A stretch of DNA of 55,801 bases from Bdellovibrionota bacterium FG-2. GTDB taxonomy: Bacteria; Bdellovibrionota; UBA1018. Under the pieces are notes generated by a model. It did not search any database and had not been told where the DNA came from. It saw only the letters and a program-made list of their open reading frames with translations. The translations under genes were made by a program, and so were the position numbers. Location of the stretch: NCBI GenBank assembly GCA_051382305.1, contig JBBCAV010000216.1:1-55801 (forward strand). Reading direction: 5' to 3'. This document shows, one piece after another, positions 1-55,801 of the stretch (the first letter of the stretch is position 1; each line of letters opens with the position of its first letter).

Positions 1-1
1 C

Positions 2-421
2 CACACGCCCGTTTCACAATGGCTCTTAAGCTTTTCGGTGTTCTTCTTTTTTGGCCTTGCGATGGTGAAGCGATTCACAGAGATTGATCGCAAAAAAGAT
101 TCCCAAAAGGGTTCAAAAGTCCATGGGCGCGGCTACTCCTCTGAGGACCGCTGGCCCGTGTTTGGCTTGGGCGCCTCAGCCTCCATGATGTCGGTCGTGA
201 TCTTGGTGCTCTACCTAAACAGTGAAACGGCAACCGCACTTTATCACCGCCCAGAGTGGCTGTGGTTGATTACTCCGGTTCTGCTCTATTGGATCTCTCG
301 CGTTTGGCTACTTGCCGCTCGGGGCGAAATGCATGACGACCCCGTTGTGTTTGCGTTGCGGGATCATACGAGTTGGCTGGTGGGAGTGGTGGCGGTGGCG
401 ATATTGGGGTTTGCGCTGTGA
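2..421 (+). CDS. UbiA-family prenyltransferase (decaprenyl-phosphate phosphoribosyltransferase-like), 5'-truncated by window edge
   Basis: Open frame from base 2 (HTPVSQWLLSFSVFFFFGLAMVKR...GRGY...YWISRVWLLAARGEMHDDPVVFALRD), the typical C-terminus of this family; lies upstream of dprE1/dprE2-like genes. Confidence 0.85.
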   Translation, partial: HTPVSQWLLSFSVFFFFGLAMVKRFTEIDRKKDSQKGSKVHGRGYSSEDRWPVFGLGASASMMSVVILVLYLNSETATALYHRPEWLWLITPVLLYWISRVWLLAARGEMHDDPVVFALRDHTSWLVGVVAVAILGFAL

Positions 422-654
422 CAACACATGGACCAATCTGCCTATCTTTTTAACAAAACTTCCTAGTAGTGGAACAGACCGCGATCCAAAACGAATATAG
501 ACCCGCCCATATTAGTAAATCGCGGCACCAATATTGCATTTTACAAATTATGTCGGCTGCTAGTTTTAGCGCAATAAAGGTGAGCTGGACAACTGAAACT
601 TAAGATTTCCACTTTACAGGCCGATAATAGTTTTGATAATGGAGATGGGCACCC

Positions 655-1815
655 ATGAATTTAAAATTTCTAAGAGAAATGGCAGACACCAAATTTGGCG
701 GCGTTGAAGCATTTGCTGAGGCCCTCAATATAACAAAACAAGCTGTCTACAAATGGCTGAGCGGTGAGTCACGCCCTGACGACGAGCGAATCTTTGATAT
801 CGCCTCCGCACTTGAACTTGACGAAAAACAAATCGACCATTTGCTCGGGGTTCCCGAAACTATTGTTTTGTTTCGAAATACACGCAAACAGGCATCTAAC
901 CAGGCAACTATTGAACGCGGCAAAGAACTAGCAGAAACCTTTTTTAAAGTTGGAGAATCCTCATACTCGGTCAAAGATAGCTTCCCACTTACGGAAGAAA
1001 CTGACCCCAAGAAAATAGCCTCTTTAATCCGGTCTCTTTTAGACATTGCAGATAACGAACCCTTGAAACTCGATACACTTTTACGCGGCCTTCAGAAACA
1101 CAATGTTGGCGTCTTTTTTCTTCCCTTCAACAAGTTAACCATTAGATTGAACGACCGACATGAAGTCGCCTTCACAGCCAGACAAGGAAACAAAGTTGCC
1201 ATTTTTGCTGACACCAATCGAACGGTGGATGAAATCACATTCGACCTCTGCCATGAGGTTTGCCATGTAATTACCCGAAGGCAAAGCGACCTGACAGAAG
1301 AAGACGAGAAAATCTGCGAGTCTGTTGCTGAGGAACTCATTTTCCCAACGGGATTTTTCGAGCTCAAGAAACAAGAACTTGAACCCATTCTTTGCGAAAA
1401 GAGCACGATAGAAGAAACAGTTGAGTGCTTATTTAAATTACAGATGGAGTTTGACTGGGCGCCAGGAGGACTGGCAAAGGCACTCGTGTCCATCGGTCGT
1501 ATCAAGGCAAAATCGGAACTGTATGAACGGCTTCTCAAGGTCAGTGCCGTACTCAAAAGGCATGTTCAGACCGTAAACACAATGTACTATTCACTCTTTG
1601 AGCCTAAGAACTTTGATTCTCTCAAAGCATTTTTTGATAATGAACTTCCTAAAAACAAACAATTGTTTCGCCCATTTATTGAAATTAAAAATGCGGCTTC
1701 GTTTGGCCGAATTAGCTATAGAAAGCTTGCCGAGCTCCTGGTAATCAATCCTGGAGATGCAGATGAACTCATCAAATCCTGGCGCGAAGACGACACCCTC
1801 GTCGTCAGCGCCTAA
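655..1815 (+). CDS. XRE HTH fused to ImmA/IrrE (M78) zinc metallopeptidase
   Basis: N-terminal HTH (FAEALNITKQAVYKWLSGESRP); HExxH motif HEVCH followed by E..CESVAEELIFP; GGAG SD at 641. Confidence 0.8.
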   Translation: MNLKFLREMADTKFGGVEAFAEALNITKQAVYKWLSGESRPDDERIFDIASALELDEKQIDHLLGVPETIVLFRNTRKQASNQATIERGKELAETFFKVGESSYSVKDSFPLTEETDPKKIASLIRSLLDIADNEPLKLDTLLRGLQKHNVGVFFLPFNKLTIRLNDRHEVAFTARQGNKVAIFADTNRTVDEITFDLCHEVCHVITRRQSDLTEEDEKICESVAEELIFPTGFFELKKQELEPILCEKSTIEETVECLFKLQMEFDWAPGGLAKALVSIGRIKAKSELYERLLKVSAVLKRHVQTVNTMYYSLFEPKNFDSLKAFFDNELPKNKQLFRPFIEIKNAASFGRISYRKLAELLVINPGDADELIKSWREDDTLVVSA

Positions 1816-2437
1816 GCCAAACGCTATTCCAAAAATCATAATTTGCGACAGCAATGTTGTGATAATGATGACCCTTTTCGATGGGACAACGATGTTTAAT
1901 GCAAGTTACACCCACGGAAATATCGAAGTACATCAGTCTGTAATCGACGAGCTAAACGGCTGGATCTTTCCTGGATCAGCCAAAGTGAAGAAGTTCACAG
2001 AGTATCTCATCAGGCGGTCGATTGCCTTTTGTGAAGGATGCACGGGTAACCTAAATGAGCTCACAGAGCCAGAGCGCCTACGCTCTCTCGCAGTTCTTAA
2101 TGCTTTCGAAAAGACACTGCCGCCTGGCTCGAAAGGCAGCGGAACATCCAGAACAGACAAAGAACTGCTTAACCTAGCCCGGAAAAACAAGGCAAAGCTT
2201 GCGACTCAGGAACTTACGTTACGATCCTTGGCTCCTCGCAGCATCCCCCAAGAACACTTGCTTTCATTCGAGGATTTGGTGGCAGATCTCTTTATCCAGA
2301 AAGTAATGTCTACAGAACAAATCTTGGCAGGAATCAAGACGCTTGAGGATTTTAAAGAAAACCTCCGACAAGAAGGCCGCAAGATGCTTTACGACCTTCT
2401 GGGTGTTGGACGAGCGACGGGTGTACCTCATGAATAG
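1763..2437 (+). CDS. PIN-like domain protein, putative toxin partner of the upstream HTH-peptidase
   Basis: IIICDSNVVIMM strand-Asp start, VIDEL, TDKELL..A, ATQE; GGAG at 1753-1756 favours ATG 1763; overlaps upstream gene. Confidence 0.65.
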   Translation: MNSSNPGAKTTPSSSAPKPNAIPKIIICDSNVVIMMTLFDGTTMFNASYTHGNIEVHQSVIDELNGWIFPGSAKVKKFTEYLIRRSIAFCEGCTGNLNELTEPERLRSLAVLNAFEKTLPPGSKGSGTSRTDKELLNLARKNKAKLATQELTLRSLAPRSIPQEHLLSFEDLVADLFIQKVMSTEQILAGIKTLEDFKENLRQEGRKMLYDLLGVGRATGVPHE

Positions 2438-3743
2438 CTGGGGCAGGTATCCAAAGACAACCGCGGAGGTACTCGACTCAGGGTGGCGGCACGAGGAAAT
2501 TCCTCATTTATCCAAAAGCCTCCTGCCCTTTGGCAATGGCCGAAGTTATGGCGATAGCTGCCTCAATGACGGCGGGGCGCTTCTTTGGACTCGCGGACTT
2601 AATCACTACATCGCGTTTGATCCGGAGAGCGGGCTACTCAAAGCCGAAGCAGGCGTCAGACTCGATGAAATTCTCGAACTCTTAAAAGACCATCCGAGCT
2701 GGTTCCTGCCCGTAACTCCCGGAACAAAATTCATCACACTGGGCGGAGCCCTCGCAAACGACGTTCACGGCAAAAACCATCACGTAGCCGGAAACTTTAG
2801 TCACCATGTGACCCGTTTTGAACTGCTACGCTCCGATGGAACGCGGAAAATCTGCTCGCCGCTTGAGAATGCCGACTGGTTTCACGCCACCATCGGGGGC
2901 TTAGGTTTGACGGGACTTATCACCTGGGTCGAGATCCAACTCAAAAAGGTAACCTCCCAACTCATCAATCAAGAGATCATCAAATACGAGTCATTGGATC
3001 ATTTTTTTGAACTTTCAAGCGAAAGTGAAACATTCTTCGAATACACCGTCGCATGGGTAGATTGCCTGGCACGAGGTCACAAGCTTGGGCGAGGACATTT
3101 TATTAGAGGCAATCACGCGGGGGCAACACAGGCAGAAGCCGCTAGCACATCACTGCGCGCAACAAAAAAACCGCTAAATGTCCCCATCGACTTTCCGGGT
3201 TTTGCGTTAAACCCTTTGACGGTCGGGCTTTTTAATTTTGCGTACTATAACAAACAGCTCTCAAAGGTTAAGACCTCGGTCACGGACTACGAGCCCTTCT
3301 TTTATCCTCTCGATTCAATCCTTAATTGGAACCGAATCTACGGCAAGCGCGGGTTTCTCCAATACCAAATGTGTGTGCCTTTTTCGGGGGACCAGGGCCA
3401 TGCGATTCGAGAGATTTTCGAGAGAATCGCAGCCTCGGGACTTGGGTCGTTTCTGGCCGTCCTTAAAGTATTTGGGCACACCCCCTCGCTGGGGATGCTC
3501 TCTTTTCCCAAGCGTGGAGTGACACTTGCGCTTGATTTTCCTAATTCTGGGCCCAAGCTTTTTGCGTTGTTAGAATCATTGGACGCGATCGTGCGTTCGG
3601 TCGGGGGCTGCGTTTATCCCGCAAAAGATGCCCGAATGAGCGAAGAGTCTTTTAAGTGCTTCTACCCGAAATGGGCGGAGTTTAGAAGGTTTGTGGACCC
3701 TAGGTTTTCATCAAGTTTTGCAAGGAGAGTGGGCCTAATATGA
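2430..3743 (+). CDS. FAD-binding oxidoreductase, DprE1-like
   Basis: MNSWGRYP, GNGRSYGD, PVTPGTKFITLGGALANDVHGKNHH, YPAKDARM; start moved to ATG 2430. Confidence 0.9.
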   Translation: MNSWGRYPKTTAEVLDSGWRHEEIPHLSKSLLPFGNGRSYGDSCLNDGGALLWTRGLNHYIAFDPESGLLKAEAGVRLDEILELLKDHPSWFLPVTPGTKFITLGGALANDVHGKNHHVAGNFSHHVTRFELLRSDGTRKICSPLENADWFHATIGGLGLTGLITWVEIQLKKVTSQLINQEIIKYESLDHFFELSSESETFFEYTVAWVDCLARGHKLGRGHFIRGNHAGATQAEAASTSLRATKKPLNVPIDFPGFALNPLTVGLFNFAYYNKQLSKVKTSVTDYEPFFYPLDSILNWNRIYGKRGFLQYQMCVPFSGDQGHAIREIFERIAASGLGSFLAVLKVFGHTPSLGMLSFPKRGVTLALDFPNSGPKLFALLESLDAIVRSVGGCVYPAKDARMSEESFKCFYPKWAEFRRFVDPRFSSSFARRVGLI

Positions 3744-4483
3744 AAAAAACACTGATACTCGGCGCGACCTCGGCGATTGCCCAAGCGGTTTGTGAATTAT
3801 TGGTTCAAAAAGGGGATTCGTTGTTTTTGGTGGGACGAGATTCGCAGAAGTTGGATGCGATTGTGAGTGACCTCAAAGTTCGTGGAGGTGTTGGGGTTCA
3901 TGTCGAATCACGCGTAAGTGATTTGGATGATCTTGCCGGGCATGAAGCATTGATTGATGAGGCGGCGCGCGTTTTGGGAGGACTAGACCAGGTTCTAATT
4001 GCACACGGAGTACTTGGAGATCAGAAGAAGGCTGAAGTCGATTTTTCACATGCCCATCAGATTCTCCAGACCAACTTCTTGAGCCCAGTGTCGCTACTGA
4101 ATCTTATCGCCAATCGCTTTGAAGCGCAAAAACACGGCGCAATCGCCATGATCTCCTCAGTTGCGGGCGATCGCGGGCGACAATCCAACTACGTTTACGG
4201 CGCTTCTAAAGGCGGATTGAATGTATTTCTAGAAGGCTTGAGAAACCGGCTTTCTTTTTCTGGAGTTCGGGTGCTCACGATTAAGCCTGGATTTGTGGAT
4301 ACGCCGATGACCAAAGATTTCAAGAAAGGTTTGCTTTGGGCCTCCCCTGAGCAGGTGGCGCGTGGGATTGTGCGCGCAATGGACACTGGCAAAGACGTCA
4401 CTTACCTCCCGTTTTTTTGGAGATGGATCATGCTGGTGATTAGACATATCCCGGAGAGTGTGTTTAAACGGATGAAATTGTAG
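3740..4483 (+). CDS. SDR oxidoreductase, DprE2-like
   Basis: ILGATSAIA, SSVAGDRGRQSNYVYGASK, KPGFVDTPMT; ATGA-coupled to the dprE1-like gene. Confidence 0.9.
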   Translation: MKKTLILGATSAIAQAVCELLVQKGDSLFLVGRDSQKLDAIVSDLKVRGGVGVHVESRVSDLDDLAGHEALIDEAARVLGGLDQVLIAHGVLGDQKKAEVDFSHAHQILQTNFLSPVSLLNLIANRFEAQKHGAIAMISSVAGDRGRQSNYVYGASKGGLNVFLEGLRNRLSFSGVRVLTIKPGFVDTPMTKDFKKGLLWASPEQVARGIVRAMDTGKDVTYLPFFWRWIMLVIRHIPESVFKRMKL

Positions 4484-5464
4484 TTACCGTAACGCCCCCA
4501 ATCCACTCGCCAACTCCACCCGCGCCTCCCAACCCAAAACCTCGCGCGCGCGCCGATTATCCGCCCGCGAATGCTCGATATCGCCGGATCGAGCGGGGGC
4601 AGGAACTAATTTCACATCCTTCTTAAAGGCCTGGCCGAGCGCCTCCGCAAGTTCGCGAATGCTCACCGCGTTCCCGGTCCCGAGATTAATCGCGCGCCCA
4701 TCGCACTTTTCCGCAGGAACCGCGAGCGCCTGCACGCAGGCCCGCACAATATCATGCACGGACACAAAGTCGCGCGTCTGGGAGCCTGGGAGTGTACCAA
4801 GATGGGCACCAGGATACTCGCCGCCCCCATTGAGCCGCAGGGCTTCGCCACGCTCGATTGCATCCCTAAAAACTGAGATCACCCCGGAGTACGGCGAACT
4901 GGGATCCTGGCCAGGGCCGTAAACGTTGAAAAACCTGAAAACAATGGCCGGGATCCCGAAGTCCTTAGCGAAGAGCCGAATCGCTTGCTCCGACCCAAGC
5001 TTCTGGGCGCCGTAAAAAGAGAGGGGCTGATCGAGCGCATCTTCTTCGCAAAGCGAGACGTCCTTCTTGCCTTGATTGCCATAAACGGCGGCACTGCTGG
5101 CAAAGATGATTCTTAGTGGTCGCTGTTGGCGCAGCCCTTCTTGGTGGGCGGCTTCAAGCACCTTGAGAGTGCCCATCAGATTTGTCTCGTAACCCTCCAC
5201 CGGATGCTCCTGGCAGTAGGGGACACTCACCAATGCGGCCAAGTGAAAAACGGCGTCAACGCCCTCAAGGGCCTGCTTTACGTCCCGGGAACTGCGGACG
5301 TCGCCGAGGATGTATTCCACATTGTCGATGGGGGTTTTGGGAGGGGCCAGATCCAAAACGCGCACGCCGTAAGAGCCTTGGTGATGCGCCGGCCCCTGCT
5401 TCATCAATGCGCGACAAAGATGCGTGCCGATAAATCCAGAGCCACCTGTGATGAGTATTTTCAT
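4484..5464 (-). CDS. NAD-dependent sugar epimerase/dehydratase
   Basis: ITGGSGFIG, SSAAVYG, YGAQK, FFNVYGPGQ, TRDFVSV. Confidence 0.9.
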   Translation of the reverse strand: MKILITGGSGFIGTHLCRALMKQGPAHHQGSYGVRVLDLAPPKTPIDNVEYILGDVRSSRDVKQALEGVDAVFHLAALVSVPYCQEHPVEGYETNLMGTLKVLEAAHQEGLRQQRPLRIIFASSAAVYGNQGKKDVSLCEEDALDQPLSFYGAQKLGSEQAIRLFAKDFGIPAIVFRFFNVYGPGQDPSSPYSGVISVFRDAIERGEALRLNGGGEYPGAHLGTLPGSQTRDFVSVHDIVRACVQALAVPAEKCDGRAINLGTGNAVSIRELAEALGQAFKKDVKLVPAPARSGDIEHSRADNRRAREVLGWEARVELASGLGALR

Positions 5465-5524
5465 GGGATCACCTCTCTTTTACCTGCTCGATCACTATTT
5501 CGATACTGGGGAGAATGGAGAGGG

Positions 5525-6634
5525 TCATCGGCTCACCCAATGTCCGCCTTTGTCAGGGCCAACTCGATTGATGAGTCCGAGTGCCCGCAAAGTATCAATA
5601 TTTTTTTGAACATTCCTAATGGTAATTCCGACCTTTTCAGCCAACTCCCTTGCCGTTACGGTCGGCCTCACCTTAATCTGCAGATAAATGGCGCGCTGAT
5701 TATCGGTCAAGGTTTCTACGTCTTTTACTACGTCTCGCATCCCCTTGGGCCTAAATAAGATAAGTTTCAAAAACCCGCCCAGATCCTCGAATCTAGGCGG
5801 GTTAAGCCCCGCATCTGTCATCGCTTCGCGAATCCGGAGAATTCCGGTTCCCGCCTTTTCTACAACATCCATGCGCGCAAACATGTCAGCGATGATTTCA
5901 TTTCTCCTTGCAGATTTCCCACCAATGTTCTTGATAGTAACTCCCTCAGGCAAACCACCGGGACTGATTACTTCAATACGGTCCGGAAACACCCGAACTT
6001 GGATGCTCGTTCCACTATATTGATAATCCCGATGAATAATAGCGTTGGCTATCGCCTCACGCCATGCCGTCAACGGGATCTCATATTCATTCTTGCGACG
6101 CGTAGTCTCAATTATGGCCTGAAGGCTAAGATGGCGCTTAAGGAAAAACTCTGCCTCGTTAAACTGAGTAACTAGATCGCCCCGCACTTCTTTCCGATCA
6201 AAGATATGAACCCCCTCGAAATCCTTGAAGGCGAGGAGCATAATCTGCGAATGTAAGAAGAATGGGTCGGTTTTAGCCGCAAAAAAGAGCACACCGGCGT
6301 GATTGATCTTGTCGCCCTTCATGAGATTCAAACTTTGAAGAATATCCGGCAACCTCCTCTTATTGACAGGATAGTTGATCCCAGCAGACTTGTAAAAGCC
6401 CCTAACCTTCTTTAATGAGATATCTGCCAGGCACGCGTCTGAATTAGCCCTGGAGTCAAAATGGCTGCCAGCACCGTCATCAGCCACACCGAGAAGGAGA
6501 TTCCCCCCCCGAGAATTGGCAAAAGCACAAATATCTTGAGCGATTTTCACGGTATACTTTTCTTTGAATTCAACAGTGAGTCCTTCACCTTCCCGGATAA
6601 AAAGAGGCAAATCAGATTTTGCTTCTAGACCCAT
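5525..6634 (-). CDS. AlbA_2 (Schlafen-like) + HATPase_c_4/RecG-C + HTH protein, AlbA_2 apparently internally deleted
   Basis: GEGLTVEFKE, ICAFANSRGGNLLLGVADDG, REAIANAIIHRDY, SPGGL, RNEIIA, EKAGTG, C-terminal HTH ending GGHW. Confidence 0.8.
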   Translation of the reverse strand: MGLEAKSDLPLFIREGEGLTVEFKEKYTVKIAQDICAFANSRGGNLLLGVADDGAGSHFDSRANSDACLADISLKKVRGFYKSAGINYPVNKRRLPDILQSLNLMKGDKINHAGVLFFAAKTDPFFLHSQIMLLAFKDFEGVHIFDRKEVRGDLVTQFNEAEFFLKRHLSLQAIIETTRRKNEYEIPLTAWREAIANAIIHRDYQYSGTSIQVRVFPDRIEVISPGGLPEGVTIKNIGGKSARRNEIIADMFARMDVVEKAGTGILRIREAMTDAGLNPPRFEDLGGFLKLILFRPKGMRDVVKDVETLTDNQRAIYLQIKVRPTVTARELAEKVGITIRNVQKNIDTLRALGLINRVGPDKGGHWVSR

Positions 6635-6644
6635 GCCGCACCCC

Positions 6645-7514
6645 TCACCTCCTCACCGTCCAAAAATCCTGCGCCATCTTCGCACCTCCGCGGCCCGACT
6701 CAATAACCTCGTAGGGCATCATAAAATAACCCTTCAGCCCCCACTTTGGCCCCCAGCTGTTGCGAACAATTAGGCACCGAGCCTCGTCGTCATAGCCCAC
6801 CGCCAGCACCGCATGACCGCCCAAAAATCGCTCACCCACTTGGGGCATGGGCATGATCCCTGTTTTCATGACTTGCGCGGTTTCAAAAGACTCGAAAACT
6901 GAAAAACCAAAAGCAACAGGGAACCCTTGCGATAAACACTGACGGGTATCCTCCAAACCCTCAAGCCTTAGGTATTGGGTGATCCGGTGGAGCGCGGCCT
7001 CCTTGTAGGCCGGAGCCGTGGGCTTTTTAAAAACTTGGGCGGGGCCGTATTTCCAGAGGGTCTCACGGCAGGCACCAAATTGGGTAAGGGCTTTTACGCC
7101 ATCACGGAGAGCAGCGCCTTGATCAAGACCGGTGCGCCCCTCTAGGTCGCGCTCGTTATAGTAAATAAACAGCCGACTGACGTGGTTGAATTTGCCAGGG
7201 GTGAAAACCTCGGGGTCTTGAGCGTCCGGGCTTTTATCCCGCAACTCTTGAAGTTGCAGAAACTCGAAGGCGCCGGCTAGGGCATTCCCCGTACAGCTCC
7301 CAATTTTGCCTTGATCAAAGACGGGTGAGCACTGAGGGCGAAGATCGATTTTGAAAGGCAGCGCTTTGGGCTTGGGGGCTTTTGGTTTTTGGAGCGCGGC
7401 GAATGCGTAGTCGCGAAAATCTGGGAGATCGGGGAGCCAATTGTAACGATGGCCAAATCGGGAGATGCGTGGGGCGCGGAGGTTTTTCAGGGGCTTGCGT
7501 TTTTTGGGGGGCAT
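6645..7514 (-). CDS. Papain-like C1A cysteine peptidase (xylellain-like)
   Basis: DQGKIGSCTGNA (catalytic Cys), GGHAVLAVGY (His), RNSWG (Asn). Confidence 0.93.
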   Translation of the reverse strand: MPPKKRKPLKNLRAPRISRFGHRYNWLPDLPDFRDYAFAALQKPKAPKPKALPFKIDLRPQCSPVFDQGKIGSCTGNALAGAFEFLQLQELRDKSPDAQDPEVFTPGKFNHVSRLFIYYNERDLEGRTGLDQGAALRDGVKALTQFGACRETLWKYGPAQVFKKPTAPAYKEAALHRITQYLRLEGLEDTRQCLSQGFPVAFGFSVFESFETAQVMKTGIMPMPQVGERFLGGHAVLAVGYDDEARCLIVRNSWGPKWGLKGYFMMPYEVIESGRGGAKMAQDFWTVRR

Positions 7515-7521
7515 GAGTGGG

Positions 7522-7551
7522 ATTTTAGGTCGAGGTAGGCGGGGATTTCAA
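7522..7551 (-). promoter_or_regulatory. Putative leaderless sigma70 promoter of the C1 peptidase
   Basis: TTGAAA-N18-TAAAAT-N7-ATG, no SD. Confidence 0.55.
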
Positions 7552-7602
7552 GGAACTTCTTTTGGAACTGGAGATACGCCCGTTACCAAATAGCAGGCAT
7601 CG

Positions 7603-8274
7603 CTCAAACAGCTCCGCCCCCACCAATGGGTCAAGTAGAGGGCGCATTCGCGCTCGCCTTCTTCTCTTTCTCAACCACTGGCTTCCGGGGATTTGTCGAT
7701 TCCGATGGCACTGGGGCTTCTCGTCGTAAGCGCCGGGGCAGCAATTGTGGGTGGGGCGGTCGTTTCTTGGAATTTCTTTGGGAATTTCTTATTATGCCTT
7801 CTCTGCTATTTTGGGCTTAATTTGCTCTACAGCCTCTGGCTCAAACGCGCCGTCTTGATCGATGTCGTAATTTTGGCAGCCCTCTACACGCTCCGCATCT
7901 TGGCAGGCGGCTTCGCGACCCACACGCCCGTCTCACAATGGCTCTTAAGCTTTTCGGTGTTCTTCTTTTTTGGCCTTGCGATAGTAAAAGGCTTCCCCAA
8001 AGGGATCGAAAGTCTATGGGCCTGGCTACTCGTCTGAGGACGCTGGCCCGTGTTTGGCTTGGACGCCTCAGCCTCCATGATGTCGGTCGTGAACTTGGTG
8101 CTCTATTTGAACAGCGAAACGGCAACCGCGCTTTATCACCGCCCAGAGTGGCTGTGGTTGATTGCTCCGGTTCTGCTGTATTGGATCTCTCGCGTTTGGC
8201 TGCTTGCCGCTCGGGGCGAGATGCATGACGACCCCGTTGTGTTTGCGGTGGCGATCCTGGGGTTTGCGCTTTAA
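7603..8274 (+). pseudogene. Degenerate second copy of the UbiA-family gene
   Basis: 7920-8274 is a near-copy of 1-421 with deletions and frameshifts; upstream scraps LKQLRPHQWVK*, AFALAFFSFS, PLASGDLSIP. Confidence 0.88.
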
Positions 8275-8365
8275 TATCAATTAACCCATTGCGCAACAAT
8301 AATCTTCCCCTAGCCACCCTTCTATTAGCTTGCTAAAGTCGTACTCATGGGGAGATCGCCTATAA

Positions 8366-8686
8366 ATGGCCGGGAAAAGTAAGCCACTAAGCGTCCAGGA
8401 CAGCAGAGAGGTGATCCAGCGCCTTCGGCAAAACCGGGATGAATTGAAACGTTTGAAGATTGAAAGTCTTACTTTGTTCGGTTCTTTCGCCCGCGATCAA
8501 GCCAATCAGAAAAGTGATGTAGATTTAATTGTTGAATTTTCCGAACCCGTTGGTTTTTTTCATTTTTACGATGTGAAAACCAGCCTCGAGAAAATTCTGC
8601 GCCGCAAAGTTGACCTCGTCATGCCCGATGCCGTACGCCCTGAGTTCCGGGAGCAAATAGAGCGAGAAAAAATTCGTGCCGCCTAG
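8366..8686 (+). CDS. Minimal nucleotidyltransferase (MntA-like antitoxin)
   Basis: LFGSFARDQANQKSDVDLIVEF...LRRKVDLV. Confidence 0.9.
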   Translation: MAGKSKPLSVQDSREVIQRLRQNRDELKRLKIESLTLFGSFARDQANQKSDVDLIVEFSEPVGFFHFYDVKTSLEKILRRKVDLVMPDAVRPEFREQIEREKIRAA

Positions 8687-9038
8687 AAATTGGACAATTC
8701 GCATCAACGACATACTTGAAGCAATCAAGCGCGTCGAAAAATACACAAACGACATAAGTTTTAGCGAATTTGAGGGTGATGAAAAAACGGTCGATGCGGT
8801 GATTCGAAATTTCACAGTCATCGGCGAAGCCGCCGCTCGGGTGCCCAATGACATTCGAAAGAAGGAATCCACTATTCCATGGGATAAAATTATCGGGATG
8901 CGCAATTTTCTTGTCCACGAATACTTCGGGATCACGCTCTCCGTCGTTTGGAATACAGCAAAGACCGATCTTCTTACCCTTAAACCGCTACTCAAAAATC
9001 TCATAGCGTTGTCAAAAGTCCCAGCCAAGAAGCGGTGA
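8676..9038 (+). CDS. HepT-like HEPN RNase toxin (DUF86)
   Basis: DAVIRNFTVIGEAA, IPWDKIIGMRNFLVHEYFG (Rx4HxY). Confidence 0.9.
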   Translation: MPPRNWTIRINDILEAIKRVEKYTNDISFSEFEGDEKTVDAVIRNFTVIGEAAARVPNDIRKKESTIPWDKIIGMRNFLVHEYFGITLSVVWNTAKTDLLTLKPLLKNLIALSKVPAKKR

Positions 9039-9055
9039 CGTGTTCGTGGGGTCAC

Positions 9056-9160
9056 TCATGACACCGCTTTTAACTCAACGGAGAACTTGAGCCCCAAAGC
9101 ATCAAGGACGGCATAGATGCTCCCCAATTCTGGGTTTCCCTGCTTTGAGAGCATTCGATA
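9056..9160 (-). pseudogene. C-terminal remnant of an addiction-module HTH antitoxin (HI1420-like)
   Basis: Manual translation YRMLSKQGNPELGSIYAVLDALGLKFSVELKAVS*; no start, preceded by an in-frame stop. Confidence 0.65.
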
Positions 9161-9292
9161 CTACGGCAGGGATTTCACGCGCCCTTATCCAAATTTCGGA
9201 ATTGATCGGAAATCAAATTCCGAACAAACCCGAAAAATAACTAGGCTCGCACAAGCTCGACCAAATTTGGCCGTCAAACAACACCACTGATC

Positions 9293-9374
9293 GATGCAAA
9301 ACATGACTGGTTTTGCCAAAGATTATGTCATCGCAACCGGCGAAACGCACTCCGTTCGTGAGTTTGTGAATCTT
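9293..9374 (+). pseudogene. gmd: Internal fragment of a gmd homologue
   Basis: [27 protein letters not shown] matches gmd ~15955-16086, with a 48-nt deletion and a frameshift. Confidence 0.8.
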
Positions 9375-9440
9375 TCTACCTAAGGCGCTGGCGGCCCTTG
9401 TTCCTATCAAAATCGCCCCCTGATCTAGCACCTCCCCCCT

Positions 9441-12400
9441 CTACGACAACAGCACCTCAAGGTCCTGGGCCGTCATCTTGCGGAGGAGACTCGTATCGGC
9501 GGTGATAATGGCGTCGGCAAGCGCCCGCTTTGATTGTTGGAGTTCGAGGATCTTCTCCTCCACCGTATCCTTTGCAATCAATCGGTAGGCGATAACCTTG
9601 TTTTTTTGCCCAATACGATGAGTGCGATCAATCGCCTGAGTCTCCGCGGCGGGGTTCCACCAGGGGTCCAGAATGAAAACATAATTGGCAGCGGTGAGAT
9701 TGAGCCCCACTCCGCCGGCCTTAAGACTCACAAGAAAAACCTTAAGCGCGGGGTCCTCTTGAAACTGCGTCACGCGTTGTCGCCGCTCTTCGGATGAGGT
9801 TTGCCCATCCAGACGTCTAAACTCAATCTTATGCGCCATGAGTTGCTTTTCAATAATATCCAGAAAACTCGTAAACTGCGAAAACACGAGGGCCTTATGC
9901 CCCTCCGAGATGACCTCCTGAAGCTGCGCAAGCAGCGTATCCACCTTCGTACTCTCGGCCCCGATTCGCTTCTTGTCGATCAGACCGCGGTGGCAAGCCG
10001 CTTGCCTGAGTCTTAATAAAGCCTCAAGAATGATAATTTTCGAACGAGCGATCCCCCTGCGCTCAATCTCGCCCCGAAGATGCTCGCGGTAATAATCCCG
10101 CAACTCCAAATAATACTTTCGCTCAGGCGCGCTCAATTCGCAATGCAGTACCTTCTCCGTCTTCTCTGGCAAATCCTTCAAGACTTGAGCTTTGGTTCGC
10201 CGCAGAATAAAAGGTTTGAGCGCTTGCGCGAGCTGCTCCAGCTCAGCGGTATCGAGTTTGCCGTGCGTGGCAGCTCTCGCCATTCGGCCGCGCACTCCTC
10301 GACCGAGGAGTCCCGGACTTACGAAATCCAAGAGTGCAAAAAGATCATTGATTGAATTTTCTACCGGCGTCCCCGTCATTACGAGCCGATGAGAGCCGCG
10401 CATCAGGCAACATGCCTTATGAGAGAGCGATTCGGCATTCTTAATGGCCTGAGCTTCATCTGCGATTATATAATGAAAATCAAACTTTTGCAGTTCCTGA
10501 AAATCGACTCTGAGAATGGGATACGTGACGAGCACAAGATCATTTTTTGGAATTTCTTTAAGCAGCGCGTGCCGCGCTTGCCCCGCGTACGCCAGCACCC
10601 GCAGTTTCGGAGTAAAACGCGCGGCTTCTTCCTGCCAATTAAACAAAAGACTCTTAGGTAGGATTACCAGCGATGGCCGCTTTGGTTGCGTAGTTTTTGA
10701 AGTGTATTCGGATTCCAAGTGAGCCAAGACTTGAATCGTCTTTCCGAGGCCCATATCATCTGCCAAGATCCCGCCAAAACCTAACCGCCTGAGAAAATCA
10801 AGCCAGGACAAGCCTTCTTTTTGATAGGAACGCAGTTCCCCTTGAAAAAAACGCGTAGGGGCTTTGGGTTTTAATTCTCCGAGCTGCGCAATATCCTTCA
10901 TGAGCTGCAAAAAGTCGGGATCGGCGACCATCCCTTGTTCATTGGACAACCACGCCCCGAGAAGCGCGCCTTGCGACTTTGTAAACCGATAGCTCTCCGC
11001 GCCCGCATCCCCAAGACTAGCCAGGGGTGCATATTTTTTGAGCCACTCTACGGGGAGCATTCCTAAGGTGCCATCTCCTAAGGGAATCAAACTCTCACCT
11101 CGCTCAAGCGCCGCAATGAGCGCAGGCAACCCCAAGGAAGTAGACTGCGAATAAGCCACCTTCGCATCAAGATCAAACCAATCTACCCCGGAGCTCACCT
11201 TGATCTTGAATTTCCCGGGCGGTCTCACCACTCGTCCATGGGCTTCGACTTTCCACCCCCAAGTGAGAATCTCTTTTACGACCCCTGGAAACTGGGAAGA
11301 ATGCGCTCGAAACGAGTTTTGCCCCAAATGCTCAGCAGGGGCATCACTCAATCCCTCAAGCGACGCAAGCCGTGCGAACGCGTCCTGCTCTTGTTCAAAG
11401 ATTCTCAGGATCATTCGCCGATTGGCTTTATCCAGAAGTGCCCCGCTCGTATCGGCATTATCTACGCCACGGGCTTTAACCGAGACCGTCTTATCTGAAT
11501 AGGTGAAACGCAGATCAGCCAAAACTCCGCGAGTCACAGAAGTTCCGGGCGGCGACGTGAAGACAACCGACGGTGTGCCGTCGAGCTTCTCTTGCCTCCA
11601 CTGAAGCTCCGTCGGCCACTCGATTTGTGGGCTCTGGGAATAGGTGCAGAGCGCCTCTACAAGTTCATCGCCATCGCTCTCGGGGATCAAACCAAACCCC
11701 TGATCCCGAAGTTTCATGATCCACCCAAAATGGTGCTTTGCTTCGAGGCGGGCGATGCAATCCCTAAAAATAATCAGACCCGAGCGCAGACAAAGCATGG
11801 GCTCACTCAACGGCAACCGATCCATACCGCGTACCAAAAAGCCCGAAAGGTCGAAGTAACGTTTTTGCCCCGACTTTTGCTTTGTAATTTGCAGTAACAA
11901 GCGCCAAGCCTCGCCCTCATCGAACCGGAACGGCTGAGCCTCTTTTTCGGTCATAAACGCAGGAAACAAACGACCGGTCAGCGCCATCTTCCTTAGCAAA
12001 TCCTCCTGCAATCCCGCGGGGACCTGGCCCTTCGGGTGGGGCATATCATAAGCAGAGTAGTAGCCTGACCCCCGAGGTGAAGATGAATGGGGCAGGAGCA
12101 GACTCATCAGCTCCCGATCTTCAGCGTGGGCATAAAGAGGGATATCATTGCGAGCGACCCTCAAGTGCTTAATGGCTCCCGGTGACCCTGTCTGCAGAGT
12201 TTCTTGCTGGTAAAATTCGATCACAACCTCGCCGCTGCTGCGCGTTTCCTCAAGATCAAGGCGGTAGAAAGCCGTTCGAGAACCGGAAGCAGGTTTGCTC
12301 GCGGGAGTGATATTTTTCTGCAAAGTTCGCAGTTGCCTGAGCCATATCTTTTGCTCGGGCTGGGGCTCGCGTTGGGGTTGGTACAAAGTTTGGGGCTTGG

Positions 12401-12785
12401 CTTTTTCCTGCACTCCCGCATCTTGCGCATGCCTCAGCGTGAGGTTTTGCCTTCCCGCAATGCCACTGCTTACACCTTGATCATCCAAGGTTAGGATCAC
12501 GGCCCAGCCATGCTTGCACATGAGCCCGCCAGCATAATAAGGGCAGGAACAATGAATAAGCATCTCATTGCGAGTTTCGGCCAGTCCCCAGTCGACACGA
12601 ACCACATACATTTGCGTACCGCGCACGGAGAACGCCATCGAGGTGTCTTGAACAACCGATGGTGCGACAGTGGGCCTCACCTGACCCGCTTGAAAATAAC
12701 CCTCCCCGCGATTCCGAATATGAGCTTCAAAAGCGTCTCTCACGCGTACACTCAGAGGCCAGGACCCCTCCTTTCGGTCGCTCAC
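9441..12785 (-). CDS. SWIM zinc-finger SNF2-family helicase/ATPase
   Basis: CSCPYY..MCKH SWIM; GILADDMGLGKT, DEAQAIKN, TGTPVEN, LKAGGVGLNLT, QAIDRTHRIGQ. Confidence 0.93.
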   Translation of the reverse strand: MSDRKEGSWPLSVRVRDAFEAHIRNRGEGYFQAGQVRPTVAPSVVQDTSMAFSVRGTQMYVVRVDWGLAETRNEMLIHCSCPYYAGGLMCKHGWAVILTLDDQGVSSGIAGRQNLTLRHAQDAGVQEKAKPQTLYQPQREPQPEQKIWLRQLRTLQKNITPASKPASGSRTAFYRLDLEETRSSGEVVIEFYQQETLQTGSPGAIKHLRVARNDIPLYAHAEDRELMSLLLPHSSSPRGSGYYSAYDMPHPKGQVPAGLQEDLLRKMALTGRLFPAFMTEKEAQPFRFDEGEAWRLLLQITKQKSGQKRYFDLSGFLVRGMDRLPLSEPMLCLRSGLIIFRDCIARLEAKHHFGWIMKLRDQGFGLIPESDGDELVEALCTYSQSPQIEWPTELQWRQEKLDGTPSVVFTSPPGTSVTRGVLADLRFTYSDKTVSVKARGVDNADTSGALLDKANRRMILRIFEQEQDAFARLASLEGLSDAPAEHLGQNSFRAHSSQFPGVVKEILTWGWKVEAHGRVVRPPGKFKIKVSSGVDWFDLDAKVAYSQSTSLGLPALIAALERGESLIPLGDGTLGMLPVEWLKKYAPLASLGDAGAESYRFTKSQGALLGAWLSNEQGMVADPDFLQLMKDIAQLGELKPKAPTRFFQGELRSYQKEGLSWLDFLRRLGFGGILADDMGLGKTIQVLAHLESEYTSKTTQPKRPSLVILPKSLLFNWQEEAARFTPKLRVLAYAGQARHALLKEIPKNDLVLVTYPILRVDFQELQKFDFHYIIADEAQAIKNAESLSHKACCLMRGSHRLVMTGTPVENSINDLFALLDFVSPGLLGRGVRGRMARAATHGKLDTAELEQLAQALKPFILRRTKAQVLKDLPEKTEKVLHCELSAPERKYYLELRDYYREHLRGEIERRGIARSKIIILEALLRLRQAACHRGLIDKKRIGAESTKVDTLLAQLQEVISEGHKALVFSQFTSFLDIIEKQLMAHKIEFRRLDGQTSSEERRQRVTQFQEDPALKVFLVSLKAGGVGLNLTAANYVFILDPWWNPAAETQAIDRTHRIGQKNKVIAYRLIAKDTVEEKILELQQSKRALADAIITADTSLLRKMTAQDLEVLLS

Positions 12786-14164
12786 AACCTAATCTCCGAG
12801 GCTTGTTTTTGCGCAAAATCCATGTTTCGCATCTGCTGCAATTCATCAAAAGAGTCATTCTCTGCCGTAAGACGTTCACGTTTTTCGAGAAGGTTTCGAA
12901 CGACCGGATGCTCGAGGTGGTTTTTGAAAAACGTCTTCGATTGCTTGCTTTGACTTTTAAAAAAAGCATGCGCGTTCAGAAGATGCGCGACTCCGGTATT
13001 GTGATCATTGATTTCTTCATACCCCTTGGGGTGTCCCTTGGGAGCACTCCGCGCCTTGATCCCCACACAAATCCGAGCAGCCAGGGGCTTATTGAGTGCG
13101 CCGTAAAGAAACATCGCCTTGGCCTGAACGATATCGCCCAGCTCAAAATAGGCAAAGGCCGCGAGCAAACTGTCACCCGGAAAAATCTGATGGACGAAAC
13201 GAGCTGCTTCTGCGGCTTGTTTCCAACGTTTCAGGTTTAAATAGATAAACGCCCGGTAAAGATTTGCCGATAAGGCGTCACCGCACTCTTTTTCGAGTTG
13301 ATCGCAAAGAGCAATAGCTTTATCAAAATGTCCCTGGCGATCCAACACCAAGACCAAGTTCCTCATGCCTCGCATGTAAGGGCGGGTGGTATGAACATTC
13401 CAATAACTGGCCTTAGCGATACGCTTCGGAAACAACGTCCTGCCTACTTCCATTGTCTTTCTAAAAGCTAAAGCCGCCTCTTCCAGATTCCCTTCATCCA
13501 TGGCGATGAGGCCCAGATAATTGTGCCCTTCAGCGTAGCTTTCGAAAGCCTCGGTCAAGAAATGAAAAACCGCTTTCGCTTTTGCGAGTTCCCCCTGACG
13601 ATAATACTCCTCAGCTTGCTCCTCAACATCAGAGGGAACATCACGCCCCCTGAACTCGGCCCTCCAGTAAAACGCGTTGTCGTCATTCCATCCCGGCCAC
13701 GGAGTCTTCTCCTGCGCCTTCATCTGATCGGCGGCTTCAAGGCGCCACTGGATCAAATCGGTGAGAAATTCCAAGACAAATCGATGTTCCTGAATCAACT
13801 GCGCAGCCGAGAATCGCTCTTGGGGGTCAGCCGTAGCGAGTTGCCTGGTTATGGCACAAAGATCCTTTCGAAACCGTCCGCCCAGACGCTCTTCGCGATA
13901 TGTGTAAACCTCTGGAAGATGCGAAATATTTTGCTCAACCGCTTTTCGGATGGATTTCCAGTTAAACCGGACTTGGGGAAACTCGTCTTCCATGAGTTGC
14001 TCAAAATGGAAGGCCCCATTTTTTTCGTTTCGCCCAAGGAGTTCAAGCGCCTCGCCCTTGGAGTAAATCGTAAAGAGAATTTCTTGCTCTACTGTACCCG
14101 TCTCGGGGTTTCTACTCCCGTGAACCAGTGTCAGCTGCTTGCCATATCGTCGAACATAAGCCAT
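12782..14164 (-). CDS. Tetratricopeptide-repeat protein
   Basis: TPR-like helices (YAEGHNYLGLIAMDEGNLEEA); GGAGGGGG SD favours ATG 14164 (MAYVRRYG); GTGA overlap with the SNF2 start. Confidence 0.7.
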   Translation of the reverse strand: MAYVRRYGKQLTLVHGSRNPETGTVEQEILFTIYSKGEALELLGRNEKNGAFHFEQLMEDEFPQVRFNWKSIRKAVEQNISHLPEVYTYREERLGGRFRKDLCAITRQLATADPQERFSAAQLIQEHRFVLEFLTDLIQWRLEAADQMKAQEKTPWPGWNDDNAFYWRAEFRGRDVPSDVEEQAEEYYRQGELAKAKAVFHFLTEAFESYAEGHNYLGLIAMDEGNLEEAALAFRKTMEVGRTLFPKRIAKASYWNVHTTRPYMRGMRNLVLVLDRQGHFDKAIALCDQLEKECGDALSANLYRAFIYLNLKRWKQAAEAARFVHQIFPGDSLLAAFAYFELGDIVQAKAMFLYGALNKPLAARICVGIKARSAPKGHPKGYEEINDHNTGVAHLLNAHAFFKSQSKQSKTFFKNHLEHPVVRNLLEKRERLTAENDSFDELQQMRNMDFAQKQASEIRL

Positions 14165-14345
14165 GCCCCCTCCTACCGAACGAAGCAATGTTGTGCAAGA
14201 CAAATTTTTATGCACAACTTTTCTATCGATTAAATCGATCGAGTTTGCGATCTGCGCCAAACTATAGGGAAAATAGCTCATTTTTTAGGGCGCCGGGCAT
14301 CTCAAGGTGACGAAGTCGAGATGCCACAATAATGACGCAGACACT

Positions 14346-14361
14346 CCTGTATCGATACAGG
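14346..14361. promoter_or_regulatory. Perfect 16-bp palindrome CCTGTATCGATACAGG, candidate operator
   Basis: Self-complementary; in a divergent intergenic region, 19 nt upstream of a -35-like TAGACA. Confidence 0.4.
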
Positions 14362-14380
14362 TAGACTCACAGATAAAAAA

Positions 14381-14410
14381 TAGACAACCTCCTTCAATTA
14401 TCGCTATTCT
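14381..14410 (+). promoter_or_regulatory. Putative leaderless sigma70 promoter of the MNT-HEPN pair
   Basis: TAGACA-N18-TATTCT-N7-ATG(14418). Confidence 0.5.
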
Positions 14411-14417
14411 TAAAGAG

Positions 14418-14879
14418 ATGGACCTCGCGCTAAGACAACTTTCCGGTGCATGGCTTCGGGACCATGCCCTCTCACTTCTAAATCCACGCCCCCGATGTCT
14501 TGCTGTGTTTGGCTCCTTCTCAGCGGGAACCCTTCACGCCGAAAGTGACTTTGACGTCCTTGTCATCGGGGATCAAATACCCAAACGCCCATTTGCTCGA
14601 ACACAGTGGTTTTTTCCCCTTGCTGAACTGTGGCGCTCTAACCGTCCGGATCCTACGGCACCCTTTTCCATTGCCCCACTTTTTATTTCGGAGGCGGGTT
14701 GGCGTGGATCAATAGGCCTTCGACTTTCGCTTGCACAGAATTGCTGGATCCTCTGGGATGACGGTTTCTTATCGGAAAGTTTGGAAGAATCTCGAAAGTG
14801 GATCAATAATGGTGATTACCACAAGAAAACGACCCCCGATGGGGGCTGGATGTGGATTCCGCGAGGAATCAGCGCATGA
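14418..14879 (+). CDS. Nucleotidyltransferase-domain (MNT) protein
   Basis: AVFGSFSAGTLHAESDFDVLVI; start moved to ATG 14418. Confidence 0.8.
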   Translation: MDLALRQLSGAWLRDHALSLLNPRPRCLAVFGSFSAGTLHAESDFDVLVIGDQIPKRPFARTQWFFPLAELWRSNRPDPTAPFSIAPLFISEAGWRGSIGLRLSLAQNCWILWDDGFLSESLEESRKWINNGDYHKKTTPDGGWMWIPRGISA

Positions 14880-15250
14880 CCGACGGCCAGGCAAAACGAT
14901 CGCAATATTGGGCTAGGACGGCGGCGCGCATCGCCCAAGAAGCGCAAGAAAGCCACAAACAAGGCTTCTTTGATAAATCGATTCGAAAAGCCCAGGAGAG
15001 CGTGGAACTTTTTTTAAAGAGCAAACTCATTGCAAAAGGAATCGAACCCGCAAAGACTCACGACCTTAGGTTTCTCGCAGAGCCCCTGAAAACCGAACTG
15101 CCAGCCGATGTTTTTCCAGGCTTAGATTTCCTAACTTCAGAGCGCATCCCCTCTTTTTATGGGGCAGACGATTTTATTCCCGACGAGGCTTATGAGGTGA
15201 GCGATTCTGAACGGGCACTTGAAGTATTGCAAAAGCTGGGGATAGCTTAA
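14876..15250 (+). CDS. HEPN domain protein
   Basis: [13 protein letters not shown]...AKTHDL; ATGA overlap with the MNT gene. Confidence 0.8.
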
Positions 15251-15300
15251 TTTCCCCTTGCCCTCGCCACTACCTCCGGAGTAGCCTCGCCCACAATCAT

Positions 15301-16302
15301 ATGAAAAAAGCACTTATCACCGGAATCACCGGCCAAGACGGGTCCTATCTCACCGAACTGCTTCTCGAAAAAGGCTATGAAGTTCATGGCCTCATTCGAC
15401 GCTCCAGCTCGTTTAACACGCAACGCTTGGAGCACGTCTACAAAGATCCCCATTTTCAGGACGCAAGACTCAAACTCCATTATGGTGACCTCTCCGACTC
15501 TAGCAACCTAAACCGCCTGCTTCGGACGATCAAACCTGACGAAATTTACAACCTAGGCGCCCAGAGCCACGTGCGCGTGAGTTTCGATACGCCCGAATAC
15601 ACGGCCGATGTCACGGGCCTTGGAACGATTCGCGTTTTGGACGCCATTTTGGAGACCGGGATTCAAACACGCTTTTACCAAGCCTCAAGCAGCGAAATGT
15701 ACGGCAAAGTGCTTGAAGTCCCGCAAAAAGAAACGACACCCTTTTATCCTCGCAGCCCCTATGGGTGCGCCAAAGTTTTCGCTTTTTGGACGACGGTCAA
15801 CTACCGCGAAGCCTACGGCATTCACGCGACCAACGGAATTCTGTTTAACCACGAGTCACCTAGACGTGGCGAAACCTTCGTCACGCGCAAAATTACTCGC
15901 GCTGTCGCCCGGATTGCCGCCAAAAAGCAGGACCTGCTTTATTTGGGAAACTTAGACGCCAAACGAGACTGGGGTTTTGCCAAAGACTATGTCGAAGCCA
16001 TGTGGATGATGGTTCAACGCCCCGTGGCCGACGACTACGTTATCGCTACTGGCGAAACGCACTCCGTGCGCGAGTTCGTAAACCTAGCCTTTGGTGCCGT
16101 AGGCCTTGAAGGTGAAAAATACGTGCGCATCGATCCCAAGTACTACCGCCCTACCGAAGTTGATTTGCTCATCGGCGATCCCTCCAAAGCTCAAAAAGAG
16201 CTGGGCTGGAAACCAAAATGCACGTTCCCAGAACTTGTGCGCATGATGGTCATCGAGGATCTGAAACTTGAGGGACTGGATCCAGAGCGGTTTTTGAAAT
16301 AG
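15301..16302 (+). CDS. gmd: GDP-mannose 4,6-dehydratase
   Basis: [44 protein letters not shown]. Confidence 0.97.
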
Positions 16303-16311
16303 GGGCATCCT

Positions 16312-17253
16312 ATGGCAATCTCCCCTTCCGACTCGATCTACATCGCCGGTCACCAAGGGCTCGTAGGCTCTGCGCTCGTGCGGAAACTCCAAAGCTTGGG
16401 ATATGCGAATCTAATCACGCGTTCACAACAGGAACTCAACCTCCTGGATCAGCGAGCCACTCATGCTTTTTTTGAAACACAACGCATCGATCACGTCTTC
16501 TTGGCTGCGGCCCGCGTGGGCGGGATTCACGCAAATTCCACTTATCCCGCTGATTTTTTGTACGAGAACCTCGTCATCGCCACCAATGTAATTCATGCGG
16601 CGGCCACGAACAACACGAAGAAACTGCTCTTTTTAGGGAGTTCTTGCATCTACCCACGCCTCGCCCCGCAACCCATCAAAGAAGAGAGCTTACTCACCCT
16701 GCCGCTTGAAAAAACCAACGAAGCCTATGCGATTGCCAAAATCGCAGGCCTTAAATTGTGTGAGTACTATTTCCGACAGTACGGTAAAGCGTTTGTTTCC
16801 GCGATGCCCACCAACTTGTATGGCCCCGGGGATAATTTTCACCCAGAGAATTCGCATGTGATTCCTGGCATGATGAGGCGTGTGCATGAAGCAAAACTCG
16901 CGGGAGCGCGCCACGTCACGATCTGGGGCACCGGAACACCCTTGCGTGAATTCTTGCACGTCGATGATCTGGCCGAAGCGCTCGTTTTCCTCATGAACAA
17001 CTACAGCGCGCCTGAAACAATTAACGCGGGCTCGGGGCAAGAACTCACGATTGGGGAGCTTGCGCAGCTCATGAAAAAAGTCGTGGGCTTCAAAGGCGAC
17101 ATCATTTTTGACCTCTCGCGCCCCGATGGCACTCCCAGAAAATGCATGGATAATTCGCGCCTTCAGGCCCTAGGATGGAAACCCAAAATCAGTTTTGAAG
17201 AAGGCCTGGCTCGGACCTATGAGTGGGCAGTGGCGAACGGGAAGCTGGGGTGA
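16312..17253 (+). CDS. fcl: GDP-L-fucose synthase
   Basis: AGHQGLVGSA, AARVGGIHAN, GSSCIYP, YAIAKIAG, MPTNLYGP. Confidence 0.96.
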   Translation: MAISPSDSIYIAGHQGLVGSALVRKLQSLGYANLITRSQQELNLLDQRATHAFFETQRIDHVFLAAARVGGIHANSTYPADFLYENLVIATNVIHAAATNNTKKLLFLGSSCIYPRLAPQPIKEESLLTLPLEKTNEAYAIAKIAGLKLCEYYFRQYGKAFVSAMPTNLYGPGDNFHPENSHVIPGMMRRVHEAKLAGARHVTIWGTGTPLREFLHVDDLAEALVFLMNNYSAPETINAGSGQELTIGELAQLMKKVVGFKGDIIFDLSRPDGTPRKCMDNSRLQALGWKPKISFEEGLARTYEWAVANGKLG

Positions 17254-17270
17254 AATTAACTCGTGAAACC

Positions 17271-17522
17271 CTATGCAGTCTTATTTGTAACGAATCCCTG
17301 CTGAACGAGGAAATAAGGATCGATGTCATAACCGGTCGGCCAAGTCACAATGCCATTGCGAACAAAAACTTTTTTGAACTCAAGAATTGATTTGAGCGGA
17401 TCCACTACAGGCCCAGACTCATTTTTGATTGACGCCATATCCACGCGAATGATGCGACCATCCTCGAGCGTGACAAGGATGCTATAGTCATCATTGGCAA
17501 CCACCTGAATCGCTTTAGTCAT
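17271..17522 (-). CDS. DUF2442 family protein (antitoxin-like)
   Basis: VANDDYSILVTLEDG...IVTWPTGYDIDP; coupled to DUF4160. Confidence 0.8.
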   Translation of the reverse strand: MTKAIQVVANDDYSILVTLEDGRIIRVDMASIKNESGPVVDPLKSILEFKKVFVRNGIVTWPTGYDIDPYFLVQQGFVTNKTA

Positions 17523-17787
17523 TGTCGGCTCCCTGGATGTACTTTGGCATTTCGTTTTTCGAAACTCTTAACCAGTTTTCGGTCAATTCGCTTTTGTGGC
17601 GATTCGCCCATTCTTGGATTAGTTTAGTGACCTTTGGGGGCAGACTTCCAGCTAGCACCTCGCCAGAATCGATCGAAAACGAAGCATCGCCACCCTGATA
17701 CCTCGCGTGAAAATACCTCGCACTATGCCGACCGTGGGCATAATACATGTAAATGGTAATTCCGAAAAAATCTGAAATGCTTGGCAT
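17515..17787 (-). CDS. DUF4160 family protein (toxin-like)
   Basis: MPSISDFFGITIYMY...YFHARY...EWANRHKSELTENW; TTGACC-N17-TAATTT promoter and GGAG SD upstream. Confidence 0.85.
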   Translation of the reverse strand: MPSISDFFGITIYMYYAHGRHSARYFHARYQGGDASFSIDSGEVLAGSLPPKVTKLIQEWANRHKSELTENWLRVSKNEMPKYIQGADND

Positions 17788-17853
17788 TAGCTCTCCGACC
17801 TAGACCAAAATTAGCATTTCCACACCTAAAGGTCAAAATCTTCTAAAACGCCC

Positions 17854-20800
17854 TCACGACAGCAAATACTCAAAATCCCGCTGACTCAACCCCGCCCCTA
17901 CCTTGTTCGGTGTGTCCGCCTCGAGCCCACTTTCCGTCTCCGCCACTTCAAACATCGCATCAAACTGGGCCGATTTGCGTGCCTTGAGCACCTTGATCTT
18001 CTCTTCCACCGAATCCAAAATCAAATAGCGAAACACTTGCACGGGCTTCACCTGCCCCATGCGATGCGCGCGATCGGTCGCTTGGTTTTCAACCGCGGGA
18101 TTCCACCAGGGCTCCAAATGAAACACGTAACTTGCCTTCACCAAATTCAAACCCACGCCCCCTGTCTTGAGCGTCATCAAAAGCACCGCGCCCAAGGGGC
18201 TGGCCTGAAATTCCGACAAAATCCGCTCGCGCTGCACCCTCGTCGTCCCGCCGTGTATCGTAAAGACCTTGATTCCAGCCGATTGCATCATCTGCTCCAA
18301 GCGATGCAAAGTGTGCAGAAACTGCGTGAAAACAAGCGCGCTTTCGCCGGCGTCGATAATTTCCAGCAAGGACTCCAAGAGAAGTTCGGCCTTCGGCGGC
18401 ACCTCCGTATACTTTACTTGCGGAATTCCCCCCGGATCCGAACACGCCTGTCGCAACCGCAACAGCGCCGTGAGCATCATCAAATGACTCTTGGCTTCGC
18501 CATATTGCTCAATTGAACCTTTGACCTTTTCGTTCCAGGAAAGCGCAATATCGCGATAGATTCGCTCCTGCTTCTTCTCAAAGGGGAGTTTAACTTCGGA
18601 TTCAGTCTTCGAAGGAAGTTCAAGCAGCACTTGATTCTTCGTCCTTCTGAGTAAAAGCGGCTTAGATTTAAGCCGCAAAAACTGTACGTCATCGCGGGAA
18701 ATCTGCTCCGGATTCACATAACGCCGCTGAAACTCGGAGAGCTCCCCCAGCGCCCCCGGCACGACGAGATCCATGAGCGAAAAAAATTCGCCAAGATGGT
18801 TCTCTAGCGGTGTACCCGTCAAACAAAGTTTAAACTGCACCTCAAGACTTCGCGCAGCCGAGGTGCGCTTGGCCGCAATGTTTTTCAGATTCTGAGCTTC
18901 ATCGAAAACTAAAATATTCCAGGCAAATTGCGCAAAAAACTCCTGATGCTCAGTCAGCAAACCATAGGTCGCGACAATCACTCGATCAGTTCCCCTTGAC
19001 GCGATGTCCGCTTTATCTTGCCTTTGAAAAATCTGAATCGGCAGCTCAGGTGCAAAACGCGCAGCCTCGGACACCCAATTATAAGTGAGCGACGTGGGTA
19101 CGACGATCAACACCCGGCCCAGCTTGCCCTCACTGCGTAGTTTTTCCAAAAACGCAAGCGTCTGCACGGTCTTGCCCAAGCCCATGTCATCCGCCAAAAT
19201 CCCGCCCAAACGCAGGCGATACAGATCCAAAAGCCACTGCACACTTTGCTTTTGAAACGCCTTGAGTTCAACGTGAAGAGAGGCAGGCAACACGTCTAGT
19301 GTGCGTGCGGTGGCGCCGTCCCTAGTGCCTAGCGCATCGTAAAATGCACAAATTTCTTGCCACTCTTTGCCGCCCTCCACCACTACGCCTGAAGCGCGCA
19401 GGGCCAGGATTTCAAGCGTTCGACACTTTGGCAGCCGGTAGTAGCGCTCCGAAGTTTTCCCACGAGTCTCTGGCCCCTCACCCGCAGCCCCGCCCTGAAG
19501 ATTGGCCCAAAATCGCTCAAGTCTTTTTACCGAAGGCAGCGCACTTTTCTTCAACAGATAATACTGCCCGTGAAATTCAATCACGCCCTCCCCCGCCAGT
19601 TCCGTAAGCCTGGCCGGGTCGATCTCCGTTCCCTTGAAAAAAACTTTGGGGTGCAGCGCAAACCAATCCAGACGCCCACCCGTTGCGAGTTCTTGTGAGG
19701 CTTCTTGTAAATTATGCGAAACCCGAAATTCGGCTCGTAAATCAGTTTCTTCAAAAGACTCGATTTTTCGCCCATTGTAGTAGAGTTCAAACCTGTGCTT
19801 CGCAAGCGAAGCGAGCGCCTCAAGCGCTCCCTTCAAACTCCGAGTCGTATGCACGAGCTGATACCGCTGCGGGCCCAATCCTGTGCCCGGATCACTGGCA
19901 TTCAAAGCAAAATCCCGCAGACGAATATCTTCGACAGGCCCAAGGAAATCTTCGAAAATTGGGACGCGGGTTTTCAAAAAAACACTCCCCTGCGATTGCT
20001 CCACTGAAGCAAGAATGAGCGCATGAAACATTTGCAGCACCATCTTGGAAACCCCTTGCAACCGAAGTTCGCCCTGAGGCGTAAAGATCACCGAATCAGC
20101 CGCCGGAATTGTTTCGGCAAGCACCAGAATCACACTCTCCAAGAGTTCCATCACGCGCCTTGAACAATAATGAGAAAGTTTCTTTTCTTTTACTGCTTGC
20201 GCGCTTTGCGCCTCCCGCGCATCGCGCACCACCTCCCGCGGAATTTCTCCCTGCTTGGTAAGCAACAACACCCAGCGCCGCCCCACTTGCTCTAAGAGCT
20301 CAGCAGCAGACGTCAGTTTCTCAGCAGCTTCCGCACAGGCGATAAACAAAGCGCTCGCCAGCCCCGTATGCCTGAGAATCTTCAGATCGCGATCCCGCTT
20401 TTCGCCCTTCCGATCTTGCGCAATGTCTGTATTCTTAGAGTGTGATGCGCCTCCAATGCCTTGATTCAAAACCCTAATAAACAGGCCCGTAGCGGCCGGC
20501 AAGTTCCAAAGACTTAGGCACCCCTGAGTCTTTGTCTGAACTTTCAACTCAAAGCGCATTTCGCCACTGGTTTCAACCCAGAGCTGAGGCGTGATTTGAG
20601 ATTCTGGAACGACTTCAGCCAGCGTGCGCTCAACAAGAGGCGCGCCCAATTGAGCGAGCTTTCGATCGACCTCGCGCAGGAGTTCTTCAATATGAGCGTG
20701 ACCCTCGATTCGGTATCTTTGGATGATACTGGGGAGAACGCTGGGAACACCGCCGCCCGATTCCCCCAACTCTAGAAAACTTGGCAAAATATGAGCGACA

Positions 20801-22065
20801 CTTCGGATCCAAGCACCGTAGTTGTGAATCCGCATCGCCTGGCGAGTGGAATCGATTTCGAATTGATAATAAATTTGTTCCGTTTCCCCTCCTCCTTGTT
20901 CTTCTGGCGCCTGCGCCCCCTCAAACACAAGCTCCGCCACCCCAAAGGCCTGATCAACGGGAGGACGCAAAGCCCACCGAAAACGAGGGATAGAAGTAAC
21001 TTCAAATCCCCGAAGTTTTAGGCCCTTTCGGGGGCGTGAGGGATCTTCATGATCTACCAAATAGAACTGGATCTCCTCTTTGGCGATTCGTGGGGCCGCA
21101 TTGAGCATCACGGAGAGCAAAATCTGGCGCGCCACCTCACGCCCTCCCCAACGGGAAAAATGTTCTTCGCCAAAAAGATTGAGATTTGGGTTTTGTTGAA
21201 CTTCGGGGCGGAGACTACTGACTAACGGCAGAAGATCTCGGGGCACCCGTGAAGCGAGCGGATGAAAGAGAAGATCCGCAAAACCAATGACTAAGCCATT
21301 TGAAAATCCGAACTGCACTCCCATACGCAACTGCTGATCCGTCTGCTCGTTTCCCCAATAACTTGACGAAATCCTCTGACGCGGAGAAGTGGCGAAAAAA
21401 TCCGGGATTTGCGCGCCCCCCACTAGAGTAGGACTAGGATACACCGAAAACTCCCTCATCTGGGGCGCCCGCTTTGGTGTAAGCGCTTCCGGAAACTCTA
21501 GAATCGAATAGCTGGAGTCCGTGAGCGGCTGTGGCTCTCCTAGATGCAAATACAGATGAGTCAACTCTATCTTAGCATTGCGTGCGTCACTCTTTAGGGT
21601 CTCAGGAGTCGGTGACTCCGCAAGCAGCTGCGAAAATACCCCTCGGAGCGCCCCCTCAAACTCTCGAAGTTTGTCCGTTACCGAAGGCAACAAACCTGCA
21701 AACGCAAAGTTGCGTTGAAGCGTAATCCACAAAACCAGGAAAAAAAGCTTCGTGTGCGGGCACACGGGGTCCTGTTTACCTGGGCAGCAGCTACAAGAAA
21801 TTTCTAAAGGTTGAGTCCTAGAGTGCGCCAGACCCGTCACAAAATAGAGGTCATCGCCCTGCACGCCCATGCGCAGTATCGCGCCATCGTCCGCGTTTTT
21901 CTCGACCTGAAGTACCTTCACCCTTCCATACTTTAGGAAATTGAGAGCGTCCGCGTACTCATCTTGCCCACCAAGGACTTCTCTGAGGAACTTCAAAAAG
22001 CCTAGGGTCGAAAGAAGCTCCAAGGTCACGAAAGACGCGACCGGAGGCACGAGGTAAAGTGTCAT
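17854..22065 (-). CDS. Second SWIM-like SNF2-family helicase/ATPase with long unique N-terminal region
   Basis: CSCC..VCPH; GILADDMGLGKT, DEAQNLKN, TGTPLEN, QATDRAHRMGQ; start may be 22065 or 22125. Confidence 0.9.
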   Translation of the reverse strand: MTLYLVPPVASFVTLELLSTLGFLKFLREVLGGQDEYADALNFLKYGRVKVLQVEKNADDGAILRMGVQGDDLYFVTGLAHSRTQPLEISCSCCPGKQDPVCPHTKLFFLVLWITLQRNFAFAGLLPSVTDKLREFEGALRGVFSQLLAESPTPETLKSDARNAKIELTHLYLHLGEPQPLTDSSYSILEFPEALTPKRAPQMREFSVYPSPTLVGGAQIPDFFATSPRQRISSSYWGNEQTDQQLRMGVQFGFSNGLVIGFADLLFHPLASRVPRDLLPLVSSLRPEVQQNPNLNLFGEEHFSRWGGREVARQILLSVMLNAAPRIAKEEIQFYLVDHEDPSRPRKGLKLRGFEVTSIPRFRWALRPPVDQAFGVAELVFEGAQAPEEQGGGETEQIYYQFEIDSTRQAMRIHNYGAWIRSVAHILPSFLELGESGGGVPSVLPSIIQRYRIEGHAHIEELLREVDRKLAQLGAPLVERTLAEVVPESQITPQLWVETSGEMRFELKVQTKTQGCLSLWNLPAATGLFIRVLNQGIGGASHSKNTDIAQDRKGEKRDRDLKILRHTGLASALFIACAEAAEKLTSAAELLEQVGRRWVLLLTKQGEIPREVVRDAREAQSAQAVKEKKLSHYCSRRVMELLESVILVLAETIPAADSVIFTPQGELRLQGVSKMVLQMFHALILASVEQSQGSVFLKTRVPIFEDFLGPVEDIRLRDFALNASDPGTGLGPQRYQLVHTTRSLKGALEALASLAKHRFELYYNGRKIESFEETDLRAEFRVSHNLQEASQELATGGRLDWFALHPKVFFKGTEIDPARLTELAGEGVIEFHGQYYLLKKSALPSVKRLERFWANLQGGAAGEGPETRGKTSERYYRLPKCRTLEILALRASGVVVEGGKEWQEICAFYDALGTRDGATARTLDVLPASLHVELKAFQKQSVQWLLDLYRLRLGGILADDMGLGKTVQTLAFLEKLRSEGKLGRVLIVVPTSLTYNWVSEAARFAPELPIQIFQRQDKADIASRGTDRVIVATYGLLTEHQEFFAQFAWNILVFDEAQNLKNIAAKRTSAARSLEVQFKLCLTGTPLENHLGEFFSLMDLVVPGALGELSEFQRRYVNPEQISRDDVQFLRLKSKPLLLRRTKNQVLLELPSKTESEVKLPFEKKQERIYRDIALSWNEKVKGSIEQYGEAKSHLMMLTALLRLRQACSDPGGIPQVKYTEVPPKAELLLESLLEIIDAGESALVFTQFLHTLHRLEQMMQSAGIKVFTIHGGTTRVQRERILSEFQASPLGAVLLMTLKTGGVGLNLVKASYVFHLEPWWNPAVENQATDRAHRMGQVKPVQVFRYLILDSVEEKIKVLKARKSAQFDAMFEVAETESGLEADTPNKVGAGLSQRDFEYLLS

Positions 22066-22207
22066 GAGAGCGTTGTTAGACTTCGTCGAGAGAGGTTTGA
22101 CAAGTGAATTTTGCAGGCGCCCCATGCCGCAACGCGTTACTTACGGCAATATTCATAGACAAGCGCTCCGCCGCCTCGCTAATACATAAATAGGCAGGAG
22201 CCTGAGA

Positions 22208-22777
22208 ATGAGCGAACCCGCAAAAAAGCAGCCCACCTATGAAGACCTCTTAGCCATCCCTGAAGGGACACGGGCAGAGATCATCAACGGACACATTGAA
22301 ACCTCGGCAGCGAAGCGAAATTTTGGGCATCGCTATGTGACCTCCGCGATGGCTCAGTCCATTAACTCACGTTTCGGCGGAGGAGACTCCGAGTGGATCA
22401 TCGAGATTGAACCCGACGTACAGTTTGGCCCCAATGTCCTCTCGCCAGACCTCGCAGGGTGGAAAAAAGCGCGAAGAGGAAAAATCAACCCGCTGGAAAG
22501 CCTCGTCACAGTGATTCCAGATTGGGTTTGCGAAATCCTCTCCCCGTCATCAGGACGTCGCGATCGCGTCGAGAAGTTCAAAATCTACCAAGAAACCGGT
22601 GTGGGCTATTATTGGATCGTCGATCCCATCAACCAAACGATTGAAGCGTTTGCCAATGACGCCACTCAAGCAGCTTGGAAACGCATTGGCGTTTGGGGCG
22701 GTGACGAAAAGGCGCGAATTGAGCCCTTTCAAGACATGGAGATTGCGCTGGCGCGGTTTTGGGTGAGCAGCACATGA
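22208..22777 (+). CDS. Uma2-family PD-(D/E)xK endonuclease
   Basis: AEIINGHI, PDLAGW, PDWVCEILSPS, GVGYYWIVDP; GGAG SD. Confidence 0.92.
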   Translation: MSEPAKKQPTYEDLLAIPEGTRAEIINGHIETSAAKRNFGHRYVTSAMAQSINSRFGGGDSEWIIEIEPDVQFGPNVLSPDLAGWKKARRGKINPLESLVTVIPDWVCEILSPSSGRRDRVEKFKIYQETGVGYYWIVDPINQTIEAFANDATQAAWKRIGVWGGDEKARIEPFQDMEIALARFWVSST

Positions 22778-22911
22778 CTCCTACTCCGCGGCCCAATTCT
22801 GCAAAGATAGAGAAAAAAATGAGAATCATGGCGGACCTCAAACACCCTGAACTCTCCGAGCCCGAAATTAATCACCGAACTTACGCCCTCATTGAAAAGG
22901 GATGCCGCTGA
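22774..22911 (+). CDS. 45-aa antitoxin-like ORF (possibly internally deleted)
   Basis: MTPTPRPNSAKIEKKMRIMADLKHPELSEPEINHRTYALIEKGCR*; ATGA overlap with Uma2; precedes the NTase remnant. Confidence 0.45.
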   Translation: MTPTPRPNSAKIEKKMRIMADLKHPELSEPEINHRTYALIEKGCR

Positions 22912-23068
22912 ACCTAGAATGACCCACGATCTGGACCTGGTGGTTGAACTCTTTTTTCCGTTCGAGACCTTTTACTGCCCTCCAACATTCTTCAGAGAGG
23001 GCGGTTCAGACAAACACCTGAAGGATATTCGCGGCATTCTCGCAGCCCCCGCCAGCAGTTCCCGGTGA
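22910..23068 (+). pseudogene. Condensed remnant of an AbiEii/MenT-like nucleotidyltransferase
   Basis: One frame reads EPRMTHDLDLVVEL-FFPFETFYCPP-TFFREGGSDKHLKDIRGIL, motifs normally spread over a much longer protein. Confidence 0.6.
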
Positions 23069-23156
23069 AAAATGATTTGGCTCTCAGAGCCCCCTGCGCG
23101 GTGCAGCGGTCGAAAATTTTAGCACAATCGAGCATCTTACTCGTGGGCGCCGCGAT

Positions 23157-23807
23157 TTAGCCTGGGGATGCTCTGGTGTCCTGCAAAGTTACGTCTGGCC
23201 AGCTATTCAGCGCGAGAATATGAATGGCGTCGTATTCGTTTTTTAGAAAATATTTGCCGACCCCTAGCAAATCCTTGCCCCAAGTCACGATGCGAGACCA
23301 AGCGAGGTAATCCCAGAATCGCGTTTTTTCTAGAGTCTTTTGTGTGGGCGAGTTTATGGGTCGCCCTTTCTCTGCGCCTGTCACGACACGCGCAACGAGT
23401 CCGCCCACCTCTCGCAAGAAGGCCCGCAGGGCCGGCCGGGCTTGGATCATACGCCGAGCCTTAGTCTGAAGCAGGATATGCAAATGGTTTCCCACGCACA
23501 CATATCTCTTGATCACGACACCTTGTCGTTTGGCGGCATCATAGACGATGTTTTTGATGATACGCGCGCGTTTAGGGTGAAGCAGGGAGCGATCTTCAAC
23601 CGCCAACGATGAACGCATCGTGATGTGCAGGGGTTTCCCGGGATCGAAGGGCCGTGCGGTTTTACGACGGCCCGATTTGGCGTACATTTCTCCGCCATGT
23701 TCTTTGGCGGCTTTTCCGGTCTTGAGGCCGGCCAGCGGCAGTGAGAGCTGGATGTGCCTTGGCACCCTGGGTTTTGATTTTTTCTTTTTTAAGTGGTCAA
23801 CTGACAC
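23157..23807 (-). CDS. Y1-HUH transposase-like protein (IS200/RAYT-related)
   Basis: PLHITMRS, VGNHLHILL (HUH), FWD...SRIV, YFLKN (catalytic Tyr position). Confidence 0.7.
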   Translation of the reverse strand: MSVDHLKKKKSKPRVPRHIQLSLPLAGLKTGKAAKEHGGEMYAKSGRRKTARPFDPGKPLHITMRSSLAVEDRSLLHPKRARIIKNIVYDAAKRQGVVIKRYVCVGNHLHILLQTKARRMIQARPALRAFLREVGGLVARVVTGAEKGRPINSPTQKTLEKTRFWDYLAWSRIVTWGKDLLGVGKYFLKNEYDAIHILALNSWPDVTLQDTRASPG

Positions 23808-23870
23808 TTAATGCGCCCACCTAAAAAACTTTAGAGTGTTGGCAGTCTACGTGCGCACGCGCACGAGGGT

Positions 23871-24490
23871 ATGAGTCGGAGTGTCTGGAGTTTTCCTGCG
23901 ATGCGAAACGTCACTAAGACCGATTACAGCATTCATGACATCGTGATGAGTGGGCCTGCGATGATGTATTTTCAGGATCGCTCGCTACTGCAGTGTCAAA
24001 AACTCATGGAAGAGAGCTCCCGGCGCACCAATCTGCAAACCCTTGTTCGGCGTAAAGCAAGTCCCCAAAGACACTCTACAGATACTAAGACGCGAAGCGT
24101 GTGGAGATCAGGTGGAGAGCGAAGACTTTGGATCCAATCAGATCCAATGCAGCAAATGCTTGACCAAAGAACATCGCACCACAAATGCCACAGCTGAGAA
24201 GATCGTGAGCTACTCCACTCAAATTCTCCAAACGCTTGGCATTATCCTCAATGGCGATGGGCTTTATCCTAAGCAGCCCCTAAAAACTGCTCGCGCATCG
24301 ACGTAAATGACTTAGAGTACCAGTTGATTGTTCCGCAAAAAAACGGCACCCAGAAAGTGACTTATCGTAACAGCTAGGCCACGGATTTTGAGATCACAGC
24401 CTCGAACGTAGAAACATTAGTGCGGGGCGGGCATTTGCTTGCCCTCGCACCAATGATGACAGAGGAATTCTCGGGGAAATTGAGGGGCGC
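23871..24490 (+). pseudogene. Fragmented DDE transposase (IS4/ISNCY-like)
   Basis: Multi-frame blocks YSIHDIVMSG..MMYFQDRSLLQ, NLQT-LFGVKQVPKDT, IQCSKCLTKEH, DGLYPKQP, KVTYRNS*ATDFEITASNVETLVRGG; boundaries approximate. Confidence 0.65.
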
Positions 24491-24581
24491 TGCCGCTGAT
24501 GGCAGCGTCGCGCAGGATGACAAAAAGCGACCCGAGCCCAGGGAAGGGCGGCCCCGACAGCTCACACCGATAATTTCTGAG

Positions 24582-24640
24582 CCCCCGCAAACAGAGTTGA
24601 CGAACCCCCCGCAAACAGAGTTGACGAACCCCCCGCAAAC
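24582..24640 (+). repeat. 24-bp tandem repeat (~2.4 copies) containing TTGACG
   Basis: CCCCCGCAAACAGAGTTGACGAAC repeated head to tail. Confidence 0.9.
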
Positions 24641-24649
24641 GACTAGATT
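24621..24649 (+). promoter_or_regulatory. Putative leaderless sigma70 promoter of tal
   Basis: TTGACG-N17-TAGATT-N8-ATG, no SD. Confidence 0.55.
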
Positions 24650-24657
24650 TTCCGGTT

Positions 24658-25374
24658 ATGACGACAAATAAAAAGCTGAACATCCATGTCTACGCCGACG
24701 GCGCCTACCGCGACGAAATGCTCAAACGCTATCGCGACGGATCTGTAAAAGGTTTTACGACCAACCCAAGTCTGTTGGTAAAAGCAGGGGTCAAAGACTA
24801 CGCGGGATTTGCCAAAGAGATCTTGGCCGAAATCAAAACCCTTCCCATCTCCTTTGAAGTTTTCTCTGATGATTTTAGCCAAATGGAGCGCGAAGCCGGG
24901 ATCATTAGTGCTTGGGCCGCAAACGTTAACGTTAAGATTCCCATCACAAACACGAAGGGTGAATCCTCGATCCCGCTCATCAAGCGACTGCTTGAAAAAA
25001 AGATGAAGCTCAACGTCACGGCGGTTTTCACACAGCGGCAAATCGATGCGCTCAGCGAAGCGCTTCGCCCCCAAGATGACGTGGTTGTCTCGATTTTCGC
25101 AGGTCGCATCGCCGATACGGGTGTCGACCCGGTCCCGATGATGAAACGCGCCGTTGAAGACTATCGCTCTCTCACGGGCTCCAAAATCCTTTGGGCCAGT
25201 CCGCGCGAAGCTCTTAATGTCTATCAAGCCAATGAATGTGGTTGCCACATCATTACAGCGACCGACGACATTATCAGCAAGCTTAAAATTGCTGGCAAAG
25301 ACCTCGAGGAGTTTTCCTTAGACACCGTGAAGATGTTCTTGGCGGATTCGCAAAAGGCCGGATTTAAGCTATAA
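24658..25374 (+). CDS. tal: Transaldolase (short type)
   Basis: GFTTNPSLL, PISFEVFSDD, NVKIP, NVTAVFT, SIFAGRIADTG, LWASPRE. Confidence 0.9.
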   Translation: MTTNKKLNIHVYADGAYRDEMLKRYRDGSVKGFTTNPSLLVKAGVKDYAGFAKEILAEIKTLPISFEVFSDDFSQMEREAGIISAWAANVNVKIPITNTKGESSIPLIKRLLEKKMKLNVTAVFTQRQIDALSEALRPQDDVVVSIFAGRIADTGVDPVPMMKRAVEDYRSLTGSKILWASPREALNVYQANECGCHIITATDDIISKLKIAGKDLEEFSLDTVKMFLADSQKAGFKL

Positions 25375-25387
25375 AACCGCGATGGTG

Positions 25388-26155
25388 CTAAAGCGCTGAA
25401 GCCGTAGCATCCATCACGTTACTCACGTAGAGCTTAGAGCCTTCGGCAGGGTCTCCATCAAATACTTTACGCCGCTCCGAGATCACGATGCAGCGATTGC
25501 AATGATCTCGCACGTCTTTGGGACTGTGGGTCACGAGCACAATCGTACGCCCTTCGCGATGAAGCTCTTCAATCTTTTTCAGACACTTCTTTTGAAACCC
25601 CACATCTCCCACGGCCAACACCTCATCGACCAAAATCACAGGCGCCGCCAAGTGCGTGGCGATGGAAAAACCGAGACGCACAAGCATTCCGCTCGAATAA
25701 TTCTTAGTCGGCATGTGAATGCGATCGCCCAACTCCGAAAATTCCAAAATCTTTGGCAGCGCCTCTGCCGTGACCTTGCGTCCAAAGCCCAAAATCGCCG
25801 CGTTTAAGAAAATATTCTCGTATCCCGAAAGTTCGGAATGAAATCCCGCGCCCAGCTCCAAAAGTGGCGCAATGGGACCGCGCACTTCAACCCGCCCCTG
25901 AGAAGGCGCGTAGATTCCGCAAATAATCTTAAGAATGGTGCTCTTGCCGCAGCCATTTCGCCCCATAATTCCCACAAATTCACCCGGACGAATCTCAAAG
26001 CTCACGTCTTCCAACACAGAAAGCGAACGACGACCTCCGAGCTTGAAACGGCCCCGAACCGTATCCACCAATACGGTCTTAAGACTGGACGGCTGATCGC
26101 TCCAGTACTGAAAAGTTTTCGTGACGTTTTGCAGGGAAACAACGGGTTCCGTCAT
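25388..26155 (-). CDS. wzt: Polysaccharide ABC exporter ATPase
   Basis: GRNGCGKST, LELGAGFHSELSGYENI, YSSGMLVRLGFS, DEVLAVGD. Confidence 0.92.
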   Translation of the reverse strand: MTEPVVSLQNVTKTFQYWSDQPSSLKTVLVDTVRGRFKLGGRRSLSVLEDVSFEIRPGEFVGIMGRNGCGKSTILKIICGIYAPSQGRVEVRGPIAPLLELGAGFHSELSGYENIFLNAAILGFGRKVTAEALPKILEFSELGDRIHMPTKNYSSGMLVRLGFSIATHLAAPVILVDEVLAVGDVGFQKKCLKKIEELHREGRTIVLVTHSPKDVRDHCNRCIVISERRKVFDGDPAEGSKLYVSNVMDATASAL

Positions 26156-26165
26156 ACTCTTTCCA

Positions 26166-27002
26166 TTAGATTCTTTCTACCACACCTTTTTCCATCACTC
26201 GATTTAGAGCGACCGCCGCAAGCATGACAGCAACCCCCCAAGACAAACTCAAGCCCAGATCAGCAATGTCCACCCGCCCTGAAACAATCCCATGAAGACC
26301 TTCAAAAGTCTTTCCCAAGGGATTTAAAGACAGGACCCAACGATACTTCACCGGAATCATGTCCTCGGCGTAAACAACCGGCGTACTATAAAACCAGATC
26401 TGAATGACAATCCCCATCAAGTGCCTAAGATCCCTAAAATAGACAAAAGCGACCGCCAGAATAAATCCAAAACCATAGGCCATCAGAAAAAGGCAAAATG
26501 CATAAAAAGGCAAAAGTAAAAACGACCAGCCAGGAACAACCCCAGACGCAAAAGCCACGCCTATAAGAACGGGCAGCGCAATCAAAAGATTGATCAAATT
26601 CGTAAGCGCCCCGGTAAACGGAAAAATCTGAAGCGGGATGGGAACCTTCGAAATCAGCCCCCAGTTTCCAACCAAAGACTCCATACTTTCCATCACCGTT
26701 TGAGCAAAAAAAGTCCAAAACAATACGCCGGTCAAAATGAAAAGGGGGTACTGAGGAATCCTCACCGCCATAATCACTTTGAAGACAAAATAATAGACCA
26801 ATGCGGTGCCAATGGGAGCCAAAAGTGTCCAAAAAACGCCAAACACCGAGCGGCGATACTTAATCTTGAGATTTCGGCTCACCAGATTGTAAACGAGAAA
26901 CTTCTTCCCTAAACAAAAGAAGTCGACCTCTTTTTCGTGCGCACGAATAAACGCCTTCAAGCGAGCGATAGGACCTTCGATGAGAGACTCAAAAAGATAC
27001 AT
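26166..27002 (-). CDS. wzm: Polysaccharide ABC exporter permease
   Basis: RNLKIKYRRSVFGVFW, FRDL, FYSTPVVY, LNPL; multi-TM. Confidence 0.92.
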   Translation of the reverse strand: MYLFESLIEGPIARLKAFIRAHEKEVDFFCLGKKFLVYNLVSRNLKIKYRRSVFGVFWTLLAPIGTALVYYFVFKVIMAVRIPQYPLFILTGVLFWTFFAQTVMESMESLVGNWGLISKVPIPLQIFPFTGALTNLINLLIALPVLIGVAFASGVVPGWSFLLLPFYAFCLFLMAYGFGFILAVAFVYFRDLRHLMGIVIQIWFYSTPVVYAEDMIPVKYRWVLSLNPLGKTFEGLHGIVSGRVDIADLGLSLSWGVAVMLAAVALNRVMEKGVVERI

Positions 27003-27044
27003 TGAACAAATGAATTAACTGAATTATGTCTTAAGTGCAATAAG

Positions 27045-29348
27045 ATGATCAATCAACGACTCGGGCAACGACTACGCCACCTCACTCGGCCCAATTTATT
27101 GGGCCAATCGCTCAGACTTGATCCCAAGGGCACCGGACTCGGCACGGTCGAATACGAACTTCCTTTGGAGCACAGCCTTACCCACTCAGGCTGGGTACTC
27201 GTCAATGTATCACTGGTTCCCAATGGCTATGACCCGACAGCCTTGCCGCCGCTGACGTTTAATATTCGCACAAACCAGTCTGAAGTCCCTCGCGAATCAC
27301 TTCTGCTTCTGGGGCAAAATCAGAGCTACGATTTTGGAGGAATCACCAAAATCTACTCCGACAAAGATCAGAGATTTACCCTCGAAGTTTTGAGTTCTTC
27401 GCACGCCTTGAAGTTTAGCAAAATTTCGCTGCAACCGATTTCGCGTCTTGAGGCCATGGGAAGACTTCTGTTCCCCCGCCTAAGAAAAATGGGCTTATCG
27501 CTCACGCAGTTTCCTACGTTCTTTGGAAAACTCTATCGCCTTTTAAGGGCTTCAGGATTTGCGGGATTGAAGCGCCGACTTCGCAAAGAGCTTGAGGTGC
27601 AGCATGCGCCCTTGGAATACCACCGCTGGATTCAGATCTACGACACGTTAAGCGACGAAGACCGCAGACTCATTCGCGCCCAAATTGCGCAGTTCAAATA
27701 CCTGCCTAGGATTTCAATCGTCATGCCCGTCTACAATGTGGCGGAGCAATGGCTCAGGCTCGCCATTGAGTCCGTCCAAAAACAACTCTATCCCCATTGG
27801 GAACTCTGCATTGCCGATGATTGTTCAAGTAAGCCCCATATTGCAGAAGTGCTGAAGGAATTTGCGCAAAAAGACTCCCGCATCAAATTTGTGATCCGTG
27901 AAAAGAACGGGCATATTTCAGCCGCTTCAAATACCGCGCTTGAACTCGCCACCGGCGAATTCGTGGCCCTTTTAGATCACGACGACGAACTCCCAGAACA
28001 TGCCCTTTACTTCATTGCCCAGAGCCTAAACCGCAACCCTGAAACCGATATTTTTTATAGCGACGAAGACAAGATCGACGAATTTGGACGTCGCTACGAT
28101 CCTCATTTCAAATCCCAATGGAATCCCGACCTTTTTCACTCCTATAATCTCATCAACCACCTCGCAGTCTATCGAACGAAGCTGGTTAAAGCGACCCAGG
28201 GTTTTCGGATAGGTTACGAAGGAAGCCAAGACTACGATCTCGCGTTGCGGGTACTTGAACAAACGACGGTGGATCGAATTCAGCATATTCCGCATATACT
28301 CTATCACTGGCGGGCGATTCCAGGCTCCGCGGCTTTAAGTCCAAAAGAAAAGAAGTACGCTATCAAAGCTGGCATTGAAGCCTTGAAATCCCATTTCCAA
28401 AGAACTGGGATCAAAGCAGACGTCGTTGAAGGTGTCGCCACCCACCGTAAGGTGATTTACCCCATTCCCCGCCCTGCTCCACTTGTAAGCCTTCTGATCG
28501 GAACTCGGGATCGAGTCAAGCTATTGAAAGGGGCCGTCGAGGGTTTCTTGGAGCGAACCGACTACCCCAATCTTGAAATCATTATCGTCGATAACCAAAG
28601 CGAAGAGCCTGAGACGCGCGAATACTTCGAGGAGCTTCGAAGAGAGCCACGCGTGCGCGTGCTCCCTTATGATGCCCCTTTTAACTTTTCAGCCATTAAC
28701 AATTTTGCAGCCAAAAATGCCAAAGGCGAACTCATCGCCTTGATCAACAACGACCTGCTGGTGCTTCACAAAGAGTGGCTTACGGAGCTTGTGACCCATG
28801 CGTTGAGACCCGATATTGGCGCGGTAGGCGCAAAACTTTACTATCACAACAATACGATTCAGCACGCTGGCGTGATACTAGGCATCGGCGGCATTAACGG
28901 ATCCGGTGGAGTTGCGGGACACGGGCACAAGTATTTTCCACGAGATTCCTATGGATATGTTGCTAAGGCTGTTGTGGTGCAGAATCTGTCGGCCATTACG
29001 GGCGCCTGCATGCTGCTGCGACGCTCGGTCTTTGAGGAAGTGGGCGGCCTAGACGAAAAGAATCTTGCGGTTGCCTTCAACGACATCGACTTCTGCCTTC
29101 GAATCCGGGAAAAAGGCTACCGCGTCGTCTTCACCCCCTTTTCAGAGGTCTACCATCTTGAATCGGCCTCTCGCGGCTCTGATGCCACCCCTGAGAATCA
29201 ACCCCGCTTTCGGCGCGAAGTGCACTATATGCGTGACCGCTGGGGTAAGATTCTGGACAACGACCCCTACTACAACCCCAATCTTACGTTCACTCACGAA
29301 AACTACGGCCTTGCGTTCCCACCCCGAGTAAAAAAGCCCTGGCTTTAA
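27045..29348 (+). CDS. Double-domain GT2 glycosyltransferase
   Basis: ISIVMPVYN, ELCIADDCS, LLDHDD, GSQDYD; second domain IVDNQS, NND, AFNDIDFCL, YHLESASRG. Confidence 0.92.
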   Translation: MINQRLGQRLRHLTRPNLLGQSLRLDPKGTGLGTVEYELPLEHSLTHSGWVLVNVSLVPNGYDPTALPPLTFNIRTNQSEVPRESLLLLGQNQSYDFGGITKIYSDKDQRFTLEVLSSSHALKFSKISLQPISRLEAMGRLLFPRLRKMGLSLTQFPTFFGKLYRLLRASGFAGLKRRLRKELEVQHAPLEYHRWIQIYDTLSDEDRRLIRAQIAQFKYLPRISIVMPVYNVAEQWLRLAIESVQKQLYPHWELCIADDCSSKPHIAEVLKEFAQKDSRIKFVIREKNGHISAASNTALELATGEFVALLDHDDELPEHALYFIAQSLNRNPETDIFYSDEDKIDEFGRRYDPHFKSQWNPDLFHSYNLINHLAVYRTKLVKATQGFRIGYEGSQDYDLALRVLEQTTVDRIQHIPHILYHWRAIPGSAALSPKEKKYAIKAGIEALKSHFQRTGIKADVVEGVATHRKVIYPIPRPAPLVSLLIGTRDRVKLLKGAVEGFLERTDYPNLEIIIVDNQSEEPETREYFEELRREPRVRVLPYDAPFNFSAINNFAAKNAKGELIALINNDLLVLHKEWLTELVTHALRPDIGAVGAKLYYHNNTIQHAGVILGIGGINGSGGVAGHGHKYFPRDSYGYVAKAVVVQNLSAITGACMLLRRSVFEEVGGLDEKNLAVAFNDIDFCLRIREKGYRVVFTPFSEVYHLESASRGSDATPENQPRFRREVHYMRDRWGKILDNDPYYNPNLTFTHENYGLAFPPRVKKPWL

Positions 29349-29415
29349 AATCTGCTTTTCTTCGCCTTTTTGATTCGCTACAAGAGGAAAACTAAACATC
29401 AAAGTGAGGCCTTAA

Positions 29416-30444
29416 ATGACGCTCCTCGTAACCGGCGGCTGTGGATTTATCGGTAGTGGCTTTGTGAAACAAGCGGTGAGTGCCGGCCACAGGGTCGTGG
29501 TCTTGGACGCTCTGACCTACGCTGGCCACAAAGAAAATCTGGAGAACCTCCCGGGACCAGGCAGCTGTGAGCTTGTGGTTGGAAATATTTGTAACCTCTC
29601 GCTCGTCATGGAACTACTCACGTCCCGCAAAATCGACGCCCTTGTTCACTTCGCTGCCGAGTCCCACGTGGATCGATCCATTACCGGCCCGGGTGAGTTT
29701 ATTGAGACTAACATTCGCGGGACGTTTACGCTCCTTAGTGCGGCAGCGGAGTATTGGCAAAAACTTGCTCCCGAAGCCAAGAAGACGTTTCGCTATCTTC
29801 AAGTGTCAACCGATGAAGTCTACGGATCGTTAGGCGCTACTGGCAAGTTTAGTGAAACCATGCCGTATCAACCCAACTCCCCTTACTCAGCTTCTAAAGC
29901 CGCAGGCGATCACCTCGTGCGCGCCTGGCATCACACGTATGGTTTGCCTACCCTCACTACGAATTGCTCCAACAACTACGGGCCCAGGCAGTTTCCTGAG
30001 AAACTGATTCCCACCATGATCACCTGTGCCTTAAACGGCAAGGCCCTGCCCGTGTACGGAGACGGCGGCAACATTCGCGACTGGATTCACGTCGAAGATC
30101 ATTGTTCGGGAGTTTTCTTGGCTCTTGAAAAAGGGGCACCGGGCGCCACTTATTGCTTTGGCGGAAACGCAGAACGCAACAATCTCGATGTCGTGCGCGC
30201 CATCTGTAAAGAGCTTGATCAGCATCGTCCCAGGAAAGACGGCAAACCCCATGACTCCGCGATTGCTTTCGTCACGGACCGATTGGGGCATGATCGCAGG
30301 TATGCCATTGATGATTCGCTCGCGGTGCGAGAACTTGGGTTTAAACGGCGATTTAATTTCGAGCAGGGTTTGGCGGATACTGTGAAGTGGTATTTGGAAA
30401 ACACGGCTTGGTCCAATGCGGTGCTAAAGAAGGAGCATAGTTAA
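29416..30444 (+). CDS. rfbB: dTDP-glucose 4,6-dehydratase
   Basis: VTGGCGFIG, AAESHVDRSI, STDEVYG, YSASK, GHDRRYAID. Confidence 0.96.
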   Translation: MTLLVTGGCGFIGSGFVKQAVSAGHRVVVLDALTYAGHKENLENLPGPGSCELVVGNICNLSLVMELLTSRKIDALVHFAAESHVDRSITGPGEFIETNIRGTFTLLSAAAEYWQKLAPEAKKTFRYLQVSTDEVYGSLGATGKFSETMPYQPNSPYSASKAAGDHLVRAWHHTYGLPTLTTNCSNNYGPRQFPEKLIPTMITCALNGKALPVYGDGGNIRDWIHVEDHCSGVFLALEKGAPGATYCFGGNAERNNLDVVRAICKELDQHRPRKDGKPHDSAIAFVTDRLGHDRRYAIDDSLAVRELGFKRRFNFEQGLADTVKWYLENTAWSNAVLKKEHS

Positions 30445-31332
30445 ATGAAGGGCATCATTTTAGCCGGCGGAAGCGGCACGAGACTTTACCCACTCACTCA
30501 ATGCATCAGTAAACAGTTGTTGCCCGTATATGACAAGCCCACGATCTATTACCCGCTCTCCACGCTCATGCTCGCAGGAATTCGCGAAGTCCTCATCATC
30601 AGCACTCCTCGCGATCTCCCCATGATTCAATCGCTCTTGGGCGATGGCAGCCAAATAGGGATGAAGCTTGTGTACAAAGAACAACCCAAGCCCGAAGGAA
30701 TCGCGCAAGCCTTCATTATTGGCGCAGACTTCGTTGGCCGCAGCCCCGTTTGCTTGATTTTGGGCGATAATATTTTCTACGGACACGATCTCGTCAGAGA
30801 TCTGGAAAAAGCCGCAAAAATTCAAGACGGCGCCACCCTTTTTGCCTACCACGTCACCGACCCTGAACGTTACGGCGTCGTTGAATTTGACCGCGAAGGA
30901 CGGGCACTCTCCATCGAAGAAAAACCCAAGAAGCCACGCTCGCAGTGGGCGGTGACAGGGTTATATTTTTACGATTCCAATTGTATTGATGTCGCACGCT
31001 CCCTCAAACCCTCCGCTCGCGGCGAGCTCGAAATCACGGATCTCAATCTCGCTTACCTCAAACGCGGAAACGTGCGCGTTCAAAAAATGGGACGCGGAGT
31101 AGCCTGGCTCGATAGCGGAACTTACGATTCATTGCTCTCGGCCTCCCAGTTTGTGCAGACGTTGGAACTACGACAAGGACTTAAAGTGGCTTGCATCGAA
31201 GAGATCGCCTACCACAGAGGTTTTATCGACGCAAAACAGCTTGAAAAGCTCGCTGAAATCCATTCAAAAAGCCCCTACGGCGCGTATTTACTCAAAGTAC
31301 TGGCGGAGAAACCTTGGGACCAAATTCTTTAG
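30445..31332 (+). CDS. rfbA: Glucose-1-phosphate thymidylyltransferase
   Basis: [36 protein letters not shown]. Confidence 0.97.
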
Positions 31333-32237
31333 ACCGTACTTTAGTTTTTGGCACTTCAGGCCAAGTGGGCAGCGCGCTGCTGGGCTGTCTTGGAGAGCAA
31401 GGCATTGGCATTGACGAGAAGACGGGGGATTTTCTAAATCCCGCATCTCTGGTGGCCATTTTAGATTCCCAGTGGAAAGCTCACGGCTTTACCCAAGTCA
31501 TCAACGCTGCGGCCTACACGGCCGTTGATTTAGCCGAAAAAGAAGAAGACAAAGCTCGCCTCATCAACGCCGTCGCGCCCGGCGTGATCGCGCAGTGGTG
31601 CGCTGAGCACGGAGTTCCGTTTGTGCACTATTCGACCGACTACGTATTTGAAGGTTCAGGGGTAACGCCTTGGCGGGAATCAGATCCCACAGGTCCCTTG
31701 AGTGCCTATGGTCGCACGAAACTCGAGGGCGAGCAAAGAGTTCAAGAAGCAGTGAGCAAGGCAGGGGGGAAATTCCTCATTTTTAGGACCTCTTGGGTTT
31801 ACGATGCTTTTGGAAAAAACTTTTTTCGCACAATGGTGAAGCTTGCCAAGGAAAAATCTGAGCTTCGTATTGTCGCCGACCAATGGGGCGCCCCGACTTA
31901 TGCCCCTCATTTGGCTCGCGCGACGCTGACCGCTCTTTCCAACGCTGATGCGTGCGCCCAGTTCCCTTCGGGGATTTATCACCTCTGCAACCAAGGCTCT
32001 ACAAACTGGTTTGAATTTGCGAAAGCGATTTTCGCAACTGCGAGACAAAAGGGCGAGCCCCTGGCCCTTGAGCGCGTACTGCCTCTTAAGACTTGTGAGT
32101 ACCCGACTCCCGCAAAACGACCCTTAAACTCAAGACTAGATCTGACAAAGGCACGCGAAAAATTGGGTCTTACACTTCCCTCTTGGCAAACAGGCCTTGA
32201 AGAGTGTTGTAATACCTTCTGGAGAACTCCCACATGA
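31314..32237 (+). CDS. rfbD: dTDP-4-dehydrorhamnose reductase
   Basis: [39 protein letters not shown]. Confidence 0.93.
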
Positions 32238-32782
32238 AAGTTACCGATCTCCCACTCAAAGGACTCAAACTCGTTGAACTCAAAGTCCATGGAGATTCAC
32301 GCGGTTTTTTTGTTGAGCGTTTCAACTCCAAACTTTTTGAAGAAGGGGGACTCCCCACCCACTTCGCGCAAGATAACCACTCCCGCTCCGCGCCCGGCGT
32401 TTTGCGCGGAGTTCATTTCCAATTCGATCCGCCGCAAGGAAAACTTGTCGGTTGTGTTTGCGGCACCATTTGGGATGTGGCGGTTGACCTTCGCGCAGCC
32501 TCTCCAACCTTTGGGCAGCACTATAGCGTAGAGCTCAGCGACACCAACGGACGGATTCTATGGATTCCCGCAGGATTTGGTCATGGGTTTTGCGTGACGG
32601 GTGATGGGGTTGCGGACGTGTACTACAAAGTCGATCACCTTTATAACCCCAAAGGTGAAGTAGGAATCAGTTGGGATGACCCTGAACTCGCACTCCCGTG
32701 GCCCTTGAAAAATCCCGCCGTATCTGCGAGAGACGCGGCTCTGATGTCGTTTGCCGATTATAAGAAGAAGCCCGTATTTTAG
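32234..32782 (+). CDS. rfbC: dTDP-4-dehydrorhamnose 3,5-epimerase
   Basis: GDSRGFF, QDNHSRS..GVLRGVH, QGKLV, GFGHGF. Confidence 0.96.
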   Translation: MKVTDLPLKGLKLVELKVHGDSRGFFVERFNSKLFEEGGLPTHFAQDNHSRSAPGVLRGVHFQFDPPQGKLVGCVCGTIWDVAVDLRAASPTFGQHYSVELSDTNGRILWIPAGFGHGFCVTGDGVADVYYKVDHLYNPKGEVGISWDDPELALPWPLKNPAVSARDAALMSFADYKKKPVF

Positions 32783-32803
32783 GCCCGGACTTGCCGCAGG
32801 ATC

Positions 32804-33685
32804 TCACATGAGTTGCCAGCTCAGAGTCACGCCAAAAGAGGTCGTATCGAGGCCAATTTTAGCAAAAGGATACAGGTGGAGATAGGGGTTCAGGACCAAG
32901 GTAGGGGTCACCGACCAATTCACCCCCGGCTCTAGATCCGTGCCGGCATTTTCTGAGGAAAACCCCGACTCGCCGACCATATGTGAGGCCGCCATCTCAA
33001 AAAGAAGATTAAACGCGATATTATGCTTTAATTGATAATAAACTAACGGTGCGAAATAGAGTTCAACATCCTCGCCATACCCGTGAGAGCCATAAAAATT
33101 CACGCGAGCCGACCCATTTGCCGCAATGGTGAAACGGCCTCCTTGAATATTATAGCCCAACGTGTGGTAGGTCTGAACCCCCGTAATCCGATCCTGGACC
33201 CGAGAAAGTTGTGAAACGCCAAAATGCACCCGCATATCGCCATAATGATAAAACAAATCCGAATCTCCGAAATTCAAAGTGTGAGATGCGATCAAGAAGG
33301 GGTCGCGCGGCTGAAATTCCTCTCCGGCCAGGGGTTTACAGGTCCAATACACTGTCCCACTCACCGCAAAATCATCGGGCAACGCGCGGGCAACGCTCAT
33401 GAAGTTACGATAGACAACGGGGCGATCAGGGTGGAGCCCCCCCTCAGCCGCTGGTTGGAAATTGGAAAACTGGGTAATGCCCGGGCCTTCGAAAATTCCA
33501 AAATAGTTTATTGCGTAGGGATTATTTTTTTCGCTTTTTTCCGAAAATTCGGGTGGTACGCCCCCCACAAACGCAGAGAGTTCCTCTGGCGATGGGCCTG
33601 CGACATCCGCAGCACTACAATAGCCCGAGAATGCGAAGAGGCAGGGAATCAAGAACCGTCGAATTTGAATCTGATGTGTTTCCAT
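32804..33685 (-). CDS. Secreted hypothetical protein, probable outer-membrane beta-barrel
   Basis: Signal-like N-terminus; amphipathic beta-strand pattern ending FGVTLSWQLM. Confidence 0.55.
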   Translation of the reverse strand: METHQIQIRRFLIPCLFAFSGYCSAADVAGPSPEELSAFVGGVPPEFSEKSEKNNPYAINYFGIFEGPGITQFSNFQPAAEGGLHPDRPVVYRNFMSVARALPDDFAVSGTVYWTCKPLAGEEFQPRDPFLIASHTLNFGDSDLFYHYGDMRVHFGVSQLSRVQDRITGVQTYHTLGYNIQGGRFTIAANGSARVNFYGSHGYGEDVELYFAPLVYYQLKHNIAFNLLFEMAASHMVGESGFSSENAGTDLEPGVNWSVTPTLVLNPYLHLYPFAKIGLDTTSFGVTLSWQLM

Positions 33686-33700
33686 TCTCGGTAAGAACCA

Positions 33701-33716
33701 AGCAAGTGTTCTGCCA
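33701..33716 (-). promoter_or_regulatory. Sigma54 (-24/-12) promoter of the beta-barrel gene
   Basis: TGGCAGA-ACAC-TTGCT with exact spacing, 15 nt upstream of ATG. Confidence 0.6.
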
Positions 33717-33822
33717 GCGAGTGTGCATGACTGTGCGCGTCACGAATTTGGGATGTGATTTGGCGATGACACGAATGAATTTCTGTCTTGGCGTTCTAGA
33801 AAATCGCGTTACAATGATTACA

Positions 33823-34485
33823 ATGGCAAAGGATTCGTTCAAACCTCCCCCAAAGCCCTCAAATCTTGACGACGCGTCTAGTTTGCCGACAGGCGGAGCC
33901 GAAGGTGACCCCTCTGACACGTTGTTTGAGGCACTTCAAGCAGCTAAAGATCGAAAAGCTCGATTTCAGGCGCAAAATCTCGACCTTCCCGTTGAAGAAG
34001 AAACTCAAACGCAGAGCTCTCGATGGCTAGCCCCTCATACCTGGATTGCAATTGGGGGCGTGCTCGCCATTGGAATTCTCATTGGAGGGATGCTCCAAAC
34101 CCTTAACCAAAAATCGCCCGGCAAGGTGAGCCAAGATGAACCACGCTCGCATTTTGCGACGATCAATACGTTGCCAAGCCCCAGCGCTCCCCCCTCAGGC
34201 ACGGGCAACGGAAACGCCTCTGGCGATTCAAGAATTAAGGCGATCAAGCCAAGACTTAATTTTCAGAATCCCTCAAAAAATGCCGCGGTCATGCCAAAAC
34301 CCCAAGAGCCGCCTCGGAACGATCACCCAGAGAACAGACCCGAGCACCAGGATCGTCAAGATAACATTCCGGATCAAGATCGTAATCCGCCCTTCGACAA
34401 TCCGCCGCCTCCCGAGAACCACGATTCTCCCGCAGCTGAGGGATATAATGATGGGCCGATGAATGTGAAAGAAGGCGGGGAGTAA
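33823..34485 (+). CDS. Hypothetical single-TM protein with Pro-rich disordered tail
   Basis: TM WIAIGGVLAIGILIGGML; low-complexity tail; TACAAT-N7-ATG suggests start 33823. Confidence 0.6.
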   Translation: MAKDSFKPPPKPSNLDDASSLPTGGAEGDPSDTLFEALQAAKDRKARFQAQNLDLPVEEETQTQSSRWLAPHTWIAIGGVLAIGILIGGMLQTLNQKSPGKVSQDEPRSHFATINTLPSPSAPPSGTGNGNASGDSRIKAIKPRLNFQNPSKNAAVMPKPQEPPRNDHPENRPEHQDRQDNIPDQDRNPPFDNPPPPENHDSPAAEGYNDGPMNVKEGGE

Positions 34486-34495
34486 GGCAGGAAAC

Positions 34496-35377
34496 TTAGT
34501 AAACGAATCGAGTCTCCGGCCCCTCGTGCCAGCCGATGAAGTTGTGACAGAGGGCTCTCCAAAGAAAATAATCAGGACTTTTTGTGTTATATTGTTTCAA
34601 AAGTCTAAGTTGCGGAGAAGGCCAATCGACGCATCTCGCGCTTTCAATTTGCCGTAACGCTTTGTCCTTATCTCGTCCAAAATGAAGAATCCTCTGATCG
34701 ATAACCGATAACGCGGGTGCATTTTCCTCACTCCGATTTAAAAGATGCTTATAAATCATCGCGTGTCGCCAAGCCTCAACTAGACCATGTTGCCAAATAT
34801 CAGCATTTGCGTGAGCAACTCTCGAACCTGGAAAAATTCCGCCATCCTTAATCCCAAGAACAATTCCTATTGAGAGATCGATCTTTCCCAGTCGGGACAT
34901 CGTAGGATCGAGGAAAACAAAATCTCGTCTCAAGAACTGCACTTCGTCAAAATAATTATGAAAATATCGAGCATAGGGATCAAGGGCGCTAGACTCGACT
35001 GAAACTCTCTGTATCGAAAATCCAAAGTCAATCCACTGCGACCAACTCCATCTTTCAATTGCCTCAAAAATGGCACGAAACATGGTCTTTTCCGCATCGA
35101 ATCCCGCAGCACATCCACAAGTCGATGGAAACTCCGGAATCAAAAACTCGTTCACCTCCTCGGTCCCTTGAATCTGCGCAAAAAGCGCCCGTTCGATACA
35201 CTCGGCTACGGCAACTCGCCTTGAAACGGCTGTTGTTGCCCCACATCCTCCACCGTATGCCGCCCCGTTTTGGAGGAAAATTGTAGAATGATACCCAATC
35301 ACATTTTGGAGATCACCAATGAGCAGGTCCTCCATACGTCCAAGGTTAGGAATCAGGTCTTTAAGTAGAGTTAGCAT
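34496..35377 (-). CDS. Minimal YcaO-like protein
   Basis: ATP/Mg-binding-like motifs GGGCG...AVAECIER and STCGCAAG...AIFEAIERW, later GLVEAW; ATG 7 nt after the SBP stop. Confidence 0.75.
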   Translation of the reverse strand: MLTLLKDLIPNLGRMEDLLIGDLQNVIGYHSTIFLQNGAAYGGGCGATTAVSRRVAVAECIERALFAQIQGTEEVNEFLIPEFPSTCGCAAGFDAEKTMFRAIFEAIERWSWSQWIDFGFSIQRVSVESSALDPYARYFHNYFDEVQFLRRDFVFLDPTMSRLGKIDLSIGIVLGIKDGGIFPGSRVAHANADIWQHGLVEAWRHAMIYKHLLNRSEENAPALSVIDQRILHFGRDKDKALRQIESARCVDWPSPQLRLLKQYNTKSPDYFLWRALCHNFIGWHEGPETRFVY

Positions 35378-35384
35378 CAACAAC

Positions 35385-36929
35385 TCAATTCAGATTGAGC
35401 AAATCAAAACGCGGCATATTCATGGTTGGTGAAAATTCCTGTAATCCCACATCCTTCGTGAACAACCACGTCAGCCCTGAGTGCCACAATGGGATGACCG
35501 TCAAGTCTTGGTTAAGGATATTATTAAATTCCACTGCGTATTGGGAATCTACGGTCAGTCGTCCCTCATAGCGCTTCGTAAGTGCACAGAGTTTCCCAGT
35601 GTGATCAGGAAAACCAATGCCAAGATTAGAACAGAACATCATCTTGATTCCCCAGTTTTCAATATTTCCCCCAATATCAACGCGAGCAATGCGAATGTCG
35701 TAGGAGCGGTTAGAACGAGCAAGCTGAAACCAGCCCTCTTTCGTCCGATCTTCCCTCATAAACTCGAGCTTGACCGATGATCCCATAAATATGGCGTTCA
35801 CGAGATCCTTGACGTATTGAGCTTCATCTTCGGTCAGCGTACTGGAGACACAAATTTTAATGGGATTATGGCCCGTCAATTTAAAGGACGTAAAATGGGA
35901 GTCATTTTGATCTACTTTAGTGTGACTGGCGGGGTAAAAAAACTCCGACAGAACTGCTCCCGGGGAATCAAGCGATAGCTGCTTTTGAGCAATTCTTAGT
36001 TTCGTGGCGAACAGTCGGCGGTTTTCGAGGTCATGAAAAAGTCCGCTAATATACGGCGAAAGTACTATGGAATTGAGAATGGTAGGAGTCGCTCGAACCA
36101 CCCGCAGATTCTCGGGAACCCGGTCACGGGCAGAAAGTTTCTTGAAAACAATTGAATGACTTAGGTCGCTCAAAGAAACATCGCCCTTACTTTGTTGGAC
36201 GTGTACCTTTTCGGGGCTCTTTGGTGTCGTTGAAAACCATCCCTGCCTCTTTGAGAGGAAGACTTCGCCTTCGTTCGCGAGGTCTACTCGATAGGCCCCC
36301 GATGCGATGATTGCGTGCGAATTCTTCCATGAATTGTCTAAAGCAAAATCTTTAACGTTATAATATCCGTAATAGGGCATCGCCAGATATTCTAGGAAAC
36401 CATCGGGCTTTGTTTTGAACCTAAATTGAACGCGTTGAGGCTGAGATTTCTCTCCTCCAACGACTCCGAAAACCTTCAGGTCGCCAGACTTAATAAATTC
36501 ATCCCATCCTTCAAGATTCTCAAATACCGGCAAATGTGGGTCAGTTTTAGCAAGAAACCGCAAAACTTTGGCCAATCCTGCGACATAGCTCTCTGAATTA
36601 ATGTCCTGACTGGCATCATCTTTTAGGCCAAGGCGAAGAAAAAACTCCCAAATGCGCCCATCCTCCGAGACATCCCAACGCTCAGCAAGGTAGGGCTCAT
36701 ACCGACCGCCATCATTATACTTCACAAGCGTACCCACCACTTGCTCCATGACGGTCAAATTGCTTAAAGCATCGCTGTCATAGGGCGACACGGAAAACTT
36801 CGTAGGCTCTCCGACAATCAGATATCTCAGGGACATACTTCTACTGAGACACCCGCAGGGAAACATTACGAGGAGCAATATAGCCAACTGGAGAAACCGA
36901 ATCGATCGGCACCTGAATACTGATCCCAT
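35385..36929 (-). CDS. Family-5 (peptide/nickel) ABC substrate-binding protein, orphan
   Basis: GTLVKY..GRYEPYLAERWDVSEDGRIWEFFLR, IASGAYRV, VIPLWH; start 36929 (lipoprotein-like signal) or 36836. Confidence 0.8.
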   Translation of the reverse strand: MGSVFRCRSIRFLQLAILLLVMFPCGCLSRSMSLRYLIVGEPTKFSVSPYDSDALSNLTVMEQVVGTLVKYNDGGRYEPYLAERWDVSEDGRIWEFFLRLGLKDDASQDINSESYVAGLAKVLRFLAKTDPHLPVFENLEGWDEFIKSGDLKVFGVVGGEKSQPQRVQFRFKTKPDGFLEYLAMPYYGYYNVKDFALDNSWKNSHAIIASGAYRVDLANEGEVFLSKRQGWFSTTPKSPEKVHVQQSKGDVSLSDLSHSIVFKKLSARDRVPENLRVVRATPTILNSIVLSPYISGLFHDLENRRLFATKLRIAQKQLSLDSPGAVLSEFFYPASHTKVDQNDSHFTSFKLTGHNPIKICVSSTLTEDEAQYVKDLVNAIFMGSSVKLEFMREDRTKEGWFQLARSNRSYDIRIARVDIGGNIENWGIKMMFCSNLGIGFPDHTGKLCALTKRYEGRLTVDSQYAVEFNNILNQDLTVIPLWHSGLTWLFTKDVGLQEFSPTMNMPRFDLLNLN

Positions 36930-37160
36930 CCAAGGTGGTAAGATCAATTGTTCTATTTTCTTCGTGAACAAGAGCCAAAAACTGATCAGCATTTTGAACA
37001 TCAATCCCTACATTTCTAAACTCATTCAAAAGAGCTTCAAATATATGCCCGTTTCAGCCGCATTGTCCTGCGCCACTACAAACGGGCTCCCGTATGCAGT
37101 ATTTGCCAGAACAATTGACGTCGCCACTACCGATGTCACCAAGTCGCCCATTTTTTTCAT
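36841..37160 (-). CDS. Small secreted peptide/precursor; 44-aa ORF 37026-37160, or ~106 aa if a 1-nt frameshift near 37053 is repaired
   Basis: GGAG SD then MKKMGDLVTSVVATSIVLANTAYG|SPFVVAQDNAAE; adjacent frame continues NGHIFEALLNEFRNVGIDVQ...VSLRVSQ*. Confidence 0.55.
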
Positions 37161-37196
37161 AGAATTTTGTCTCCGCCGCGGGTATACACTACGCCA

Positions 37197-38912
37197 ATGA
37201 TGCGTTGCAACATAAAAATACAGATTTCACACATCCTCAAAATGGCCGGACTATTGACCGCCGCCCTTCTGTTCCTTCAGGGATTATTCTTTTTCATTCA
37301 AAAAACACAAGCTATTGATCTAACGAAAAGCATCGAAGGTATCCTTAGAAACGACGCGAATATGAGGGAGCCCTATCGAATCGCCCAGAGCCTTGGCGAC
37401 CTAGAGTCATTAGGCTTATTCAGATGTTCAGTTTTCAAAAACCATCGCCAACAAACCGTTTTTCAAGACCTGAGTTTTAAACACAAAGAGTCTGATTGTG
37501 AGCCAAGTTTTTGGTTTCTCGATGGGGTTCGAGTCAATACGACGGCGCTTGCGATCAATGGTCAGACCTGGAACATCACCTTTGCGACGAATAATCCGAA
37601 GTCATTTTACCTATACCTCTGGATCGCCCGGATTTTTGTTGTCGGAATTTTTGTCTTAGCGTTAATCATCGTTCGATTCTACATCCGAACAAGAATGATT
37701 GAAGCAGACCTCAAACAACGACACTTTCAAGCCTTGGGCCACCTCGCCGCCCAAGTCTCCCACGATATTCGATCCCCGCTCGCCACTCTTTTGGCCGTTA
37801 TTCACTCCTCCCAAGGCCTCGATGCAACCTCCCGCAATCAAATTAATAACGCCGTAACCCGCATCAGCGATATTGCAAACAACCTCCTCTCGACGAATCG
37901 CGCACAGAAACTCAATGCGACGAATTCCCAATTGTCCGCCGAATCTTCCAGCGTCATGGTTTCGAGTGAGCCGCGCTCGGTGGAACTTATATCGACGCTT
38001 ATCGAGTCAGCGGTTTCTGAAAAGAGACTTCAACTCCGGGGCCAAAACACAGTAGAGCTTGTAGAGAGTATTTCCGCCACCCCAGAGGCAGGGCAGGCAT
38101 TCGTTGAAATTCAGCCGACAGAATTTTCCAGGATCCTCTCCAATCTCATCAACAACGCAGTCGAAGCAATACATGGTACCGGAAAAGTCGTCGTTCATAT
38201 GTCAGCCAACGATGGTCGCGTGTTCCTAATCATCGAAGATACTGGAAAAGGAATTCCACCAGATCTTCTCTCAAAAGTCCTTGAGCATGGTGGAACGTTC
38301 GGAAAAGAGAATGGCAATGGTTTGGGTCTTTTCCACGCAAAGACGACTCTCGAGCTTTGGGGTGGAGCACTCACACTTGAATCAACGCTTGGCATTGGGA
38401 CAAAAGTTAAACTTGAGATCCCCCGTGCACATTCTCCCTCTTGGTTTGTAGATCATCTGTCACTATATACCCCCGCTTCGGTCATTATTCTTGATGACGA
38501 CCCCAGTATCCACACATTATGGAGTGCTCGATTTGAGACCTATTCAACTGGAGTGACCTTGCATCATCTTACTTCATCAGCGGAGATGCTAGCTTGGTAC
38601 CGCAAGAGCTTAGGATCGGTGATCAACCCCCTCTACCTTTGTGATCATGACCTCAGCGGCTCAAATCAAAATGGACTTGATATCATCGATATGCTGGGGA
38701 TCGCCTCCGAATCCATCCTAGTCACCCATCGTGCGGACCAACCGGAGCTTCGCGAGAAGTGCTCAAAAATGGGCATTAGGTTAATGTCGAAAACCTTCGT
38801 GCCTACGATTGGCTTAAGCCCTACCTCAACCCCGGCACATACCTCTTCATTGTATTGCTCCCAATCTTTTGAATCGCCTCCCATGAATTGTGGCACGAAC
38901 ATAAAATTCTAA
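37197..38912 (+). CDS. Membrane hybrid sensor histidine kinase with C-terminal receiver-like domain
   Basis: Two TMs around a periplasmic domain; QVSHDIRSPL, NLINNAVEA, DTGKGIP, GNGLGL; LDDDPSIH...LCDHDL; start 37197 or 37242. Confidence 0.88.
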   Translation: MMRCNIKIQISHILKMAGLLTAALLFLQGLFFFIQKTQAIDLTKSIEGILRNDANMREPYRIAQSLGDLESLGLFRCSVFKNHRQQTVFQDLSFKHKESDCEPSFWFLDGVRVNTTALAINGQTWNITFATNNPKSFYLYLWIARIFVVGIFVLALIIVRFYIRTRMIEADLKQRHFQALGHLAAQVSHDIRSPLATLLAVIHSSQGLDATSRNQINNAVTRISDIANNLLSTNRAQKLNATNSQLSAESSSVMVSSEPRSVELISTLIESAVSEKRLQLRGQNTVELVESISATPEAGQAFVEIQPTEFSRILSNLINNAVEAIHGTGKVVVHMSANDGRVFLIIEDTGKGIPPDLLSKVLEHGGTFGKENGNGLGLFHAKTTLELWGGALTLESTLGIGTKVKLEIPRAHSPSWFVDHLSLYTPASVIILDDDPSIHTLWSARFETYSTGVTLHHLTSSAEMLAWYRKSLGSVINPLYLCDHDLSGSNQNGLDIIDMLGIASESILVTHRADQPELREKCSKMGIRLMSKTFVPTIGLSPTSTPAHTSSLYCSQSFESPPMNCGTNIKF

Positions 38913-39807
38913 GATTTGATAATTCCGCACGCCCACCCAGGGCCACAGGCAATACATGGTCAACCTGTAGCCCGTGGCGAGACTCGCACTTCTTACCGGT
39001 TTCCGGTGAAACAAAGGTGCACGTGCCGCGATCCCTTCGCCAAACTTCAGCACGAAGCGCGGCAGGAATATATCGAGACGACTCCGACGTCGAAGTCATT
39101 GGCTCATGCGTAAAAACCGGAGCCACATTTATATTTCGCCCAGTCTTCGCTTCTGCCCTCTTTTCCTTGCGCTCCCGCTTCTTTTCCGGGTCAACCTGCT
39201 CCAGCGTCCGATCAGCGAGAAGTTCTAAAAGTTGCGCTAGCCCCAGGTTCGGATGCGAATGTGCTAAGAGCCCTTTGCTCTTCTCAAGCTTCTGCATCAA
39301 CTCATCCGAGGCCACTATTCTCAGCTCTGTTTGCGTGGGCGAGATCACCCGAGTGTTCTCTTTAGCCACAGCCGATTCTGGAGAAATCTGACACAAAATC
39401 TTTTCGCACTCCCGATGCGAGCGGCCTTCCATTTTCATAAGCAGCTCCCGCTTCTCATGGGCCGAATATGTCTTGCCCTGCTCTCGTGCCTCGCGCTTCA
39501 GAAAACACTGTACAGTACTCACTGTCGAAAGATTGAGGGCGCCGCTCTCAATTGAAGCGGCCGCACTTGGAACTTCCTTGAGCAGCCGCATCGAATTGAT
39601 TCGTCGCGATGCACTCGCTTCTGAATAGCCCAGTTCCTTAACGGCATACTCAAAAAGTGAGCTGAAGCCCTGCCCCGCATAAAGCCTGCGCCGCTCAACC
39701 TCTCTCAATAATTCAAGCACCTGGGTCGTGAGTTTGCGCTCGTCAGCGGCGAGCTGTCTGATTTGAGAGAGAAGACTTACATCTGGGACACTTTTGAGGT
39801 TTTTCAT
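38821..39807 (-). CDS. Large HNH endonuclease with helical (DUF222-like) N-terminus, likely mobile
   Basis: GFSSLFEYAVKELGYSEASASRRI; RYIPAALRAEVWRRDRGTC..C..LQVDHVLPVALGG..NLRILCSCHN. Confidence 0.8.
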   Translation of the reverse strand: MKNLKSVPDVSLLSQIRQLAADERKLTTQVLELLREVERRRLYAGQGFSSLFEYAVKELGYSEASASRRINSMRLLKEVPSAAASIESGALNLSTVSTVQCFLKREAREQGKTYSAHEKRELLMKMEGRSHRECEKILCQISPESAVAKENTRVISPTQTELRIVASDELMQKLEKSKGLLAHSHPNLGLAQLLELLADRTLEQVDPEKKRERKEKRAEAKTGRNINVAPVFTHEPMTSTSESSRYIPAALRAEVWRRDRGTCTFVSPETGKKCESRHGLQVDHVLPVALGGRAELSNLRILCSCHNSWEAIQKIGSNTMKRYVPGLR

Positions 39808-40139
39808 TCTCTGTCCATAACACGGGAAAATCAGCTCTTTCCAAACGCTCCAGGACGGGCCTAGCAACAAGAATGAATTTCAACATGAGCCGCCCCCCCC
39901 CGGAGTCCCCGAATCGTGCAAGGAGGAACTCCTGAAGGCGCCCAATCACAAGGAGTGACAGGCCTTCTTTCGCTCGAATGAATCTGTGAAAATATTGTCA
40001 ACAAAAAAGCACCTTTAACACAGAATATTTGAGCGCCTTTCCCCGGGGATTCGCACATTCTCAAACATTTGCGCTGCCTACCTCCACCTCCGCAAACACC
40101 CCCTTGACGTACCCCTTCACAACGTCGTACCTCTAAACA

Positions 40140-40853
40140 ATGCCTGCCGCGAAGCCAAAGCCAAGCCCCCAAAAGCCGCCCCAAAAGAAACCACACACCG
40201 GAATCTTCATCACCTTCGAAGGAACCGAGGGCGTGGGCAAATCCACTCTTATCCGGGCCGTCCAAGCTCAACTCGGCAAACTGGGCATCAAACAAAACAG
40301 GATTCTCCTCACCCGCGAGCCGGGCGGAAGCCCCGAAGCCGAAGCCATCCGAAAAATCATCTTGGAAAATGAAGTGACACCTTGGACCGAGTTGTTTCTC
40401 TACGAAGCCGCTCGGTGTGATCATTTAGAGCGCAAGGTTTTTCCAGCCCTTACAAATGGCAAGCTGGTCCTTTGTGATCGCTTCACCGATTCCACCTTGG
40501 CCTATCAATCGTTTGCGCGCGGGCTCTCCTGGAAAACCGTTTCGACGCTAAATCAAATCGCCACCCAAGGCCGCAAACCAGACCTCACTGTCCTGCTTGA
40601 TTTTGATCCAAGCCTTGGACTCAAACGCGCGACGGATCGCAATCGCTTCGAAGAGGAGGGGCTTAAGTTTCAACGCGAAGTACGCAAGGGTTTTCACAAG
40701 GCCAGACACCAAGATCCCAAGCGCTGGCTCACCCTCACCAACGAAACCGCGACCCCCGAAGCACTCGCGGACCAAGTATGCCAAGCCATCATCAAAAAGT
40801 TTCATAAACGACTCCCGCTAAAGAGGCTCTCCATTCATGCTGCCCATCACTAA
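40140..40853 (+). CDS. tmk: Thymidylate kinase
   Basis: FITFEGTEGVGKST, TREPGG, CDRFTDSTLAYQ. Confidence 0.95.
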   Translation: MPAAKPKPSPQKPPQKKPHTGIFITFEGTEGVGKSTLIRAVQAQLGKLGIKQNRILLTREPGGSPEAEAIRKIILENEVTPWTELFLYEAARCDHLERKVFPALTNGKLVLCDRFTDSTLAYQSFARGLSWKTVSTLNQIATQGRKPDLTVLLDFDPSLGLKRATDRNRFEEEGLKFQREVRKGFHKARHQDPKRWLTLTNETATPEALADQVCQAIIKKFHKRLPLKRLSIHAAHH

Positions 40854-41877
40854 AGAGATCCTCACGCATCACGCACTTACACTGACGGGCCCCGTCCAAG
40901 GCTGGCTCAAACAGGGGCATTTCCCTCCTGTTTTACTTTTCTGTGGTTCGCGTGGAATTGGGAAAACTGCGATGGCCACTTACTTGGCGCAATGGATTTT
41001 GTGCCATAAAAAAGAAAAAGCCACCGGTCCCTGCGGAGAGTGCCCCGCCTGTGCAAAAGCTCTGCGCGGGACGTGGATTGATTTCACGTGCATTACCCCG
41101 GAGAGTTCGGAAGGCACCCAAGATTCCCAATCCCTCAAAATTGACCAATTTAGGAAACTCAAAGCCACCCAAGGATTTGGGGCGGTGGAGAGCGCGTATC
41201 GCATCACGCTTATTCCAAACGTTGAGCGACTCACGCCTCAGGCCGCTAACTCCATTTTGAAACTGCTTGAGGAACCCCCGCCGAATTGGCTTTTGTTTCT
41301 CACGACCAGCGACCCCTCGCTACTTCTCCCCACGATTTTGTCGCGCTGTCAGAAAATTACCTTCAAACCTTTACCGACCCAGACACTCGAGGACCTCCTT
41401 CGGGCCAAGGCAATTGCGCCCGAATGTGCGCGCGTCTGTGCGCATCTCTCACAAGGGAGCTGGGAGCGGGCCTTTGAACTTTCGGAAAAAGAAGCCTGGG
41501 AGAAGCGCAAAGATATTTTTGCCTTCCTTGAAGAGCCTCGAACCCACTTAAACTCCTTACTCGAATGGGCGGCAAAAGACCCCTCCCATCTTGATCTGTT
41601 GATCGATCAACAGGAGCATATCACCTCGGAGCTTTTAGCCTGGAGCCTTGCCTCCCCCGCCGTGCCTACGAACCAAAATCTATGGAAAAACTCAGATGGC
41701 GCGAAATCCATGGACCTTCACATCAAAAACACTCTCTTGAAACAAGGTACGATTTCAAAAGCCCGCGAATTTTGGTTGGCAAGAGCGGAGCGGCTTGCCC
41801 GCGCCCGGGGCGAGTCGGTTTTGCCGCTTAATCGAAAACTGCTGATTCAAGATCTTCTGCTCGGGTGGTTCAACTAA
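40837..41877 (+). CDS. holB: DNA polymerase III delta' subunit
   Basis: LFCGSRGIGK, PCGECPAC, AANSILKLLEEPP, LLPTILSRCQ; follows tmk. Confidence 0.88.
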   Translation: MLPITKEILTHHALTLTGPVQGWLKQGHFPPVLLFCGSRGIGKTAMATYLAQWILCHKKEKATGPCGECPACAKALRGTWIDFTCITPESSEGTQDSQSLKIDQFRKLKATQGFGAVESAYRITLIPNVERLTPQAANSILKLLEEPPPNWLLFLTTSDPSLLLPTILSRCQKITFKPLPTQTLEDLLRAKAIAPECARVCAHLSQGSWERAFELSEKEAWEKRKDIFAFLEEPRTHLNSLLEWAAKDPSHLDLLIDQQEHITSELLAWSLASPAVPTNQNLWKNSDGAKSMDLHIKNTLLKQGTISKAREFWLARAERLARARGESVLPLNRKLLIQDLLLGWFN

Positions 41878-41892
41878 CGAACGGCCACGATT

Positions 41893-43227
41893 TTACATAG
41901 CCTGTAGCAACGCCCCTAAATCTGCCTCAATCGGAGTTTCGAAAACGGGGCGAGACAACAGCTCCGACAGCGCTGAAGGAACCTCTAACTTTCGCCCCAC
42001 CAAAGGCTCTACGGTCTCAGAAAACTTACAAGGGTGCGCGGTCGAAACTAAGACCCAAGGGCCACCCTCACGCTGCTGAGACGTCATCCGCTCAAACGCG
42101 CACACGGCAGTGGCCGTATGGGGACACCACACTTCACCCCACGCACTGGGGCCTTTTTGAATCGCCTGCGCAATCTCGAAATCACTCACTGAAAAAACAG
42201 GTACCTCATTTTTAAAACTCTGCCAATCAGGAATCAAATTCTGCAATCGCTCCATGTTGCTGGGATTCCCCACATCCATTGCGTTGGCAAGCGTAGAAAC
42301 CGAGGGCCGCGGACGCCACTCACCCGTCTCAACATAATCTCCGATCGCGCGATTGGCATTGGTCGCCAGCACCAGCTCCCGAATCGGAAAACCCATTTTT
42401 TTGGCCCAAAAGGCGGCCACAGCGTTCCCTAGATTGCCGGTAGGAATCACAAATCCTGGAGCCTGCCCGCGCGACTGTTTCACTTTGAGACTCCAATACG
42501 CGTAGTACACGCTCTGAGGCAGGAGCCTCCCTAAATTAATGCTATTCGCAGAGGTGAGACAAAACCTTGCGTTCCACGACAGATCCGAAAAGGCGCTCTT
42601 CACCAACCGCTGACAATCATCAAAAGTCCCGTTGACGGCAAAGGAACGGATGTTTCCACCCCAGCAAGTCAATTGCACTCTTTGTCTAGGCGAGACGCCT
42701 TGATCCGGAAAGAGGAGACAAACTCTGAACCCATTTTTGCCCGCAAAAGCGGAGGCCACCGCGCCACCGGTATCTCCCGAAGTTGCAACCATGACACAGA
42801 CGTTTTGAGAGGCCGTGTTCAAGACTCTGCTCATCACCTCGGCTAAGAAGCGCGCGCCAAAATCTTTGAAAGCTAACGTGGGCCCGTGAAAAAGCTCCAA
42901 AACAGAGACATCTTCAGAGCCGCCCCCCACTCCTCCGGAGCCAAGCTTCTTCAAGGGCAGCGGAAAATCAAAGGCATTCTGACAAATTTCACCCAAGGAA
43001 TCCGCAATCGGCCCCTCCCCCACAAAATAGGCTAACAGTATGGCGGCAAATTCAGGATAGGACATCCCTTCCGGAATTCCCGCCGCGAATTGTTGGGCCA
43101 CTTGCGGAAACTCGACGGGGACAAAAAGTCCGCCGTCATCTGCCAAGCCCTTCAAAACAGCCTCAGAAAAACTGATCTCCATCGAATCCGGCGAACTCCG
43201 CGTGCAACGCGTGCTACGATACTTCAC
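41893..43227 (-). CDS. thrC: Threonine synthase
   Basis: MKYRSTR, GLADDGGLFVP, ELFHGPTLAFKDFG, ATSGDTG, SANSINLGR. Confidence 0.95.
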   Translation of the reverse strand: MKYRSTRCTRSSPDSMEISFSEAVLKGLADDGGLFVPVEFPQVAQQFAAGIPEGMSYPEFAAILLAYFVGEGPIADSLGEICQNAFDFPLPLKKLGSGGVGGGSEDVSVLELFHGPTLAFKDFGARFLAEVMSRVLNTASQNVCVMVATSGDTGGAVASAFAGKNGFRVCLLFPDQGVSPRQRVQLTCWGGNIRSFAVNGTFDDCQRLVKSAFSDLSWNARFCLTSANSINLGRLLPQSVYYAYWSLKVKQSRGQAPGFVIPTGNLGNAVAAFWAKKMGFPIRELVLATNANRAIGDYVETGEWRPRPSVSTLANAMDVGNPSNMERLQNLIPDWQSFKNEVPVFSVSDFEIAQAIQKGPSAWGEVWCPHTATAVCAFERMTSQQREGGPWVLVSTAHPCKFSETVEPLVGRKLEVPSALSELLSRPVFETPIEADLGALLQAM

Positions 43228-44183
43228 TGATTATCTCCCACAACCCTCGCCCCAACTCCGCCCGCGGGCGCAATCCAAGAGTCAATTTCGTCAGCCTTCA
43301 GCCCCGCCTCAAGGAACGCATTCACGACCGCAGCCCTTACTTTTTCGCCCACCAAGGGAGAGTCCACCCATGCAAAAACGCTGGGGCCCGCCCCTGAAAT
43401 CGAAAAACTTAAGGCGCCATTTTCCAGTGCCGCCGATTTGGCCGCATCAAAGCCTGGAATAAGCTGGGCCCGCTGTGGCTCCACAATCAAATCCATCATC
43501 GAACGCCGAATAAGTCCTAGGTCACTTAAGAAACATCCCGAAATAAATCCCGCAAGACAAGCCGACTGCCGAACCATCGAGGAGAGCATCACTTCTGGCT
43601 TTAGAATTGCGCGGGCCACTTTTGTTTCCACCACAATATGAGGATGAACCAGCACACAAAGGATTTGAGAAGGTACCGGAATCTGAACCACATCAATCGG
43701 CGAGGAGGAAAGCGCGGCGGTCAGTCCCCCTAAAAGACAAGGGGCCACATTATCAGCGTGCTTTGAACCACTTGCGACCGACTCCCCTGCCACTGCAAAT
43801 TCCAACAACTCCGACTGTGAAAAAGGACGATCCAAAAGCGCATTTGCCGCGACCACAGCCGCAACCGCTGAAGCAGCAGACCCCCCCATGCCGGAGCCTA
43901 GCGCAATCCCCTTTTTAAGCGAGAGGCGAAACCCCGTACCAAGATCACGGGCTTCAATCATTTTCAGCAAAGCCACACCCGCCGTATTAAGCTTGGGATC
44001 TTTAGGAATCCTCGCTAAAAGGTCGGAGGAAATTCCTTCAATGGCCTCAATAATAACTTTAGGTTCAGAATGGAGAGAAACCGTCGCAGAATCTCCCACC
44101 ACCGGAAAGGCAAACCCCAACACATCAAAACCTACGGCAGCGTTTCCAACGCTTGCGGGGGCAAAAGCCGTTACAGACTCCAT
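43224..44183 (-). CDS. thrB: Homoserine kinase
   Basis: APASVGNAAVGFDVLG, GSGMGGSAAS, HADNVAP, SISGAGPS. Confidence 0.95.
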   Translation of the reverse strand: MESVTAFAPASVGNAAVGFDVLGFAFPVVGDSATVSLHSEPKVIIEAIEGISSDLLARIPKDPKLNTAGVALLKMIEARDLGTGFRLSLKKGIALGSGMGGSAASAVAAVVAANALLDRPFSQSELLEFAVAGESVASGSKHADNVAPCLLGGLTAALSSSPIDVVQIPVPSQILCVLVHPHIVVETKVARAILKPEVMLSSMVRQSACLAGFISGCFLSDLGLIRRSMMDLIVEPQRAQLIPGFDAAKSAALENGALSFSISGAGPSVFAWVDSPLVGEKVRAAVVNAFLEAGLKADEIDSWIAPAGGVGARVVGDNQ

Positions 44184-45904
44184 TGGGACCTAGCCTCCAA
44201 CTCCACCTTTAGGGACTCAAACTCCTGCTTCGCCTCCGGCGCGCCTAAGCCACGTTCCTCAGCCCAAACATAAGCAAGCTTCTCGGCCCAAGGCAAACCG
44301 TGATCAGCGCGCGCCAAATACAGAGGCGCACGCCGTAAATAGAAGTCCTCCAACCTCATCACCATTTCTTTTCGAATTCCGTAGCGCAATTGCGAGGAAA
44401 GAAGTGGAAACCCCTCGGGATCATCCAAAAACGCCGATTGAAGCTCCCCAAGCTCCACAAGTTCCAAAGCTCTAGCGCCGTACCGTGAATAAAGCGCCTC
44501 TGGAACCTCGATCTTCAGCGTCTTCGCCTGGACACGCGCTTTTTCTACGGCCTCACCCAGCGCCGCAGGGTTGCACGGTTGCTTAGAGTTCGCCTTTGAA
44601 AACCGTGGAGGCGCTGGCAAGTGTTTTCCGTTTTTGACATCCTGCTGCCAGGCCTTCAAAGTGAAATCGACGATTTCTTCGGCCATCTTGCGATGGGTTG
44701 TGTACTTTCCTCCCGCAACCACCACCGATCCTCCAGGGCCCATATCGATATGGTGTTCGCGTGAAATTTTCTGCAAAGGCGCACTCGTAGTGTCTTCAGT
44801 CTTGGCACTTCCAGGAGCTGCACTTCCCCGAAGCAGCGGGCGGACCCCGACATAGGCACTCAAAATATCTTGGGTGCTTAGGTTAAGACTCGGAAAATAT
44901 TTCTGTAGAAGCTTCATCAAATACCCGATATCGGCCGCATCGACCGCGGCTTGATCCGGGTCCTTCGGACTGGGGCTATCGGTCGTTCCTACAATCGCAA
45001 CTCCTGCCCCCATGTCAGGTCTGGGGATCACAAATGAAATTCGCCCATCACCCTCGCCGTTCATCACCATCGCGCCCGGAACAGTGAGTCTTTTGAGATC
45101 AAAAATGAGGTGAATACCCTTGCTCGGTTCAAGCCATTTTTTCCAATGAGGCGAAAGCGAAATTCCAAGTTCATCCGTCCAAGGTCCCACACACACGACC
45201 ACCCGATGCGCCCTAAGATCAAATTCACGACCTGGGCTCTTCGAAAAAGGATCACAATCCCTCACGCGAAACCCGGAGATCAAATCCCCTTTCCACAGCG
45301 GTCCAAGCGCTTTCAAATAGTTGGCAACGGCTGCACCGTGCGTCTGAGCGCTTCGCAATGTCTCCACCGCCAAGACATCATCCCACATTGTGGCGTCATA
45401 ATACCGAAACCCACCCTTCAATCCCTCGCTCTTCAACGAAGGAATATCCCGAATCATCTGACGCGCACACAGCCGTCTGTGCATGCCAGGCGAGCGAAAA
45501 AGTGCTAACGTGTCGTAGAGCCAAAGCCCCATCGAGAGAAGCCCCATGCCGTTAGGGTCTCCAGCATACACCGGCATGTAAAACGGCACGGGACGTACCA
45601 AATGGGGAGCCGTCTTAAGCAAAAGCGCGCGCTCCGAAAGCGCTTCAAAAACGAGACCCAATTCAAAACCCTGAAGATAGCGCAAACCTCCGTGAATCAG
45701 CTTGGAACTGCGCGATGAGGTGCCAGTGGCATAGTCTCCTTTTTCAACCAACGCAACTTTCAGACCCTTGAGCGAGGCTTCGCGGGCAACGGCGGCTCCC
45801 GTGATTCCGCCACCGATGACCAGCAGATCAAAAACTTCGTGCTCAAATCGATAAAGTGACTTCTCGCGCGACGTATAAGAAAAATCAGGCGAAACCGCAG
45901 TCAT
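44171..45904 (-). CDS. glpD: FAD-dependent glycerol-3-phosphate dehydrogenase
   Basis: IGGGITGA, GTSSRSSKLIHGGLRYL, GGKYTTHRKMAE. Confidence 0.92.
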   Translation of the reverse strand: MTAVSPDFSYTSREKSLYRFEHEVFDLLVIGGGITGAAVAREASLKGLKVALVEKGDYATGTSSRSSKLIHGGLRYLQGFELGLVFEALSERALLLKTAPHLVRPVPFYMPVYAGDPNGMGLLSMGLWLYDTLALFRSPGMHRRLCARQMIRDIPSLKSEGLKGGFRYYDATMWDDVLAVETLRSAQTHGAAVANYLKALGPLWKGDLISGFRVRDCDPFSKSPGREFDLRAHRVVVCVGPWTDELGISLSPHWKKWLEPSKGIHLIFDLKRLTVPGAMVMNGEGDGRISFVIPRPDMGAGVAIVGTTDSPSPKDPDQAAVDAADIGYLMKLLQKYFPSLNLSTQDILSAYVGVRPLLRGSAAPGSAKTEDTTSAPLQKISREHHIDMGPGGSVVVAGGKYTTHRKMAEEIVDFTLKAWQQDVKNGKHLPAPPRFSKANSKQPCNPAALGEAVEKARVQAKTLKIEVPEALYSRYGARALELVELGELQSAFLDDPEGFPLLSSQLRYGIRKEMVMRLEDFYLRRAPLYLARADHGLPWAEKLAYVWAEERGLGAPEAKQEFESLKVELEARSQWSL

Positions 45905-45907
45905 ACC

Positions 45908-47779
45908 TCACGTCTCCTTTTTATCAGGATTATTAGGCGGCGCAAGCACCGCAATTCCGAGATCAAGAAGTTGCTCGCGACTCACATGAGATGGGGATTC
46001 AGACATGAGGCAATGCCCTTTTTGAGTTTTTGGAAAAGCCATGACGTCGCGTATCGGCCCAACCCCGCACAAGATTGCCGCTAAACGCTCCACACCAAAA
46101 GCAATCCCGCCATGCGGAGGCGTGCCGTATTGAAGCGCTTCTAAGAAGAAACCAAACTTTTCCTTCGCCTCATCAAGCGTGAGTCCCAAGAGTTTGAACA
46201 TCGCGGCCTGAACATCGGGCCGATAAATTCGTAAGCTTCCGCCCCCAATCTCCACGCCATTCAAAACCATGTCATAGGCCGAGGCTTCAATCCGATCCAA
46301 GTTTTTCCCCTGAATAAAGTCCTCAAAAAACTGCGGCCGCGGCGAAGTAAAGGGGTGGTGACACGCAAAATAGCGCTTCTCTTTTTCATCGTATTCCATC
46401 AACGGAAAATTCACGACCCACAAAAAGGCAGGAGTGCCTTCTCCTGGTTTAGGAATCATTCCCAGACGGCCCCCGACCCATAACCTAATCGCGCCTAAGG
46501 AGTCAAAAACCACTTTGTTCCTGCGATCAGCGACGACCAAAACAAGATCACCCGGCTTAAGCCCAAGTTGCTTAACCAGCCCTTGTTTTTCTTCTTCCGC
46601 AAAAAATTTGGCCGCAGGAGATTGCAACTCTCCTGTCGCTTGCACCTTAATCCAGAGCATTCCTTTGGCGCCAAAACTTGAGGCATGCGACTGAAGATCG
46701 TCTAAATCCTTGCGTGAGAATTTCTCAGCTACCCCTTCGACACGAATCGCGCGCACCGAGCCTTTGCCTTCGCTCTCCGCGCCCAAAGCCCCTTGAAAAA
46801 CTTGAAAGGTGCTTTTTGCAAAGAGCCCCGACAAATCCTGAAGTTCTAGGCCAAAGCGAACATCCGGCTTATCACTCCCGAAGCGCGACATCGCCTCCGA
46901 ATACGGCATCCGAGGGAAAGGCAGTCGCACCTCCACGCCCAGAATCTCCTTCCAAAGCTTCGCCATCATCGATTCAACGATGGGAAAAAAGGCTTCTTCA
47001 TCCAAAAACGAAAACTCGATATCGATTTGAGAAAACTCCGGCTGCCGATCGGCTCGCAAATCCTCATCGCGAAAACAACGCGCAACTTGATAATAGCGAT
47101 CCATTCCGCTGATCATCAAAAGCTGCTTTAGGGTCTGCGGCGATTGGGGAAGCGCATAAAAAGTCCCTTGGTTTAAGCGACTAGGAACGATGAAGTCACG
47201 CGCCCCTTCAGGGGTCGACTTATAAAGAATCGGTGTTTCAACATCAATAAATTGGTTTTGATCCAAGTGGTTTCGCGCAATCGAAAGCATCCGATGACGA
47301 GTTACGAGATTCCGCTGCAAGGGCGTACGCCTTAAATCTAAGTAACGGTATTTAAGTCGCACAGTTTCCGCGACATCAATCTCGTCATTAATCGGGAAAG
47401 GAATCGTCTTGGCTTCGGACAAAATCACAATGTCCGTGCATGCGACTTCGATTTCGCCCGTGAGCAGCTTGGAGTTGATCATGCCCTCAGGGCGCTTTCG
47501 AACGCGTCCTTTAACCCACAAGACAAACTCCGAGCGAATACGCCCTGCGTTTTCGTGGGCCGCGGCCCCCTCGGGTAGCTGGGGATCAAAGACGATTTGA
47601 GTCAAGCCGTAGCGATCGCGCAAATCCGCAAAAATCACGCCCCCGTGGTCGCGCCTTTTCGCAACCCAGCCGCAAAGAGTGATCTCTTCGCCAAGCTGAG
47701 CGGCTCGGAGTTCTCCGCAGGTATGGGATCGGACAGTGCGTTTTGATGTTTGAGTGGTATTTTGAAGTGTTTGAGGCAT
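45908..47779 (-). CDS. aspS: Aspartate-tRNA ligase, probably non-discriminating
   Basis: RSHTCGELR, RRDHGG, YALPQSPQ, CFRDEDLRADRQPEF, GTPPHGGIAFG. Confidence 0.97.
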   Translation of the reverse strand: MPQTLQNTTQTSKRTVRSHTCGELRAAQLGEEITLCGWVAKRRDHGGVIFADLRDRYGLTQIVFDPQLPEGAAAHENAGRIRSEFVLWVKGRVRKRPEGMINSKLLTGEIEVACTDIVILSEAKTIPFPINDEIDVAETVRLKYRYLDLRRTPLQRNLVTRHRMLSIARNHLDQNQFIDVETPILYKSTPEGARDFIVPSRLNQGTFYALPQSPQTLKQLLMISGMDRYYQVARCFRDEDLRADRQPEFSQIDIEFSFLDEEAFFPIVESMMAKLWKEILGVEVRLPFPRMPYSEAMSRFGSDKPDVRFGLELQDLSGLFAKSTFQVFQGALGAESEGKGSVRAIRVEGVAEKFSRKDLDDLQSHASSFGAKGMLWIKVQATGELQSPAAKFFAEEEKQGLVKQLGLKPGDLVLVVADRRNKVVFDSLGAIRLWVGGRLGMIPKPGEGTPAFLWVVNFPLMEYDEKEKRYFACHHPFTSPRPQFFEDFIQGKNLDRIEASAYDMVLNGVEIGGGSLRIYRPDVQAAMFKLLGLTLDEAKEKFGFFLEALQYGTPPHGGIAFGVERLAAILCGVGPIRDVMAFPKTQKGHCLMSESPSHVSREQLLDLGIAVLAPPNNPDKKET

Positions 47780-47859
47780 AAGTACTAGAATTGTACTAGT
47801 AGGTTACGGCCTCGCCCACTTAATTCTTGCACGACATATTAAGATTTTTGCAAAGAGTC

Positions 47860-48228
47860 TTAGGCAACCGTGCGCTGCTCTGCTCCTGCTTGATTAATCA
47901 ACTCACAGAGCTCTTCCAAGGTATAGGGCTTAGCCAAGAACCAAGCGCCTCGCATGCGACGCGCACGAAGCTCGCCACCATAAGCCGCTGAAACGACCAC
48001 GGTGGGTGGGACTCTGCCAAAACGAGCGCGAATCGACTCAAAAACCTCTTCGCCCGACATGCCCGGCATCGTCAAATCCAAGAGCATCACGTCAGGCCAT
48101 CGATACTGGAGATATCCAAGGGATTGTTCGCCATTTTCAACGAGATCCGCCTTATGGCCATAGGCCTCAAGAACCATCCCCAGCGTTTCTCTCACCGACT
48201 GATCATCTTCTATCACTAACACTCGCAT
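47860..48228 (-). CDS. Single-domain response regulator
   Basis: VLVIEDD, DVMLLDLTMPGMSG, AKPY. Confidence 0.9.
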   Translation of the reverse strand: MRVLVIEDDQSVRETLGMVLEAYGHKADLVENGEQSLGYLQYRWPDVMLLDLTMPGMSGEEVFESIRARFGRVPPTVVVSAAYGGELRARRMRGAWFLAKPYTLEELCELINQAGAEQRTVA

Positions 48229-48459
48229 GCGCGTACTCCCTGCATGTTTGAATCCAAGAAAACATTAACTAGGCTGCACTATTTTTATGAGTCAATTTCT
48301 TGACGATTTTTGATTCCCGGCCGTCGAGGGGGCTTATTACACAACAACAGATCAATGGCTATATGATTTTTTTGGAAAAATGACTTTTTCGCATGCAAAT
48401 TGAAGGGGTTGCAAAGTGCAAAATCAACAATCAGAATTTACAATCAGAATTTTCAGAAT

Positions 48460-49596
48460 TTAAGGATGCACTCTTACAACATCCGAGCCTGCGACGGAAC
48501 GCGACGGAATGCTCACTTCCAATACTTCAGGCGTACTTTCCGGCAAGAGATTCTCATCTTCAATTTCAAGCTCAGGTCTCGCGTCAATCGAACATCCAGG
48601 AGCACCGGAGCCCCCGCCCACCCGCACATGAAAATGATTAGCATGACCCGGGGCGTGTCTCACAAAGCGCGCCATTTTGGCCCAGAACTGCCGATCCTCA
48701 AGACTGCCGTGTTTGTTGATCTCTTTGTTAAGCGCGCGAATATGTTTGCGATCTAAGAAAATAACACGCACACACGCATAAGGGTTTTGGAGAATGTTTC
48801 GAATGAGCCAAAACCCTGATTTCGCGTCAAAAGACCGGTGGAACTCGCTGGGGGTCTGTGCGTTTTTCCTCACCCACAAGAAACCCAAATCTACATCTTG
48901 GCCTGAGGTATGCGAGGCGTGCCCTTTACGACCACTTAGGCCCATCAGGCACCCCCCTCGGGGGGCCGAAACGTCCCCTACGAGGAGTCTGACGCTGGAA
49001 TATTCCGGTTCGGCGTAATTGCGCGCGACTTGCCTGCCCAACCACTCCGTCAAAGCTGCCATGCGATCCGTTCCAAAAGCAACGCAACGACTGGCATTAC
49101 GAATCAGCAAGCGGTTAGTCGCAGTCGCAAGGACTGGCCGCCCCTGCGCCAAGAAACCATTATTGACCGTGCAAAAGGCCTGCTCCGATGATCGACGCAT
49201 TTCATTATCCAGAAAACTCAGGACATCCGAAACTTGGCCGGAAGCGACAGATTCGGCGTAGCGCTGCTGGTCTTTGGTCATCTCATCACAAAAACTCGCC
49301 TTAGCACGCTCCCTAAAGCAACGAGACGCTCTTTTTCTCCGCGAGGGCGCAGAGATTTTCTTGCAACAATGGTAACCATTATACGAAAACTCAGGGTTCC
49401 ACTCTGAGCAAAACCCCAGATCTGGCGCGACACCATAACGCCCACCTTCTTCCGTAAGCTGAAGATACTCTGAAGCAAGCTTTGACTCAGGCGTATCTGG
49501 CAAAAACTCGGGAGCTGCGCCATAGGCGTGCACCCCAAGCTGAAAACCGAGAAAACTGCATAGAAAATTCGCTTGAAAAAAGCGCCTAAGATTCAC
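48460..49596 (-). CDS. Penicillin-insensitive murein endopeptidase (MepA-like)
   Basis: Signal peptide; GDVSAPRGG, HASHTSGQDVD, HANHFHVR; TTGACG-N17-TATCCT-N6-GTG upstream. Confidence 0.8.
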   Translation of the reverse strand: MNLRRFFQANFLCSFLGFQLGVHAYGAAPEFLPDTPESKLASEYLQLTEEGGRYGVAPDLGFCSEWNPEFSYNGYHCCKKISAPSRRKRASRCFRERAKASFCDEMTKDQQRYAESVASGQVSDVLSFLDNEMRRSSEQAFCTVNNGFLAQGRPVLATATNRLLIRNASRCVAFGTDRMAALTEWLGRQVARNYAEPEYSSVRLLVGDVSAPRGGCLMGLSGRKGHASHTSGQDVDLGFLWVRKNAQTPSEFHRSFDAKSGFWLIRNILQNPYACVRVIFLDRKHIRALNKEINKHGSLEDRQFWAKMARFVRHAPGHANHFHVRVGGGSGAPGCSIDARPELEIEDENLLPESTPEVLEVSIPSRSVAGSDVVRVHP

Positions 49597-49639
49597 TCAC
49601 CAAGGATAAGGGAGCCAAGCGACCCCGTCAACTTTTGCG

Positions 49640-49963
49640 TCAACTTTTGTTCTCACGCTCGGCGCGAAGTTGCGCAAGAATCCGATCAACAGGCGTATCT
49701 AATTTCTTTTCCTGATTGCACTTCGCGCAACAGGGGACGATGTTTCCCTTCGTACTCGTTCCACCACGGGCCAGCGGCACTACGTGATCCAAAGTAAGCT
49801 CGGTGGGCTTGAACTTGCCGTCACAATAATGACACACGCCTCGACTAAGCTGCTCTCTCCACCAGGTCGATTGCCGGAGTTTACGTGCTTTTTCGCGCTC
49901 CTGTTTAAGCCGCACGGGATCGACATGGTCTTGATCTAATTCATAGAAGGGTTTGTTGGCCAC
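49640..49963 (-). CDS. Small HNH endonuclease
   Basis: CHYC, LTLDHVVPLARGG, NIVPCCAKCN. Confidence 0.88.
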   Translation of the reverse strand: MANKPFYELDQDHVDPVRLKQEREKARKLRQSTWWREQLSRGVCHYCDGKFKPTELTLDHVVPLARGGTSTKGNIVPCCAKCNQEKKLDTPVDRILAQLRAERENKS

Positions 49964-49983
49964 TACTCATCGCATAACATACG

Positions 49984-49999
49984 CGGAACGTGCTTTGCA
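49984..49999 (+). promoter_or_regulatory. Putative sigma54 promoter of the KGG stress gene
   Basis: CGGAACG-TGCT-TTGCA with -24/-12 spacing. Confidence 0.45.
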
Positions 50000-50068
50000 G
50001 TCCCTATTTGCGAACCTCATGACCGTAATAGAATCCTTAATGCGGTGAAAACTAGAAAGTGAGGGAGA

Positions 50069-50458
50069 ATGTCAACACAGCCTCAACGATCCCATGAAGA
50101 ACTGACCCCAGAAAAAGCAGGTGGCCAAACACAAGATAAGCCTGGCGTTGGCTTAGCAACCCCTGAAAGTTCGACGCCTGCATCGGCAACGTTCCCGATA
50201 ACCTCCCACGACACGCGCGAAGCGCGCCCCCTTGAGCGTGAAACAGTCGGACCTCATCGTAGAGCAAGAGGAACGGCCGCAATGGACCCGGACACTCGAA
50301 AAGAAGTCGCCCGCAAAGGGGGGATCGCCGTCTCCAAAAATCGGCAGCACATGGCAGATATTGGAAGGAAAGGCGGCCAGAGTATTTCGCGCAATCGCGA
50401 ACATATGGCCAAAATTGGCCGAAAAGGAGGCGCTGCTTCGCGGGGACATAAAGCCTAA
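50069..50458 (+). CDS. KGG-repeat general stress protein
   Basis: ARKGG, NRQHMADIGRKGG, NREHMAKIGRKGG; GGGAG SD. Confidence 0.88.
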   Translation: MSTQPQRSHEELTPEKAGGQTQDKPGVGLATPESSTPASATFPITSHDTREARPLERETVGPHRRARGTAAMDPDTRKEVARKGGIAVSKNRQHMADIGRKGGQSISRNREHMAKIGRKGGAASRGHKA

Positions 50459-51429
50459 AGCTCTATTGTATCGCCCTCGCAAGCAAAGGACCATTCGACC
50501 GCAGGAATCGCAAGCCCGCTTCGCCGTGCAGACTTCACCTGAGAGTCGTAGTAGCGACGTGCTTGAGATTCGGCCGAAAATATCTTCTCATCATTTGAAG
50601 CGGGGTCGTGGTGCACAAACCAAACGCGCTTAATCCCCTCTCGTAAAGCAATATCGAGCCCGAGAGAAGCGGCGGCATGCCCCCAATCCACTTTTTCGAT
50701 TGTCTCCGTCAATGTATATTGAGCGTCAAAAAGCATAAGATCCACACCCTGATAAAGAGGTAAATCCTCGCCTAACTCGGCCCGGGAGACCCGAGTGCAC
50801 TCCGTATCTACACAATGAGAGTACACCTTGGTATCAGCCTTATCTTCAATGCGATAGCCCCAACAGGGGTCCGGATGATCCAGCTGATAAGGCACAACGC
50901 AATAGCCCTGAATCTCAACTGCTTTTCTGGGCTCTAAGGTATGATAAACAATTTGCGCCCCTAATTTTTCAAGGGGAACCGGGAAATAAGGCTTCTGAAA
51001 CAAAGTCCTAAAAACGCTCTGAAGATCCGCTTGAACAGCGTAGACGTGAACCACATTGCCGGGCACAAAAAGTGGGATAAAAAACGGCAACCCAATCAAG
51101 TGATCCCAGTGAAAATGCGTCATCAAGAGATGGGCCTCGCCCTTGCCTTTGCCGCAAGGCCCCGCCATCATCTGATAGCCTAGGATTCTCAGTCCACTGC
51201 CCCCATCGATAATCAAACTACGAGGGCCCGAACTCACCTCAACGCAAAGAGTGTTTCCACCAAACCCACCCAGGCCCGGTTGAGAAGACATGAACCCTTC
51301 AGGATCATTGCCATCCGCGTGAGGCCGCCTCGCAAAGTCAATCAAGACTTCACGAATCTGCGCTCTCAAATGTTCTGGCGTGATGGGCGCAGGGATGGAA
51401 CCCCGCGCCCCCCAAACTTTTACCTTCAT
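50455..51429 (-). CDS. MBL-fold metallo-hydrolase
   Basis: WGARGSIP, GGNTLCVEV, THFHWDH, DAQY, WGH, HHDP. Confidence 0.9.
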   Translation of the reverse strand: MKVKVWGARGSIPAPITPEHLRAQIREVLIDFARRPHADGNDPEGFMSSQPGLGGFGGNTLCVEVSSGPRSLIIDGGSGLRILGYQMMAGPCGKGKGEAHLLMTHFHWDHLIGLPFFIPLFVPGNVVHVYAVQADLQSVFRTLFQKPYFPVPLEKLGAQIVYHTLEPRKAVEIQGYCVVPYQLDHPDPCWGYRIEDKADTKVYSHCVDTECTRVSRAELGEDLPLYQGVDLMLFDAQYTLTETIEKVDWGHAAASLGLDIALREGIKRVWFVHHDPASNDEKIFSAESQARRYYDSQVKSARRSGLAIPAVEWSFACEGDTIEL

Positions 51430-51435
51430 GAAGGG

Positions 51436-51690
51436 TTATTTTTTTTCGTGCGGGCATTTGCCCTTACACTTTTTATGTTTTTTGCAATTCTTGCAATCCT
51501 TGCCTTCTTTGCCCTTATGGCCTTTTTTGCATTTTTCACAGGGAACATCGGCTTTTTCCGCTTTTGCTTCGACTTTAGCAGCGTCATTTGCGACTTCATT
51601 TACAGCCTCTGCGGCCCCCGCTGAAACGGGTGACGAAATCAATAGAAAAAACGAAAATCCCACGGCTGCAGAAATTAATTTCAAATTCAT
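51436..51690 (-). CDS. Small secreted Cys/Lys/His-rich protein
   Basis: GGAG SD, signal MNLKLISAAVGFSFFLLISSPVSAGA, tail CEKC...CKNC...C...CPH. Confidence 0.7.
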   Translation of the reverse strand: MNLKLISAAVGFSFFLLISSPVSAGAAEAVNEVANDAAKVEAKAEKADVPCEKCKKGHKGKEGKDCKNCKKHKKCKGKCPHEKK

Positions 51691-51778
51691 TTTAATTCTC
51701 CTTAGTTGAAGATTGTAAATAAGAAGAATGCAAAAAGCTATTGGCAAAACCAAACAGCCGAGCTAGGAGAAGAACACT

Positions 51779-52276
51779 ATGAAACGTGGACGCCCTAAAG
51801 CTCGCTCTTGTGACTCTCGCTCCTTTGGACCTCTCGGTGATCTTATCCGAAAGAACAGAATCCTTCTCGGTCTTGGCCTCGCGGAAGTGGCTAAGGCCTG
51901 TGAGTGTTCGGTTCAATTTATTTCGAACATCGAACATGGCCGCGCACCGCTTCCTTGGGAAAAAGTTTCCCAACTGGCCTTGGTTCTAAAAATCTCCTTT
52001 GAAGACATTCAAGCGGCTAACCTCTCTGTGCGGTCAGACTTTCGAAGCTTCGTAGGGGGCACCAAGGGTGGCGCCGCAAAAGGCTCAAAGACTCGCGTAC
52101 CAACCGGAAAAACCCGCAAGCCAACGGCCTTCAACGGAACCGCCTCCGCGGTGGCGACTGCGGCTCTGGCAGCCAAGGATTCACACCTGTGCGAAATCCT
52201 GAAACGCTATCAATCTGCATCCATTGACGTGCGAAAAAAATTCGTACGCTCAGCGATGCAAATATTCGATAGTTAG
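51779..52276 (+). CDS. XRE-family HTH regulator
   Basis: IRKNRILLGLGLAEVAKACECSVQFISNIEHGRAPLP. Confidence 0.85.
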   Translation: MKRGRPKARSCDSRSFGPLGDLIRKNRILLGLGLAEVAKACECSVQFISNIEHGRAPLPWEKVSQLALVLKISFEDIQAANLSVRSDFRSFVGGTKGGAAKGSKTRVPTGKTRKPTAFNGTASAVATAALAAKDSHLCEILKRYQSASIDVRKKFVRSAMQIFDS

Positions 52277-52758
52277 GATCCAATCCGCTCAAAAAGTTGA
52301 TACGAGGCGATAATCCCCTCTTCAGTTTGGGTCGGATGGTCTTGAATTTTTCGCCACTCATTGCCCAAAAGTTCGGGGAAAAAGACGTCCCCCTGTATAT
52401 CCGTATGAAGCTGAGTTAAATAGATCCGCTCCGCTTTCGGCAAAGCCAAGGCGTAAATCTCAGCCCCGCCAATGACAAAAACCTCGTCACCCGCTTGCGC
52501 AAGCGCTTCTTCTAGTGCACTCACCCAGACAACTTCTGCCGCCACGCCTCCAGGCCTCGGCAACCGGCTCAGGACGACATTTTTCCGACCAGGCAGAGGT
52601 CGCCCCAGAGACTCAAAAGTTTTACGCCCCATGACGATGCTATGGCCCATCGTGATTTTCCGAAAACGTTTTAGGTCTTCAGAAAAGCGCCACGGAATTC
52701 TGCCCTCTCTCCCGATGCATCGATTTTCTGCCATGGCGACGATGAGTGAAATTTTCAT
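52273..52758 (-). CDS. folA: Dihydrofolate reductase
   Basis: IVAMAENRCIG, IPW, MGRKTFES, LPGR, IGGAEIY. Confidence 0.96.
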   Translation of the reverse strand: MKISLIVAMAENRCIGREGRIPWRFSEDLKRFRKITMGHSIVMGRKTFESLGRPLPGRKNVVLSRLPRPGGVAAEVVWVSALEEALAQAGDEVFVIGGAEIYALALPKAERIYLTQLHTDIQGDVFFPELLGNEWRKIQDHPTQTEEGIIASYQLFERIGS

Positions 52759-52780
52759 ATCGCGCCTTTAAACCGCTGCA

Positions 52781-53590
<810 letters not shown>

Positions 53591-53599
53591 GAAAAGAAA

Positions 53600-54787
53600 T
53601 TATTCAGAAACGCTGAGCAAAACAAGCGCAATCCAATATACCGTGATCAAACCCCACCCATGAAAATCCGTCCAAGCCTCAAAACCCAAATTTCGAGCTA
53701 CAGGGTTCAACTGCAAGATCCACAAGATAATGACCGAAATCCAAAGAGGGGCCCAATGTTTAAGCCATTCTTTTGTGGGCTGGCCCTGTGCAACAGCCAA
53801 CGGAATCGCCACAATAAAAAGGCTCCCCCAACGCCAAGCAAGAGGGTTAACGAGTTGAATCAAAAGCAACCAAGGGGCAAGCCAAACCAAAGGGAGCTTT
53901 CGCGGGCTCACCGGAAAAAGCTTACGCATGTGTAAAACCCAAAAACCCAAAAAAAGCGCAATCGCGCCACCCAAGAGCGCCGACACACTCACACTCAATT
54001 CGTGCCCCGAAAGTCTCCACGCCAATAGGCCAATGGTTTGATTAATGTCTGAGAGAAAAAGGGCGCTTGGCTGCCCTTGAATAAGGAGCATGACCCAGGC
54101 TTGAGTCAGCTCCCAGGCCTGCGACGGTCCCCAAAAAAGAATAGGGAGGACTATAACCCAACTCAGTACCGCAGCAATGAGACCGAGCAAGAAAATGCTT
54201 CGCCGCTTTCGCACTGACTCCCCTGCTTCCACCAGCGATTCGATCTGAAAAGGCATACCCATCAAGATCCAAGGAAGTTTGATGGCCGGCAAACAGCCGA
54301 CAATGAATCCAGCCCAAAAAGGTTTCTCCATCAACCATCGCGCGGCAAGAACGCCAAAAATGAGAAGGACAAAGTCGATTTGGCCATAATCGAGCGTCTC
54401 TAAGATCCCTTTCCACCCCAGACACCAACCGATCACAAGCAGCCCCAGCGTTTTAAGACTTTGAAAAGGGAGCCCCCAGAACAAAGCGGCGCCCAACCCA
54501 AAAATGCTGAGAGCTGAAAACAAAAACCAAGCTCGTTCATGCGGAATCAACGACGCGATCCCGGCCAAAGCAGGAGAATACTTATAAGGAGAAGTATCCG
54601 TTGAAACATAAGGCGAGCTTCCATGAGCCAAACGATCAGAGGCCCGCAAATAGACCGTAAAGTCTCCGGGTGCCCCCGCGTTTTCGGGCGAAACCGACTT
54701 TAGAGGGTAGCGGACAAATAGAACTCCGCTCACCACTATAATCAAAAGCCCTGCTAAAAATCGAGGATTCTGAAAAATTTTTGCCAC
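53600..54787 (-). CDS. GT-C membrane glycosyltransferase (GT87/DUF2029-like)
   Basis: DFTVY..A, SPYKYSP, GQID, IKLP, INQT; multi-TM. Confidence 0.78.
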   Translation of the reverse strand: MAKIFQNPRFLAGLLIIVVSGVLFVRYPLKSVSPENAGAPGDFTVYLRASDRLAHGSSPYVSTDTSPYKYSPALAGIASLIPHERAWFLFSALSIFGLGAALFWGLPFQSLKTLGLLVIGWCLGWKGILETLDYGQIDFVLLIFGVLAARWLMEKPFWAGFIVGCLPAIKLPWILMGMPFQIESLVEAGESVRKRRSIFLLGLIAAVLSWVIVLPILFWGPSQAWELTQAWVMLLIQGQPSALFLSDINQTIGLLAWRLSGHELSVSVSALLGGAIALFLGFWVLHMRKLFPVSPRKLPLVWLAPWLLLIQLVNPLAWRWGSLFIVAIPLAVAQGQPTKEWLKHWAPLWISVIILWILQLNPVARNLGFEAWTDFHGWGLITVYWIALVLLSVSE

Positions 54788-54796
54788 GCATATCCC

Positions 54797-55801
54797 TCAC
54801 GGATAATTTTGCAAATTCTCGCCCGATAACGGTTCGGGCAAACCCCTTGAGTCCTTGCCCAAATAGACAAACCCGTTGGGACAAAACTGTTTTAGCACCC
54901 CTTCGTCGCAACGCCAAAGCCTGCCGGCCCGAAATCTAAAAATTCGCTCAAGCGCGCGGGCTCCGCCATCGGAAAGACTCCAAAAACCAAAATCCGAAAG
55001 ACTTGAAATCCACTCACACTTCTCCCCAGGTTTTTCGCTGCCCGGACGATCCCGATCGATCACAAGAACGAAACCCCGAGTCAGAAGCGGTCTGTGCCAT
55101 ATACAGCTTTGATCTCCCCAAGTCACGCCTTCCGGGACAAAGACGTCAATCAGCGGATCGACGCGCGATACAACACGAGCCGGCTCCTTCATCAGCTCAT
55201 AGGCCCGCAGGGTTACCCCTTGAGCACTGTTCCACTGCCCATAGAGATACAGGGGCAGCCAAATAAAATTCAAGACTATATGAATCCAAACCAAGCCCTT
55301 CAAACCTGACTTCACGCGTGCAGGGATCTGGTATTTCAACTGTGCGAACGCCAAAAATGCCGCCAATACCAAAAAAGGAGTCAGTGGAATCAAAAACCTC
55401 GGCTCGCGGTGAGGCGTCCAAACATGCCCCACAATATAAGGAGCCGAAAAAAGCAAAAGAGCGGGGTTTCTTAAGAGCGCGAAGGCAAACAGCGGAACCA
55501 AAAAAGGCGCAAGCCACGGGGTAAACAAAAACTCAAACCAATGCCAATACACGGCCAACGAATCATTTCCAAAGATACCCTCGACCGGGCCATGGGGTTG
55601 ATTAAAAGCCCAGTAGGCCTGAGCACTTCCTAAGAATTTTCCATACATGAAAAAGTCCGCGATGCCCCCCGCCGCTACCGCTAGAGCGACACCCAGAGCA
55701 GCCGCCAGAAGCGGCTTGAGTTTCTTATGCCGATACAGCCACAAAAACAACGCACCCAGAATCCAAAGCGCACTGGGATAGCGAATCACTGCCGTCAAAC
55801 C
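54797..55801 (-). CDS. GT-C membrane glycosyltransferase (Alg9/GT22-like), 5'-truncated by window edge
   Basis: IADFFMYG, YWAFN, PHREPRFLIPL; multi-TM. Confidence 0.65.
   Translation of the reverse strand, partial: GLTAVIRYPSALWILGALFLWLYRHKKLKPLLAAALGVALAVAAGGIADFFMYGKFLGSAQAYWAFNQPHGPVEGIFGNDSLAVYWHWFEFLFTPWLAPFLVPLFAFALLRNPALLLFSAPYIVGHVWTPHREPRFLIPLTPFLVLAAFLAFAQLKYQIPARVKSGLKGLVWIHIVLNFIWLPLYLYGQWNSAQGVTLRAYELMKEPARVVSRVDPLIDVFVPEGVTWGDQSCIWHRPLLTRGFVLVIDRDRPGSEKPGEKCEWISSLSDFGFWSLSDGGARALERIFRFRAGRLWRCDEGVLKQFCPNGFVYLGKDSRGLPEPLSGENLQNYP

Follow-up and report, generated by a model that had tools for sequence, protein, structure and literature searches.

The solute-binding protein (SBP)-dependent two-component sensors include LuxP/LuxQ and TorT/TorS, with DppA-Tap as a further relay, and among the YcaO enzymes the azoline-forming members have a proline-rich C-terminus as a motif. 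The cited sections of the literature describe SBPs that stimulate sensor kinases, many of which are encoded beside the sbp gene (PMC8050422; PMC11113362), and SBP-dependent sensing is reviewed as a concept in the first of these (PMC8050422). For the non-TOMM YcaOs, the portion of the source used here reports a retained ATP pocket and unknown substrates (PMC4603692), while the part cited on bufferins reports a product that stays in the periplasm and provides a precedent for cytoplasmic modification of a precursor bearing a Sec signal (PMC11626156). Here we describe a locus encoding a YcaO, a family-5 SBP, a histidine kinase (HK) and a small secreted protein (SSP). The preliminary description of this DNA knew of no characterized system with such an architecture, and a literature search likewise found no paper describing it. 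The cassette is real and, by the searches made, undescribed; it is found mainly in Bdellovibrionales-type bacteria and suggests an undescribed signalling system.

Layout of the locus

In the window, that is, the whole analysed stretch of 55,801 nucleotides, all ORFs of the described locus were found within positions 34496-38912, including the small secreted ORF, the family-5 SBP, the YcaO and the divergent hybrid HK with two transmembrane (TM) segments that had been listed for it:

34496-35383, minus strand: minimal YcaO (PF02624, AF2 model, Foldseek, invariant glutamates)
35385-37004, minus strand: orphan family-5 SBP with N-terminal hydrophobic anchor (PF00496, orthologue profile, hydropathy)
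36841-37053, minus strand: 3' fragment of the SSP gene, in another frame (three-frame translation, tblastn, SSP profile)
37026-37160, minus strand: 5' fragment of the SSP gene (listed ORF, signal-like hydrophobic core)
37029-37053, minus strand: interval bound to contain the SSP frameshift (stop in each frame)
37167-38912, plus strand: hybrid HK (Pfam, hydropathy scan, orthologue alignment)
~37242-37298, plus strand: HK TM1 (hydropathy scan)
~37299-37610, plus strand: HK periplasmic sensor domain with invariant C87 and C111 (alignment of seven HKs)
~37611-37679, plus strand: HK TM2 (hydropathy scan)
~37734-37904, plus strand: HK HisKA domain with H199 (Pfam)
~38115-38429, plus strand: HK HATPase_c domain (Pfam)
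~38481-38777, plus strand: HK receiver-like domain (Pfam)

The module is AT-richer than its flanks, as had been noted, with a GC content of 46.6% against 51.4% in the remainder of the window. The divergent gap between the HK and the small ORF, previously put at 36-81 bp, a range that agrees with the sequence, measures 33-36 nt between paired ATGs, 81 nt when the HK ATG before TM1 is used, and 6 nt counting from the first possible HK start. Genes for a permease, an ATPase, TfuA, an E1/ThiF protein or a dehydrogenase were not found in the neighbourhood of the module, which agrees with the absences reported earlier.

Conservation and components of the cassette

Scanning genomes for the YcaO motif returned eight loci, seven of which are real (L001-L007, all from metagenome-assembled genomes); the eighth (L008) was rejected as a chance match of 38 aa without an ORF. 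Orthologues at the seven loci share 23-41% identity, and each locus has different flanking genes. The expectation that homologues keep the SBP and the HK as neighbours held wherever it could be judged, the SBP abutting the YcaO in six of six loci (L001-L006) and the HK doing so in six of six (L002-L007). In the relatives, the SBP and YcaO genes overlap by up to 4 nt or are separated by up to 5 nt, and in five of six loci the HK ORF begins no later than the YcaO stop. No TfuA, E1-like partner or permease was found in the seven related loci. Since three to four genes stay adjacent in seven other loci at ~30% identity, the arrangement is more than chance, and the cassette is very probably a functional unit.

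The SBP matches PF00496 with 49 bits (cut-off 32.4), which upholds its assignment to family 5, with the match confined to the N-terminal part, and a profile of six orthologues matches solved oligopeptide, murein-peptide, pheromone (PrgZ) and nickel binding proteins (E 1e-19 to 1e-10). All six orthologues carry a hydrophobic 17-mer near the N-terminus (hydropathy 2.0-2.8). The true start is probably the ATG at 36929 rather than 37004, because the basic stretch then falls directly before the hydrophobic anchor; 1-7 nt separate the SBP stop from the beginning of the YcaO gene. No permease or ATPase adjoins the SBP in the window, and an Opp/Dpp-type permease adjoins it in none of the seven related loci, so that the SBP is, as proposed, an orphan without transporter genes beside it.

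The hydrophobic segments of the HK lie at residues ~26-44 and ~149-171. As judged from the orthologous sequences, its periplasmic sensor domain of ~100 aa is specific to the cassette; D78, C87, C111, G132 and H199 are invariant in seven orthologous HKs. The HATPase_c domain scores 67.8 bits and HisKA 24.5 bits, slightly below the cut-off, while the receiver-like domain is weakly matched (14.3 bits, E 0.047) and is limited to the window, L003 and L006, four of the seven HKs having none. A response regulator or Hpt gene conserved beside the cassette was not found in the loci examined.

The idea of a short secreted precursor peptide had to be given up. The small ORF of the window (44 aa) has a hydrophobic, signal-like N-terminus (core at residues 10-19, hydropathy 2.22) and a GGAG 12 nt upstream of its ATG, but comparison with the relatives shows it to be the 5' part of a longer gene, broken by a frameshift, whose product would be a secreted protein of ~105 aa. 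The signal-like peptide is followed by ~20 more residues and a premature stop, and reading on in this frame meets two stops. The 3' fragment is matched by the intact SSP of L002 in tblastn (31% identity over 64 aa, E 2e-4 to 6e-4), and a 62-aa ORF at this position (P0164) is found by the SSP profile (E 2e-10); assuming the SBP start at 36929, the 3' fragment and the SBP 5' end share ~89 nt. Within the frameshift interval lies a short AT-dinucleotide run. In the relatives the SSP is a signal-peptide protein of ~105-126 aa, ~80 aa when mature, whose gene immediately precedes that of the SBP in L001-L004, with a positional analogue in L005 that has no detectable similarity to the other SSPs; those of L003 and L004 match each other (E 8e-11). 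The SSP always adjoins the SBP, also in L001 with its gene order YcaO-SSP-SBP. The further expectation that the small secreted ORF is kept as a neighbour thus holds in part: of seven loci that could be assessed, five have a recognizable SSP, whereas the Elusimicrobia locus L006 has none and, with SBP-YcaO-HK retained, carries two tRNA genes upstream of the SBP in its place. In L002 and L003, the part of the SSP with the strongest conservation shares its DNA, in another frame, with the region where the SBP starts, so that part of the apparent SSP conservation may come from the SBP reading frame. The SSP structure model is unreliable (pLDDT 44). No cysteine occurs beyond the first 30 residues, which rules out thiazoline formation, the commonest YcaO chemistry, for the SSP.

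Translation of the YcaO gene gives 295 aa if it begins at the TTG (35383) and 293 aa if it begins at the ATG (35377); the protein, lacking a hydrophobic segment (best 17-residue hydropathy window 1.40), is predicted to be cytoplasmic. Its naming as a YcaO was confirmed by PF02624 (31.5 bits, cut-off 25.7, with residues 87-159 alone covered) and by Foldseek of the AF2 model (pLDDT 91.6, pTM 0.90), which gave 38 PDB matches with E<=1e-3; among the matches listed, all are YcaO-domain proteins, including those of M. kandleri, M. jannaschii and E. coli as well as McbD, LynD and TruD. A profile search retrieved 206 representatives at E<=1e-30, almost all of 275-300 aa. Residues E59, E62, E105, E108 and E201 are invariant among 144 relatives, 121 of which end in R-F-[VIL]-Y. 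Three arginines are also kept across the family, which is 27-52% identical to the window protein. E59/E62/R63 and E105/E108/R109 align with E75/E78/R79 and E199/E202/R203 of E. coli YcaO, the hhalign alignment with this protein being weak (E 0.003, probability 10%); the profile against PDB sequences is marginal for YcaO (E 0.7). Judged by sequence and model, the protein has the fold of a YcaO and keeps its acidic ATP/Mg2+ site intact.

Possible working of the cassette and alternative readings

The best explanation as a whole, with a probability of about 0.35, is a four-gene sensory cassette in which the YcaO would act on the SSP and the SBP and HK would perform sensing. The preliminary description had put the circuit forward as putative quorum or kin signalling. 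Its parts would be a Sec-exported SSP, a membrane-anchored, transporter-less family-5 SBP, a cytoplasmic minimal YcaO of ~285 aa and a dedicated HK. The SBP would serve as an extracytoplasmic co-sensor that hands ligand occupancy on to the HK, because other SBP-dependent kinases encoded beside an SBP gene work in this way, and by this analogy SBP-to-HK sensing is mildly favoured. The YcaO would consume ATP in activating a backbone amide, its substrate being a polypeptide encoded in the cassette, most plausibly the SSP before Sec export; some of the ligand or co-receptor in the periplasm would then be made by the cell itself. Action of the YcaO on the SSP is a tentative and rather doubtful prediction.

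Since the cassette of the window is rearranged and its SSP gene frameshifted, this copy may be impaired. It is possible that the cassette is decaying in this genome, with a real frameshift and a displaced HK, a reading compatible with any mechanism proposed. Indeed, the SSP frame is broken within 37029-37053, the HK is divergent in the window only, whereas it lies downstream of the YcaO on the same strand in six of six relatives, and an HNH/DUF222 gene overlaps the 3' end of the HK gene. However, YcaO, SBP and HK are full length compared with the relatives (YcaO query coverage 98-100%), and a single-base metagenome assembly error would look identical, so that the frameshift may be a real mutation or such an error.

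In an unlikely alternative, the target of the YcaO would be one of the large proteins of the cassette, either the HK or the not yet exported SBP, much as the archaeal YcaO thioamidates McrA, and the SSP would merely assist the SBP/HK sensor in the periplasm. In structure, the window protein comes closest to the M. kandleri and M. jannaschii YcaOs that modify McrA, yet this likeness may reflect small size alone, and TIGR03266 gives 16.5 bits against a cut-off of 365. The retention of SBP-YcaO-HK in L006 without an SSP fits such a substrate, as does the overlap or direct contact of ycaO with the HK gene in five of six loci and with the SBP gene in six, which suggests coupled synthesis; but the HK is uncoupled from ycaO in the window, L001 has no HK upstream of the YcaO, and TfuA or another sulfur-transfer gene occurs in none of the loci.

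A different, variable peptide encoded nearby or elsewhere could be the YcaO substrate and its product be sensed by SBP and HK, leaving the SSP outside the chemistry, which is quite unlikely. In the cited part of the phazolicin/YejA work, a family-5 SBP takes part in uptake of a YcaO-made peptide (PMC10128002), and in L006 two cysteine-rich small ORFs with a common leader-like N-terminus directly follow the HK. However, credible candidates of this kind were found in L006 alone among the eight sequences scanned within 4 kb of the module, and a radical-SAM gene comes next, so that this cluster has its own maturase and may simply be a neighbour.

It is very unlikely that the minimal YcaO, instead of modifying peptides, binds ATP and regulates or scaffolds the kinase. 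The protein is ~70-100 residues shorter than any solved YcaO matched (target lengths 360-748), has no partner protein in the loci and lacks the proline-rich tail of the azoline-forming enzymes, but the five acidic site residues, the three arginines and the C-terminus are kept at 27-52% identity, a pattern as expected from selection on catalysis. Finally, it is barely credible that an SBP for peptide uptake, a stray YcaO and a kinase unrelated to them are ordinary neighbours, since, common as every component family is, this reading is contradicted by the adjacency kept at ~30% identity among differing flanks, by the missing permease and by an HK sensor domain that is orthologous across loci with its invariant cysteine pair.

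Comparison with known systems

The putative four-gene sensory cassette shares the YcaO fold and ExxER-type motifs with the azoline-forming TOMM cyclodehydratases (McbD, LynD, TruD, SagD), but has no C-protein, RRE partner or dehydrogenase; its YcaO reaches 13 bits with TIGR03604 (cut-off 219) and lacks their C-terminal motif, and its candidate substrate is free of cysteine after the first 30 residues. With the partner-independent small YcaOs (the McrA-thioamidating proteins of M. kandleri and M. jannaschii, and the 'non-TOMM' ones) it has in common the fold, the acidic ATP/Mg2+ site and the absence of an E1-like or TfuA partner gene. By contrast, its YcaO is smaller (~285 aa versus 360-385 aa), stays far under the TIGR03266 cut-off and ends in its own R-F-[VIL]-Y, and its context is SBP-HK, where theirs is methanogenesis or ribosomal.

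As in SBP-dependent two-component sensors, an SBP gene without a cognate permease stands beside a kinase with a periplasmic domain, but the SBP belongs to family 5 and is membrane-anchored, there is no linked response regulator, and the operon has two further fixed members, a YcaO and a small secreted protein. The bufferins, as the cited portion of the source presents them, likewise pair an unusually long, precursor-like small protein bearing a Sec signal with a cytoplasmic peptide-modifying enzyme (PMC11626156). Their enzyme is an MNIO/DUF692 protein instead of a YcaO, and the SSP, a putative substrate, differs in having no cysteine past residue 30; whereas bufferins are linked to copper genes, the cassette is linked to a kinase.

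A four-gene cassette and its surroundings

The gene inventory of the preliminary description, in which a small secreted protein (SSP), a family-5 solute-binding protein (SBP) and a minimal YcaO stand divergent from a histidine kinase (HK), is borne out by the ORF list and by Pfam and NCBIfam scans of the window, with the genes placed as follows:

37160–37026, minus strand: 44-aa ORF, first in the minus-strand run
37004–35385, minus strand: SBP_bac_5 protein, second in the run
35383–34496, minus strand: YcaO-domain protein, third in the run
Plus strand: HK of 581 aa, separated from the small ORF by 6–81 nt according to which start codon is assumed

In the window the SBP and YcaO genes are 1–7 nt apart, and the HK comprises two hydrophobic segments, HisKA and HATPase_c domains and a weakly matched receiver-like domain. 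As claimed from the first inspection, the window module has no ABC permease, ATPase, TfuA, E1/ThiF-like protein or dehydrogenase beside it, and it is richer in AT than its flanks (46.6% GC versus 51.4% in the rest of the window). The GC content of the module is 1.5–6.4 points below that of the rest of its own contig in all eight sequences compared (the window and the related loci L001–L007), the hosts of which range from 36% to 62% GC, so that the AT-richness belongs to the cassette as such and does not mark a recent transfer here.

A genome scan with the YcaO motif returned eight loci, one of which (L008) is a chance match of 38 aa without an ORF and was discarded as a false positive, leaving seven. 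L001–L004 and L007 derive from Bdellovibrionales, Bdellovibrionaceae or Pseudobdellovibrionaceae MAGs, L005 from an unclassified bacterium and L006 from an Elusimicrobia MAG; many of the cassette hosts are predatory lineages. The neighbours were surveyed by tblastn with the window proteins and by Pfam on 65 neighbouring ORFs. The expectation that YcaO homologues keep all three neighbours holds for SBP and HK wherever the contig permits, but the small secreted ORF is recognisable in only five of seven assessable loci. The SBP gene lies immediately upstream of ycaO in L002–L006 and downstream in L001, where the contig stops inside the SBP gene, while the HK gene follows ycaO immediately on the same strand in L002–L007, the L007 contig beginning inside ycaO. 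The SBP and YcaO genes overlap by up to 4 nt or are separated by up to 5 nt, and the HK ORF starts at or ahead of the YcaO stop in five of six loci. The genes flanking the cassette are different at every locus, orthologues share just 23–41% identity, and a conserved Opp/Dpp-type permease, TfuA, E1-like protein or response regulator was found nowhere among the 65 neighbours at eight loci. The SSP, SBP, YcaO and HK genes form one unit. This cassette is both real and conserved, and to that extent the preliminary interpretation is supported, its chemistry and signalling logic being proposals. A mirror-tree correlation of pairwise identities (r = 0.63, 0.38 and 0.15) was uninformative owing to the narrow identity range.

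Several features were noted around the cassette. In the window, a gene on the minus strand (38821–39870) for an HNH endonuclease whose N-terminal region is of DUF222 type is convergent with the HK gene and overlaps its final ~92 nt, and may mark a rearrangement beside the cassette. Two overlapping unannotated ORFs without a family match adjoin ycaO at 32804–34485, one on the minus strand (293 aa, signal-like N-terminus) and one on the plus strand (324 aa, proline-rich, one hydrophobic segment). Many defence- or mobile-type genes occupy 5525–22777, including those for a Schlafen/AlbA_2-HATPase_c_4 protein, a HEPN protein, a Uma2-family endonuclease and two SNF2-family helicases of very large size (1114 and 1423 aa), one of them with a SWIM finger; YcaO, SBP, HK and SSP themselves were matched by no PADLOC defence-system model. 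Two of the seven loci encode trypsin-like proteases downstream of the HK gene (L002:11807–12751 and L005:9803–10687), and L002 alone has a nitroreductase-family gene (15068–16051) on the opposite strand, 3.4 kb past the HK gene. Rfam detected no RNA families in the window, and promoter and terminator scans gave counts no higher than the shuffle level. An inverted repeat of 19 nt with 79% complementarity (37157–37175 and 38896–38914) encloses the HK ORF nearly to its ends; since 6.7 kb contain 16 pairs of comparable quality, this one included, it is probably due to chance.

A clade of minimal YcaO proteins

The window YcaO passes PF02624, as predicted, at 31.5 bits (cut-off 25.7), with a match restricted to residues 87–159 (73 residues). 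Among the relatives called whole (L002–L005) L004 alone passes (39.9 bits), L005 falls just under the cut-off (24.3 bits) and the L002 and L003 ORFs are unmatched, as are those of L001 and L007; every score of the window protein against NCBIfam subfamily models is far under the cut-off. A confident AF2 model from 11 homologues (pLDDT 91.6, pTM 0.90) has the anticipated YcaO fold, and Foldseek found 38 PDB matches to it at E ≤ 1e-3. Those listed are YcaO-domain proteins without exception, namely the YcaO of M. kandleri and M. jannaschii, McbD, E. coli YcaO, LynD, TruD and 7u58, with query-normalised TM-scores of 0.47–0.58 for the full-length matches and the archaeal McrA enzymes ranking best. 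Comparison of the YcaO profile with PDB sequences was marginal (6ci7, E 0.7), its top rows being chance matches to PdxS.

Among 5.8 billion proteins a word-based search picked out only 11, all of 280–293 aa. Searched with a profile, 1.84 billion representatives yielded 624 matches at E ≤ 1e-3, of which 206 reach E ≤ 1e-30, the latter clade representatives being counted at 50% clustering; nearly all of the best 150 are 275–300 aa long. Fused or longer forms did not turn up, which is weak evidence for their absence, and tblastn against the plasmid collection gave no match. Look-alike clusters in the ESM Atlas (137, 179 and 51 members) are mostly from Bdellovibrionota, with one from Verrucomicrobiota. 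The clade represents the smallest YcaO form met in this analysis.

In an alignment of 144 of 157 proteins, retained by a length filter of 270–330 aa, E59, E62, E105, E108, E201, G88 and G184 (window numbering) are invariant (100%), R63, R109, R204 and R274 occur in 97–99% of the sequences, and the C-terminus reads R-F-[VIL]-Y in 121 of 144. Aligned by hhalign to E. coli YcaO, the 144-sequence profile places E59/E62/R63 on E75/E78/R79 and E105/E108/R109 on E199/E202/R203, although this is a weak alignment (E 0.003, probability 10%) that passes over an E. coli insertion of ~100 residues. It replaced an alignment with 11 sequences, in which motif 1 had been mis-registered onto E. coli motif 2. 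E75, E78, E199 and E202 of the E. coli protein bind ATP/Mg2+, and by residue conservation and this correspondence the putative acidic ATP/Mg2+ site of the window protein is intact. By profile, fold and acidic site, the window protein is a genuine but minimal YcaO.

The small secreted protein, the binding protein and the kinase

The small secreted ORF of the preliminary description stands as a signal-bearing gene, but not as an intact 44-aa peptide, since the window copy is frameshifted and its in-frame reading meets two stops. L002 has an intact ORF of 107 aa at the corresponding place, and the window stretch 37053–36841, open in another frame, matches its C-terminal two-thirds with 31% identity across 64 aa (E 2e-4 to 6e-4, database of ~150 kb). 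The broken ORF and this match together indicate that the window holds a frameshifted copy of a real, fast-evolving SSP; the frameshift is confined to 37029–37053 and may be a genuine mutation or an assembly error. ORFs of 105–126 aa with signal peptides lie immediately upstream of the SBP gene in L001–L004, and the SSPs of L003 and L004 match each other (E 8e-11). At the corresponding position L005 has an ORF of 107 aa with a hydrophobic N-terminus and undetectable similarity to the other SSPs, and L006 has two tRNA genes instead of such an ORF, so that the SSP is recognisable in the window (frameshifted) and L001–L004, i.e. in five of seven assessable loci. A profile search with the SSP returned seven proteins, four of which are those of the loci or the window and three new close relatives, all of them unnamed or "hypothetical"; NCBIfam left the SSPs unmatched. 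In every SSP-bearing locus the 3′ end of the SSP gene overlaps the 5′ end of the SBP gene, which encodes a membrane anchor, in a different frame by ~90–125 nt (36841–36929 in the window, and likewise at the L002–L005 junctions). In L002 and L003 the SBP start and anchor coincide with the best-conserved SSP stretch, so that part of this conservation may stem from the SBP frame. The AF2 model of the SSP is unreliable (pLDDT 44), its three-stranded sheet being tentative.

The window SBP is a family-5 protein by its profile, passing PF00496 (SBP_bac_5) with 49 bits, and a profile of six orthologues finds oligopeptide, murein-peptide, pheromone (PrgZ) and nickel binders among solved proteins (E 1e-19 to 1e-10), the PDB relatives including OppA3, MppA, PrgZ and NikA. 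The six orthologues are conserved over their full length with an invariant M-F-C-S motif, and all have a hydrophobic 17-mer at the N-terminus (a heuristic export-signal call), with no classical lipobox evident by eye. Prediction of an SSP–SBP complex for the L004 pair (mature SSP, anchor-less SBP, separate alignment for each) scored 0.00 and 0.05, where the mark is 0.32; the fold of the partner is itself uncertain, and the result is neutral with regard to binding. In L005, three additional SBP_bac_5 paralogues adjoin the cassette SBP gene (267–4765), and permease genes are absent from the 12-kb contig.

The periplasmic domains of the cassette HKs can be aligned, with D78, C87, C111 and G132 (window numbering) invariant, which shows the kinases to be true orthologues with a cassette-specific sensor domain. 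The look-alikes of this domain in the ESM Atlas are sCache and LapD_MoxY_N; all remain under 0.9 and serve as leads only. An HK receiver occurs in the window, L003 and L006 only. The nearest stand-alone receiver of the window (47860–48228, minus strand, 68.9 bits) lies 9 kb away; it is the closest candidate phospho-acceptor, with no link to the cassette.

Candidate substrates and comparison with known systems

The known settings of YcaO enzymes are antibiotic-type RiPPs, the thioamidation of McrA and a ribosomal role that is ill defined. The cassette YcaO would modify a polypeptide encoded within the cassette, by ATP-dependent activation of an amide in its backbone. The most economical candidate for its substrate is the SSP, which is favoured for being small, apparently poorly structured and always encoded beside the SBP, and modification of a Sec-signal precursor in the cytoplasm has a precedent in the bufferins (PMC11626156). 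On the other hand, nothing ties YcaO to the SSP directly, L006 has SBP, YcaO and HK genes without an SSP, and the SSP contains no Cys after its first 30 residues. The SBP in turn may report to the HK, by analogy with sensor kinases stimulated by SBPs, which are often encoded beside an sbp gene (PMC8050422; PMC11113362). In full, a partner-free minimal YcaO would place a backbone modification of the amidine, oxazoline or thioamide type on a protein of ~80 aa, which would be exported by Sec and read in the periplasm by a transporter-less family-5 SBP that switches a dedicated HK; we consider this unlikely as a whole, with a probability of about one in five.

The main rival is that the HK or the SBP serves as the YcaO substrate, as McrA does for its archaeal enzymes. 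The ranking of archaeal McrA enzymes as the best fold matches speaks for it, but this likeness possibly reflects only size. A different substrate could also exist in L006, where two small ORFs with a common leader-like N-terminus and Cys-rich C-termini follow the HK gene, and are followed by a radical-SAM/Fer4_12 protein (12495–14763). Cys-rich small ORFs near the module occur in L006 only, and together with the radical-SAM gene they look like a separate neighbouring RiPP cluster.

The view that no system of such architecture has been characterised agrees with full-text searches of a collection holding few subscription journals and no supplements, which returned no description of the cassette. 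Searches for YcaO with a histidine kinase and a solute- or substrate-binding protein gave nothing on the cassette, those for YcaO with Bdellovibrio, Bdellovibrionota or Elusimicrobia nothing relevant, and those for YcaO with two-component sensor kinase, genome neighborhood, similarity network or periplasmic binding protein nothing relevant among the papers listed. The substrates of most "non-TOMM" YcaOs are described as unknown (PMC4603692). The present clade is well delimited, and its tie to a sensory module reduces the candidate substrates to SSP, SBP and HK. With four genes only, the cassette is a practical system for learning the requirements of a minimal YcaO in recognising its substrate. 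Should the modification feed the SBP–HK sensor, this would be a new bacterial way of building a signal; a YcaO-made protein signal, if true, would be self-made and enzyme-encoded, and would constitute a new class of signalling circuit, with YcaO chemistry in a signalling role for the first time.

By their defining features, the cassette YcaO lies outside both the TOMM cyclodehydratases and the TfuA-type thioamidases. The former have a fused or adjacent E1-like/Ocin-ThiF (RRE) partner, which is lacking among the 65 neighbour proteins of eight loci and in the window, and act on Cys/Ser/Thr-rich precursor cores, whereas the six SSP sequences are devoid of Cys beyond residue 30 and have a Ser+Thr fraction of 0.05–0.20 after the signal peptide. 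A proline-rich C-terminal motif is a feature of TOMM/azoline cyclodehydratases; the cassette family instead ends in the R-F-[VIL]-Y noted for 121 of 144 members. Thioamidating YcaOs of the TfuA-associated type have an adjoining TfuA gene, in contrast to the cassette at every locus and in the window, and the methanogen marker-1 equivalog TIGR03266 gives the window YcaO 16.5 bits against a cut-off of 365. Opp/Dpp/Nik importers encode a cognate permease and ATPase in the operon, a set present beside the cassette SBP gene in none of the seven related loci nor in the window, and for want of a permease the SBP falls outside the importer class; a phosphate-type PBP/permease/ATPase set in L004 lies on the other strand, ~0.8 kb past the HK gene. 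As in SBP-dependent two-component sensors, an sbp gene stands beside that of an HK with a periplasmic domain in the window and L002–L006. Those sensors work through SBP–HK contact and ligand-dependent control of the kinase, and have a cognate response regulator, whereas none is conserved adjacent to the cassette, which in turn has two extra fixed members, YcaO and the SSP.
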